This document shows positions 1-64,000 of a stretch of DNA of 64,000 nucleotides, in pieces. How positions within the stretch are numbered: position 1 is the stretch's first letter; each line of letters begins with the position of its first letter. A program made the position numbers and the translations under genes. The notes beneath the pieces were generated by a model that saw only the letters and a list, made by a program, of their open reading frames with translations, made no database searches and was not told the DNA's origin. This DNA comes from Bispira polyomma (Eukaryota), in assembly GCA_965649765.1 (NCBI GenBank), contig OZ287756.1, positions 64,046,001-64,110,000 of the forward strand, in the 5' to 3' direction.

Positions 1-1044
1 AAGTAACATATTTTTTTTGCAGCAGACAATCTCTTGAAGTTAAACGACCTAACAATGGGTTCTTAGAGTAGTCCAGTCTACTGCTAACAAGTCTGTAAAC
101 CCCCTTGGTAGCATTAATCCTGGATACATGCTTTTTGATCATTCTAATAGCCCTGATTTTGTCATAACATCATCTGCCTATAGCTTTAACATGTTTAGTG
201 AAGGAAAAGTCAAATAGAACACCCGGATTTCTCACAACATTTATTGGCGGCCCAGTCCATAAAACCAAGTGATGTGGATTGTGAGGACATATGTAAAACC
301 ACTTTTTACAATAAAAACAACTTTATTTAAAACATTGGTTTTTGGGCAGACACTAACAATTACAATACATCAACGTTAGCACTACTGTAGTGGGTTAGTT
401 AGAACACTTTTTACATAAATTTGCGGACAACTTTAGGTTACCTTATCTTAAGCCTAATTTCTTAAAGGCTACCATACCCTGTACTTAAGCCTATCTGCAA
501 CCTGAACTAGAGGTGAGCTATGCTTCTACCCCATTATAAAGTAGGTAAGCTGAACCTAAGCTAGGAAGCCCAAAATAAATAAAGATGAGTATACTACTTA
601 GGAAACTAACTATGAAGTGTACCTAGACTTGCCTACCCTTAAAACATTTAACGTTACAACTATTCAATTCTTGCATTTTAAATCCCTATATGGGATATTT
701 GTTTAACCTAAAGTTCCAGTGCCGTGAAAGGCTTACAATTTTAAAGTTGTACTAAAAACCTCTAATTTCTATCAACAAACTCCCAGATTGCGTAAATATG
801 GGGCCTTATATAGACAGTAAATTTTGCGGGAACTCTGCAGACAGTTCAATCAACCGAAGATCTCACAGCCCATGCACAAGACAGTTCAGCTCACAGCTCA
901 CAGTGTTTAATATGATTACCTTGGACAAATGAATGAACTAGCCTAGTACCTAGCCTTACTTAAGCTGTAACTTTTATTCCTATATGTACTGACCTATATT
1001 GCTATTACATACCCATATATTTTCAGAGAAGGCTCTAAATCCAG

Positions 1045-1286
1045 GGCCCGTATTCTCGAATGTATACTCAGCTTAAACTCATACTCAACTCAAATCTGGA
1101 TTCTCTATAACTTGGGATACGGTAAATATATCTAAAATCTGACTTGATATTTGAATTCAGGGTTAAAAGCTCTATTAAAATGAATGGTCACAAGTATAGG
1201 TTACTTCCATGTACAATGATTTCCACATGGCCTATATTTGAGTTGAGTATGAGTTTAAGCTGAGTATACGTTCGAGAATACGGGCC
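1045..1286. mobile_element. Harbinger/PIF-type MITE (242 bp)
   Basis: 51-bp terminal inverted repeats (1045-1095 and 1236-1286, one mismatch) beginning GGCCCGTATTCTCGAA, flanked by a 3-bp CAG duplication (1042-1044 and 1287-1289). No coding capacity. Confidence 0.85.
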
Positions 1287-1799
1287 CAGCTCTCTCAGGT
1301 TTTACAGAGGAAACAGAAAGTTGCTTTTCCCTTTCAAAGGTTGCTGAAGGAAAGACGAGTAGCAAGCTAGTAAGGGTGTCGAGAGAAATCAGCTATAAAG
1401 GTGGTTATGTGCACTTTAAACATGATTCGATAATTAATAGGAAGCAAGTGTAGTTTTTTGAGGTATGGAGTGACATCAGTAAGGATTCCCAAACGAAATC
1501 TGACTCTACATAAATAGTTTAAAATGGACAGCAACTTGTTTGTTTGGGACTTGTTATTTCCAAATAGAAGAAATGGTAGTCAAAAGAGCTACAAACAAGA
1601 GCATTCGTCACAGTGATAGCAGCATCTAGTGACAGATAATTTTTTATTCTTTTGATATCATAACTGTGATAGTAACAGAAGCGGCAAATGTTGTCCAAAG
1701 CCCAATTGACTGTAATACATCAATTCCAAGCAGTAAACTATCCAATGGTACTCTTTCCAGTCTTTAAGCTGCTAGTAAAAAACTTGAAAGCCACTTGCT

Positions 1800-2240
1800 T
1801 AAGAGTAGCAAACCAGATAAAAAATTTGTACCAGATTAGGCAGGTGCAAATACTACCCACTCATCAACCAGATAAGAGAAGCATACTCTGACATGACTAA
1901 ATCTAAAAACCCAGTCGTTAATTTACCCAAACACATCACCTGTGAAATTAATAACATTATTTATTTCAAACACTGTAAAAAATGTGATAAAAATTATGTG
2001 GGTGAGACTGGATGAGAATTTAGAAAAAGAATGTATGAACATAGATTCTCAACTAGGAACACACCTGTTTCTAGACATTTCACTTCAGATAATCACAATC
2101 ACAGTCACATGAAATTTAGTGTGTTAGAATGGTGCAAACCAAAATTTAAGAATCATGAGACTAAACGCAGGAAGTTGGAACTCTTATGGATCTTTAAATT
2201 ACACTGTTCAACACTATTAGGAATCAATCAATATGTCTAG
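1800..2240 (+). pseudogene. Penelope-like element relic, GIY-YIG endonuclease C-terminus
   Basis: In frame with ORF 2031..2240 from 1941: CEINNIIYFKHCKKCDKNYVGETG*EFRKRMYEH...PVSRHF...H...RRKLELLWIFKL...GIN. This is the Penelope GIY-YIG pattern with an internal stop. The left boundary is approximate. Confidence 0.8.
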
Positions 2241-3416
2241 ACATGGGTGTATTCTGCTACCTATAGCACTCAGGGAAGCCCTTACATATACAAAGTATAG
2301 ATATGGTGTATATTATCTATGATGATTATTTTTTAACTATGTTTCCACCGTTCAATTTGTAATATATTAGTTCATGACATTACTTACATGTTAATATAAT
2401 GTTAAAAAAAATATTTAAAAATCGTTAGAATTGAACGTAAAATGCATAAAACTGTGTACTTTAGTTGTTATTCGTGCCCCTTTATTGAAGATCTTTTGAT
2501 GATCAATCAAGTTGCGTGATAGTTTTATTTTACCATTAAAAAACCATATTTCCACAAAAAGTGCCATCAATTTTAAATAATATGTTATTGTAATTTTCAC
2601 ATGTAGCTCACATTTGAGAGCTGCTAATTTACATTATCTGTAAGTAATTTATCAGCTGCATTAAAGTATTGTGGCACTTTCAGTGAGCTATTATTATTCA
2701 ATCTCGAAACACTTCACCAATACTATGTTTGCTTACATTGACTTCCAGTTCTCTTACAGAATGATCTGAATTGTTACTAGGTTAAGTTTACCTATACCTA
2801 ATCATCCTTGTTCTATGAGACATCTTTTCATCCAAGAATATCTTTGTATATTTGAATGAAGAAATGTCTAGATATGGGTGACTCCTAATGCATTTATCAT
2901 AATTTTGGATCATGCGTTAGATTGTAAAAATCTTCTACAGTTATAGCTGTCTTGCTTTTGTAACTACAAAGGTAAAATGTCTACAAATCATTTAATAGCC
3001 TGTGGGTTGAGAGGGTAACCCATTAAAATTCATTGATCATCAGAAAAAAGTACATTTTTTTGTTCACCTAATATCGAAATAATTTTTTAGCACACAAGTA
3101 TTGAACTAAAAACTATATAAGATATATATGAGGCATATTAATCAAGTTTTGACAATTGTGTTTATGTTACTGTGGCCATAGTTTACAGCTTCATATATAT
3201 ATCACTGTGATACTGTTTATTAAGTATGTTGAATATACTTTGATTATAGAAGAAATTTCTGTATTTTTTTGCATTACAAATGGACTAAAAGTTTGCCCTT
3301 TTTAAAGATGATGATTCAATCTAATTTGAATAAACCTCAGAGAAAATTTTTTTGATCACGAAAATTGACTTATTTTCAGTTAATAATCAATATATTAAAA
3401 TGCCAGAACCTTAAAC

Positions 3417-3540
3417 ATGAGTGAACCAGTGTATGTATTCCACAGGAAAAGTAGAGACATGGCATGTACGTCTAAGCGCCTGTGGCTAACAAGTTTTACA
3501 CTTTCTACTATCCTTGTATTTATCTGGATATTTAGTCAAG
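3417..3540 (+). CDS. Carbohydrate sulfotransferase gene 1, exon 1 (cytoplasmic tail and type II TM anchor)
   Basis: MSEPV...RLWLTSFTLSTILVFIWIFSQ-G followed by GTAATT donor (phase 1). Conserved with 49352..49463. Confidence 0.75.
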
Positions 3541-3751
3541 GTAATTATGTCTGTTTGATAATAACCAAACTACAATTTCTTATTATGAAGCAAGTTGTGT
3601 CACAGCCATACACATTGTCGGTAATTTTATATGATTATTTATTTGTGGAGGCGATTCTTAAAGCGAAAAGTTTTCTTCTTGGGTAGAAAAATTTTAGGGC
3701 TGATGCAGTTGTCAGTTTTAGTAATAGTCGAATAAAAATCAAAATCAGTGC

Positions 3752-3900
3752 ACTGACTTTACACATCCAAACTTGTGATTGCAAATGACAATATTAACAT
3801 AGTTGTTTAATAATCTACAGTTCTAAACTTCACTGGCTTCCTATTCACTGTAGAAAAATCCTGTTTAAAATGCATGTAACCATTTTTAAAGCTGTTGTCT
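3752..3900 (+). repeat. 149-bp direct repeat, left copy
   Basis: Matches 13166..13314 with one visible substitution. The two copies bracket the 9.3-kb insertion. Confidence 0.9.
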
Positions 3901-4739
3901 TTGATACCTGTGTATATACTATTGACTATTAATTTAGATGTAGAGATATATTAGTAGACTAGATCTTAATATGATCGTATAATGAGGGGATATGTCCCTT
4001 TATCAGATTTCAGGCAAGCATGTACACAAGACTCAAAGTATGAGTACAAAACACCACTGTAGTCGTGACTTCATCTATAGTGTCCAGAACGTCTGTGTGA
4101 TCAATCCCAAATATAGTTAGATAGCACAACATGAATAGTTCCAGAGACTTAACGAAAATTAAAATCACAAACAAAATAAAGTAAAAAATAAAAATGGCGG
4201 TGTCGCCCTTTGGACTTCAATACTAAAAGTGATATCCCAACGAAAACGGCGGGAAGACAGGGGTCAATTAGTGGAAAGTTCACCAATTAGCTTAGGGGTT
4301 AAGACCCTGGACTAAACAAATTACTGGCAGCACTGATCTAGCTAGCCCCTGCGGGTCTATCTCTCATAATAATACATACACTGTCTTTATTTAAATATTT
4401 TCTAATGGCCTTCCACAGGTTATTATTTGACAAAGTCCAACCATTAACATTTAATATTTTGGCTCCTGTGCGATATTCCATTTAGGAGCTAGTGTAAAAG
4501 TGTACCAAAATTTAACTCTGCTAGACGTTCACCATGGGGTTTGGAGGACCTCAGAAAAACTCTTCGAAATTCTCGGTGGTCAGTCAGGTTTCTCTTATTT
4601 CTTAAATGTAAAATTTTGTCGAAGACCATCTCTAACACAATTTTACAAGTCTAGGGTATTAATTTCTACTAGTTAGCTGTTTGGCTCTAACTGTTTGCAT
4701 ATCTGGAATTCTAGCACCTTCCTGAATCAATGTTTTTCC

Positions 4740-6190
4740 AATTTTAATTATAAAACTAGAAATATTATTATATTTATTAAAAACATTTCATCAATTGTAT
4801 CAATTTGGGTCCAAAATTTAATATTTTTCACAGCTTAATGCAAAAATCTACAATGCTGTCCATTGTTTTTTCAAAATCAATATAAAGCAAAATTCCTTCT
4901 AAATTGTTTTGTTTTGTGTAGTCCATCAAATTTTGTATAATTTAGATACTATCAAATATATTGCTCTTTCTAACAAGCCATGTTTAATCTTCATTGATAA
5001 TATATGGCAAAACATTTTTCAGTTGTAAAAGGGTGCCTTTAATCTAATTTTTTATCTACATTTAATAACGAGATTGGACGAAAATTTTATTTTTTTAGTC
5101 TTAGTCTTTTTTCAGTCAATGTAATAATAGCTTGACACAGCCACAGAAAGTTTACCATATTCAAATGCATAGTTTTACGAATCAGTACCACAAACTTTAG
5201 CCTAATTTACAACAAGGTGTGGCAATGGATTTTGCTCCAATTTGAGTTCAATTTCATTTAATTTTCTTATTAGTTCTGTTTCAGTGTTTGTAATTTTTTG
5301 TTTCTTTTTAGAGGTGTGATTTAGAGTAAACTTCCTGATTTCTTAGTTTATAATGTCCCACAAAATTCTATTATCTTCAATGTTTTTGTACTTCTTACTC
5401 TACACATTTATAGCATTTGAAATCTGATTTATAAAGTCCCAATCATCCAATAAAGAACAAAGAACAATTGAACTTCCAAAATCCATTACCACCTTGTTTT
5501 TTCTACTATATCTTAAAGTTTCAATATTATAATCGAATGATCAGAAAAACACCAGATGTGATATCAACCATTGTAACTATATCCTAAATATTGGTTTAGT
5601 TTAACCAGAAGTCTTACTTACATTGAATTATAGGCCATTTTTGTCGCCATGTAAACCTTTTACTAACATGGTTTAATATTCTCCAAATATCTTGCATGTC
5701 ATATTGTACTTTAATTTTGTTGAAGAATTCAAGGGACCCTGTTTAGCTAAACATTTGCATGACATTACAATCACCTCCCAGTATAATTTTTTTATCTACA
5801 TTTATATTTTGTATCTGGGAGGAAACACTGAAATCCTCCAAAATTAAACTTGATCCTTTTGCTTATTCGGGGCATATATGTTGATAACAATACAATTTGT
5901 CATTTAAAGTCAAAACACATAAAATGAACCGTCCATCTTTATCTTCATAACAACTCTAAATTTCAACATCAATAACTCTTTTTAATAATACCATTACCCC
6001 TTTGCCATGATTTGTACCATGAGCATAAATGATATAATTACCCCATTCATTTGTCCATCTGAACTCAAAAGAACTTCTTCCTTATTGTAGGTTTCGTGAA
6101 GTAATATTACATCCAAATGTGTATCTTTTATAAATCTGATAACAGATTTCTTTTTAATTTAATCATTAATACTTTGTACATTTCATGACA
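4740..6190 (-). pseudogene. Degenerate L1/Tx1-type ORF2 relic (APE and RT), duplicated copy
   Basis: Reverse complement of 25200..26650, which carries the APE and RT remnants. Boundaries approximate. Confidence 0.6.
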
Positions 6191-6890
6191 TGAATGAAAT
6201 ATCATAGGCAATTCCAATACACACAACACTAGTTTTATAAAACAATAGTTTAGTCCTGTACACAAATACACAGTACAAAATACCACATATAAGTAGACCA
6301 AAAAAATTACAACAATAATATTTTTCAACCCTAAAAGTGAGGAGAAAAACCACCAAAAAACATATAACACAAAAGCCTGTTTTAAGAGGCTTCTGAGAAC
6401 TTAAGTTCTTAATAAAAAATGTTCTCCATATATCAATAATTAAGTTTATGTTTAAATTATCTTTTTTATGTTAAATCTCAAATTCGCTTATCCTGAGATG
6501 ATTTGAAGATAGTTCTAGTCAGATGTTATAAACATTAAAGTGGCTATTTACTTAACCTTTACTATTTCAAAAATGACCACTGTATGTCTGTTTGTTGGAA
6601 GTATTGTTTTCAAAATTTTACAGTAAACATCTCTTATTGTAGTTTCTTTCGTTTATCCATAATTTTGATTACTCATGGTTATCTAATAAATTGTTCATAA
6701 GATAAATAACTATTTTGGGATATGTATTGTTCAAGAAAATGAATCTTTTTAAATTGTTGACATTTAAAAATTAAAAAAAAAAACAATTCTGCATATTTGT
6801 GCCTAACATAACCTGCTTTTGTGTATGCTGTAACTTGTCCCATTGGAATTGAATGCATCTGGCTATAGAAGTCAACAATTCACCAAAAGA

Positions 6891-8450
6891 CTATTTTAAA
6901 ACTTCATGATATTCCAATACATTCTGAATTTGGGTTTTAGGCATCCTACATACCCATCCGATACATTTAGTGGGATTTTTGCATGCACAACCAGAAAATA
7001 ACGACATCCTTTATTCTGAATTTATTAACATAATTTGAGTGTGAAAACCCCCCATATACCACTACAGTAGTCTGTTATAGGTATGATGCCAATTTCATAT
7101 AATTTGGAAAAAAAATTTAATCCAATATTTTCATATTGTTTAAATTTTGATATTAATCCACCTTGTGCTCGCCCACCAGTTACTGAGAGTTATTTTGAGT
7201 TACTTCATAATCTAGATTTTCATGCAAAGATACACCTATATACTTGTATAATTAACAATCTCAAGATTTGATGAACCGGTAACACATTTACAACAAGACT
7301 GTGGTTTTCGCTTTTACAGAAATGTACTATTTGATTTTTTGATTTGTTTATTAAGAAATGCCATTTTCACACCACTGATTCAGTTTAGTCAGTAAAAGCT
7401 GTAATTGTTCTTCGTTTAATTACAATCCCTAAGTCTTTTATAAAAATTCCAAACAATGCTGGGGACAAATTGTCACCTTGTATTAAACCTTAATTTACCA
7501 CAAACCAGTTACTAAGTGAGTTGTTCAGCTTAATACAAGACTCATAACAATTATATAAAGAGTTAAATGCACAATACAATTTACTTGTTATGTTATGGTT
7601 AAGAAGTTTGTACATTAATAAATCTTGGTTTACCCAGTCATTTTTTTTTTTTTTTTTTTTGTTTTGCATAATAATGAAAGCAACAAATATATCTCTGTTA
7701 TCATTTAATTATCTTCTAATAATTTTACTAAGTGCTAAATTGTGATTTTCACAAGATTTACCTTTGCGGAATCCATTCTGCTCATTGCATAATAAGCCTA
7801 CATTTTTGCAATAATTTATTAGAAGGTTATTCAATAATTATGAGTGTACTTTACTAACATGTGGAAGTAGCGAAACCCCTTTGTAAGAGGAAGGTGTGTA
7901 CGGATATTTTAATGAACTTTTTAAAATGGGTGTTAGAATGGCCTTTGACCAATGTGATGGGACTTTACCACAGGAAAAGTTAAACGAAAAGTTGGCAGTG
8001 TTTATCTTTGAGAACTCTATTCTAGATTTGATCAAAACCACAACCCTTGTTCGTGTTTGATGTATCAATAACCTTTCTTACCTCCTCATATGCCATATGT
8101 CACCATTTATGTATTTATTAGCATGATTGAAATTTACAGTGTTTTCCAAATTTATTTTATTATTTAACAGTGCAATGATATTGTCACCTGTTGACAATAG
8201 TAAAACAAATGTATCAGAGACTTTTTATAACGACAACATAACCAACACTTATCATTTGATTCAATCGTCATTTTATGTCATAATTTTTTAGTTCCCAAGC
8301 AACTGTATATTACTTTGTATTGGAACCAAATATATGTGTTTTCAGTGACCACATTAAAGCAGGCTATAAATATCCAAATTCAACTCATTATTAATGTGCT
8401 CACGTTACACATGTGCATACCTTTTAATTAAAAAAATACAGTGTAGTTGT
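6891..8450 (-). pseudogene. Degenerate non-LTR retrotransposon RT relic, duplicated copy
   Basis: ORF 7838..8068 contains GKVPSHWSKAILTPILK...YKGVSLL (RT N-terminal region), followed by a QNGFRKGKSC remnant. Retains about 890 bp that are missing from the source copy. Confidence 0.65.
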
Positions 8451-9240
8451 TTTGTTGTATTTTTTTCTGATGCAGATGGAAGCGAGTAGTGTGCAAATGT
8501 TATTCTGATTTTTTGTTATTTTTTAAAAGAATGTCTGAATCGTTTTTTATTTTTCCAATATATCATACTGTGTGTGATGGTATAATTAACCCCTGATGGA
8601 GGGTTGCTACCCTCGCCATCCCAGGGTCTTTCAACTTTGTTGAAAAAGGTTAAATAAAAATCATATTGGGGAAAATCAAAATTTAAAAAATCAAAAACAA
8701 CACTGGACCATTTATACTTTTCTATCTCAATTACATGATCACTTGATCAATGAGTTTCAGTGCCCTAACAGTGAAGTTGGGAGTTGATTTGGAACACAAT
8801 AAAAGAGGCAAAGTGGGGATATTAGTTTTAATGACTATATTAATCTCTAACATTTATTCATATACTGAGTAAAGGGGCCACTCTAGCATTACGAGTTTAA
8901 GTGGATGAGATAAGGTGACCTTAAATTAAGGGACCGAAAAATTAAGTTAAAGATAAGGTGACTTTAAATTGTGAACAACTTAAGGTGACCATAAAATTTC
9001 GAAAAAGTAAGGTAGCCTAAACTTTACAATGAGGCTAGCTTAAAGTGTGTAAGATTTTGAATTTAAGGTGACCTTAACTTTTTGTTTAGGTTACCCTTAA
9101 GATTTGATAACAAGTTGTGAATTAAGTTCAAGGTTTAAAAGTAGAGTGGTAAGGTGGCCCCACACTTTATTATTTAGACATTTAACAGTTGTATAATATA
9201 TAGTAAGGAATAAATGTAAATAAAGAACCCCAAAGCCCAA

Positions 9241-10252
9241 CTAGGTGGTAGTGGAGTGTGAAAGGAGAGTCTGGAAAGCCAAGACCACCTGCTGGGAAGC
9301 ATTATGGTCTTGGATTATATATTTCCAGACGCAATCCGACGTCCAGGTGCCATGACTCTGTATATCTTGAATAGGGACATTACTGTTGAAAGCGAGGGTG
9401 GCACCAGAACGTTGGAAGGTATGGAAGGTAATATTAGAATGTTGTAGTCCCAAACGCTGGAGTATGCTCGACAGGTTGGCTCGAACTCAAGTATCAGTCA
9501 ATGGTATCCAGGTATTGTTCTTCTTAAACTGGAAAAGAGGGGAGTCTCTATGGCCTGGTGTAATGGCTAGCAAGGCCCTAACTGCTGAAACTGGGCAGAG
9601 GGGGGAGGAAAGTAAGGTAGGAATTTTTATTACCTTGGCAGTATTTTTGGACTGCAGTGTCTTAGCCCACTTTATTATGAGGTGGAGGCCGGGAGGTGCG
9701 AAAATGACGTCACCTCTGGCCAATTGAACTAGGGGAGAAAAATGTGAAGCTGCATGGGGGACCAGCTTAGAGATCCTGAGGAAAGAGAAGAATGCTGTCA
9801 AATACAATGCCTTGAAAACCTGGCCCATGTACATTGTGTCACAGGATTGGATGATTTGGGTAAGAAGGGGGTATATCAATAATTCTTTTTATTTTGCCCC
9901 CGAAGGGGCTATTAAGCAAGAGTGATTTTTGGTAATACCTGATTCTGGGGTCAGAGAAAGCAGAAACGTTTAGGCCAAATAACGCCATCTTGGCTTTAAT
10001 TGCAGAAAGGTAGTTTGAAATGGAGGAAGCAGAAGCGTGGTTAACCACTAGCACTTCCAAAAATGATAATAATACAAGTGGGGAAATATGGTTGGTATTT
10101 ATATGTGCAAAACAGCAATAAGCTAGGAAAATTCTAAACATGTTGGAATAGGCTTTCTCAGTGGAGGGTCTGAAGGCCTGGTGAGCCCTGTGTGATGCTT
10201 GCGTGGCTATCTGTCCGAGGTGAGAGGGCACATCTACAATTAGATAGACCAA
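9241..10252 (-). pseudogene. DIRS-type tyrosine recombinase, disrupted
   Basis: Three ORF pieces containing RPSTEKAY, AFFSFLRISKL, KWAKT, FHTFQRSGAT, HGTWTSDCVWKYI. One frameshift and a stop after PLTDT. Confidence 0.9.
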
Positions 10253-10254
10253 TC

Positions 10255-12758
10255 TATTTTAAGCATACTATTACTGATTTTTACCCATTGTCGATTAGGG
10301 ACTAGGCTTGTAAGTTTTTTTATTTCTATCCTGGGTCAGTTTCCATCTGGACAGCAAATCTGCCACATGATTATCTCTACCCAGAATGTGAATGGTTCTT
10401 AAGCTGATGTCAACAGCAGCTATTTCCATAAAGATGTTTCTGGCTATAGCTGCGAGTGTTAAGTCTTTAGTTCTACCCGAACCCAAGATTGTTACGACTG
10501 CTGCATTATCACACTGAATTACCAGTCTTTTGCCTGCCCATAGGGACTTCCAGGCCCGTACAGCTAATAATATGTTGAGCATTTCTAAATGCACAATAAT
10601 AAAGTCAAGGTAGCCCAGGGGAAGGGAATACTCATATACTTGGTCATTACACCTGCCCCCGAGTCCTTCAAGACAAGCATCCAATTGGATGCAGTCAGTG
10701 GTTGGGTCATGCTCGAAGAATGCAGTTCCATTGAACACAGGCAGAAATTTATTGAACCAGTTGATATCTTGTCTAAATTCAGTTGTGAGTGTGATTTTTT
10801 TGCTATTACCTGCTACTCTAAGGACGTCTAACATACGGTTTATGAAGACATGTGATACTCTGACACACTTTGAAACGTACAGTAGTTTACCTAGAAGTGA
10901 TTGGAGTTCCCGTTTGGTACAACTTGGTTTTTTCTGCCAATCTTTAACTAGGGCGATGGTTTCTGCTAGTTTTTCTTGGGGCAGTGATACAGTAAAGTTT
11001 TCCGTGTCTACCAAGACCCCGAGACATGTAACTTTTGTACCAGGATATACTAGTTTCTTTTCACTTATTGCAAAACCTAGTTCTTGTAGCAAGTGGTGCA
11101 ATGTATTAAATGAACGTCTGCTCTCTTGGGCGTTATCGTAACCGATTACGTCGTCTATGTAGTTAGTGACGTCATAACCCTGGGATTTCATAATGTATCT
11201 GACGCCATTGCTGAGGTGTTGAAAAATGGCCCTCCCATGACGAAATCCAAAGGGGAGGCAAGAGTCCACATAGTATTTGTCAAATTTGAGGCCTAGCAGG
11301 TGGAAGTCAGCGGGGTCCATCTTTACGTGACGGAACGCCCGACTGATGTCAATCTTATATATGTGAGTACCACGACCCAGGCGCCGAATTTTGCTGGTTA
11401 CTGTGTCAATCGTGGGAAGTGTGAGTACAAAAGGTGTGTTTAAATATCTGTCCTTTGCTACAGTAGTGTTACTGACTCACCGTGTGAATAACTTAAGTCA
11501 ATAATAACCCGCCTGTGAGAGGCCCCCAGTTTTTCCCTCATCATAAATGGGGACACATGGAGGTTCTGTATGGGAGCATTATCAAACGGCCCTAACATAG
11601 CCCCAAATTTAATTTCCTCTTTCAAATAGGCCTCAATGTCACTAGGGAAATCTACCGCTGATCTGTGGTTTTGTTCTACATGGGAGAGAGGACTGTCTCG
11701 CTTAATGTCCATGGGGAAACCATATCTGACTAAAAAGGGTAGTTGGGAATCCCAATAATTATATTTTTTGAGGTATTTTTCCCAGACATCAGGTTTAAGT
11801 TCTGACTTGATCTCAATTTGAGGGCCTATAAAGTTGGGACATTTAGCTGAACTAATAATAGTATGTAACTCAATTAATGTAGCCTGTGAGGTAACCCCTT
11901 TATCTGACTGAAGAACCTCAATTTCACCTAATGGAATAAAGCCATACTTGTCTGTTGTCTGTGAATTCCATTGCTGGAATATGGGGACATTATGGGCATC
12001 CCTTATAAGGTCCCTGTGTTTAGGTCTAAGTTGGAGTTCTAGATCATATTTGTCAGCCTCCAGTGTACTTGTTTTACCTATGGGAGTTTTGGGTGAGCCC
12101 TTGCTTTTGCCTTCGCTGAGGCCTTTTGTTTCTTTCTCAGTATCAAGAGGTTTTGTTATGGGAATATTCCCATTGTCAATTACACCATGCCCCACAGAAA
12201 GAGGGGAAACCTATTGTATGTGGGGACAAAATCTTTGGCACCTTCTCGCAGGTGTGAAACAGGAGGAGGAGGCTTTGTATAATAATGTGTTTTCACACCT
12301 TTTCCCCCATCCCCATTATTGCAAGTTTTTGTTGCTTTTCCCATACTGACAGATTTCACACCAATTATAGGGGAAGGGACAATGGTACGTGATTTACCCC
12401 TAGCAACCACTTTGATTACCTGTTTGCTGACAGAGCTGTCAGACTGTCCTGAAAGGTTGGTAAAACATGCATGGTTAATACTTTTTTGTGAAACAGTACT
12501 GTTTTTCATTGTTACATTACACATAGGAAATTTCACATTTTGGTTAGTATCTGAGTCGTGTGCACTGGGGGACATATGTTTTCCCTGATTTTGTTTTGAT
12601 TTACCATTTTTTAAAATGTCCGCACAGGATTTTTTTTTTAACCGAGCCCAGTCTGTCCTCCAGTGCGCACTGGCTTGAATGTTAGCAAAAATGTTATATA
12701 CAATTCTACCATGAAATTGTTTTTCACTATACCTCTCAGTACAAAGTTCATTGTTCAT
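10255..12758 (-). pseudogene. DIRS-type pol: N-terminal extension, reverse transcriptase, RNase H (frameshifted)
   Basis: SPFMMREK..RRVIIDLS, LPFGFRHG, NYIDD, LQSLLGKL, LDACLEG, HLEMLN, CDNAAVV, NHVADLLSR. Confidence 0.9.
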
Positions 12759-13165
12759 TGTTTTATCATTGAAAACTATGTTTTCACTCCACCTCGTGCT
12801 TTTGTCAGAATAACCTTAATCACTATGACTTGATAAGGGCACTGCATTGCTGCAGTGCCTTACTCGTTTTTTGCATTTGTTCTGCAATCCTTTGCAGGGT
12901 GGGGAAACGACCGCCCATTCAATATACAATTACTACACACATGCAGATAAGTGGTTCTTTTAGTTTCATGGTCCCCTTTTTGGGGGCAAGTACACTTTTG
13001 GAAGAACCTGCATGGAGTACCCTTGTCATGACTTTTCCTGGAGGGGCCTTGTGTTTGACTAGAGTTTTGGCTGGAATTAATTACCCGCCTAATTCTGTCG
13101 AGTTTATGGGACTCGTCCCATGACACCTTCCCCTCTTCCATTTTACAGGATAGAACTGAAATAAA

Positions 13166-13314
13166 ACTGACTTTACACATCCAAACTTGTGATTGCAAAT
13201 GACAATATTAAAATAGTTGTTTAATAATCTACAGTTCTAAACTTCACTGGCTTCCTATTCACTGTAGAAAAATCCTGTTTAAAATGCATGTAACCATTTT
13301 TAAAGCTGTTGTCT
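13166..13314 (+). repeat. 149-bp direct repeat, right copy
   Basis: Matches 3752..3900. Confidence 0.9.
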
Positions 13315-13693
13315 CTCAACAGCCTCACTACCTCGCTACTTAGCTCTCCTTCAGCAGCCTTAAAAGGGGAAAAAGACTCTGTTTCCTCTAAAAACACACC
13401 AAGAGGGTTGGATTTAGAGCCTTCTCAGTCGTCGCCCCTATGTTATAAAACAGTCTTCCAGTTGAACTCAGACTGCTCAATACACTTTCTGGTTTTAGGA
13501 AAAGGCTTTAACCTATCTCTTCAGGCTCGCCTATCCGCTGTAGTCCTTCTCTTAGGCGTTGACGCATCCATCCTTACGACCTGGATATGTTTTTTCATAT
13601 TTCTATTGGCTGATTGATTCTGATGTTGCACCGTGGAAGATACCTAGCATCAATAAGGCGCGTTAAAAATGCACAGTACAATACAATACAATA
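13315..13693 (+). mobile_element. 5'-truncated L2/CR1-type LINE 3' end
   Basis: Degenerate FRKRL.TYLFRLAYP end, 3' tail shared with 63925-63970, and an (ATACA)n-like tail. Confidence 0.65.
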
Positions 13694-14190
13694 GAAAAGT
13701 TAGCTTTGCAGTCTGGTAACTGAGGTGTTATATGTCAGTAGATAGACATATATCAGCAGACACTTGCTATCTGGGGTACTAGGTTTGTGCTCTTATCTAT
13801 CATTTCTGCAAGGAAGAACAATCACTTTACGTAACCTTTAACCTATAAACTTTGGTCTTTAAAAAGTTCAAGCAATGTCAAAATGCTGTGAGTGTGTCCG
13901 TCAAACTTTTATGTTTATCTATCTTGCTCAACAAAAATTTCAACTCATTTGATTTAAAAACTTACAACATCTAATATAGACTAGTTATGCATCTGCAAGT
14001 TTTAATATCCAACTTGTTTAGTTATGCTTTTCTTTTTTATCATGTTAAAATGAACATTAAAACTGCATTAACAAAACAGTAATATAGAGTAAAAAATCCT
14101 GGGGATGTTAGTTGCTGTCAATTTCACCTACAACTACAAATATAAAATTATATACTAGTTAATGTGTACAATTTCCCATATATTCCACAG

Positions 14191-14262
14191 AGTCCCAATG
14201 GCTGTCAGAAGAACACAAGATCTGGCGGTTACTGAATTTCTCAGTACATGAAACCTTTACAG
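14191..14262 (+). CDS. Carbohydrate sulfotransferase gene 1, exon 2 (stem, 72 bp)
   Basis: CACAG acceptor and GTGACA donor, phase 1-1, reading ESQWLSEEHKIWRLLNFSVHETFT. Length and splice sites conserved at 50651..50722. Confidence 0.75.
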
Positions 14263-15819
14263 GTGACAGTTTATCTATATGTTTTGGCTCCTCTACTACA
14301 TCTATACAAAGTGTATTCTTACATAAGATTGTACTTTAACTTGATTTTAATGTTGCTATCAGGAATGTATATTGTGACTAGCAATTGTACTAATTTAGAG
14401 GATTTTACATAAATATTTTGACACTGGATCAAATAACACAAAGCAAAAGAAACGATAAAACAATGCTTTTCTATTGAATAGTTTAATTTTTATTTTATGC
14501 ACAAGCAGACACTTGGGTCCACATAATGAAATATTCCATTCATCTGACCAATTTATTTATGTCACCGGGAACGTTCAGATAACATTATGATTCTACACAT
14601 AGTAAATGGTTTCAGAACATAAAAAGCAACAAATCGTACACAGACTTTAACCATTAAAAATATTTTAACATTGAAAATGTTATTATACTTCTATTTTAAG
14701 AATAATATTTAATGGATATTGTTGTGTTTCAGAATGTATAATTTTCAATTTGACATTGCTCAAATATAGCATAGAAATTTTACTAAAATGGTGATAAAAA
14801 AGTAATTGCAATAACAGTCGTATAAAAGAAAAAATGTTGATCACTTATCTTTTTTTTTTTCTTCTTTTTTTTTTGTGAGCACAATAAGTTTATTTCCATT
14901 TATATATATACAGAGTGTAAAGATTTTACATACATTTTATACAAAATATAAAATGTAAATATACTAACTGCATTTCCTCTTCATTTTTGTAAAGAATTTA
15001 TTACTTTTTATTTTTATTTTCTTTCTCTACAATTTATCGTAATTTATAGTTGGAATACTGTTTAAGTGAGCATATAGATCTAAACCTAGAAGTTTGAATT
15101 CACATGTTGTGAATATTATATTAATATTAGATGAATTGATATACTAGCTACACAATACAACACCTAAAAGAAATCAGCCCAGCATAGATTTAACAAGAGC
15201 TCATTTACAAGTCAGTAGCTTTTCATTTATAAACTCTTTATGATGTAATTTAGGAGACCACTTACTCTATGATAGTTTGAAACAGTGTCAATTAGGTCCA
15301 TAAGTTGACATTGGTAATCGTCACCAATCAGCCAATTTTTTTAAAAAAATAAACATTTATTATATAAAAGTTATACAAAATGTACGTACAAACTATTCCC
15401 AAAAAAGTTTAGGGTTACAGTACTGGGTAACATCAACAAAACTGACATAGAACTTTATGAAATGCACGAACCACATAATTAACAGGCCATGTATATTACA
15501 TAGATTAATACATAGTACCAGAGTACATTATTAAATTACATCAGTACATCAATTCACACATTAGGTTAATAAACCCAACTCCATAACTCAAATCATACCA
15601 GCACAGATTATCGAATTACAAGCTAGCCACATAGCTTGGATTAATATGTAAAAAAGCATACATTATCATATGTTAAGGAAACAACACAGATTAATGTGTA
15701 TAGCAAGAGCACATTATCATAGCTTGGATCATTCAGGCCAAATGAAAACATTTAGAGACAACATGTTTGACAATATTATATATCACATATTTATCTAATA
15801 GTTACAATCATGCATATAT

Positions 15820-18800
15820 TTAATCCTTATTCATCAGGCTACTGAATTTGGACCATTGTTTAGTAAACATTTCTTCTTTGCAGTTTAATTGTGCTAACAG
15901 AAGTTGTTCAGTGTACGTCTTTCTTAGTTTTGGTTTTAACAAGTGTAATTGTGGATTTTTATTAACACGGGAGCATTGGAAAATGAAGGCCTTAGTAACT
16001 GTACAAATGGTGTTTCTGGGCAGGAAAGTTTCATCATATTCTAAATATCCCAAAATAATGTTGTATGAGTTTATGTCCAAAGTAACATGTATTGACTCAT
16101 AAATCCAATGTTGTAAAGAATTCCAAAGGTCTATTACAACAGGACATTCAGCAAATAGGTGAATTATTGTTTCAGGCAAACTTTTACAGAAAGAACAAAT
16201 AGGAGATCCTTTGATAGACATATCATACAGTAATTTATTGGTGCCTAGTATTCTGTGAATTATTCTATATTGAAGCCATATTAGAAAGTTATCCTTTAAG
16301 GTTTTAACATTATTGAATTGGCTGTATATAGGCTTCGTTCCTCTTTGACTTTGCAGCAGAATTGAAAACTGATAGGGGTATATTGGCCTTTCCATAATTA
16401 GGTTTTGATTATTATTGCCAAATCTTTCTATTAATAAAGAAACTCTTTTTTTAATTTTATAGTATTCTAAAAAGTTTATCGAAACAAGATTGTATTTTTG
16501 CTTCAAATCGTTCTGTGACAAAAAACTACCATTTCTATCAAACATGTCACCAATAACACAAATTCTATTTTTGTACCAATTTGCAATAGGTGGAATATTA
16601 CCAAGTTTCACATTATACCAAAGTGGTATGGAGATAATATGATCATTCCTAATCTTTTCACCTTTATTTACTAAATCACACCAGGCCAATATGACATCCT
16701 TCCAAAATTGGTTCTTTATTCTGCCACATAATAATTTCAACCAGCCACGACCAAAATCCATTAGCTTACTTACTGGTGAAACAAGTTTTTCAAACAGTAC
16801 TGCCCAGTCTGGAGAATTAGATAGTAATAGTTTTCTGATCCAAGTACATTTTAGAGATTTTATAAATATTCAACATTATTCATTTGTAGACCCCCCTCTA
16901 GATAGTCTTTACATACTAAATCTCTTTTAATTTTATAAGGTTTTCCATTCCACAGAAATTTAAATAACATTGTATTGATTTCCTGTAAAATCTTGATATC
17001 AGGTGAGGGTATTGATAAAAATAAATGGGTAAACTTAGATAACAAAAGAGTTTTCATGATTGTTACTTTGCCAAGTGGTGTTAGATGCTTTTTTTCCCAT
17101 TGTTTAATAGTTTCCTTTATTTTTAAAACAGCTTTTTCATAGTTTTTAGAGGGGATTTTCTCAATGTCAACATGAAACAAGATACCCAACAGAGAGAATT
17201 CATAGTTTTAGATGTATTCATTTTTAAGCCGGATATATTACCAAAAATTTCTAAAACATTTAATGATGCCTGCAGAGATTTTTCAGAACCATCAAGAATT
17301 AGGGTTGTGTCATCAGCATATTGAGTAATTTTGAATTCTTTACCTTCAATAGTGACCCCTTTAATGTTTATGTTATATTTGATTAATAGGTATAGTATAT
17401 ATGCACATATTATAAATAGATTAGGTGATACAGGATCTCCTTGCTTACAGCCTCTTTTTATTTTTATAAATTCAGAAGTAAATCCAGATTGTAAAACAGT
17501 TGCATAAATGTCAGCATTAAACAATTTTATCCACTTTACAAAATTATCACCAAAGCCTAAGTAGTTAAGTACATTATACAAAAATTTCCAAGACACACAG
17601 TCAAATGCTTTTTCAAAATCTATCATCATTAATAAACCATCTAACTGCTTTATATCTGTACACTCCATTATATCATAAATTAAACATGTACTTTCTCCTA
17701 TGAAGCGCCCTTGTATGAAACCTGTTTGGGAAGGAAGTATAATTTTAGTGAGTATCGATTTTATTCTGGTGGCTAATACCTTAGATGCCAATTTATATAT
17801 GACACTCAATAGAGATATCGGTCGCCAATTTTTTAATTGATCCCTAGGTTTGTTTCCTTTTGGTATACAGTTTATTATACATTGTCTCATACTATAAGGT
17901 AATTTACCAGTTTCATAACTTTCATGTAATGCTCTCAGTACAAAAAATTTTATCTTCACCCAAAAAACTTTATAAAATTCTACTGGAAGACCATCAATAC
18001 CAGGGGTTTTGTTATTATTCATGGTTTTTATGGCAGTTTCTATTTCAGTGATTTTGATTGGATCACCTAAAATTCTGCAGTTTGAAATATCTAGGTTTGT
18101 AATCTCAGTGGAATTCAACATTTCATATAAATTCACATTTTCAAGACTATCATCACGGCTTGTAAAAAGGGTAGCATAAAACTCCTTAACATAAGACAGT
18201 ATTTCTTTTTGATCTGTTATATAACTACCATTATCCAAATGTATTCTTTTTATTGTTTTGTTAACATAGTTATGTTGTTCTAGGCCTAGAAAATATTTTG
18301 TTGATTTTTCACCTTCTGATAGATCTTGCACTCTGGCTCTAACCTTTTGGCCTGGCATTTTTTGATCTCGTATTATATTCAATTCAAGCCTTTTTTGGTC
18401 TAAAATAGAAAAATTATTTGCATCATTGCTGTTTTCCAGCTGCTGTATATCTTCAACTAATAATTTTTCTTTTATGCAGTCTTTTCTTTTTAGATTTGAA
18501 GCAAATTTTACAGTAGCTCCTCTAATTCCTAACAACATAACTTCCAAGAAGGTTCTAATTGATATAGTAAACTGAACATTCTCATTCTCAGGGTTATCAA
18601 TATATTCAGGACTATATACGGGTACCATATACTGTAATCTTATGTTTTCTATGACCTTGTTTATTGTTTTGATATAATCATGGTTTTGTAAGAGACTGCA
18701 GTTTAGAGACCATATTCCTTTACCTCTTGTAAATCTATTAATTACAATACTAAGTTCTAGGATCGAGTGGTCACTTCGATATCCTGGCTTTATTTTACAA

Positions 18801-19465
18801 GTATCAACAAGGTCTATCAGTGGGTTTGACAAGATAAAATAATCTAAACGGGCTTGCTTAAAGGGGTTTTTTTTTCTCCATGTATACGTTTTACTTTCTG
18901 GTTGAAGATGTCTAAAGACGTCTATTAAGTTGTACATACTTATAGTTTCCTTAAAGACCTCTCTTGCCTTTGGCTTATTAATGCTGACATAATTGCACGA
19001 GTCCAAATTGGGATTCAAAACTAGATTAAAATCTCCACATACTACTAAGTGTGTTTCAGTATTATCTTGTATAAATTCCCTTACCTTGCGAAAAAATGAT
19101 GGATTGTCTGAATTTGGAGCATACAGATTGATGAGGCGCATTGATATATCATTTAGATCTAAATCTAACACAATTAGGTTCCCTGATAAATCTTTTTGTA
19201 CATTTTTAATTTTGTATTCAAAGGTATTTTTAAGCAATATTGCTACACCGCGAGAACTTGTCTTAATACAATGTACAATAGTCTCACATTTTGAATAATT
19301 ACGCAAAATATTTTCATCTTTTGAAGTAAGGTGGGTATCCTGTAAACAAATTATGTTACAATTAGATTTGATCAAATACTGAGCAACATCATATCTTTTC
19401 TTTTTATCCTGTATCCCTTGAACATTTGCTGATGACACATTTAGATTATCACTAGAAGAAACCAT
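15820..19465 (-). pseudogene. L1/Tx1 ORF2 (APE endonuclease, RT, zf-RVT), broken by frameshifts near 17190 and 16860
   Basis: NVQG, QDTH, GDFN, SDH (APE); NWRPISLL, DFEKAFD, GCKQGDPVSP, QYADD (RT); CSFC...HLFAEC (zinc finger). Spread over ORFs 17123..19465, 16860..17189 and 15820..16761. Confidence 0.92.
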
Positions 19466-20593
19466 TTGACATGTTTCTCAATTTGACACATTTTAGAACA
19501 ATACCACAGTACAGAGTCCTGTTTAAGATGTTAGAAGTAAAAGTACATGCATATTTTATAGTCATCAAATAATGATATCTTAGGAGTATGTAACAGCTAA
19601 GTACAAAAATGGGAACCGTTTGGTACACACAACAATATACAGAACAAAAATGAAACAAGAAAAAAAAAGTAAATACAAAAAATATATACATGACAGCGAT
19701 AGCTGGCAGTATCTACGGTTTTTGATGTGGATAAGCACCTTGTTAAATGTTTGTTGTATAAACCATTGTGGCATCATTATGTTATATCTGATATATCTAC
19801 ATGTATATATTTTTGGAACAATAATACACATATACATATATATACCTAAACATACTTTTTAGTGGACTTATGATTTACTTACCTATTAGTGTATTCTGTA
19901 ATAAATTCTCTTTTACTGTATTAATCCAATAGAAATACTCCATATCAAACTACATAACTATGTCACTTGGTTTAACACTATCCATGCATTTATCATCATA
20001 CAAGTAAGTACATGTTTATCTGATGAAACTCCAAATCTTGAAAATAATATAAAAAATAGTGGTTTCAAAAATATTTGTGAGTATTACTTTTTGGAAGAAT
20101 AAAACATGCATCAGCATATCCTACAAACTAGACTAAAAACACACAAAACACACTGCCGAAAGTGTGACACACTGTGACTTTTAATATCATTAAATGTGTA
20201 CTTGTTTGTGTATTGGGTGACACAAAGAAAACCTATTGGTATTTGCAACCCACTTTTCATTGAGATTTGTTCTTGGAAATTTGTATAAAAAAAATATATA
20301 ATCATAGGGAGTCTGTGTATTTGACCCCTTTTAGGGTTGATAGTAAAGGTTTACAAGGTGGGAGAATGGACAGAGGCTTTAGTCTAATTAAATCTACACA
20401 TTTAAAGATACATTATATAATTTGTATTGAGTCTACATTTATGATACACACATTTGGGATTATATATAATCTAACATTAAAAGGAGACTTTTAAATAATA
20501 AATTTTAGTTTATCATAAATACATTATACATATATAAATACCATTATTGTCATATCAGTTATTCAAAGAGTTTTTTCTGTGAGTGTAAAAGGT

Positions 20594-21847
20594 CTAGTTG
20601 GTTTTAATTTCCTCCCTAATTCTCCCCATAATTAATTTCCCCATAATGTTTTTGCCTTTCCATTTAGCCTGGTCCCACAGTTCAGAGTCTCGAAGTGAGA
20701 ACCTACATCCCCAAAAGTTATCGGTTGGGCTAGCCTCTGCGATAACAGTGCTTCCTGTTTTTAGAAGTGCTTTTGCTAGTGCATCGTTTTGGGTGAATTT
20801 GGATTTCAAACCTTTATATGCTATTTCTTCAGACCTTTCCAACCACACTCCCTTATTATATCCATGTATCTGTTTTCCTAGTCTTTTCTGCTTAACTGGG
20901 TCTTGCTCCTGTACTAATAAGGTCACTGATTCTTGGTCGTCAAATACTCTGGCCTTTTCTATCATCAGATATTGTTCAATACAGTTAAATAATTCACCGT
21001 TCACTTTAAACTTACATGGGTGGTGGTTTGAAAGTGGGCTATCACAACCAAAGAAAGCTGTGATTTCATTTTGAGACGGCGTGCAGATTGAAGTGGGTTG
21101 AAGAACAGATGGGAGTTTCCCAATGTACTCAACTGTGAATTTTTCTCCATTAAGTATCAGGAGATCCCCGACTAATTTAACGTTAGGTCTATGTCTGGGG
21201 TTTGAGGGGTTCTGTAGGTGCTTCAGTGCAGCTCTGTATATGGGATACAGACGCCTTCTATTCTGATCTGTTTCTAGTTGAAAGTCGTCTGCTGTGGTTA
21301 CCCTACTTGCATTGTACTGTAAGTTGCGTAGGCTTGTGATTTTTATCTTATCTTTAAAATGGTGCACTTTTGCTAGAATGGGTCTTGTTTTTCCTGGAAT
21401 TTTCGGTCCTACTCTGTGAACCCTTTCGAATGTTCTGTCATTTACACAATATATCAAGGGTTTCAGCAAGTTAACGAGAGTGTCTTCACAACATTCTTGC
21501 GCACTTTCTTGGATGCCAAAGAAACGGAGGTTATTTTTTCTTTGGTGGGTTTTGTTTTTGAGACGTCTTCTTCGTAAGGCAGTATTTTCTTTTTGTAAGG
21601 ATTCTACCTGTTCAGATAAGGTCTTCATGGACGGAATGAAGACACCCTGTTCTAGTTTATCAAACCGTTTACTGAGGGGCTCTATAATGTCATGATTTGA
21701 TTCCTTAATTTCCTCTTTAAGAGTGTCAACTGCTTTCTTTATGGAAGTATTGATTAAGGACAAAATTTCACTGGAGGTGTAATTGGCCACTGGGCTTTTG
21801 TCTACTTCCTCGAATTTCCTCACTTTACTTGTTACTGGGGTTGACAT
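20594..21847 (-). CDS. L1/Tx1 ORF1p: coiled coil + RRM/CTD (Transposase_22-like) + C-terminal NADAR domain
   Basis: Open 417 aa. L1-type RRM motifs RKNNLRFFGIQE and FERVHRVG...RPILAKV. NADAR motifs FFGCDSPLSNHH, EQYLMIEKA, PVKQKRLG, KFTQN, LLKTG, EASPTDNFWG, GKNIMG. Confidence 0.9.
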   Translation of the reverse strand: MSTPVTSKVRKFEEVDKSPVANYTSSEILSLINTSIKKAVDTLKEEIKESNHDIIEPLSKRFDKLEQGVFIPSMKTLSEQVESLQKENTALRRRRLKNKTHQRKNNLRFFGIQESAQECCEDTLVNLLKPLIYCVNDRTFERVHRVGPKIPGKTRPILAKVHHFKDKIKITSLRNLQYNASRVTTADDFQLETDQNRRRLYPIYRAALKHLQNPSNPRHRPNVKLVGDLLILNGEKFTVEYIGKLPSVLQPTSICTPSQNEITAFFGCDSPLSNHHPCKFKVNGELFNCIEQYLMIEKARVFDDQESVTLLVQEQDPVKQKRLGKQIHGYNKGVWLERSEEIAYKGLKSKFTQNDALAKALLKTGSTVIAEASPTDNFWGCRFSLRDSELWDQAKWKGKNIMGKLIMGRIREEIKTN

Positions 21848-22058
21848 GTTTGTTTACACTTGTGCACAGTACAGTGTATGGCTGATCACTTATCTTTTAC
21901 TATTTTTATTGTGTACATTGTTGTAGACATCTACCCAGAAATAATTTTATTTATATACATTTTAACAGTGGAACAATATTCGTTTACCATTGCAAATATT
22001 GTACTACATGATATAATTATGTCATACCTCTTTTTATTGTTGTCTCTTGGCCATTTAG

Positions 22059-22656
22059 ATGATAATGAATTCATTCAAAAAGCCAGAGCCGAGAGGTTAC
22101 AAACATTTTGTAAGAAGTGGAGTGCTGACCATACAAACAATAAGTCTACACTAGCTGAGAAGAATGTAATGATTGATGACACAAACAAGATCTTATTATT
22201 GTCCATTCCCAAAACAGGCTGTACAGTGTGGAGGTGGACCATCTACAACAGCACAGCCAAAGTGACAACAGATTTTGAAGATGGTCAAAAGCTCCATTTT
22301 ATTCACACCAAAAGTTTTCTGCGGTCTCAAGGCTTCCGAATATTCCTCAAGATGCCAGAACAAGAAAAGACTAAACTGCTAGACCATTACTTTACGATTT
22401 TAACTGTGAGACATCCTCTCGGCAGACTAGAATCGGCCTATGTTGATAAGTTTGTTAACCAAAGAAGTGAAAATGAAAATTTTCGGGCAGCAGTAATACA
22501 ACACAAGATGAATAGTGAAGGTCAGTTGGATAACTCCAAAGTAGACCTGACTATAAATGTTACTTTTGAGGACTTCTTGTCATATGTTCTGGTCAGCTTT
22601 AATGGTCACTGGAACAGTGTCATGAATCTAGCCATGCCTTGTATGGTAAACTACAA
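22059..22656 (+). CDS. Carbohydrate sulfotransferase gene 1, exon 3 (catalytic domain)
   Basis: TTTAG acceptor and GTAAGT donor. PAPS-binding motifs SIPKTGCTVWR (5'-PSB) and VRHPLGRLESAY (3'-PB), plus TFEDF, HW and PC motifs of the Sulfotransfer_2 family. Confidence 0.9.
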
Positions 22657-23481
22657 GTAAGTAATCCTCTATTTTACCACTAATAAGTAGGGTTGTTGGC
22701 AATATCTTTTAAAACTGTGTTAAGTATTTGAATCCCAAAGTGTAAAAATCTATTGTTCTTGCCTCTAATGTTAGAACTGCTGGCGACATGTGGTCTTTGT
22801 GTCAGTTATTCTACAGCTTTAATGGACATTCAACAAAAAATTTAGAAAATATGTAGAGGAATGTAATATAAAGCTGATTTGAAAGTAGAGATAAACACCA
22901 ACAGTTAACGTGTTTTACACATAATCACAATATGAGTATACTTATTTCTATTATGAATAACGATTTACAAATATACACCAATTGAGTCCTACATTTTGTG
23001 GAATGTTACTGCTATTCCTTGGCATAAATATTTTCCTATTACAAAAGATTGCATCTCATCTAAACCATAGTGTTATTTGTGACCTATTTTTAGTGATACA
23101 GTATTTATCATTTCTCTGGTTAGTTCTTGAATTGGCAGTAATATTTCTAAGTCACTGTCTCTTTTTTAAAAATCTCTTAAAGGTTAAATTACTACTGCAC
23201 TAAACTCATTTTACATACTTTCGGCAAATTGTTTGTGTTACTGACCTGTAATCTTTTCCAGTGTTCCCTAAACATTAAAAAAATGTAATAGACTACTAGG
23301 GCTTATCTTTTGGTGTCCACTTTTACTACATTGCTCAACGGGTAAACAAACTGGTATTTATAACCCCTTTATGTTCAGGTAATTTTTTGTGATGTACTAT
23401 TGATTTATACAAATCCTAAACCACTCTTTCAAGTGAAAATTTTATCTAATGCTCTGTGTTGTTTAAATATGAATATTCCAG

Positions 23482-23779
23482 ATATATCTCCAAGACAGAG
23501 ACCTTGAATAACGACCTTGAATACATTATAAGATCCAGACTTTCTGGAAATGGGCAACCTCAATCCTTCAACACCAACCGAGACTCCAGTCCAATTACCC
23601 TCCACCAAGGCAGACTTTTGACTGTGTTCTCTGAGCTTAAAGATCCACAGAAGTGGATTAAGCAATTAATGGATATTTTCCAGGATGACATGAACATGTT
23701 TGGATATTCATATTCAGTACAGAAAGGCAAGGTGTATGCACACTGCACTTCATATTACAAAGAGACTATTTGTATTTGA
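23482..23779 (+). CDS. Carbohydrate sulfotransferase gene 1, exon 4
   Basis: TCCAG acceptor. Splicing gives PCMVNYKYISKTETLNNDLEYII and DIFQDDMNMFGY. The four exons sum to 1092 nt (363 aa plus stop). Confidence 0.88.
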
Positions 23780-23845
23780 AGAGATAGATTATATATGTCT
23801 CAATAGAGTCAATTTCTTAGCTGTAGGCAATCTGTTTTAAAATTT

Positions 23846-23852
<7 letters not shown>

Positions 23853-23886
<34 letters not shown>
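23853..23886. repeat. (TA)n microsatellite
   Basis: About 17 TA units, absent from the paralogous 3' region near 53960. Confidence 0.95.
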
Positions 23887-23889
<3 letters not shown>

Positions 23890-25199
23890 TGCAAAGATAA
23901 AAATGATCATAAAAGATGGATTTCAATACATACGTTGATTTGTCAGAGGTATTTTGTATGTAGTGTCAATTTTCATGGTAACCTGCTCTTCTGCAGAGAC
24001 AACCTGGGTAAACGTTTAATGAACTTGATGTTTCTGTTATGTAATTGACTTACTTAGCAATAACCACGATCTGTGTTTGGCCTGAACCTGGGATAAAAAC
24101 ATGGTGATTCACTGTAGTAGGGTCCTGTTCCCATGGCATTCTGTGGGTACTACAAGAACAACCTAATGCAGATTAAATTTCATTTAGGTTTTTCTGGTTG
24201 GTTGAAATGGTTGTCTAATCACTCAGTTGCCATTTCATCAGTTCTAGTTCATGTATGCTTCTAGGGATTCAATTACAAGGTCGGATATTATCAATCTTAA
24301 TACATGTAGTTAAAACAAGTAACTTTTTTACTTAATACAAATTTTGATTTGAAGTCACAAATACTAGAATGAATATTTTCAAAAGTTTGAAACAGACATA
24401 CATTATAGATACTTCCCTTTCTGGAACATATACTGCCTTCAAAATGAAAAACTAAATTAAGTAACGACATTGTTTTTTAAAATAAAGGTATTGACTCTTT
24501 TGGTGAATTGTTGACTTCTATAGCCAGATGCATTCAATTCCAATGGGACAAAGTTACAGCATACACAAAAGCAGGTTATGTTAGGCACAAATGTGCAGAA
24601 TTGTTTTTTTTTTAATTTTTAAATGTCAACAATTTAAAAAGATTCATTTTCCCGAACAATACTTATCCCAAAATAGTTATTTATCTTTATGAACAATTTA
24701 TTAGATAACCATGAGTAATCAAAATTATGGATAAACGAAAGAAACTACAATAAGAGATGTTTACTGTAAAATTTTTAAAACAGTACTTCCAACAAACAGA
24801 CATACAGTTGTCATTTTTGAAATAGTAAAGGTTAAGTAAATAGCCACTTTAATGTTTATAACATCTGACTAGAACTATCTTCAAATCATCTCAGGATAAG
24901 CGAATTTGAGATTTAACATAAAAAAGATAATTTAAACATAAACTTAATTATTGATATATGGAGAACATTTTTTATTAAGAACTTAAGTTCTCAGAAGCCT
25001 CTTAAAACAGGCTTTTGTGTTATATGTTTTTTGGTGGTTTTTCTCCTCACTTTTAGGGTTGAAAAATATTATTGTTGTAATTTTTTTGGTCTACTTATAT
25101 GTGGTATTTTGTACTGTGTATTTGTGTACAGGACTAAATTATTGTTTTATAAAACTAGTGTTGTGTGTATTGGAATTGCCTATGACATTTCATTCATGT

Positions 25200-26650
25200 C
25201 ATGAAATGTACAAAGTATTAATGATTAAATTAAAAAGAAATCTGTTATCAGATTTATAAAAGATACACATTTGGATGTAATATTACTTCATGAAACCTAC
25301 AATAAGGAAGAAGTTCTTTTGAGTTCAGATGGACAAATGAATGGGGTAATTATATCATTTATGCTCATGGTACAAATCATGGCAAAGGGGTAATGGTATT
25401 ATTAAAAAGAGTTATTGATGTTGAAATTTAGAGTTGTTATGAAGATAAAGATGGACGGTTCATTTTATGCGTTTTAACTTTAAATGACAAATTATATTGT
25501 TATCAACATACATGCCCCGGATAAGCAAAAGGATCAAGTTTAATTTTGAAGGATTTCAGTGTTTCCTCCCAGATACAAAATATAAATGTAGATAAAAAAA
25601 TTATACTGGGAGGTGATTGTAATGTCATGCAAATGTTTAGCTAAACAGGGTCCCTTGAATTCTTCAACAAAATTAAAGTACAATATGACATGCAAGATAT
25701 TTGGAGACTATTAAACCATGTTAGTAAAGGGTTTACATGGCGACAAAAATGGCCTATAATTCAATGTAAGTAAGACTTCTGGTTAAACTAAACCAATATT
25801 TAGGATATAGTTACAATGGTTGATATCACATATGGTGTTTTTCTGATCATTCGATTATAATAATTGAAACTTTAAGATATAGTAGAAAAAACAAGGTGGT
25901 AATGGATTTTGGAAGTTCAATTGTTCTTTGTTCTTTATTGGATGATTGGGACTTTATAAATCAGATTTCAAATGCTATAAATGTGTAGAGTAAGAAGTAC
26001 AAAAACATTGAAGATAATAGAATTTTGTGGGACATTATAAACTAAGAAATCAGGAAGTTTACTCTAAATCAAACCTCTAAAAAGAAACAAAAAATTACAA
26101 ACACTGAAACAGAACTAATAAGAAAATTAAATGAAATTGAACTCAAATTGGAGCAAAATCCATTGCCACACCTTGTTGTAAATTAGGCTAAAGTTTGTGG
26201 TACTGATTCGTAAAACTATGCATTTGAATATGGTAAACTTTCTGTGGCTGTGTCAAGCTATTATTACATTGACTGAAAAAAGACTAAGACTAAAAAAATA
26301 AAATTTTCGTCCAATCTCGTTATTAAATGTAGATAAAAAATTAGATTAAAGGCACCCTTTTACAACTGAAAAATGTTTTGCCATATATTATCAATGAAGA
26401 TTAAACATGGCTTGTTAGAAAGAGCAATATATTTGATAGTATCTAAATTATACAAAATTTGATGGACTACACAAAACAAAACAATTTAGAAGGAATTTTG
26501 CTTTATATTGATTTTGAAAAAACAATGGACAGCATTGTAGATTTTTGCATTAAGCTGTGAAAAATATTAAATTTTGGACCCAAATTGATACAATGGATGA
26601 AATGTTTTTAATAAATATAATAATATTTCTAGTTTTATAATTAAAATTGG
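25200..26650 (+). pseudogene. Degenerate L1/Tx1-type ORF2 relic (APE and RT)
   Basis: Manual translation gives DVILLHET, EWGNYIIYAHGTNHGKGV, GGDCN and NFRPISLLNVDKK, with many stops. Boundaries approximate. Confidence 0.7.
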
Positions 26651-27519
26651 AAAAACATTGATTCAGGAAGGTGCTAGAATTCCAGATATGCAAACAGTTA
26701 GGGCCAAACAGCTAACTAGTAGAAATTGATACCCTGGACTTGTAAAATTGTGTTAGAGACAATCTTTGACAAAATTTTACATTTAAGAAATAAAAGAAAC
26801 CTGACTGACCACCGAGAATTTCGAAGAGTTTTTCTGAGGTCCTCCAAACCCCATGGTGAACGTCTAGCAGAGTTAAATTTTGGTACACTTTTACACTAGC
26901 TCCTAAATGGAATATCGCACAAGAGCCAAAATATTAAATGTTAATGGTTGGACTTTGTCAAATAATAACCTGTGGAAGGCCATTAGAAAATATTTAAATA
27001 AAGACAGTGTATGTATTATTATGAGAGATAGACCCGCAAGGGCTAGCCAGATCAGTGCTGCCAGTAATTTGTTTAGTCCAGGGTCTTAACCCCTAAGTTA
27101 ATTGGTGAACTTTGCACTAATTGACCCCTGTCTTCCCGCCGTTTTTGTTGGGATATCACTTTTAGTATTGAAGTCCAAAGGGCGACACCGCCATTTTTAT
27201 TTTTTACTTTATTTTGTTTGTGATTTTAATTTTCGTTAAGTCTCTGGAACTATTCATGTTGTGCTATCTAACTATATTTGGGATTGATCACACAGACGTT
27301 CTGGACACTATAGATGAAGTCACGACTACAGTGGTGTTTTGTACTCATACTTTGAGTCTTGTGTATATGCTTGCTTGAAATCTGATAAAGGGACATATCC
27401 CCTCATTATACTAGCATATTAAGATCTAGTCTACTAATATATCTCTACATCTAAATTAATAGTCAATAGTATATACACAGGTATCAAAACGCGAGTGTTT
27501 TTATATTATTCAAAGAAAA

Positions 27520-28343
27520 ATGGCTCCGAGAAAAACATATGATTGCCTTAAATGTGGCACAAACCATCAGAAACCTATCGACAGTAACTGTAAATTAGCT
27601 ACACTGCTTGCTGACGACGAGGATGTGCCGAACTCTGCTTCAACTAGTGAAAATCAAAGTCCTGGTGATATTAATATCCAGATACTAAATGAACTACGTG
27701 CTCTAAGTGGTCGAATGACCAAAGTGGAACGCCAGGTAATTCACAGTCAGCATGGAGCCCCGACTTCTCCAAGTCGGGGGACATCTGTAATGACCAGTCC
27801 TGCACCCCGACCTGCTGCACTGCTGCCTGATCCGGAAGATGTCCTCGTACCCACCATAGACACACTTAGATCCTCACAGAGCCTACAGACTGCCGTGGAC
27901 ACACGTCTCAAGGAGTTAGCTATGATAAATGAGACAGGTACGTTCAAGTCCCAGAGGGGGGGTAGTGATACGGTCTGGGTGAGGAAACTGGTCCCTTGGC
28001 AACAGAACTTTATTCTAGGTGGACATAGTAAATCTAGTCTCTCGTATGACTCATTAACAATGCCCCAATGGGTCGCTGGTTTTTCAAACATCATTAGAGA
28101 AGAAAGTAATGTTGCAACCAAAAATTTAATGTATTTATCAGACCTCATGGAGGACGCTCATGACTTCTCCTGGAGTGTGGCCAAGGGAAGTCATGCAGTT
28201 CTATCCTGTAAAATGGAAGAGGGGAAGGTGTCATGGGACGAATCCCATAAACTTGACAGAATTAGGCGGACTCATGCCCAGAGGGTAACTAATTCCAGCC
28301 AAAACTCTAGTCAAACACAAGGCCGCTCCAGGAAAGTCATGAC
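27520..28343 (+). pseudogene. DIRS-type gag-like ORF1, C-terminus deleted
   Basis: N-terminal CxxCxxxHxxPxxxxC. KSQRGG, W.Q, YDSLTMPQWVAGF, SWSVAKGSHAV motifs are shared with the gag ORFs at 39140-40137 and 44079-44990. Confidence 0.8.
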
Positions 28344-29095
28344 ACGGAAAACTTTACTGTATCACTGCCCCAAGAAAAACTAGCAGAAACCATCTCCCTA
28401 GTTAAAGATTGGCAGAAAAAACCAAGTTGTACCAAACGGGAACTCCAATCACTTCTAGGTAAACTACTGTATGTTTCAAAGTGTGTCAGAGTATCACGTG
28501 TCTTCATAAACCGTATGTTAGACGTCCTTAGAGTAGCAGGTAATAGCAAAAAAATCACACTCACAACTGAATTTAGACAAGATATCAACTGGTTCAATAA
28601 ATTTCTGCCTGTGTTCAATGGAACTGCATTCTTCGAGCATGACCCAACCACTGACTGCATCCAATTGGATGCTTGTCTTGAAGGACTCGGGGGCAGGTGT
28701 AATGACCAAGTATATGAGTATTCCCTTCCCCTGGGCTACCTTGACTTTATTATTGTGCATTTAGAAATGCTCAACATATTATTAGCTGTACGGGCCTGGA
28801 AGTCCCTATGAGCAGGCAAAAGACTGGTAATTCAGTGTGATAATGCAGCAGTCGTAACAATCTTGGGTTCGGGTAGAACTAAAGACTTAACACTCGCAGC
28901 TATAGCCAGAAACATCTTTATGGAAATAGCTGCTGTTGACATCAGCTTAAGAACCATTCACATTCTAGGTAGAGATAATCATGTGGCAGATTTGCTGTCC
29001 AGATGGAAACTGACCCAGGATAGAAATAAAAAACTTACAAGCCTAGTCCCTAATCGACAATGGGTAAAAGTCAGTAATAGTATGCTTAAAATAGA

Positions 29096-30098
29096 TTGGT
29101 CTATCTAATTGTAGATGTGCCCTCTCACTTCAGACAGATAGCCACGCAAGCATCACACAGGGCTCACCAGGCCTTTAGACCCTCCACTGACAAAGCCTAT
29201 TCCAACATGTTTAGAATTTTCCTAGCTTATTGCTGTTTTGCACATATAAATACCAACCATATTTCCCCACTTGTATTATTATCATTTTTGGAAGTGCTAG
29301 TGGTTAACCACGCTTCTGCTTCCTCCATTTCAAACTACCTTTCTGCAATTAAAGCCAAGATGGTGTTATTCGGCCTAAACGTTTCTGCTTTCTCTGACCC
29401 CAGAATCAGGTATTACCAAAAATCACTCTTGCTTAATAGCCCCTTCAGGGCCAAAATAAAAAGAATTATTGATATACCCCTTCTTACCCAAATCATCGAA
29501 TCCTGTGACACAATGTACATGGGCCAGGTCTTCAAGGCATTGTATTTGACAGCATTCTTCTCTTTCCTCAGGATCTCTAAGCTGGTCCCCCATGCAGCTT
29601 CACATTTTTCTCCCCTAGTTCAATTGGCCAGAGGTGACGTCATTTTCGCACCTCCACCTCATAATAAAGTGGACTAAGACACTGCAGTCCAAAAATACTG
29701 CCAAGGTAATAAAAGTTCCTACCTTACTTTCCTCCCCCCTCTGCCCAGTTTCAGCAGTTAGGGCCTTGCTAGCCATTACACCAGACCATAAAGACTCCCC
29801 TCTTTTCCAGTTTAAGAAGAACAATACCTGGATACCATTGACTGATACTTGAGTTCGAGCCAACCTGTCGAGCATACTCCAGCGCTTGGGACTACAACAT
29901 TCTAATATTACCTTCCATACCTTCCTACGTTCTGGTGCCACCCTCGCTTTCAACAGTAATGTCCCTATTCAAGATATACAGAGTCATGGCACCTGGACGT
30001 CGGATTGCGTCTGGAAATATATAACCCAAGACCATAATGCTTCCCAGCAGGTGGTCTTGGCTTTCCAGACCCTCCTTTCACACTCCACTACCACCTAG
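29096..30098 (+). pseudogene. DIRS-type tyrosine recombinase, disrupted
   Basis: Same protein as 9241..10252. Has a frameshift, the shared stop after PLTDT, and HTFLRSGAT. Confidence 0.9.
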
Positions 30099-30899
30099 TT
30101 GGGCTTTGGGGTTCTTTATTTACATTTATTCCTTACTATATATTATACAACTGTTAAATGTCTAAATAATAAAGGTGTGGGGCCACCTTACCACTCTACT
30201 TTTAAACCTTGAACTTAATTCACAACTTGTTATCAAATCTTAAGGGTAACCAAAACAAAAAGTTAAGGTCACCTTAAATTCAAAATCTTACACACTTTAA
30301 GCTAGCCTCATTGTAAAGTTAAGGCTACCTTACTTTTTCGAAATTTTATGGTCACCTTAAGTTGTTCACAATTTAAGGTCACCTTATCTTTAACTTAATT
30401 TTTCGGTGCCTTAATTTAAGGTCACCTTATCTCATCCACTTAAACTCGTAATGCTAGGGTGGCCCCTTTACTCAGTATATGAATAAATGTTAGAGATTAA
30501 TATAGTCATTAAAACTAATATCCCCACTTTGCCTCTTTTATTGTGTTCCAAATCAACTCCCAACTTCACTGGTAGGGCACTGAAACTCATTGATCAAGTG
30601 ATCATGTAATTGAGGTAGAAAAGTATAAATGGTCCAGTGTTGTTTTTGATTTTTTAAATTTTGATTTTCCCCAATATGATTTTTATTTAACCTTTTTCAA
30701 CAAAGTTTAAAGACTCTGGGATGGCGAGGGTAGCAACCCTCAATCAGGGGTTAATAATACCATCACACACAGTATGATATATTGGAAAAATAAAAAAAGA
30801 TTCAAACATTCTTTTAAAAAATAACAAAAAATCCGAATAACATTTGCAAACTACTCATTTCCATCTGCATCAGAAAAAAAAACAACTACAATGTATTTT

Positions 30900-31935
30900 T
30901 TTTAATTAAAAGGTATGCACATGTGTAACGTGAGCACATTAATAATGAGTTGAATTTGGATATTTATAGCCTGCTTTAATGTGGTCACTGATAACACATA
31001 TATTTGGTTCCAATACAAAGTAATATACAGTTGCTTGGGAACTAAAAAATTATGACATAAAATGACGATTGAATCAAACGATAAGTGTTGGTTATGTTGT
31101 CTTTATAAAAAGTCTCTGATACACTTGTTTTAATATTGTCAACACTCCCAAAATATTATCACTCAGTCTTGTTGTAAATGTGTTACCGGTTCATCAAATC
31201 TTGAGATTGTTAATTATACAAGTATATAGGTGTATCTTTGCATGAAAATCTAGATTATGAAGTAACTCAAAATAACGCTCAGTAACTGGTGGGCGAGCAC
31301 AAGGTGGATTAATATCAATTTAAACAATATGAAAATATTGGATTAAATTTTTTTTCCAAATTATATGAAATTGACATCATACCTATAACAGACTACTGTA
31401 GTGGTATATGGGGGGTTTTCACACTCAAATTATGTTAATAAATTCAGAATAAAGGATGTCGTTATTTTCTGGGTGTGCATGCAAAAATCCCACTAAATGT
31501 ATCGGATGGGCATGTAGGATACCTAAAACCAAAATTCAGAATGTATTGGAATATCATTAAGTTTTAAAATAGGCTTACTAGAATGGACAATGAGAGACTA
31601 ACATATAAAATATTTGAACATGATCTTCAGAACATAACAAATAAAAGTTGGAGCGGAGACCTAAAAAACATTTTAGACCAGATAGTCTGGCAAGAAAAAC
31701 TTCTCATAGGAGAAGACATTGATTGAAATACCGCAGAAAAGAAGCTTTTTTGTTTAAATGATCTCGAATGGCAAGAATCTATATGTACCAAATCGAAATT
31801 AAGATTGTATGTTAAATTTGAAACTCATATTTATACAGAAGAATATGTATTACAGAATCTTTATGGAAATGAAAGGTCTCCCATTGTCCAATTAAGACCT
31901 GGAATACTGCCTCTAGCCATAGAAACTGGAAGCTG
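30900..31935 (+). pseudogene. Degenerate non-LTR retrotransposon 3' part (5' APE start probably at about 26900-27015)
   Basis: NRLTRMDNERLTYKIF and KLRLYVKFETHIYTEEYV...RSPIVQLRPGILPLAIETG are typical LINE C-terminal motifs. ILNVNGW at about 26930. Confidence 0.7.
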
Positions 31936-32559
31936 GTTTATATGCAGTCATAGACTGCTTCAACAAATCAGGTAAATTAAAACCTTTAAATTTTTGGCTT
32001 AATTGTTGTGTTACTATAAGAAATTATTTGATCTGGTCCAGATATAATCCATAGCATCCCAAAAGCGTAGATAAATACTATAGATTCTAAAAATCTTACA
32101 CATTCAGGTAATTTTACAAGTCCTACTTTATGTTGCGATTGTGAAACGTGCATCAATATACTCATTAATGCAGAAAAAGGTATACCAGGGGTATGTAAAC
32201 AGATGTAGGATAAATTGTAAAGCCCACCTATTTTAAGTAAATATAATTTTGAAGAAAATGACTGGCAAAAACAGAAAGCCTAGATATTGAACAAGATATT
32301 GAACATTTGTCGAGTATTGTTTTATTGTAAAAATATTTGGTTACATTTTGTTGATGATTACAATCATGTAATAAACTAAATATATAAATTGACTAAAAGA
32401 GAGATAATGATAGGTTTTGAAATTGAAAATCTAAATTATATTAGCTATAATAAAGAATTTAATTGTTTAATTCTGTTTGGAGTTTTGCTCGGGTAAGGGA
32501 TTGGACATGGAAAAGTGAAGAAGAGGTTTTCAATCTCCTAGGAGTACCTTAAGTTTCAA

Positions 32560-34277
32560 TGTGTGAACCCCCAACCCCGAGGTAGAACTGTCTACCAAGC
32601 TAAGAGATAGACTGGTCACGATGCAGGACACTAGTCTCAGATTTTCTCCATGCCAGCAAACTCAGTGTTGAGGGACCCAGGGGAAATTTGTCAACTGGTT
32701 GACATTAGAGGCCGAGAAATTGGCAGAAAAAAACATTTCAACCACTTTAGAAGGGGGAGATTCAACCTTGTGAAAGCTATCCTCCAGGACCAGGCCACCA
32801 CACCACAAGCAATGCCTCAGTCCCAGCAGGATCAGCAGTACCAGGCATAACCCCAGATGCAATATCAGATGGCTCCACTCACCCATGTATATCAACCGCA
32901 ACAGCCACAGTTCATGTACCAGCAACCCCAGCTAAGAGTGTCATGACCTATTCAGCCCACACCTGTCAGGCCACACACTGCACCATGTATTAAAACAAAC
33001 CCAGCATCAGTGGAATCAGACATACAGGATGCTTCGAAATGCTCATCTCTTATCAAAGGTTTTGAGAAAGTGCATGTTAATCTCAGCTACCAGAACAAAG
33101 ACACTCCTGAAAAGTTCTCACCTCTCAATCTAGATGAGTGTAGATTCAATCTCGGTCGTTTTGTCAGGGCACTTCCCCCTCAGTGGTAATATATTGCATG
33201 AGTAGCTCCCTTTGTTCTTCTGCTGCGCTGCTGGGTTTTCTACAGTTGGGTGGGTTGTTTTCTCCAACACATGCTGCTATCAATGGGACAGGTCATCTTC
33301 TGGACTACCTGGATTAGGCATGTTTATCACATTGTGCAGGGTCACACATGCTAAATCCATGGTGTCCACTGCTGATGGTTCCTGCTGCATCATTGAAAGA
33401 AGAATCTAATGTCTGCACTAAAATCCCAAATGCATTTTCGACCACCTTTTGGCCTCTGTTGATTTTATAATTGTATAACCTTTTGTTCATGTTCATCCCA
33501 CTTAGCAGTAGGGTTTCACCAACCATATCTTTAGGGCAGACATGTCAGGATGATACAGGGGACAGGGGCTCTGACGGAAATAATGGTTTCAGGGGGGTAG
33601 TTGATTGACTGGTCCTCTATTTTCTCCTTCAGTTCGGATTTGTTAAAAATCAGGGCATCTGAGCGTAAGCCGCTTGAACCAATGTTTCACCCAGAGGAAA
33701 GGTTATCGCTATCTACCTATGCAAGCATGATGATTGGGTGTTTGCCGTCTATGGTCCCCATGGCATAATAGTAACGTTCCACGTGTTCCAGATTCGACCT
33801 TTTTCCAGTCATCGGGCTGGTGGCACATGAGAGGAATTCTTTCTAGTACAAACTTAGTTACTATGAATGAGTACTGCAGCAATGTGGCTATCTTAAGTCC
33901 AGGGCCAGTATCTCCCTGTACTAAGTAGTATGTCTTTGTATCCTGTGCCCCACCATCCTCTTCTAAAGATGAATCGATCATAATGTTAACAACTTATCGA
34001 GGAGTTTGTACTACTTATTTTACAGCTTGTGGTGACACATTTTTTCTGTTTTTTTTTAAAACATCGTTGGGAAATGCCAAGGATTGCTCACAATCGCATA
34101 ATCAGGGCCTCTCCCCCACCCTTTATGATAGTGGAACAGCACCATTACCAAAGGACCCTGAGTTGCCAGAATATTACAGATAAGTCCAATGACCTCCCTG
34201 ATTATATCCCTGAGGTGGCCCTAATTGCACAATCATAATGGTCGGGGCTATGATCAGCACAGTGAAACAGGGGTATT
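32560..34277 (-). mobile_element. Harbinger DNA transposon relic (transposase on minus strand, second ORF remnant on plus strand)
   Basis: YNYKINRGQKVVENAFGIL and PDDWKKV...GxIDGKH-like remnants of a DDE_Tnp_4 transposase at about 33200-33900. The plus-strand part shares blocks with 60150-60330. Confidence 0.7.
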
Positions 34278-34683
34278 ATAAAGTTATGATGGGAATAAAC
34301 ATGTTTACGTTAACTTTACACTATTCTCCCCAATTGGTTCACCTTAAAGATGTTGGCCCTATTGTCGTTATGTGTTTGGATTAAGTTAATTTCGTTACCT
34401 AAATGGCAAGATTCATTAAACTGGTGAGAAATTATACAATTAAATTGTTCCCTTTATGTTCTCACACTCTCTGATAGTTCTTAAAACTTGATGGCCCAGT
34501 CCTATGGGAAAGAAGCCAATAAGTGAAAAGCAGTATATAAAACATATTTGGAGTTTATTTTAAAACATTGATTTGTTACCCTTTTTGTTACAACATTAAC
34601 ATGTTAGCATTACTATACACCACTGTCTGTTAACACAACTACTTTGACACATTACTTTTGTTAGGATTATTAACAGCTTTTGT

Positions 34684-34750
34684 TATAATAATAATAATGC
34701 ATTTTTAACACGCTTTATTGATGCCAGGCATCTTCTAAAGCGCAACAGAC
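34684..34750 (-). mobile_element. Very short L2-type LINE 3' tail insertion
   Basis: Matches 46869-46932. Reverse complement of the tail at 63920-63990. Confidence 0.7.
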
Positions 34751-34999
34751 ATGACATTAATATTAATCTACATGTTAAAACTCTACTACTGACACCTATA
34801 ATACAATATAGCTGGGAAGCGTTTAGCTCATGGAGCATTCTAGCTTACATCTTTTATAGTTACTAATCAGGCATGCCATTTACCTACAGTGTTAAGCTAT
34901 CGTTAACCATAGTTGAGGAATGTCTGGAGATACTAAAACTTAAGTATCAAAATTTTAAACAATTGTAAAGGGCCAAACCCCAAATAAGTTGTAGGAATT

Positions 35000-35945
35000 T
35001 TAAAACATTAATTTTTGAAAGGTAGTGGGTACTACACTCGAAGCTTTTGGAGTTGAATTTAGGTATGTCCACACTGCATCACTCTTCCAATTTCCATGGG
35101 TTTTAATATTTTGCAAATTAACATTGCTGTCAAAAGCAAGAGAAGCACCGCTTCTACGAAATGTATGAAATCCAAAAGCTTTGGGAGAAAGTCCAATCTT
35201 AGTAATAGCCAGTTTAAGAAAAGATCCAGCTTTAAAGGCTGTAAGAGGTACTATACCAGCTTTAGTTTTAATTAAAAATAGAGGAGACTCTTCATGAGCA
35301 GAAATTTTTTTACACATTTGTCGAATTGCTTTTACCGGGCATATCAATTTGTCGGATAATAAAGGCAATTGTACTACATGGTATTGACCTGATACGTGCA
35401 TATTTTTTGCACAAGTCATTACAATATGTATACCTGGATTAACCCATATGAGATCAGTCCTAGTGGGAAATCGTGTCCTATCAAATTCCTTTACTGAATT
35501 TGGTACTAAGGAAGCAAGCCTAAAAAAGCCAAAATAAGCACTTAGAAAGAGAGCTACATATGTTTCTGCATTTAATAAACCTTGTATTGCTTTAATCAAT
35601 TTTTTCAGTTGGTTTACGGTTAGGACACCCTTTACCTTAGGTCTGATTGGGGCATTGATCTTAACTGATTTTATTAACATTTGCACTTTTCTAGAAGTAA
35701 GACCATTTTTAGGCCAATCAAAAAGCCCAAAGTAATGGGAGAGTCGACATGTGGTTGCTGATAGACGCAGCTCTGAGTCCTTGTTGAATGAGGTACTCTA
35801 CATAGCAGACGAGAGTCCGTGGGCAGTGGGGAACTGTCAGCTGTAAGAAGGTCATGAAGGCCAGGAATAAGTTAAACGTCGAGTCATAGGATTTCCTGGT
35901 ACGAGGTCTCAAGGCCGTAGGTATGCTCTCCATAGCTTGGTGTTT
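35000..35945 (-). pseudogene. DIRS-type tyrosine recombinase
   Basis: LRPRTRKSY, YFGFFRLASL, FHTFRRSGAS, HGNWKSDAVWTY. Frameshift near 35720. Confidence 0.9.
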
Positions 35946-36172
35946 CAATCTCTCAGCCATTGATTTGCCTAGAAACATATTACAAAGCAACGCAGTACTA
36001 TGCTCTAGCATGTCATATGACATGTATTTTGGGCTTTAATGAGACTATAAATCTTCCACATTCTTATTCTGGTCTATGTTACAGGAATCTTTGTAATTTA
36101 TAAATTTATATACATATACTTATGCTGTGATCTTTGAGCAATTATTACATAATTTATTTCATTATAATAACA

Positions 36173-39060
36173 CTATATATAAAAATTTGGCATTAACATG
36201 TCACCATGTATAGGTAACCAAGTACATTTATTCTTTAGGTAATTAACTGTTGAAATATTGACATCTTGATAAACATCCCACCAAGACAAAATGTCTGCAT
36301 AGACATTATCGACTCCTGGTATATGTAGCACCTGCAACTCAATATTGTGCGCAGCTACATAATACCAAGTTGTACGAAGGCAGGCCATAAGCCATGGATG
36401 TTTAGCCTTTTTTGAGGTAAATAGCTGGACCACAGCAAGGTTGTCACACCACAGTGTAACTTTAGTATTCTACCATTCATGAGTCCATAGCTTGAGAGCC
36501 AATAACATAATGGCTGCCTCAAAGTGGACAATAGATCTATAGTTTTTAACTGACATGGGGATATCTGCACTATACACTTGTCCATTACAATAACCACCCA
36601 CTTTCTCCAATGAAGCATCTACATATACTACATGATTAATGGGATTTTTAGTATGTATTTCCACTACCCCATTAAAAATCTCCAGAAATTGGTTAAACCA
36701 TTGGATATCCTTAAAAAACATTTCCGGTAGTTTAATACTTCCTCTCATAGGAGCAGTACGTAAAACCTACCAAATACGATTAATGAAGATACGTGCTGGT
36801 CGCACACATCGATGTATATAAAGGAGCTTTCCAGTCAGCCTCTGCAATTGGTTTCTAGTAGCAGTGTTTTTACAAAGCCAATTTCTACATAACTCTTTTA
36901 CTTCTTTAATTTTCTGACTAGGAATAGTTAACGTACCTGTACTGGCATTGATATTTATATCCAAACAATTAATTACAGGAGCTGGAGATTCCAGCTTTTT
37001 ACTATTAATAGGAAGGCCTAATTCTGTGAGCAGATTTTTGCTGATAAGAATTGCGAGTTAGCTACGTGGGGAGGAGCGACCCCAATAAAATCATCTAAAT
37101 AATTCATTATCCAGACGTTACGTTGACGCAACGTTGACGTTACAGCGTCAGTACATAACTGGCAAGCGGCTGCTCCCGTATGAAACCCGAAGGGTAACCC
37201 TATATTGATATAAGTATTATCTTGCCATTGTAGGCCCAATACAGGATAGTTCTCTGGAGATCAATTTTATATAATAACACTGTAGGACCATACATTCGAA
37301 TTTTTTCAACCACTTGGTCAATAGTAGGATATTTTAAAGTGAAAGGTATATTATCATATACATCTATGGGGACACAACTATTTACACCCTGGCCTAAAGG
37401 CCATGACAGGTCCACTATTACCCTGGTACCCCCATCTGGCTTAGGTCTAGCCATGAGTGGAGAAAAGTGTATTTTCGAAAGGTTTACCTTTAATGGGTCC
37501 AATCATAGCCCTATGTTTTACCTCTACCTCAAAGTATTCGTTTACCCCTTTATGATTGTATAAAGCCGACTTAAGATTGGCCACAGAAGAATTAAAAACA
37601 AATGTACCATAATCAATATTTAAAGGGAAGCCAAATTGTATATATTCTCCCAATATTTCGAGTTGGTAGCACTTTAGCATCTGCCTCCAAGCTGGAATCT
37701 TAAGGCCAGAGGGAACTGTAATTCTTGCTCCCTTGTAGTTAGGTACACCCTTACTTTTAACTGCATTGTGAATTGTATTTAACCACTTTACTGTTGGCTC
37801 GAATATAGTAGTGCAACTCGGTAAATTCAAACTTTTTGGAAGAGGAGCATGAGGGAGAAACCCAAAGTCACGGGGTTCAGTCACCATCTCCTTTTTTTTT
37901 CAATAAACCAGCTAGTAGCTTTAACTTTATTAAAATCATAATCATTATGATTAGCCAACGTGTGTACATTATGGACTTTTCTATTAAGGTGACTGCCATT
38001 CTGAATGTGAACATCATGATCACACGTGTTTTTACACATAGCATCCTGCCATATTTTATTTACACTGCTATTGTAGTATGATAGTACACTATGGTGTTCC
38101 ATTTTTGTTTTACATCTACCACTGTTTATATTCTTCTCTGAACACCTGCTGTCAAAACAAGTTTTACCACCACCCCATAAGTCCTTTACCCCTTGTGCAA
38201 TTTCAAGAGACGATTCAAGTGTTGAACAAGGGTCAAGGTACTTATTATTGTTGCAGTATCTAGAACTTACCTGGCAGCAATTTAGTGCAACGTGTTCTAA
38301 TGTACACGTAATTAGATAACTGTACCTATGGACCAAGGACGACAGGGTGTTCAGGTCATTAGAATCTACAGTTATATTGGCCATACTAGTGTTATTGTTA
38401 CTTACACCGACACATACGTTACTAGCTTTAACAAAAGTATAACTATTTCTGTCACTTGTACTAACTATGTGACTAGTCACACAATAAACACTATTGCTAG
38501 AATTATTCTCTTGTGACATTAATAAATTAACATCGCTTCCATAAACTCTCTTATAAGAGCTCGATACATTTGTATTCATTACTAAGTTGTCACTAAGTCT
38601 ATCAACATTTGTTTTAGGACTATTAATATATTCCATTTTTTCAGCTAATACTTTGCACCGGGAAGACGTTTTTTCTGTATCATGATTTTTGTACATAAAC
38701 ACAGTGGCCAACAGGTTCAATTGGTTTCCCATATTACCCATATTAGGGTCTTTGTTACAACTGATACCATGGTCACGTTTTTTAACACGAGCACCTTGTT
38801 TTGGGCTAAACTCGCTGGGCAACGGGTTCAAGGTGATTTTATAATTTCTAACACCTTCATTCAATCTATTTTTAGGCATATTATTACATGATTTGGTATA
38901 AACATACATACTATTAGAACGAGTATCATGTTGTAACCATTTACTATCAGTATTACAAATTTCTTGTCTAAAAATTTTTGCACGTGGATTTAATTTAGTT
39001 TTATTACAAATACCTTCCTTATGATAATAATTGTGTCGTTGTAATTTAGGCCAAGGTTAT
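36173..39060 (-). pseudogene. DIRS-type pol with long N-terminal extension, RT and RNase H (fragmented)
   Basis: SPLMARPKPDGGTRVIVDLS, LPFGFHTG, NYLDD, VDAS, HFEA, DNVYADILS. Confidence 0.88.
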
Positions 39061-39139
39061 TATAACTTTTCCCGCCGTTGTTAACTTTAGACACATTACA
39101 ACTAATAGGGTTAAACTCGCTGCTCAGTTTTCTGTCCCT

Positions 39140-40137
39140 TACTATCATTTTTCATTCGCATACACTTGCAAGCGGGGTGATCATGTTTTTTGCCACGTGT
39201 CTCTTTGTAGCAGTAAGTGCAGTAGTGCTCATATTTGAAACCTTTGGATACGTGGTCCTTGTCTAGCTTACAGGTACCCTTATTAAACAAGGAGCAGACA
39301 CGACTTTCTGTGTTCCTGTTTTCACTACTACCTGTACCACCGTTATAGGGAACCCTTTGGGCATTTCTAGCTCTGATTTTTTTCTATCAGTTCGATTTTG
39401 TCCCATGTGACCCGGCCTTTTTCTATTTCTTGAAGTACTGCAGCATGCGCTTTCTTAGCTTCTTCTAATCCCAACTCGACAGCGTCTTGCATTAAGCTAA
39501 CGTGGCAATTCAGCATAACCTGCCTTTTCTCAAGATCACATTCCTCTAACGCGCAACAAAGCAACTCCTGTGCCCATTGTATGGAAGACATTTCGTCGTA
39601 TGTCGGTTGTTTGTTGGTATGAGCGACGGTGCAATAATCTTGGGGCCATGAGACCTGGACTTTTACTTTATGTACACCCGCTCTATACCGGCCAGATTTT
39701 AAAGTGGAAGTATTTTTACCTTTATAGTCGAGACGTGAAGCTCCTTCGTAATCACGCAATCTCTTCTGAACTTCGGCTTGGATACGGGAGTCACTTTTGA
39801 GGACTTCAAAAGAGGGTAGCTTTGGAACTGCACTCTCTGGAACAGCCGTTTTCTGGCCCATAGCCTTTGGTGAACTTTGGGCTGATGGAAGCACCGAAAT
39901 TTCATTTAAACTCACTCTGTCCTGATTATTTAATTGCACACCCATACCTTTCCCCACCATTAATAGTTCAGTTAATTTGTCCGACATGGACTTACTGTGC
40001 GTATTTGTTATTTCAGCTTCTTCACCCTCCACATTATTAGTAACAATATCAGTGTCTGGTACATTATTTTCACTTCTTTCAACAGTACTTTTATTCGTAC
40101 TTTTACTGTTCTTGTTAACTCCCGGTTTAGGCCCCAT
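39140..40137 (-). pseudogene. DIRS-type gag-like ORF1
   Basis: LKSGRYR, WPQD, YDEMSSIQW, AKKAHAAVL, plus a frameshifted C-terminal Cys/His cluster. Confidence 0.8.
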
Positions 40138-41249
40138 TTTGTAAAACACTTGACTCTGGAAAGACTTTTGCCGGCTTGACTGTTGGGAATTTAAAAAGGT
40201 AATTCTAATTCTAACTAAAATTGAATTTCCTATGTAGTCAAGCAGACAGGAGTCCAATTTTCCAATATGGCGCTCAGCCCTCTAAACTTCCAACTGACTT
40301 TGAACCCCAAGTGTGGAGGTATTTATGCACATTGATTTCAGCAAGCCCCCATGTGCTTTAACAACTCACAGCCTCAGTATCAGAAGGCCTAGTTGTATGC
40401 AAGAAATGGGTAGACAGCCACCATGTGATTTAATATCTCAAGCTTTGCAGACACCTTGTGGTCTGGTTATGTGCAGTACATACAGGCCAACCTAGGGGTG
40501 ACCTTCCGCTTTAACCATTGAAACCCAAAAACTAATATTGATACGAAAATAGCAAGGCCACTTGTGTTTAATTTTATGTTTTTTAAGCTTTCCCTAAGAC
40601 TGACACGGTTTGCTACTTAAATTCTGCAACACCTATTAAATGACCAGCTTCCTAACTGAATGATTAACGATTTTTCGGATGAAATTTGCCTTGACACATT
40701 TGACCTCGGGATGGATGTTCTCTTTGTCTAGTGTACAATACCAATGGTTACATATGTTCCGGCACAGACTATGGTCAGCGCTGCCACTGCCTAGTCCAAT
40801 ATTGGTTCACACTACACTTCATTAACCAGTCATGTTGATAGTCTTGATTAAACACACAGCGTCTTGTTACTCTAGATGGAGCATGTAATATATGTTAGCC
40901 ATCTAAATGCTATTCCACTATAGATAAGGTGTATATTATCTATAATGATTATTTTTGACCTTTCCTAGTTTGAAAAAAATATGCATATCATTCACTCTTC
41001 AATTTGTAATATATTAGCTTATGACATTTGTTATAGGTGACCTGTATCACATTTATAAAGCATTTACTTGAACATTTATTTACATGTTGAAACAATGTTA
41101 AAAAAAAATATTAAAAACAGTTTAAATTGAAACTTAAAATGTACAAAACTGCACTTTAGTTGTTATTTATGTACCTTGTTATTTTTTGTTATTTTGGTTC
41201 TATATGTCTCAAATTCTTTTAGTAACCTTAACTATCGATGATAGCCAAA

Positions 41250-42985
41250 ACATAGCCAGGTAAGATTAATGTCATACTGAAAATGGAAGAGATTTGACTG
41301 ATTTAAAATACTGGCGCCCTTTTTTATTTTATATACTGACAATAAAATTTTAGCCAGGGTACTCAGAAATTGGTTACAGGTAGCATTAAAAAAAATTATT
41401 AGCCTAGAACAGGTGGGATAAGTGGAAAATAGGTTTGTGTTGAAAAGAAAAGACTGATTTCTGATATCATAGACTATTGCCTTTATCACAAAACCTCTTA
41501 TGTAATTCTTCTCGCTGACTCTGAGAAAGCTATTGACATAGTATAATTTTTGAAAAAAAAAAAAAAAAATAGTGAAACACTGTGGTTTTGGAGTTAATTT
41601 TGAAAAATGGTTATCAATTTTATACAAAAATTAGGAAAGCTGTGTTACTAACAATGGTTATTTATTGTCATATTTGAGTTAAAAAGAGGAATTAGATAGG
41701 GTAATCCAATTATTGCTTTGTTGTTTTTGTTAGTGGCTGAAATTATTGCAATTATACTAAGAGATACAAATAAAGTTAAAGGTATATGTATTATTGAAAG
41801 TCGTCTGCAATTTTGCTAATTTGCAGATGATACAACCTTATTGTTAATAAGTACAGAATCAACAGTCATGATTCAACTCTTTGAATAGTTCTACCGCTAT
41901 GCAGGTTTAAAGTTACATTAATGAAAGATGGAAGCATTCCTTATTAAAGGTGAGAATCCATCTTTGTTCAGAGATACTAGTATTGGTGTCACCTCTACAA
42001 TGAAACATTTTAAAACATTAGGAACATGATTTTTTACAGATAGAAATGAACCGTCTCTTTTGAACACTGTCCAAGCTATTGTAAAATCTTGGCAGCCGCG
42101 ATGCCTTAGCTTGTAAGTTAAAATAACTGTTCTCAAGTCCTTAGTTGTTCCTCCCATCCTATAGCTAGTTTCAGTTTTTCCTTTAAGTTTCATTGTATTT
42201 TCAGAACTAGACTCAATGTCTTTAAATTGCATATTGAGTAACAAGAAGCCCTTAAATTAAAAAAATGTTCTGGTGCAGGCTCTAGAATTAGGTGGGTTAA
42301 AACTGATAGCTTTCAAGTTCATAATTCAGTCTGCTAAAGTTATGTGGATGAAGAGATTGTGTAACAACATTAAAGCAAAATAGAAGGTCTTGGCCATAGA
42401 ATTTATGTGTATCGATATAAGTAAAATACAAATTTTAAAAAGCAATTGTTACAAAATATCAGGCATGATGTCAAATCTGGCTTTTATATCAACTTATTGT
42501 CTATTTAGTTCGACTTTCTGGTTACTAAGGTCAGAAGTGTATATTACTTTTTTGGCGAAATTTTTTTTGAAAGTCCTTTATTCCTTATTGACAGAAAAAC
42601 GTTTAAATGATATTCGTAAGATTAAAAATTCAAAAGTTAACGCATTTTATGGTCACAAATTATTCAGTCCTAACAAGTCAAAATAAGTGGATAGAACATT
42701 TTCCCTTTTAGAGGTTATAGACCGGAAATACATCTATCTATATTAGTTAAAGATAGATTTAGTTTATTGTTTTCGTCATTGTAAAGTCATGTGTGATGTT
42801 TATTGAACTTCTCTGTGGTTTTAAATTTAAAACACTTTTAATTTTCTCTGCATTGTAAAGCCTTCAGTAAATAACTTGTGTGAGATTTGAGATGTTAGTA
42901 AATTTGTAACTTTAATATTGTTTGTTGCTTTTATACCTTTTTCAATTTTTATTTTATGTTAATAATAAATAAAATATAAAAAAAC
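41250..42985 (+). pseudogene. Degenerate L1/Tx1-type RT relic with A-rich tail
   Basis: Manual translation gives LKYWRP, DNKILARVL, RLISDIIDY, LFLLVAEI and FADDTT. AATAAA and an A-rich tail at about 42960-42985. Confidence 0.7.
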
Positions 42986-43749
42986 TTTAAATGATCAGTT
43001 TTATTATTATGTAAATACAAAATACAAACGAGTGTTTTATGCGGATTTAAATGATCGATGGGGTTGGTGTAATGCACGAAGGACTGAGTGCTTTAATTTA
43101 ACCCCCGGAGATTAACCCTGTTTAAAATCTGCATAAAACATGAGTTTAAGCATTTTATTCCTCTTCTAAAATGACAAATCTTTTATTTTCTTTGACATGA
43201 CTACCGCAAATGTGTACAAGACTGTCGATGTTACGGCTGTTCCATCATATAAACATACAGGACAACGGAGTTTGCAAAACAAAAGCTATTTTCAAGTAAA
43301 GGCTAATTATTTTTTCAAAGCTCAAAATATCCTGAAGATAACATTTTTTTATAGTATATTTTATTTATATTAACTAAAATTATTTTATTGCGAATCATAT
43401 GCGTTTTGTTGCATTAAAATCGGTTAAAAAATAGCTGAGATATTTAAGTTTGAATATGTAAGAGTAACAGTGAGATTGATGGAACAGCATGCATTATCTA
43501 CAGTGTTTTATATGGAATTTATACATTGTGCAAAAGACATGATCACGGGCGTTGCTCAGCCTTCCATTTTAGAATGTCCCCACAACCATGCTCCATTTTG
43601 AATGCAGTAGCTAAACTGAACACACTACAAAATCGAAGTCTCTCACCATCACCTTTTATTTCCTCCATGTGAAAATAAAAAAATAAAAAAAAAATATACT
43701 TACAAATTTCCAATTTGATTTCTTCTTCCCTGTTGGTGAGGTTTGATAA

Positions 43750-46700
43750 GGAAGGCTCGTTCAGTGACAAAGGTCAGGGACGCCTAGCCGAATTCCTTTT
43801 GTGGGTGGCTTTAGGTGTCGCAGTTGATTTTTGGCACCAACTGGGACGGACATATAATTTTATTGCAGATAATATTCTCTGATAGAGAGTTTTACAACAA
43901 ATCAAGGATTATATATTAGTGTGCATGCCTTATATATAATGTTCTAAGTGGACAGTATGGATTTAAAGTTTTATAACAAAAAGGATTTTATATAGATTTT
44001 ATGTACCCAGTTGGTGCCAGGATTATCCTGATTTCGTCGCAGAACTAGTTTTTGAATTGACTGTTTCCAATATCAGTTATGAGGAGTTTCAGGAAACAAA
44101 AAGGACTAAGTGCTGGTCGGATGGTAGTGGCTAGAACCAGCAAGATAATGGTATCAGCAATTGTCAGTTTACCAGGAGAGAAACCCAAGAAAACGAAACA
44201 GAAAGGGACTAATGACAGCTTGTACGGACCGTCAAGTGGAACACAGGGTCGTGGTCCGGTTGACATAGCAATGCCAGTGTCTGGGGCAGCGTCAAGTGGT
44301 CAATTGTTTCCTGGTCATCGTACGGGAATGAAACGCGTAGTCAGAGCGAGAGCTGCAGCTGAAGTTGGAAGCAGACAGATGTCAGAGGCCAGTCAACACC
44401 TCAACAGTGGCAGTGGTGATCTTCAGATGTTAGATGTAGTTCAAAAGTTGGGTCAGCTGATTCAGGTGGTGCTTTTTTGAAGGATGTCAACTCACAGCTT
44501 ATGAAACGGTTGGATACTTTTGAATCGAGTACAAGTTCGAATGTTGTGGCTGATTCTAGTGTTAGGGCAAAAGTTACTGCCCCAGTAGTATTCGTTAACT
44601 CTCTGAAGATTTCTCCCTTACTGGGAGGGGCGAAATTATCACTTGAACAGTTACAAACTTTCGGATGTGGTTTAAATAGTGTTAGCTTGGATCTGGCTGT
44701 GCAACATGAAGTTCAACGGCGACTACTGGAAATGAAAGACCAGGAGGATCAAGTACTGGACTTTGATATGTCAAACTTTAAAGCTAATGACAGAAAAGTT
44801 CAGTCTGGTCAGTTAAGAGTTGGAGGGGAAACCCCCTGTAAGAGGTTCGTTTATTGGCCTCTTAATATGTGTTTCATTAGAAGTGATTGTGAACGAGTAA
44901 AATATGATGAGCTTACATTGTTGCAATAGTCTTTAGGCTTTAACAGATGTATTTTTAAGGAGTCCGATTTGCAAATTTAGCAAAACATGCTTACAACCTT
45001 CAGCTACACTAGGTTCTCTAGTCCAAGACAAGTCAATTATCACCTTTCTATTGAGTGAATTAGGTTTATGCCGAGTGAGCATACGGGAAATATGCAGATT
45101 TTCTAAGGGTTAAACCACATAAGGACCTTCAATGGCACCATGTTTATGTTCTATTTCTAAGTAGTGTACAATATGATCAGGGTAAGAACCTGCTGAAGGG
45201 TGGTTAATCGCTTAGTGGGTGAGAACAAACCGAGAAGATACCCAACATGTGTGCAGAACCAATACATAAGACACCATATGTAAAGATTAACTAAACTGTA
45301 CACTTGGGTAAGTACAACCTGTGCTGTGTGAATAACTGTCAACCCATACAATTGCAACAATTGCCACACGCAAACATAAGTAAACCACTTAATGACAAAG
45401 TTATAAAAGTCATAAACGTGCTTAATAATACTAAACAGACCCTGTGTAACATAGCTATAACACACTGCTTTATTACAACCAAGTATTAACTGTCCATTAA
45501 CAGTGTTAACTATATGTGGCCAAACCTTGGCACGTGTACAATGATCAATTAAGTACTTTAGTAAGATTGCATGTGTTGAAGAACTGATAACACCTTCGGT
45601 TATTGCTGTGTTTGTAAAACCTCTGTCAAAACACAGACAGAAAATAACCAGGGCTCGTACATGAGCCTTAACCAAGCACACAAATTCTACCCAGAAAGTT
45701 ACTAGATAAATTTTAAACATGAATTCTAACCAAGTATTCCTGTAACAAAACAAATTCAACAAAATACCAGCCAAGTAGGTTGAAGTATTATACAATCTGA
45801 GTATTTGTCCAAATATGGTAGGTGCTACAGCAGTGATGACTTATTGCAGTGGATTTCCCCCCATAATGACATACAAAGCTGCGTGAGCATAAGTGACACG
45901 CGCCAACAATTTTACTAGATTTGGTTGAGTATATAGTAAGAAATGTATTACTGCGCGAGTACAAATTTTACCAGCCAAACTTCAACACACGCTAGATACA
46001 ACAACACTAAACATGTCACAAAAGGTGGCGCATGTACACACCTCGGAAGGATAATTGAAATCCAAACTGCGGAAACCAAGTGTCCAAGGATTAAAGTACA
46101 TTCCCGAGCCATTCCGACTGAACTTCGCGGGGGTATTGCCGTCTAAACTCAAGTGTGTTATACTATTTTCGGCCAAACTATTGGAATGCCTTTGCGCAGA
46201 CTGTCGCACAGCTAGGAAAATGTGGGATTTGTTAGCGAAATGAGATACTGTGCTTGCTGAAAGCAAGCCATTTTCTGTGGATTTTACAAATTTGTCCAAC
46301 AAAACCGGATTATGATCCAGATAATTTGTATTTTTGACAGTAAATACCTGTTTTAACACAGGTTTTTGTTCATCTTCAAGAGAACTATCATGCCCCCTCC
46401 CTGTAAGGGAGTCTTGAACCAGACAATATATACAACTTGTGTAAGTACAAAAGTCTTGCTTTAATTTTAACCAACAGGTACATCCATTACCTGCAAACTT
46501 TACTTCAATGTCTTGAAACTGAGCAGTAGTACTGCCGTTTGAAATAGCTTTTTTGTACTTTTTCAGCCACTTATAATTACCATTGTCTATAATCACACCC
46601 ACCCGACATGATTGAATGAATCTCGCATGGCCAGCTTAAGGTCTAACTAGGTTGTCTCTACAGTTAACCTTATTTTTACCATTGTGAACACTTTTACATA

Positions 46701-48900
46701 CATTAACATTAGAATTCGGCTGTACTGCCGGTATTTAAACAATATTTTCAGTTACTTGACTAGCCCTCTCAACAGTCCTACAATTATTTACTTTAACTGC
46801 CTTATTTACTGCCGAGAGGTACCGCCTCCGTTTTTTTGCCTTTCTCTTTTGACAGTCCATTTCCTTCATAAATAATAATAATGCATTTTTAACACGCTTT
46901 ATTGATGCCAGGCATCTTCTAAAGCGCAACAGCAGAATCAGTGATCCAATCGTAAAGTCCATGGGCATAGTAAGGTCGTAAGGGTAGGGGGGTTAACAGC
47001 TGGTTGATCAGCAAGCAACCAAATTGAATATTAACCCACCCCGTAGCATCTGGCGGCAAGGGGCACAACTCCCTTTCACGCTTCACATGGTGAAGGGTGC
47101 CGTAGCCAAATGCACATGACTAAAAATTTCTACATCCAAACCAAAACGTCTAAAATAATGCTTTAATGCTGACATGGTATTCATACAATAAGCACAAACG
47201 TGCCTGAGCCAAACATTGCCTACTTTGTGATCAACGCTTGATTCACAAGGGCCCGACTGAAATTTTGTACATACTTCTTTGTTTTCAGAAAAGTTTCACG
47301 CTGATTTGAAAGAGCCTGGCTTGGCATTGGCCACTACTTGGCTTTCGGCAAACTGCCGATGGATATCATTTACCCTATCTGGTTCAGCCCAGGCTAACAA
47401 ACTGTTCTCCATACTACACATAATAACCCTGTGCGCCCCTTTGGCCACTGACCAACCTAGGTCAATGGCATTTTGTATTGTAGATTGCATACCGCAATGT
47501 GGGTCAGATTGTTACTTGTTTAAAGTGGATCGTCAGCGTCAGAGGATCTCATTATTTCCAGAGAATGACTGACAGTATTAGGGTCATCATGAGAACCCAT
47601 AGGTATGTTGTTTTTAACTATATTGATGACATCATAGGTATTTATTCCTTTTATGATAAGGCCAGGACTCACTTGGAATGTTTTATACATTGAACACTTG
47701 GTTCAGGTTGGACTCACTTATCCATCCATTAAAAATAATTTGTCAGCATTAAAGCATTATTTTAGACGTTTTGGTTTGGATGTAGAAATTTTTAGTCATG
47801 TACATTTGGTCATGCTTCTAAAGGCTATCAATAACAATGTAACTAGACATGTCAAGGTGAAAGACATTGTTGAGGTATAAGACATAATAAATATTTGTGC
47901 TCAATGTGACAGTATCCCACATGGGATGGTTTTTACGGAAGTGTTCTCAGTGGCTTTCTTTGGCCTATTTAGAATAAGTAACTTGTTATCACATACAGTG
48001 TGTCAGTATGATTGTGAACGACTATTATTGCATCGCGATGTGCAGTTTCATTCACCAGGTTTGGTGATACAGGTCAAATAGACCAAAACCATGCAAAGTC
48101 GACAGACAAGTGTGTCATTGCAGTTACCATTTTTTAACAGTTCTCTGCTTTGCCCAACTGAAGTGGTCAAAAACATGTCTGATTGTTATCAGGTTTCCTC
48201 GGATACACCATTTTTTGTGTGATCTGGTTACCACAGTCAGTACAAAATTTTGACAGATGTCAAAGTGCGTTATGTATTAAAGGACATTCTACGAGGCCTT
48301 AGTCTCAATACTATTACTCTTGGTTTTCATGCATTTAGGCCCTCAGGGGCTTCATTCCTGTTCCAACATAATTCCACTTTAGTGTCTTTAGGCACATGCA
48401 ACTTGGACCTCAGATGCAGTTTGGGCTGATTTGCAAACTAAGGCCAATCTTTCTATCATCCCTCAAGCTTTTCAGGCAATTCTATCATAAAAAAAATAGT
48501 AAATATTTCAATTTTCCTTATTCACACTTACTTGTTTGGCTTGGGGTGGTTATTATTCTAGTATTCACTTCAAATAATGACATAATCTGTCATGGTTAGC
48601 CATCGGCTACTTGTATGTAATACGAAACCAATAACCTGTCGTGGTGGTAGCCTATTGGCTAATACATGTATGTGATACAAAACGGTAAATGAATGCATGA
48701 AAAATAAACAAAAAATATTGTGTTATATATTTGTGGTTATTGAAGGTTAAAATTGGACTCGACTTTGGTCACTGGGCAGACTTTCCCTGATGTACAATGA
48801 TGTTTAGAAAAGTTGTAGCTTCAAAACTTCAATAAGGCTTTTGTTGATACAGCCTTATGTAACTTGTACAATATAAATGACCTTAAATTTGAGAGAATAG
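43750..48900 (+). mobile_element. Tyrosine-recombinase retrotransposon family 3, heavily rearranged
   Basis: gag 44079-44990(+). The gag continuation lies on the minus strand at about 47175-47490. RT scrap NYIDD at about 47620(+). YR relic 47680-48480 (FFGLFRISNL, FHAFRPSGA). Confidence 0.75.
46869..47000 (-). mobile_element. L2-type LINE 3' UTR fragment
   Basis: Reverse complement resembles 63870-63990. Confidence 0.7.
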
Positions 48901-49351
48901 TTATATGTTACTTGGTAGTCATTCTAATGTATCAATTTATATTAGGCTAATCTTAAAAAAACTTTATTTCTTAGTATTTTATATCCGCTTTAGTGGGCTT
49001 CATTAATGTTTTCATGTAATGGTGGGGATATTTAAAATTATAATATCTTAAAAGTTTAACCTACTATTTGTTACCACAAATTGTAATACTGTACATATTA
49101 CTAATATTGTACAAAATATATCTGCAAACTATATATTTTTACTACCTTCAAAATCACTCTATACTAAAACAGATACATCCAAAAAACTAGAATAAAACTC
49201 GACCTGGTTGTTTTCGTAAATTACCTTGGGATTCAATAAAAAAATAATTCCACGATCAATCAATTTTCGTGCTGGCCAGTAATGATTATTTCCAGTAATT
49301 AATCAATGTAGAATGTTTTAAAACACCAGAACACAAAGAAGGAGTAAGGCA

Positions 49352-49463
49352 ATGGATGTATTTTGCAAGGAAAGTAGAGACAAGGCATGTACATCTAAGA
49401 TACTGTGGCTAACAAGTATTACACTTTCTACTATTCTTGTGTTTATCTGGATATTTATTCAAG
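49352..49463 (+). CDS. Carbohydrate sulfotransferase gene 2, exon 1
   Basis: MDVFC...ILWLTSITLSTILVFIWIFIQ-G followed by GTAACT donor. Paralogous to 3417..3540. Confidence 0.75.
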
Positions 49464-49582
49464 GTAACTATGTCAGTTTAAAAATAGCAAAACTATATTT
49501 TTTTACTTGTGAACCAAGTTGTGTCACAGCAATACACATTGTTGTTATTTTTTAGTGAAAAAATGTACAATTATTAATATTT

Positions 49583-50270
49583 TGAGGCTGACCAAAGCAT
49601 TGGCAACAGTGATTGCAGTGGATTTGGAAAGATAGCGTCGAATCCGCCTGAAATCACGGAGGCCAACAAAACATGATCTACACACCGATGCGACATGGTT
49701 CGAGAAGGAAAATTCAGAGTCGAACACCACACCCAGGTTTCGTACTTTGTCAGCTGGAAAAAACCTGCTGCCAAGAATGTCAAGTGGAAAACAGCTGGAC
49801 AATTTTTCCCGTTGTGACTTGGAGCCAAACAAAATAAACTCAGTCTTCTCAGGGTTCAGCTTGAGTTTATTTGCTGCCATCCAGTGTTGTACATCAACAA
49901 GGCAGTTCTGTAAGGAAGTGAAAGCTACCTGGGCAGAGTCAGGTGTAAGGTGGATGTACAGTTGGGTATCATCAGCATAGAAGTGAAAGTTTATGTTTTT
50001 GTATGCAGCAATAATCTTGCTGAGTGGAGTGGTGTACATGGAAAACAAAATGGGACCCAGGACGGAACCTTGGGGAACACCAAATTTTAACCATGTTGGG
50101 TCGGATAAGATATTGCCAATTTTGACTGATTGGAATCTATCAGATAAATATGCCGTGAACCACTTAAGCGCCATACCGCTGATACCGAACCAGGACGATA
50201 GGCACTCAAGAAGAACTTTGTGATCAATAGTATCAAAGGCTGCTGACAGATCCAGGAGTACTAAGGCAAT
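49583..50270 (-). mobile_element. L2/CR1-type RT internal fragment in intron 1 of gene 2
   Basis: LLDLSAAFDTIDH, GVPQGSVLGP, FYADDTQLY, KLNPEKTE in ORF 49545..50291. Confidence 0.9.
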
Positions 50271-50650
50271 TATTTCTATCAGGAAGAACAATCACTCTAG
50301 GTAACCTTAACCAATCCTGTTTAGGCTTTGAAAAATTCAAGTAAGGTAAAAATACTGTTAATGTCTATGTACAATTTGATGATCTTCTATTATATAAACA
50401 AACGAGTAGAACTAAAATTGATTTTTGAACTCATGTGAAAATGTGAAGGTAAACTCAATCATTTGATCATTAGTCAGAATCAAGGAATATAAATACTCTC
50501 GATAGTAAATGTAAACATTTAAATACAATTCAAAATCAGAAGCTATATTTTTATGAATCTCTGAGATGCTGGAATATTTGTTTCATAAAATGTGACAAAT
50601 ATTTTAATAAAATTACAGTTAATGTGTACAATTTTTCATATATTTCACAG

Positions 50651-50722
50651 AGTCCCAATGGCTGTCAGAAGAACACACGATCTTGCAGTTACTGAATTCC
50701 TCAGTACATAAAACCTTTACAG
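50651..50722 (+). CDS. Carbohydrate sulfotransferase gene 2, exon 2
   Basis: 72 bp, CACAG/GTGACA, reading ESQWLSEEHTILQLLNSSVHKTFT. Confidence 0.75.
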
Positions 50723-50803
50723 GTGACAGTTTAACTATAGTTTTGGTTCGTCTACTACATGTATACAAATTGTAGTTGAACTTGATTTTAATGTCGTTTT
50801 TAA

Positions 50804-51668
50804 GGTTTTAGTAACGTAAACACATAAATACGTCGGCGATAAATAAAACTACATTTGCGCTACTTCAATTTCATCTATATACACACTATGGCAGCCTTAA
50901 AATGATTCTTTAGTAGCATTTTAAACTATTTTATTGGTGCTTACACAATTTAAAACTTCGGTAGTTTGTCACAAAGTGATTAAAAAGCCCTATAACGATT
51001 TTTGTGTTGTGACGTCACACAATTTGAAATCTATGGAGGAACGTCATATTTGTAAACAATTCTCGCAGAGAGCTCCGTCTATTGTGACACAATACGAGTA
51101 TTGATTCAACACATATGCAGATATTATATATGCTAAACAACTTTAAAAAACATGTATAGTATTTCTAATGATTTCGATTTTTGAAAATGTTTCCTTATTT
51201 TATAAAAACGAAGAACACAAACATCTTTCTTTTTAGAAGAGTGTAACTTTAATGTTATTCTAAAATTATCCCTGTTTTTGTGCTTTTATTGAAAAACTAA
51301 TTCATTCAAAATAATGCTGATGTTTTCCTTTTTGTAGTCATGTATAATACTTCAGTATTAATCCCTTTTTGGTATATGGATTGTGTCACATTTGTGAAGC
51401 ATGTACTTTAAAAATATTACCCATTTTGGTTACAATTTGACACACTGTATGACTCAAGATACTCATTAAAATGATACGTAAAATGTATGAATTAGTATAT
51501 ATTTAAAATATATGTCATTCTTTATTATTTCTACTCATAAAAATGTAAATATGTTATCCATAAATCAAGTTTAAGGCCACAAAGGAAAAGTTGTGCAGTT
51601 TCTGAGAAGCTCGAGCACACATAATGTGATTATCGGCAAACGTTTTTGGTGTTTACGTTACTAAAGCC
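50804..51668. mobile_element. Non-autonomous DNA transposon, Kolobok-like (TTAA TSD)
   Basis: TIR GGTTTTAGTAACGTAAACAC / GTGTTTACGTTACTAAAGCC. TTAA at 50800-50803 and 51669-51672. Purine-purine termini. Absent from intron 2 of gene 1. Confidence 0.8.
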
Positions 51669-52169
51669 TTAAGACTGTGTATGGATTACATTGGACAAGA
51701 AGAAGTTCATAACCGATGTTATGTCACCGGGAATGTTCAGATGACACATTGATTCTATACATAGTAAATCAGATTGAAATTCTACATAAAAACCTACATA
51801 TTCTACAAAGACTTTAACCATTAAAATAATTTTTAGCATTGAAAATGTTGTAATATTACTATTTCAATTGATATTATTGTGCTTTGGGTTACATAATTTC
51901 CAATTTGACATTTCTTAAATATAGCATAAAAATTTTATCAAAATTAGTAATAAAATATTTGCAATAATAGTCATACAGAAAAAACAATGTTGGGCACTTA
52001 TCTTTCAGTATCTTCATTGTGTACATTGTTGCAGACATCTACAAAGCTAAAATAATTTCACTTAAATACACCAAAACAGTGGAACGACATTTGCTTACCA
52101 TTATAAATATTGTACTACATGATATAATTGTGTCATATTTTTTGTTGTTGATGTCTGTCATCTGTTTAG

Positions 52170-52767
52170 ATGAAAATAAATTCATTCAAAAAGCAAGAGC
52201 CCAGAGGTTACAAACATTCTGTAAGAAGTGGAGCGCAGACCATACATACAATGAGTCTACCCTAGTTGAGAAGAATGTGATGATTGATGACACACACAAG
52301 ATCTTGCTATTGTCCATCCCCAAAACAGGCTGTACAGTGTGGAGGTGGACTATCTACAATAGCACAGCCAAAGTAACAACAGATTTTGAAGATGGTCAAA
52401 AGCTAAAATTTATTCACACCAAAAATTTTCTGCAGTCTCAAGGCTTCCGAATATTCATCAACATGTCTGAACAAGAAAAGGCTACACTGCTGGTCGATTA
52501 CTTCACCATTTTAACCGTAAGACATCCTCTTGACAGACTAGAGTCGTCCTATGTTGATAAGATTGTTAACTATGAAAGTGTTAATGAAAAGTTTCGGACA
52601 AGAGTGATAAAACACAAGATGGATAGTGAAGGTCAGTTGGATAACTCTGTAGTAGATCTGACCATGAATGTCACCTTTGAGGACTTCTTGTCATATGTTC
52701 TGTTCAACTTTAATGGTCACTGGGACAGTGTCATGAACCTGGCCATGCCTTGTATGGTGAACTACAA
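52170..52767 (+). CDS. Carbohydrate sulfotransferase gene 2, exon 3
   Basis: 598 bp, TTTAG/GTAAGT. Contains SIPKTGCTVWR and VRHPLDRLESSY. Confidence 0.9.
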
Positions 52768-53599
52768 GTAAGTCATTTTCTATTTTGCCACTAATAGAAG
52801 TGTTGTTGGCAATATTTAAAAAAAAGTGTTAATAAGTGTTTGAATCCCAAAGTGTAGAAAAAGACTGCTCTTGCCCATAATGTTAGAGCTGCTAGCGACA
52901 TGTGTCAGTGGTGTCTTGACAGTCGACAAAAATTCGAAAAATATGTAGAGAAATGTAATATAAAGCTGATTGGAAAGTAAATGTAGACACCAACAGTTAA
53001 CATGTTTTACAAATAATAACAATATTTTTGTAATTATTTCTACTATGAATATCAATTTACTAATACACATCAATTCAGTCCTACATTTTGTGTAATGTTA
53101 TTGCTATACCTTGGCATCAATATATTCCTGTTGCAAAAGATTGCATCTTGTCTAAACCATAATATTATTTGTGACGTATTTTTAGTGCCACAGTATTGCT
53201 CATTTCTCTGGGTAGTTCTTGAATTGGCAGTAAATATTTCTAGGTCACTGTATTATCAATGGTAAAACCTTAAAAAGGTGAAATTACACCTACTGTACTA
53301 AACTCATTTTGCATATTTTTAGCCAATTGTTTGTGTTACTGATTTGTAATATTGTCTATTGTTCCCTAAACATTAAAAGAAATGTAATACACTTCCACTT
53401 TTACTGCATTGTTCAACGGGTGTAAACAAACTGTGTTATAGCCCCTCTATGTTTAGATAATTTTTTGTGGTGTACTATTGAGTTACCTTAATGCTTTTTT
53501 TCATGATTATTTTCTATAGGATATTAAATTGCACGGTGTAATAGAAATAAATTGAAATTTTATTTAATGCTCTGTGTTGTTTGAATATAATTATTCTAG

Positions 53600-53897
53600 A
53601 TATATCTCCAAGACAGAGACTTTGAATAACGACCTTGAATATATTATTAAATCCAGACTTTCCAGAAATGGACAACCTCAATTCTTCAACACTAACCAAA
53701 AATCCAGCCCAATAACCCTCCACCAAGGCATGCTTTTGACTTTGTTCTCTGAGCTGAGAGATCCACAGAAGTGGATTAAACAGTTAATGAAATTATACCA
53801 GGATGATATGGATATGTTTGGATATTCATATACAGTGCAGAAAGGAAAGTTGTACGCACAATGTACTTCATATTACAAAGAGACTATTTGTATTTGA
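53600..53897 (+). CDS. Carbohydrate sulfotransferase gene 2, exon 4
   Basis: TCTAG acceptor, YISKTETLNNDLEY...LYQDDMDMFGY. The exons sum to 1080 nt (359 aa plus stop). Confidence 0.88.
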
Positions 53898-54449
53898 ACT
53901 GATAGATTATATATGCCTGTATAGGGTCAATTTCGTAGCTGTAGGTAATCTGTTTTAATTATATTGGTACTTTTTGTAAAGATAAATGATCGTAAAAGAT
54001 GGATTTCAACAAAGGGGTTTATTTGTCTATGTTTATTTTGTATGTGGTGTCCATTTTCATGGTAACCTGCTAATCTGCAGAGAGAACCTGGGTAATCCTT
54101 GAATTGACTCGATGTTTCTGGTATGTAATAGACTTACTTAGCAATAAACATGATCTGTGTTTGGCCTGAACCTGGGAAAAAGACACATATTTTGTCAATG
54201 CCCACTTAAAATGGCGATTCACTGTAGTAGGGTCCTATTTCCATGGCAGGCTAAACAACCTTGTGGATACAACAATAACAAACTAATGCAGATTTCAATT
54301 CATTCAGGTTTTTCAGGTTGGTTGGATTTGTTATGTAATCAGTTTTAGGTAATGTAGGCTTCTGGAAAATCTGCTGTATCAGTCAAAATACAAGGTCTGC
54401 ATATGATATTATTCACTTTAACAGTTCAAACAAAAACTGTCTTTTTTAA

Positions 54450-57400
54450 CTAAATGAAAGTTTTGCTGAGTCGTTTTTTTGAATTTTTTCCCTTTTATTG
54501 CTCACTTTGCTTGGTCGGGAGTGCTGTGTTTTGTGTTTTCTGAGCTGTTTTTTTTAATTATAGTTCTAGTAAATTAACTACACATAGTAATATTAACTTT
54601 ATAGTACTGTAAAGTTGTCTCTTAAATCTGGATTATTTATCTTGTTGGCTGTATCACTTATTGTCTATATGTTCCAAATATGCACCTACTACATGTTTTT
54701 TGTGCGTTGGTCCTCATCCGGTTTCGATCTGTTATGGGTAAATATAAATCGCCGTCATCATATAAATCCTGGATCCAACCCTCTTTAACTTCTTCTCTTG
54801 ATAAAGTGCATGTGGCCATTCTCTGCCAGAGGAAAAATTCATTTTTTTCAAATGAAGATCCACATGTTGTTCCGTTCTGGTCATTTCTTTTGCTATCCTT
54901 GTCTGGTGACATTCAGGTAAATCCTAGCCTTAAATGCTTTACTAAAAATTCTTTGAAAATTGGCACCTTTAATGCGAAGTCCATCAGGAACAAGGGCCCC
55001 TCAGTTGCGGACAGTATACTTAGCAACAAACTTGATGAGGCAGGTTTCACTAAGACATGGATTGGACAAAATGACACACACTCTTTTCTAGCTAGTATTA
55101 CCCCTCCTGCATACAAACTTTTTCAAAAGCCCCATAAAGATAGGAGAGGCAGTGTAGTCGGCGTCTTTGTGAAAAAAGATTTTTAATGTCACTGAAATCA
55201 ATCTTCCTAATTTTGCCTCATTCGAATCCATCTACCTAAAAATTACTCTAGTCCTTTTTCCTTTTGCCTCTTGACGGTTTACAGGCCACTATTTCTCTCA
55301 AAATCTTGTTTTATCTCTGACTGGACCGATCTCATGGAAATAATTAATACTAGATCTTGTGAGACGTTAATAACAGGTGATTTTAACATCCATATGGACG
55401 AAGGCGACAGCTGGTCTACAGACTTCACAGAACTACAAACCAGCTTTGATTACACGCAACACATTACTAAAGCAACCCACATTCATGTTCACATTTTAGA
55501 CCTGGTAATAGCAAAATCCGACTCCCCATCTTTGTTGAATCATTCGTGGCTGAGGATATTTCTGACCATTTCACTGTTGGCCTCTACATCAAATTTCCTC
55601 ACACATACACAATTTGTAAAATATCAAGTTTAGAAATATTAATACAATCAACATTGACAAGTTTAAAAGTGACATCCCATACTCCGAACTTCTCAAAAAC
55701 CCAATGACAAATGACACTGATCACTGTGATCAATATAAAACTGTCCTGAGCAATATCATAGCCAATCATGCCCCCCTTCGGGAAAAAAACGTTTCGTTCC
55801 ACCCAGACTACAGCTGGATCACCCCAGAAATCCCTATTGTCAAGAAGTGGAAAAGGTTCCTGGAGAAAATATGGCACCACACTAAATCCAGGGTTGATAG
55901 GTCACACTACAGAGTGGCTGTCAACCGTCAAAATAGGCTTCTGTCAAAAGCCTAAGAAAGATCACTATGATTCTCTTATCTCAAAAAGTTGTACAGACTC
56001 AAGGAAATTTTGGTAATCTGTGGAGAAGATACTTCATAAAGTTACAGATCCAGTTCTGCTGGACTGTAACAACTTTTCTGAAGCTGCAAATTCATTTGGA
56101 AAATTTTTCTCAGGAAAGATTAATAAAATTTGTGTGGCTTTCAAAACATCCACCTCTCTCAACACCCCAACTCTACCATACAAACCAGCTACCTTAAATA
56201 AGTTTAGAACACTCAGCAGAGATGAAGTCCTCAAAATCATTACTTCATCCCCTTCCAAACAATGTGACCTAGACCCTATCCCAACTTCCTCACTTAAGTA
56301 TTGTATAGATATCCCATTAACTCCAATCGCAAACATCATAAACAACTCACACTAAGAGGGCTGCTTCCCCAAATTGTTTAGAACTGCCAATGTAACTCCC
56401 ATACTCAAAAAGTCAAATCTAGACAGAAATAACCTTAAAAATTACAGACCAGTATCAAATCTAAGCTTTATCTTAAAATTGATTGAGAAAGCTAAAACAG
56501 CACTTCTAAAAATTAGCAGTGACATCAATATGATCTTAGATGGCCAATGCTTTTGTCAGTAGTAGACTGGATTACTGTAATTCACTTTTCAGGAGTCTCT
56601 CAAAGTTTAATTTATGCAAATTACAATGCATTCAAAATAGTGCAGCTAGAATTGTGTCAAACACCAGTCGATACACTAGTATAACTCCTGTTCTTAAGAA
56701 ATTGCATTGGCTCCCTGTTGAACAGCGTTCAGTGTTTAAGACAGCTACACTTGTTTATAAGTTTCTCCACACTGGGTTTCCAAAGTATTTTGCCCCATAT
56801 CTTTCCACTTACAGTAGTTCCTACAATACCAGACGTAGTCAGAGTGGTAGTAATTTCCTTGTTGTTCCGAAGTTCCACCCATCTACTCAAAAGTCGGTTA
56901 AACAGTTTGGTCACAGCTTTGCTTTTGATGCTCCCATTGTTTGGAATGGTCTTCCTGATGTGATTCGTGCTTCGCCCTCACTAGCCTGTTTTAGAAAGAA
57001 GCTTAAAACTCACTTGTACACTAAAGCATATCCACCTTGGTCTCAATCATCCCCCGGCAAGCTCTATGTTGCTGACCCTTTTTCTGTCTCTTGATTTTGG
57101 AAATTGGATAACTGTCTTTTGTGCTGGTGCGCCTTAGAGTACCCTTTGTTTAGGGGAGATTGAGCGCAATAAAAGTCTAATTACAATTACAATTACAATA
57201 GATAGGGGTGGTGTGGTTGCCCTTAACTTTCTCGATTTGTCTGCTGCATTTGACACAATAGACCACAAGATACTTTCTGAATATCTTAATTCTTAGTTCA
57301 GGCTATCTGACTCGGTTCTTCAATAGATTAAATCCTATCTTGAATGCTGTGATCAAATCATCAGGGTCAATGGAGCTAAATCATCTCCCTTTGATCTCCC

Positions 57401-58420
57401 GTTTTGTGTCCCTCAAGGTTCTGTCCTAGGGCCCCTGTTTTTACTGTACACTACTCCACTACTACTACTATAATATCCTCACACCACAATATTAGCTATC
57501 ACTTCTATGCAGATGACACACAGATCTACTGCTCCCTCACTCCCAAAAATTGTTCTCAGATCGTGACAAAACAGAATTCCTTCTTATTAGCTCCAAAAAT
57601 CAGAGGGAAAAGGCTTTTGACTTCTTCCCTACTATTCTCCTTGGTAATAGCACTGTTCCTGCTGACAGTGCAAAGAACCTAGGAGTTATTTTTGACTCTG
57701 ACTTCTGCATAAAAAACATGTCTCGAATATCTGTCGTTCCTGCTACAGCAACATTTGTGATTTTCGTAGGATTCGACGACATTTAACCCAAGTAAATACC
57801 ATTGCAGTGGCAAATGCCCTGGTATCAGGTCGACTAGATTACTGTAACTCACTACTGTATGGAATTGGACAATTAAATAAACAAACTACAGAGAGTACAA
57901 AATAACCTATGCAGAATAGTAAGCCATGCTGGCTCTCGCACTCACACAACTCTGTTGTTCCTGCTGAAACAATTACATTGGTTACCTATTGAGTTTCGTA
58001 TTAAATTTAAGGTAATTGTCCTCATTTTTAAGACAGTCCATGTACATCAACCTGCCTACTTATCACCTATGCTGTCACTCAGCAATCTCACCAGAGGCAA
58101 TCATCTCTCCACCTCTGGTTTCCTACCAAAAAAACAAGCTGGTTCAAAAGCATTCTTAGTTACAGCACCTGCAGAGTGGAATTAGCCTCCCTACCAGTCT
58201 TCGGACTGAGACAAGTATCACAGGTTTTGGAAAGCTTAAAACACATCTGTATCAGCTGGCTTTCCCACCCTAGCATACATCTAATGGTCACGACTGAATC
58301 TCTGACCACGAACCTTTTCCCGTCTGCCGGACTATGCTTTTGCACACTTACTAGGATATGCGCCACAGAGGATGCCTGGTCATCACTTGTGGTGCTATAG
58401 AAGCATAAACATTAACACAT
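54450..58420 (+). mobile_element. Degenerate L2/CR1-type LINE (APE-RT), near-complete ORF2
   Basis: LSGDIQVNP, FNAKSIRNK, TGDFNIH, CDLDPIPT, NYRPVSNL, DLSAAFDT, YADDTQ, LHWLPI. Many frameshifts. Confidence 0.85.
56542..57198 (+). mobile_element. Nested 5'-truncated L2/CR1 LINE 3' end
   Basis: ANAFVSSRLDYCN...KLKTHLY, (ATTACA)n tail, TAGAT TSD at 56537-56541 and 57199-57203. Removing it restores MILD-RGGVVALNFLDLSAAFD. Confidence 0.88.
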
Positions 58421-59399
58421 AACAGATGTTACAGATATTAGATAGATTTATACAGAGATAGATTCAAGCTGCTGAGGAGACAGAATCCAGGTTTCATGTG
58501 GGAGTCACACTTTAGGAGGAGGGCGAGGAAGAGGGGGTTCCATAGGGGGAACCGGAAAAACAAGTGAGGGTGGGGAGGGAAAAAGAAGTAAAGAGGCCCT
58601 GGGAGGGAACTCAAGTGGCCTTAAGTGACCATGACTTATCTGCCGATGATCACTCTGTCACAAATATGTTTGCAAACTTTATACCCATTTTCCATTATGC
58701 TAATCATAGAGCCTTTGTTTCGATAATAGATCCGGGTAATTATTGGAGAGGTCGGGGGTTACAACAAATTATTGTTTCCCATCGCAGAGACTTTCAAACA
58801 TGTTTCATAACCTCTGTGAGCAGGGACGAATATGGGTGCCACAGCCAATAATTCTGGGCCAATCAAGGACAATTGTAAACCACTAATGACTTATTATTAC
58901 CTACTAAAGAGCTATGTTTTCAATTTTTGTCTAAATCGTTTGAAAATACATCTCACTTTATCTTTCCATTACAAAAATAGGCGGGGGGCAATTCAAGTTA
59001 TCCTTTCAACCCCAAGTTATCATTATTGTCATTTATCAAAGATAAATTTTTGTCTACCCCCCATTGAAAAGATAACTCGGAGGAAGCAAATGGTTAGTTT
59101 TTATAAAGCCCTGATCAAAAAGATAGGTAGGGTCAAACAAGCAATAAGTCCTTGGTGCCAGCTGATTGAAAACATAACCCGGGAAACAAAAGATAGGTCG
59201 GGGGAGTGAAACAATAGATGACGGCGCGAAATCTTTTTGGTTGTCGCACATTTTGGAGGCGGCGTTAGGGTATATTTGGGACCGTAACAGCGTTCTACAT
59301 TTATTCAGCTACAGCATCTTGGAAACTTCACAACTATCAACAATTCTACAGACAGTAATTATTATTAAGAATATTATTGATATTATTATTGAAAATATG

Positions 59400-60500
59400 A
59401 CTTTGCTGTGGGACCAAAACCAAAGGAAAAAAGACCAGGAAGAGTAGGATGGAGAAACATGTGGAGCCACAGGATGAGGAGAACCGACAATTTGATGTGA
59501 GAATACCCCTTGTCATCCTTGAGACACAGATTTCTCAGCGTTCACAGACCCTGATGATTGAGCAGGAGGGAACTCAGGAGACTTATCTGGAAGATGAGGG
59601 TAACAGACCTGGGGATGGAGAGGTGACTTCAATATTCAAGAAACAGAAGAAGGGGAAAATGCATACCGTCATGTTTATTGACACAAAGGAGGAGACACTG
59701 GAGGACTTCTTGTGGGATCATGAATGGCTATGTAACAAAATAGACCCAAAATACACAGACATCCAGGTTATAGACATATTGTGGCTGGAGTTCTTTTCGG
59801 GCAAGGGATTCAACATAAAAGAATTGAAGAAGTGGTGTTAATCACAGAGGACTATCTATGGCAAACTGAGCATCAGAAAGTCCAGCTAGGCACCACCTAT
59901 GTTGACAGAGAGGCAACATTGGGTAAAGAACACCTCTGACTTTTTTAAACCTCACATCATACGACATGTCTCCAGAACAGCTGGCTTCAGACCTGTCGCA
60001 TCTGCCTCATTGTCCGTGTCTCCAGGAGAATTGCAACTCCTGTACGAGTGTCCCAGTCAGATACAGATTAGGGAGCTCAAACAGAGATGGAGTCTTTCTT
60101 GCTGATACCATCTCCTGGGAGTACTTGAAGCAGTCTTCAGTGTGTGCCACATGAATCCCGAACCCCGAGGTGGCACTGTCTAGTGAGCTGAGGAACACTC
60201 TGGCCATGATGCAGGATACCATCTCAGGCTTCTTTAACTATCCCATCAACCCCAAGGCGGAGGGACCGAGCAACAGTACATGTACAACAACCCCAGATAA
60301 GAGTGTCATGACCTATTCAGCCCTCACCTGTGAGCAGTCAGTTCTCACCTCTTAATCAGTGCATGAACAGATTCCACACTGAACACTCCAACCAAAGTCG
60401 TGCCTAGTACTGAACCACGATTCAGCACTGCAACCACTGATGTATAAACGCCAGCCTCTTCTGCTCCTCCAACTTCATCAGTCCCAAAATGATTATTTGT
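59400..60500 (+). pseudogene. Harbinger-type Myb/MADF-like DNA-binding ORF relic
   Basis: FLWDHEWLCNK..PKY.D....D.LW...LKKWC*SQRTIYGKL...LTERQHWVKNTSDFFKPHI. Shares blocks with 32570-32960. Confidence 0.65.
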
Positions 60501-61645
60501 CTTTATGAACAATAATTTAGGAAATCACGGGTAATAAAAATAATGGATGAACGAGGGCAACTAGCATGAGGGATTTTTAGTGTAGAATTATTACAATAGT
60601 ACTTGCAACAAATACAAATACAACTGTCATTTTTGAAATAGTTAAGTTAAAATAACAATACAGTTGCTTCTGTACCGTTTGAAGATTGAATCCTTTTGCT
60701 ATTCAATTGCAGAAAAACGCCCAAAATGCCCAATCGTGATATTAATACACAAAAACACCACTTCCGTTTAGAATTTCATCTTACTTTTCGGGATTTAGGA
60801 GTGGTTGTTGCTGAGGACGTGTCCCCTTGTTTTTAATTTTTTCTTTCTTTTCTTTTCTTTGTAAAAATACGATTCACCCTTTGACCTACTATTTACCCAT
60901 TTTTTGGTGATGTTCTTCTTCCATTTAATGAAACTGTATGTTCGGGGATATATACAAGATATAAAGGAAAGTTGGATTACATTTTATTAAACGATATTAA
61001 ACGACAAAGGGTGGTAAATGTACAAAATATACCTTAATTCAATAAAAATGTTATTATTTGATAAATATTTGATACAATATTACCTGATATGCACACATAT
61101 TTTATTTATGCTTTACTTCAATAACATTTCTTCAGTTCACCTGACTAGCTTTCCCATAATTATGATCAACTATAATAGCACTGTGCACTGTGTTTTTGCA
61201 TATATTCTGGAATTAAAAACAAAATGATCACATTTTTATAAAAATATCAATATAAAAGTATTGCAAATAGAAGATTAAAAGTAAAATGCTGAACATTTTA
61301 TAAAATTTTCCTCATATACACAAATGGTTTGGTTCGATGTAATTTTTTGACCAATAAAATCACTTCATACTAAAATACCTTGAACTTAGCTGTTATAAAC
61401 TTCCTATCGTAGTATCTGATTGTCATATACAAAATATTCTACCCTAAAAATAAATAAATTGTGTTTGATTTGATGTCAAATCTGCCACCTTTTATAATCG
61501 GCTTTGGTAAGCAATATAAGACGTCAGTGATAATAATGACCTTACTATAACTACTGCTTGTGATGCATCGATCTTCACCCTAGATTGAAAGTTCGTTTAA
61601 ATTACCTTTGGGAATTCCACAAATTCATTAAAATATTATATTATC

Positions 61646-61813
61646 GCCTGGTGGCCTAGTGGTTAGCAAGCATCTCATTTCGCAATCACAGGTCTCTCAC
61701 CTCCGGGATCGGCTGGCGTGGGTTCGACTCTCGTAGATGCCTATGTGGGAAAGGTGGTAGTTTCTTACTGTGGGCAACTGGTTTCAGTGCAGAACTGTAT
61801 GCAGTGTTTCCTC
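61646..61813 (+). mobile_element. tRNA-derived SINE
   Basis: A box TGGCCTAGTGG (61652-61662) and B box GGTTCGACTC (61721-61730), followed by a non-tRNA body. No cloverleaf acceptor stem. Confidence 0.65.
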
Positions 61814-62739
61814 TAGTTTTTTAAACTACCAGTCCCAATATAACCTAAACAGGTACTAGAGTGGACTTTAAATATCCGGATTAAAAAAAAACTCTGCCAG
61901 ATCAGCAAAGCACCACTGGGTCCCTCTGTCTTCGTCTCAGTGGTGTCCTTCAAAAACCCTGTGTGGCTGTTCTTTATCTGACCTATTCTGTCTTCCAGCT
62001 CTGTGCAAAGTTCAGCTGTTGGGGTAGGGGTCAACCCCCCATAAGCGGAACACATCTTGGAGAGTCTGCCAGGCTTGTGTAGACTCAGTTTGCCGTAGAT
62101 TGTATGCTGTGACTGGAACCACTTCTTAACCTCACATCCAATCCCATTGCAAATCTTCCTTCTACTGTGTGTCCTTATACAGTATGTACCTCTTATAATA
62201 TAGCCAATCCTAATACCTGAAAAAATCCACTACAGCTTCATCCGTTTCATATGTCAGTAAAATGGTCCTTCTTTCCCCCTTCTTCTGCCTCCTGATGATA
62301 TTACCCATTTCAATGTCCCGTGTCCTATGTCTTAATTGTCTCATCCTGAGGCAGCAGACCTATCTGTATATTTGCATTTTAACAAAGGTTTCGATTTACA
62401 AGACCCAGATTTGTAGGGACGACATCAAGTGTGTTGAATTATGTGGCATTTTCAGTACTACTCTTATCTTGCCATTTGTGAATGTCAGCGTTCAATGATT
62501 CATGCTGCTTTATTATTGACATTATCTCTGATATTTCACTACAGTACCAGTAGAAAACGATGCTTGCTGTACGTCAAGCATCATTGTAACTTCTTTAACT
62601 GAGGAACACTGCCGGGAGTTTTTTTGTTTCTACCTCTGTCTGTATTAGTGGAATAAAATGTTTAAACATAGAAAAGTCTAAATCGTATGACAGTTAATTA
62701 AAATTTTTGAGAAAACAAGAATATCTGCAGCTGTCTCAG

Positions 62740-63990
62740 CTATCTCTCAGCTGCATTCCACGCTATTGATCATGTCCTGCTCTGTGACACTCTCAAGCAG
62801 TGGTTCGGTATAAATGGCAGTGTCCTTAAATGGATCAGATCCTACCTTACTCTTAGGGCACAAAGAATTAAGCTAGATGATCACCTATCATCTTCCATGA
62901 AGCTACCATATGGAGTACCCCAGGGTTCCGTCCTTGGCCCTCTACTTTTCACCCTTTATACACATCTTCTCAGGACTGTCATCAATAAACACAATATAAA
63001 ACACCACATGTATGCAGATGACACTCAAGTCTATCTCTCTCTCAATCCACAAAATGCAAATACTAATATAGACCTACTTGCAGACTGTCTGTCTGATGTC
63101 CAGGCGTGGATGAACTACTCCAAACTAAAGCTTAACCCTGAAAAAACAGAATTCATCCTCATAGGAAACAAGAAAAACAGTGAACTTTTAAAATCTTTGT
63201 TTCCCATCTCCTTGCTGGGAAAAGACATACTACCTTCCGAAAATGCTAAAAACCTGGGTTTCACTTTTGATTCAGCTTTTTCGTTCGATACTCATATTGC
63301 CAACATCTGTCGCTCCTGCTATTACCACATATGCGACATCAAAAGAATCAGAAACCATGTGTCCATGGACACAACTGTTGCAAATGCCCTTGTGAGCAGC
63401 CGCCTCAACTACTGCAATTCTCTGTTGTACGGAGCAAACAAGTCACACATTAAAAAGCTCCAGTCCATCCAAAGCTACCTATGTAGGGTCATTTTTCGCC
63501 TGGGTTGTCGCACAGATGTCACTCCTTATTTTAAAAAATTACACTGGCTGCCCATTAAATCTCGAATTTTGTTTAAGATTCACGTTACCACTTTTAAGGC
63601 TGTAGTCACTCAACAGCCACCCTACCTTGCCTCCCATTTTTTGTTCAGTAACCGCAAGAGAGGCAACAGACTCTTTGTCACTTTGGTCAGACCAATCAGA
63701 AAGGCGGGTTTCAGAGCGTTCTCCATTGCAACTCCACGGTTATGGAACAGTCTCCCAGTTGATCTCAGATCAGTTGACACACTTATCGGTTTTAGGAAAA
63801 ATCTTAAAACCTATCTTTTTAATCTTGCCTACCCACCTTAGCTTTCCTCGTGCACGCTCCCACTTCCTTCCTTACGACTTTGCAGTTTCCATGGACTTAA
63901 TGATTGGACTAATGATTCTGCTGTTGCTCTTTAGAAGATGCCTAGCATCAGTAAAGCGCGTTAAAAATCTAAAATAATAATAATAATATA
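62740..63990 (+). mobile_element. 5'-truncated L2/CR1-type LINE (RT C-terminal half open, 62897..63841)
   Basis: GVPQGSVLGP, MYADDTQVY, LHWLPI, LKTYLF, then 3' UTR and (AAT)n tail. Confidence 0.9.
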
Positions 63991-64000
63991 TTTAACATAA

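What the first reader, a model, noticed from the sequence alone, without database searches (positions are those of the whole stretch)
3901..13165. 9.3-kb intronic insertion is a circularly permuted, inverted copy of the downstream region: signature of a reinserted DNA circle
Seen: read on the minus strand, the insertion runs source 28196 to 31572, joins directly to 24496 (junction at 6890/6891, no evident microhomology) and continues to 27488. The two ends of the source interval are therefore fused, and the copy is opened inside the DIRS 5' region with 27489-28195 missing. The downstream copy is the source, because its LINE reading frame continues past 31572. The insertion keeps about 2.0 kb (11009-13027) and about 0.9 kb (7302-8188) that the source later lost. 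Known: permuted order is the diagnostic of duplication via circular intermediates, as in the cattle KIT colour-sidedness alleles. Inference: a roughly 10-kb eccDNA reintegrated about 11 kb upstream. The circle ends are not the DIRS termini, so this is not normal DIRS transposition.
Basis: partly seen in the sequence, partly recalled or inferred. Interest (0 to 1): 0.75.

Follow-up and report, generated by a model that had tools for sequence, protein, structure and literature searches.

The report
Reshuffled inverted copy inside an intron
A 9.3-kb stretch of old transposon debris was copied, flipped and reshuffled into a nearby gene intron in one DNA-repair accident, possibly through a DNA circle, which is a clean example of a known kind of rearrangement rather than a new one.

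Summary
3901-13158 is an inverted copy of 24496-31572 in rotated order, with 27489-28195 (707 bp) missing. The blocks differ from the source evenly (97 of 6334 bases, 1.5%; heterogeneity p=0.34), which fits one event. It lies in intron 1 of an intact sulfotransferase gene, and the downstream copy is the donor locus.

These point to DNA synthesis during insertion. They make the structure a textbook 'cycle of templated insertions / local 3-jump', which needs no circle.

Rotated order favours a ~10-kb circle only moderately. The 707-bp loss and 149-bp duplication are far larger than the 1-27 bp scars of resolved human circle cases, and 93% source coverage fails a published 95% filter. Best reading: a circle captured with a replicative step (0.5). 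Rival: circle-free template switching (0.3). The retroelement is Ngaro-like and a passenger. Known kind; modest interest.

The parts
3459..3540 (+). Host sulfotransferase gene, coding exon 1
   Evidence: splices in frame to 349 codons; the paralogue has the same exon
3752..3900 (+). Left copy of the 149-bp host duplication; its CR1-type remnant is cut at 3899
   Evidence: 148 of 149 identical to 13166-13314; alignment to another CR1-type copy stops at 3899
3901..6890 (-). Block a: inverted copy of 24496-27487 (decayed L1/Tx1-type LINE plus the 5' non-coding part of the YR element); junction J1 has 1-nt microhomology
   Evidence: 39 of 2989 substitutions; EN/RT similarity
6890..6891 (.). Junction J2: source ends 24496 and 31572 fused (the putative circle junction)
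   Evidence: no exact microhomology; not a back-splice; found once in the window
6891..13158 (-). Block b: inverted copy of 28196-31572, including 7302-8188 and 11009-13023 that the downstream locus lacks; carries the gag end, pol and YR of an Ngaro-like element, then LINE fragments
   Evidence: 58 of 3345 substitutions; Pfam RVT_1 and integrase SAM-like hits
13159..13165 (+). 7-nt A-rich filler at junction J3
   Evidence: matches neither flank; no convincing local template
13166..13314 (+). Right copy of the 149-bp host duplication, continuous with the CR1-type remnant to 13693
14191..23779 (+). Host gene exons 2-4 (14191-14262, 22059-22656, 23482-23779), now lying between the two inverted copies
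   Evidence: Sulfotransfer_2 E=9e-19
24496..31572 (+). Donor locus (about 9,968 bp when copied; now 7,077 bp because of two deletions at 28341-28344 and 31145-31163)
27489..28195 (+). 707-bp donor segment absent from the copy (start and first part of gag)
   Evidence: open frame 27463-28383; similarity to another gag spans 27712-28260
28159..28195 (.). Hairpin whose outermost pair abuts the 28195/28196 breakpoint
   Evidence: -9.2 kcal/mol, 1 of 4 such hairpins in 8.1 kb; z about -2.6

Best explanation
One germline repair event. (1) About 10.0 kb just downstream of a sulfotransferase gene had its two ends (24496 and 31572) joined bluntly, giving a circle. (2) A break in intron 1, 11 kb upstream, engaged that DNA at 27488 through a single matching base. 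(3) About 93% of the circle was taken up in inverted orientation, ending at the foot of a hairpin at 28195. (4) Seven bases were added, and the end rejoined the host 149 bp behind the departure point, so those 149 bp were duplicated. Shown: the block order, three junctions, the host duplication, the direction, even divergence and an intact gene model. Inferred: the circle, the synthesis step and the hairpin's role. The Ngaro-like element and the LINE fragments are passengers. The likely effect is neutral: intron 1 grew from about 1.2 to 10.7 kb, and exons 2-4 now lie between long inverted repeats.
For: Same-strand rotated order with the two opening points only 7% of the span apart. A toy circle-free two-tract model gives this geometry in 0.2-0.7% of draws; the likelihood ratio is 16-57 against random jumps, or 2.6-9 against a slip-conditioned null, if the mean loss is 200-1500 bp. 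J2 is blunt, like the circle junctions of PMC7450558. Divergence is even over blocks (chi-square p=0.34; a versus b p=0.18) and over windows (dispersion p=0.18-0.73). The 149-bp copies (1 of 149) are compatible with the same age (p=0.33). Sequential histories over these segments need two separate insertions at one junction, or four steps with reused breakpoints. The host duplication, filler and hairpin foot (chance 0.006-0.08 over six ends, post hoc) fit a synthesis step.
Against: The 707-bp loss and 149-bp host gain far exceed the 1-27 bp scars in resolved human circle duplications. Coverage of 92.9% fails the 95% filter of preprint 10.64898/2026.09.03.749254, where 79 of 80 intrachromosomal rotated insertions were in the same orientation as their source. 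If losses at opening average 50 bp or less, the likelihood ratio turns strongly against a circle. An inverted, local, multi-segment insertion with host re-duplication is what template switching is invoked for. No circle, reads or second haplotype could be examined, and the null models are my own assumptions.
Confidence: 0.5

Rival explanations
1. Circle-free serial template switching (FoSTeS/MMBIR; a local 3-jump that re-replicates the host). A broken fork at 3900 invades at 27488 and copies 3 kb backwards. It slips about 10 kb back to 31572, copies 6.3 kb until the hairpin at 28195, and returns 149 bp behind its start.
For: The same three junctions with no extra intermediate. It meets the 'cycle' definition and the local n-jump description (PMC7025897). 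Duplications at the inserting site, blunt or short-homology junctions and small fillers are reported for replicative complex insertions (PMC5120786). The insert lies only 11 kb from the donor and is inverted. The hairpin lies where a polymerase copying the plus strand would meet it.
Against: It does not explain why the second tract ends just short of where the first began: 2.5-3.8% one-sided and 5-7% two-sided even given the slip. There is almost no microhomology at any junction and no excess of substitutions near the junctions (4-6 per end).
Confidence: 0.3
2. Linear donor or two-chromatid capture. Either a tandem duplication of 24496-31572 on another haplotype supplied J2, or two chromatids or homologues broke 149 bp apart and fragments from one were ligated between them. 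The 1.5% difference and both large deletions could then be allelic, and the event much younger than it looks.
For: Tandem duplication plus deletion is the named false positive for this pattern (PMC7188851). Double cuts on one or two chromatids give circles, tandem duplications and local inverted insertions in mouse germ cells (10.1101/2020.06.23.168138). Both large deletions are in the downstream copy.
Against: No tandem copy or third junction copy lies in the window. It needs an extra, unseen haplotype. The inverted insertions in that study were 16-709 bp.
Confidence: 0.13
3. Assembly artefact: the other haplotype, or a chimeric read, was stitched into the intron.
For: 1.5% divergence with large indels could be allelic in a heterozygous invertebrate (recalled, not tested). 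No reads were available.
Against: The differences are biological in type (63 transitions to 34 transversions, p=2e-10 against random error; 13 indels). Three homology-free junctions, a filler and a 149-bp duplication with a mismatch are not what overlap-based joining gives (inference). Removing the insert and one 149-bp copy restores a 1,236-bp intron against 1,187 bp in the paralogue.
Confidence: 0.05
4. The YR retroelement's own machinery, or an RNA circle, moved the segment.
For: The segment is centred on a gag-pol-YR element, and such elements are thought to integrate from circular DNA (recalled).
Against: J2 lies in flanking LINE debris, kilobases from the element. The opening points lie inside the element. 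Both copies share a stop in the YR frame, so it predates the copy. pN/pS is 0.69, not different from neutral (7 synonymous, 16 non-synonymous; p=0.46, low power). There are no back-splice signals and no motif shared by the six breakpoints (by eye).
Confidence: 0.02

Closest known systems
Duplications via circular DNA intermediates: human cSDPs (PMC7450558), human eccDNA-mediated duplications (PMC7188851), tilapia vasa (PMC3245284), cattle KIT alleles (not read; seen only as cited in PMC7450558 and PMC3245284)
   Same: Same-strand rotated block order, donor ends fused without homology, breakpoints in unrelated repeats, non-tandem copy. The tilapia case also has a donor interval missing from the copy.
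   Different: Smaller (10 kb against 22-3918 kb in PMC7450558) and closer (11 kb against 0.09-58 Mb). The 707-bp loss and 149-bp host duplication contrast with 1-27 bp scars. No gene is carried. Here the gap is shown to be old donor sequence; in tilapia it was speculated to be a later insertion.
Polymorphic AB->BA insertions in human long-read data (preprint 10.64898/2026.09.03.749254)
   Same: Rotated order, same chromosome, near the source, intronic.
   Different: Inverted (1 of 80 there). Source span is above their 5-kb limit, coverage is 92.9% against their 95% filter, and there is no microhomology of 5 bp or more.
Cycles of templated insertions and local n-jumps (PCAWG, PMC7025897); complex chromosomal insertions (PMC5120786)
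   Same: A string of copied segments inserted at one site, a return that re-replicates host sequence, two inverted junctions and one non-inverted junction on one derivative, and a small filler.
   Different: An old, apparently germline event in an invertebrate-type genome rather than a tumour or patient. The two templates are near-adjacent and in rotated order, which those classes do not require.
Ngaro-type tyrosine-recombinase retrotransposons (PMC3783388)
   Same: gag, RT-RNase H and YR in order, with no methyltransferase domain.
   Different: No terminal repeats were found, both copies are broken, and the element was carried passively.

Membership tests
Circular-intermediate duplication | Blocks in cyclically shifted order on one strand | tested here: met
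Circular-intermediate duplication | Donor ends fused with 0-2 bp homology | tested here: met
   J2 has no exact microhomology; criterion
Circular-intermediate duplication | Single opening point with near-complete coverage (1-27 bp scars; 95% filter) | tested here: not met
   707 bp missing, 92.9% coverage. It works like this class but is not filed under the strict definition.
Circular-intermediate duplication | Only micro-rearrangements at the acceptor site | tested here: not met
   149-bp host duplication plus 7-nt filler; the body of Table 2 of PMC7450558 was not visible
Circular-intermediate duplication | No tandem duplicate that supplies the junction | tested here: inconclusive
   none in the 64-kb window; other haplotypes and the rest of the genome unseen
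Circular-intermediate duplication | Junctions supported by reads | not testable with these tools
   no reads
Cycle of templated insertions / local 3-jump | String of duplicated templates inserted at one locus | tested here: met
   blocks a and b each occur twice
Cycle of templated insertions / local 3-jump | Returns to the host and re-replicates a host segment | tested here: met
   3752-3900 = 13166-13314; the CR1-type remnant is cut on the left and continuous on the right
Cycle of templated insertions / local 3-jump | Clustered local breakpoints, mixed inverted and non-inverted junctions, on one derivative | tested here: met
   three new adjacencies within 28 kb of one assembled sequence
Cycle of templated insertions / local 3-jump | Equal copy gain and single-event timing | tested here: inconclusive
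   even divergence fits, but the test has limited power and read depth was unavailable
DIRS1-like retrotransposon | Methyltransferase domain after RNase H | tested here: not met
   the YR frame starts within about 40 bp of the RT-RH frame's end; 0 of 12 long relatives, picked from 120 listed of 530 hits, had a Dam hit
DIRS1-like retrotransposon | Inverted terminal repeats | tested here: not met
   none found
Ngaro retrotransposon | gag, RT-RH, YR without methyltransferase | tested here: met
   definition
Ngaro retrotransposon | A-B-A-B split direct repeats | tested here: inconclusive
   not found; the ends may be eroded
Ngaro retrotransposon | Placement in the Ngaro RT clade | not tested
   no named references among the 120 listed hits
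YR retrotransposition product | Insert bounded by the element's termini | tested here: not met
   J2 lies in LINE debris; J1 and J3 lie inside the element

The most novel reading that the evidence does not exclude
A 10-kb circle released from this locus was not ligated back. A broken fork in the same locus copied it as a template until a hairpin stopped synthesis. Germline circle 'reinsertions' of this type would then be recognisable by a roughly 150-bp host re-duplication and a truncation at a hairpin foot, would be dropped by current 95%-coverage screens, and would multiply dead retroelements without transposition.
Probability: 0.2. Interest if true: 0.55.

Novelty: new member of a known kind. 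Interest (0 to 1): 0.35.

Why it matters
It is a nucleotide-resolved case, in what looks like an invertebrate germline, sitting on the border between two explanations usually kept apart: circle reinsertion and serial template switching. It shows that rotated order alone should not be called diagnostic when hundreds of bases are missing and the host site is re-duplicated. Locally it enlarges an intron ninefold and leaves about 6.3 kb of 98.5%-identical inverted sequence around three exons, which could invite a gene-breaking inversion (inference). No gene was duplicated and no function is evident.

Tried and rejected
Separate events for the two blocks: no divergence difference, though power is limited with 97 substitutions. 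The longest identical run, 522 bp, has permutation p=0.026; I treat it as post hoc and do not claim gene conversion.

The gap as a later insertion in the donor: rejected at its right end, because gag is continuous. Its left end is non-coding and could not be tested that way.

Back-splice or circular RNA origin: no donor-acceptor pair. Shared recombinase-like motif at the six breakpoints: none by eye.

Second stem-loop ending at 27488: not beyond chance (z=-0.99; 31 of 200 shuffles fold as well).

Template for the 7-nt filler: only 10-mers far away. Template for the 19-nt filler in the donor: only an 11-mer.

Terminal repeats of the YR element: none. The paralogous intron as an empty site: it does not align across the insertion point, so only its length is informative. 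Polarising changes with relatives: 2 of 3 positions were informative, one derived in each copy, which is uninformative for mechanism.

Host taxon: not determined; all protein hits were unnamed. Literature searches for invertebrate or inverted local cases returned 3 and 5 papers, none relevant by listing; this is too thin to claim absence. Unchecked: reads, other haplotypes, the rest of the genome, metagenome and viral collections, and the bioRxiv supplements (Table S2 of the 2026 preprint may list distances and host duplications).
Full report
OBSERVATION. 3901-6890 is the reverse complement of 24496-27487 (the T at 3900/27488 is shared). 6891-7301 matches 31164-31572, 8189-11008 matches 28341-31144, and 13024-13158 matches 28196-28344. 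Read on the minus strand, the insert runs 28196 to 31572, then 24496 to 27488, and 27489-28195 (707 bp) is absent. Adding block a (2,993), the gap (707) and block b as kept in the copy (6,268) gives 9,968 bp, of which the insert covers 92.9%.

WHAT WAS MISSED. The insert is flanked by a 149-bp direct repeat, 3752-3900 and 13166-13314, with one mismatch. An old CR1-type RT remnant begins inside this repeat. On the right it runs on to 13693; on the left it stops at 3899. So this is host sequence duplicated at the insertion site. Junction J1 (3900/3901) has 1 nt of microhomology. J2 (6890/6891) has none exact, though 3 of the 4 preceding bases also match the 31572 side. J3 has a 7-nt filler at 13159-13165.

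HOST AND DIRECTION. Exons 3459-3540, 14191-14262, 22059-22656 and 23482-23779 splice with GT-AG to 349 open codons with a Sulfotransfer_2 domain. A paralogue at 49352 onward has the same four exons. Intron 1 is now 10,650 bp; it would be 1,236 bp without the insert and one repeat copy, against 1,187 bp in the paralogue. The downstream copy is the donor locus. Its LINE-type frame continues past 31572 (family named from recalled motifs). Its gag-like frame is open through the gap and across 28195/28196, with similarity to another gag over 27712-28260. The two segments kept only by the insert are deletions downstream, one with 4-nt microhomology and one with a filler of about 19 nt. The RT frame and 4 of 4 relatives run across the first. 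Whether these deletions came after the event or were already on another allele cannot be told.

ONE EVENT. Substitutions are 39 of 2989, 7 of 409, 47 of 2802 and 4 of 134 (chi-square p=0.34; block a versus the rest p=0.18). In total 97 of 6334 differ, or 1.53% (95% CI 1.24-1.87). Windows of 200-800 bp are not overdispersed (p=0.18-0.73); the longest identical run (522 bp) has p=0.026, post hoc. The 149-bp copies (1 of 149) fit the same age (p=0.33). Transitions outnumber transversions 63 to 34, with 14 at CpG and 13 indels, so the differences are biological in type. A search over signed segments found three new adjacencies. The shortest sequential routes were two separate insertions at one junction, or four deletion, inversion and tandem-duplication steps with reused breakpoints (limited to the observed segments).

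THE PASSENGER ELEMENT. It has gag, RT-RNase H and YR frames. YR follows RNase H directly, and 0 of 12 long relatives (picked from 120 listed of 530 hits) carry a Dam-type domain. By the definition in PMC3783388 (passages) that is Ngaro-like, not DIRS1-like. No terminal repeats were found, and no tree was made. Both copies share a stop in the YR frame, and each has private lesions. Copy-versus-donor pN/pS is 0.69, not different from neutral (p=0.46, 23 changes). J2 lies in flanking LINE debris, there is no back-splice signal, and the six breakpoints share no evident motif. The element did not move itself.

HAIRPIN. The break at 28195/28196 abuts the outermost pair of a hairpin at 28159-28195 (-9.2 kcal/mol; z about -2.6; 5 and 3 of 200 shuffles fold as well on the two strands). 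Four non-overlapping hairpins of -9 or better lie in 8.1 kb. The chance that one of six ends sits at such a foot is 0.006-0.017 exactly, or 0.03-0.08 with 2 nt of slack. This is post hoc and only suggestive. It fits a polymerase stall on single-stranded template or trimming of a resected end. A second stem-loop ending at 27488 is not significant.

CIRCLE OR NOT. For a circle: a toy circle-free model (second tract at a random place, strand and length) gives same-strand, rotated order with a gap of 7% or less in 0.2-0.7% of draws. Even given a 10-kb back-slip, the tract ends within 707 bp of the entry point in 2.5-7%. At the observed gap the likelihood ratio for a circle is 16-57 (random null) or 2.6-9 (slip-conditioned) if losses at opening average 200-1500 bp. 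It is about 1 or less at 100 bp and far below 1 at 50 bp or less. These nulls are my assumptions. Against a simple circle: resolved human cases show 1-27 bp scars and lie 0.09-58 Mb from the donor (PMC7450558; passages and sections 7 and 9; Table 2 body not visible). The 2026 preprint 10.64898/2026.09.03.749254 (abstract, sections 7 and 29; supplements closed) requires 95% coverage and finds 79 of 80 in the source's orientation. PMC7025897 (passages and section 9) defines 'cycles' as strings of copied segments that return and re-replicate host sequence, and local n-jumps as their local form; this structure meets that description. PMC5120786 (passages) reports duplications at inserting sites with blunt, short-homology or filler junctions. 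PMC7188851 (parts 1-3 of 4) names tandem duplication plus deletion as the false positive; none is in the window. PMC3245284 (passages) has a similar gap, there speculated to be a later insertion. 10.1101/2020.06.23.168138 (passages) shows meiotic double cuts yielding circles and local inverted insertions. 10.1101/2022.06.22.497135 (part 1 of 3) argues the general case. The cattle KIT paper was not read; it was seen only as cited in PMC7450558 and PMC3245284.

VERDICT. Real, probably a single event, and well resolved. Most likely a 10-kb circle was taken up with a synthesis step (0.5). Circle-free template switching (0.3), a linear or two-chromatid donor (0.13), misassembly (0.05) and element-driven movement (0.02) remain. 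It works like a circular-intermediate duplication but fails the strict near-complete-opening test, and it meets the descriptive definition of a templated-insertion cycle. The host taxon was not determined, because all protein hits were unnamed; the repeat content suggests a marine invertebrate (inference). Two searches for invertebrate or inverted local cases gave 3 and 5 papers, none relevant by listing, which is too thin to claim a first. New member of a known kind; interest 0.35.

Noticed in passing
window ~14851-21882, minus strand (target duplication at 14838 and 21883): Full-length Tx1/L1-type LINE in intron 2 of the same gene, with a 13-16 nt target duplication and a poly(A) tail. ORF1 (20594-21853) carries a NADAR domain (E=1e-37), as do 6 of 7 relatives. 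NADAR in Tx1 ORF1 is already noted for Crassostrea gigas in PMC12477816 (passages). ORF1 and ORF2 are about 1.1 kb apart, and ORF2 is broken.
   Followed up: partly
window 49352-~53900: Paralogous sulfotransferase gene about 46 kb downstream, same four exons, 359 open codons, about 79% identical.
   Followed up: partly
window 44000-48490: Second YR retroelement with an internal inversion (gag plus, about 45000-47480 minus, RT and YR plus) and a 69-76 bp inverted near-identical copy (47106-47181 against 47734-47809). Possibly another template-switch scar.
   Followed up: partly
window 34687-34748 and 46871-46932: A 62-bp piece of a CR1-type 3' region, 100% identical at two places 12 kb apart; both copies lie beside or inside YR elements.
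   Followed up: no
window 35000-40281, minus strand: Third, distantly related gag-pol-YR element (about 24-39% protein identity), frameshifted, with no terminal repeats found.
   Followed up: partly
window 30259-30436 (and 8950-9082): Five copies of a 24-nt near-palindromic motif just 3' of the YR frame; possibly part of the element's terminal structure.
   Followed up: no
window 3752-3900 / 13166-13314: The host duplication (149 bp) is close to nucleosome-core and Okazaki-fragment length (recalled values); one case, may be coincidence.
   Followed up: no
window 25180-31150: The Ngaro-like element appears nested in a decayed L1-type LINE: EN and RT pieces at 25381-26608 and a zf-RVT-like piece at 30984-31142.
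   Followed up: partly
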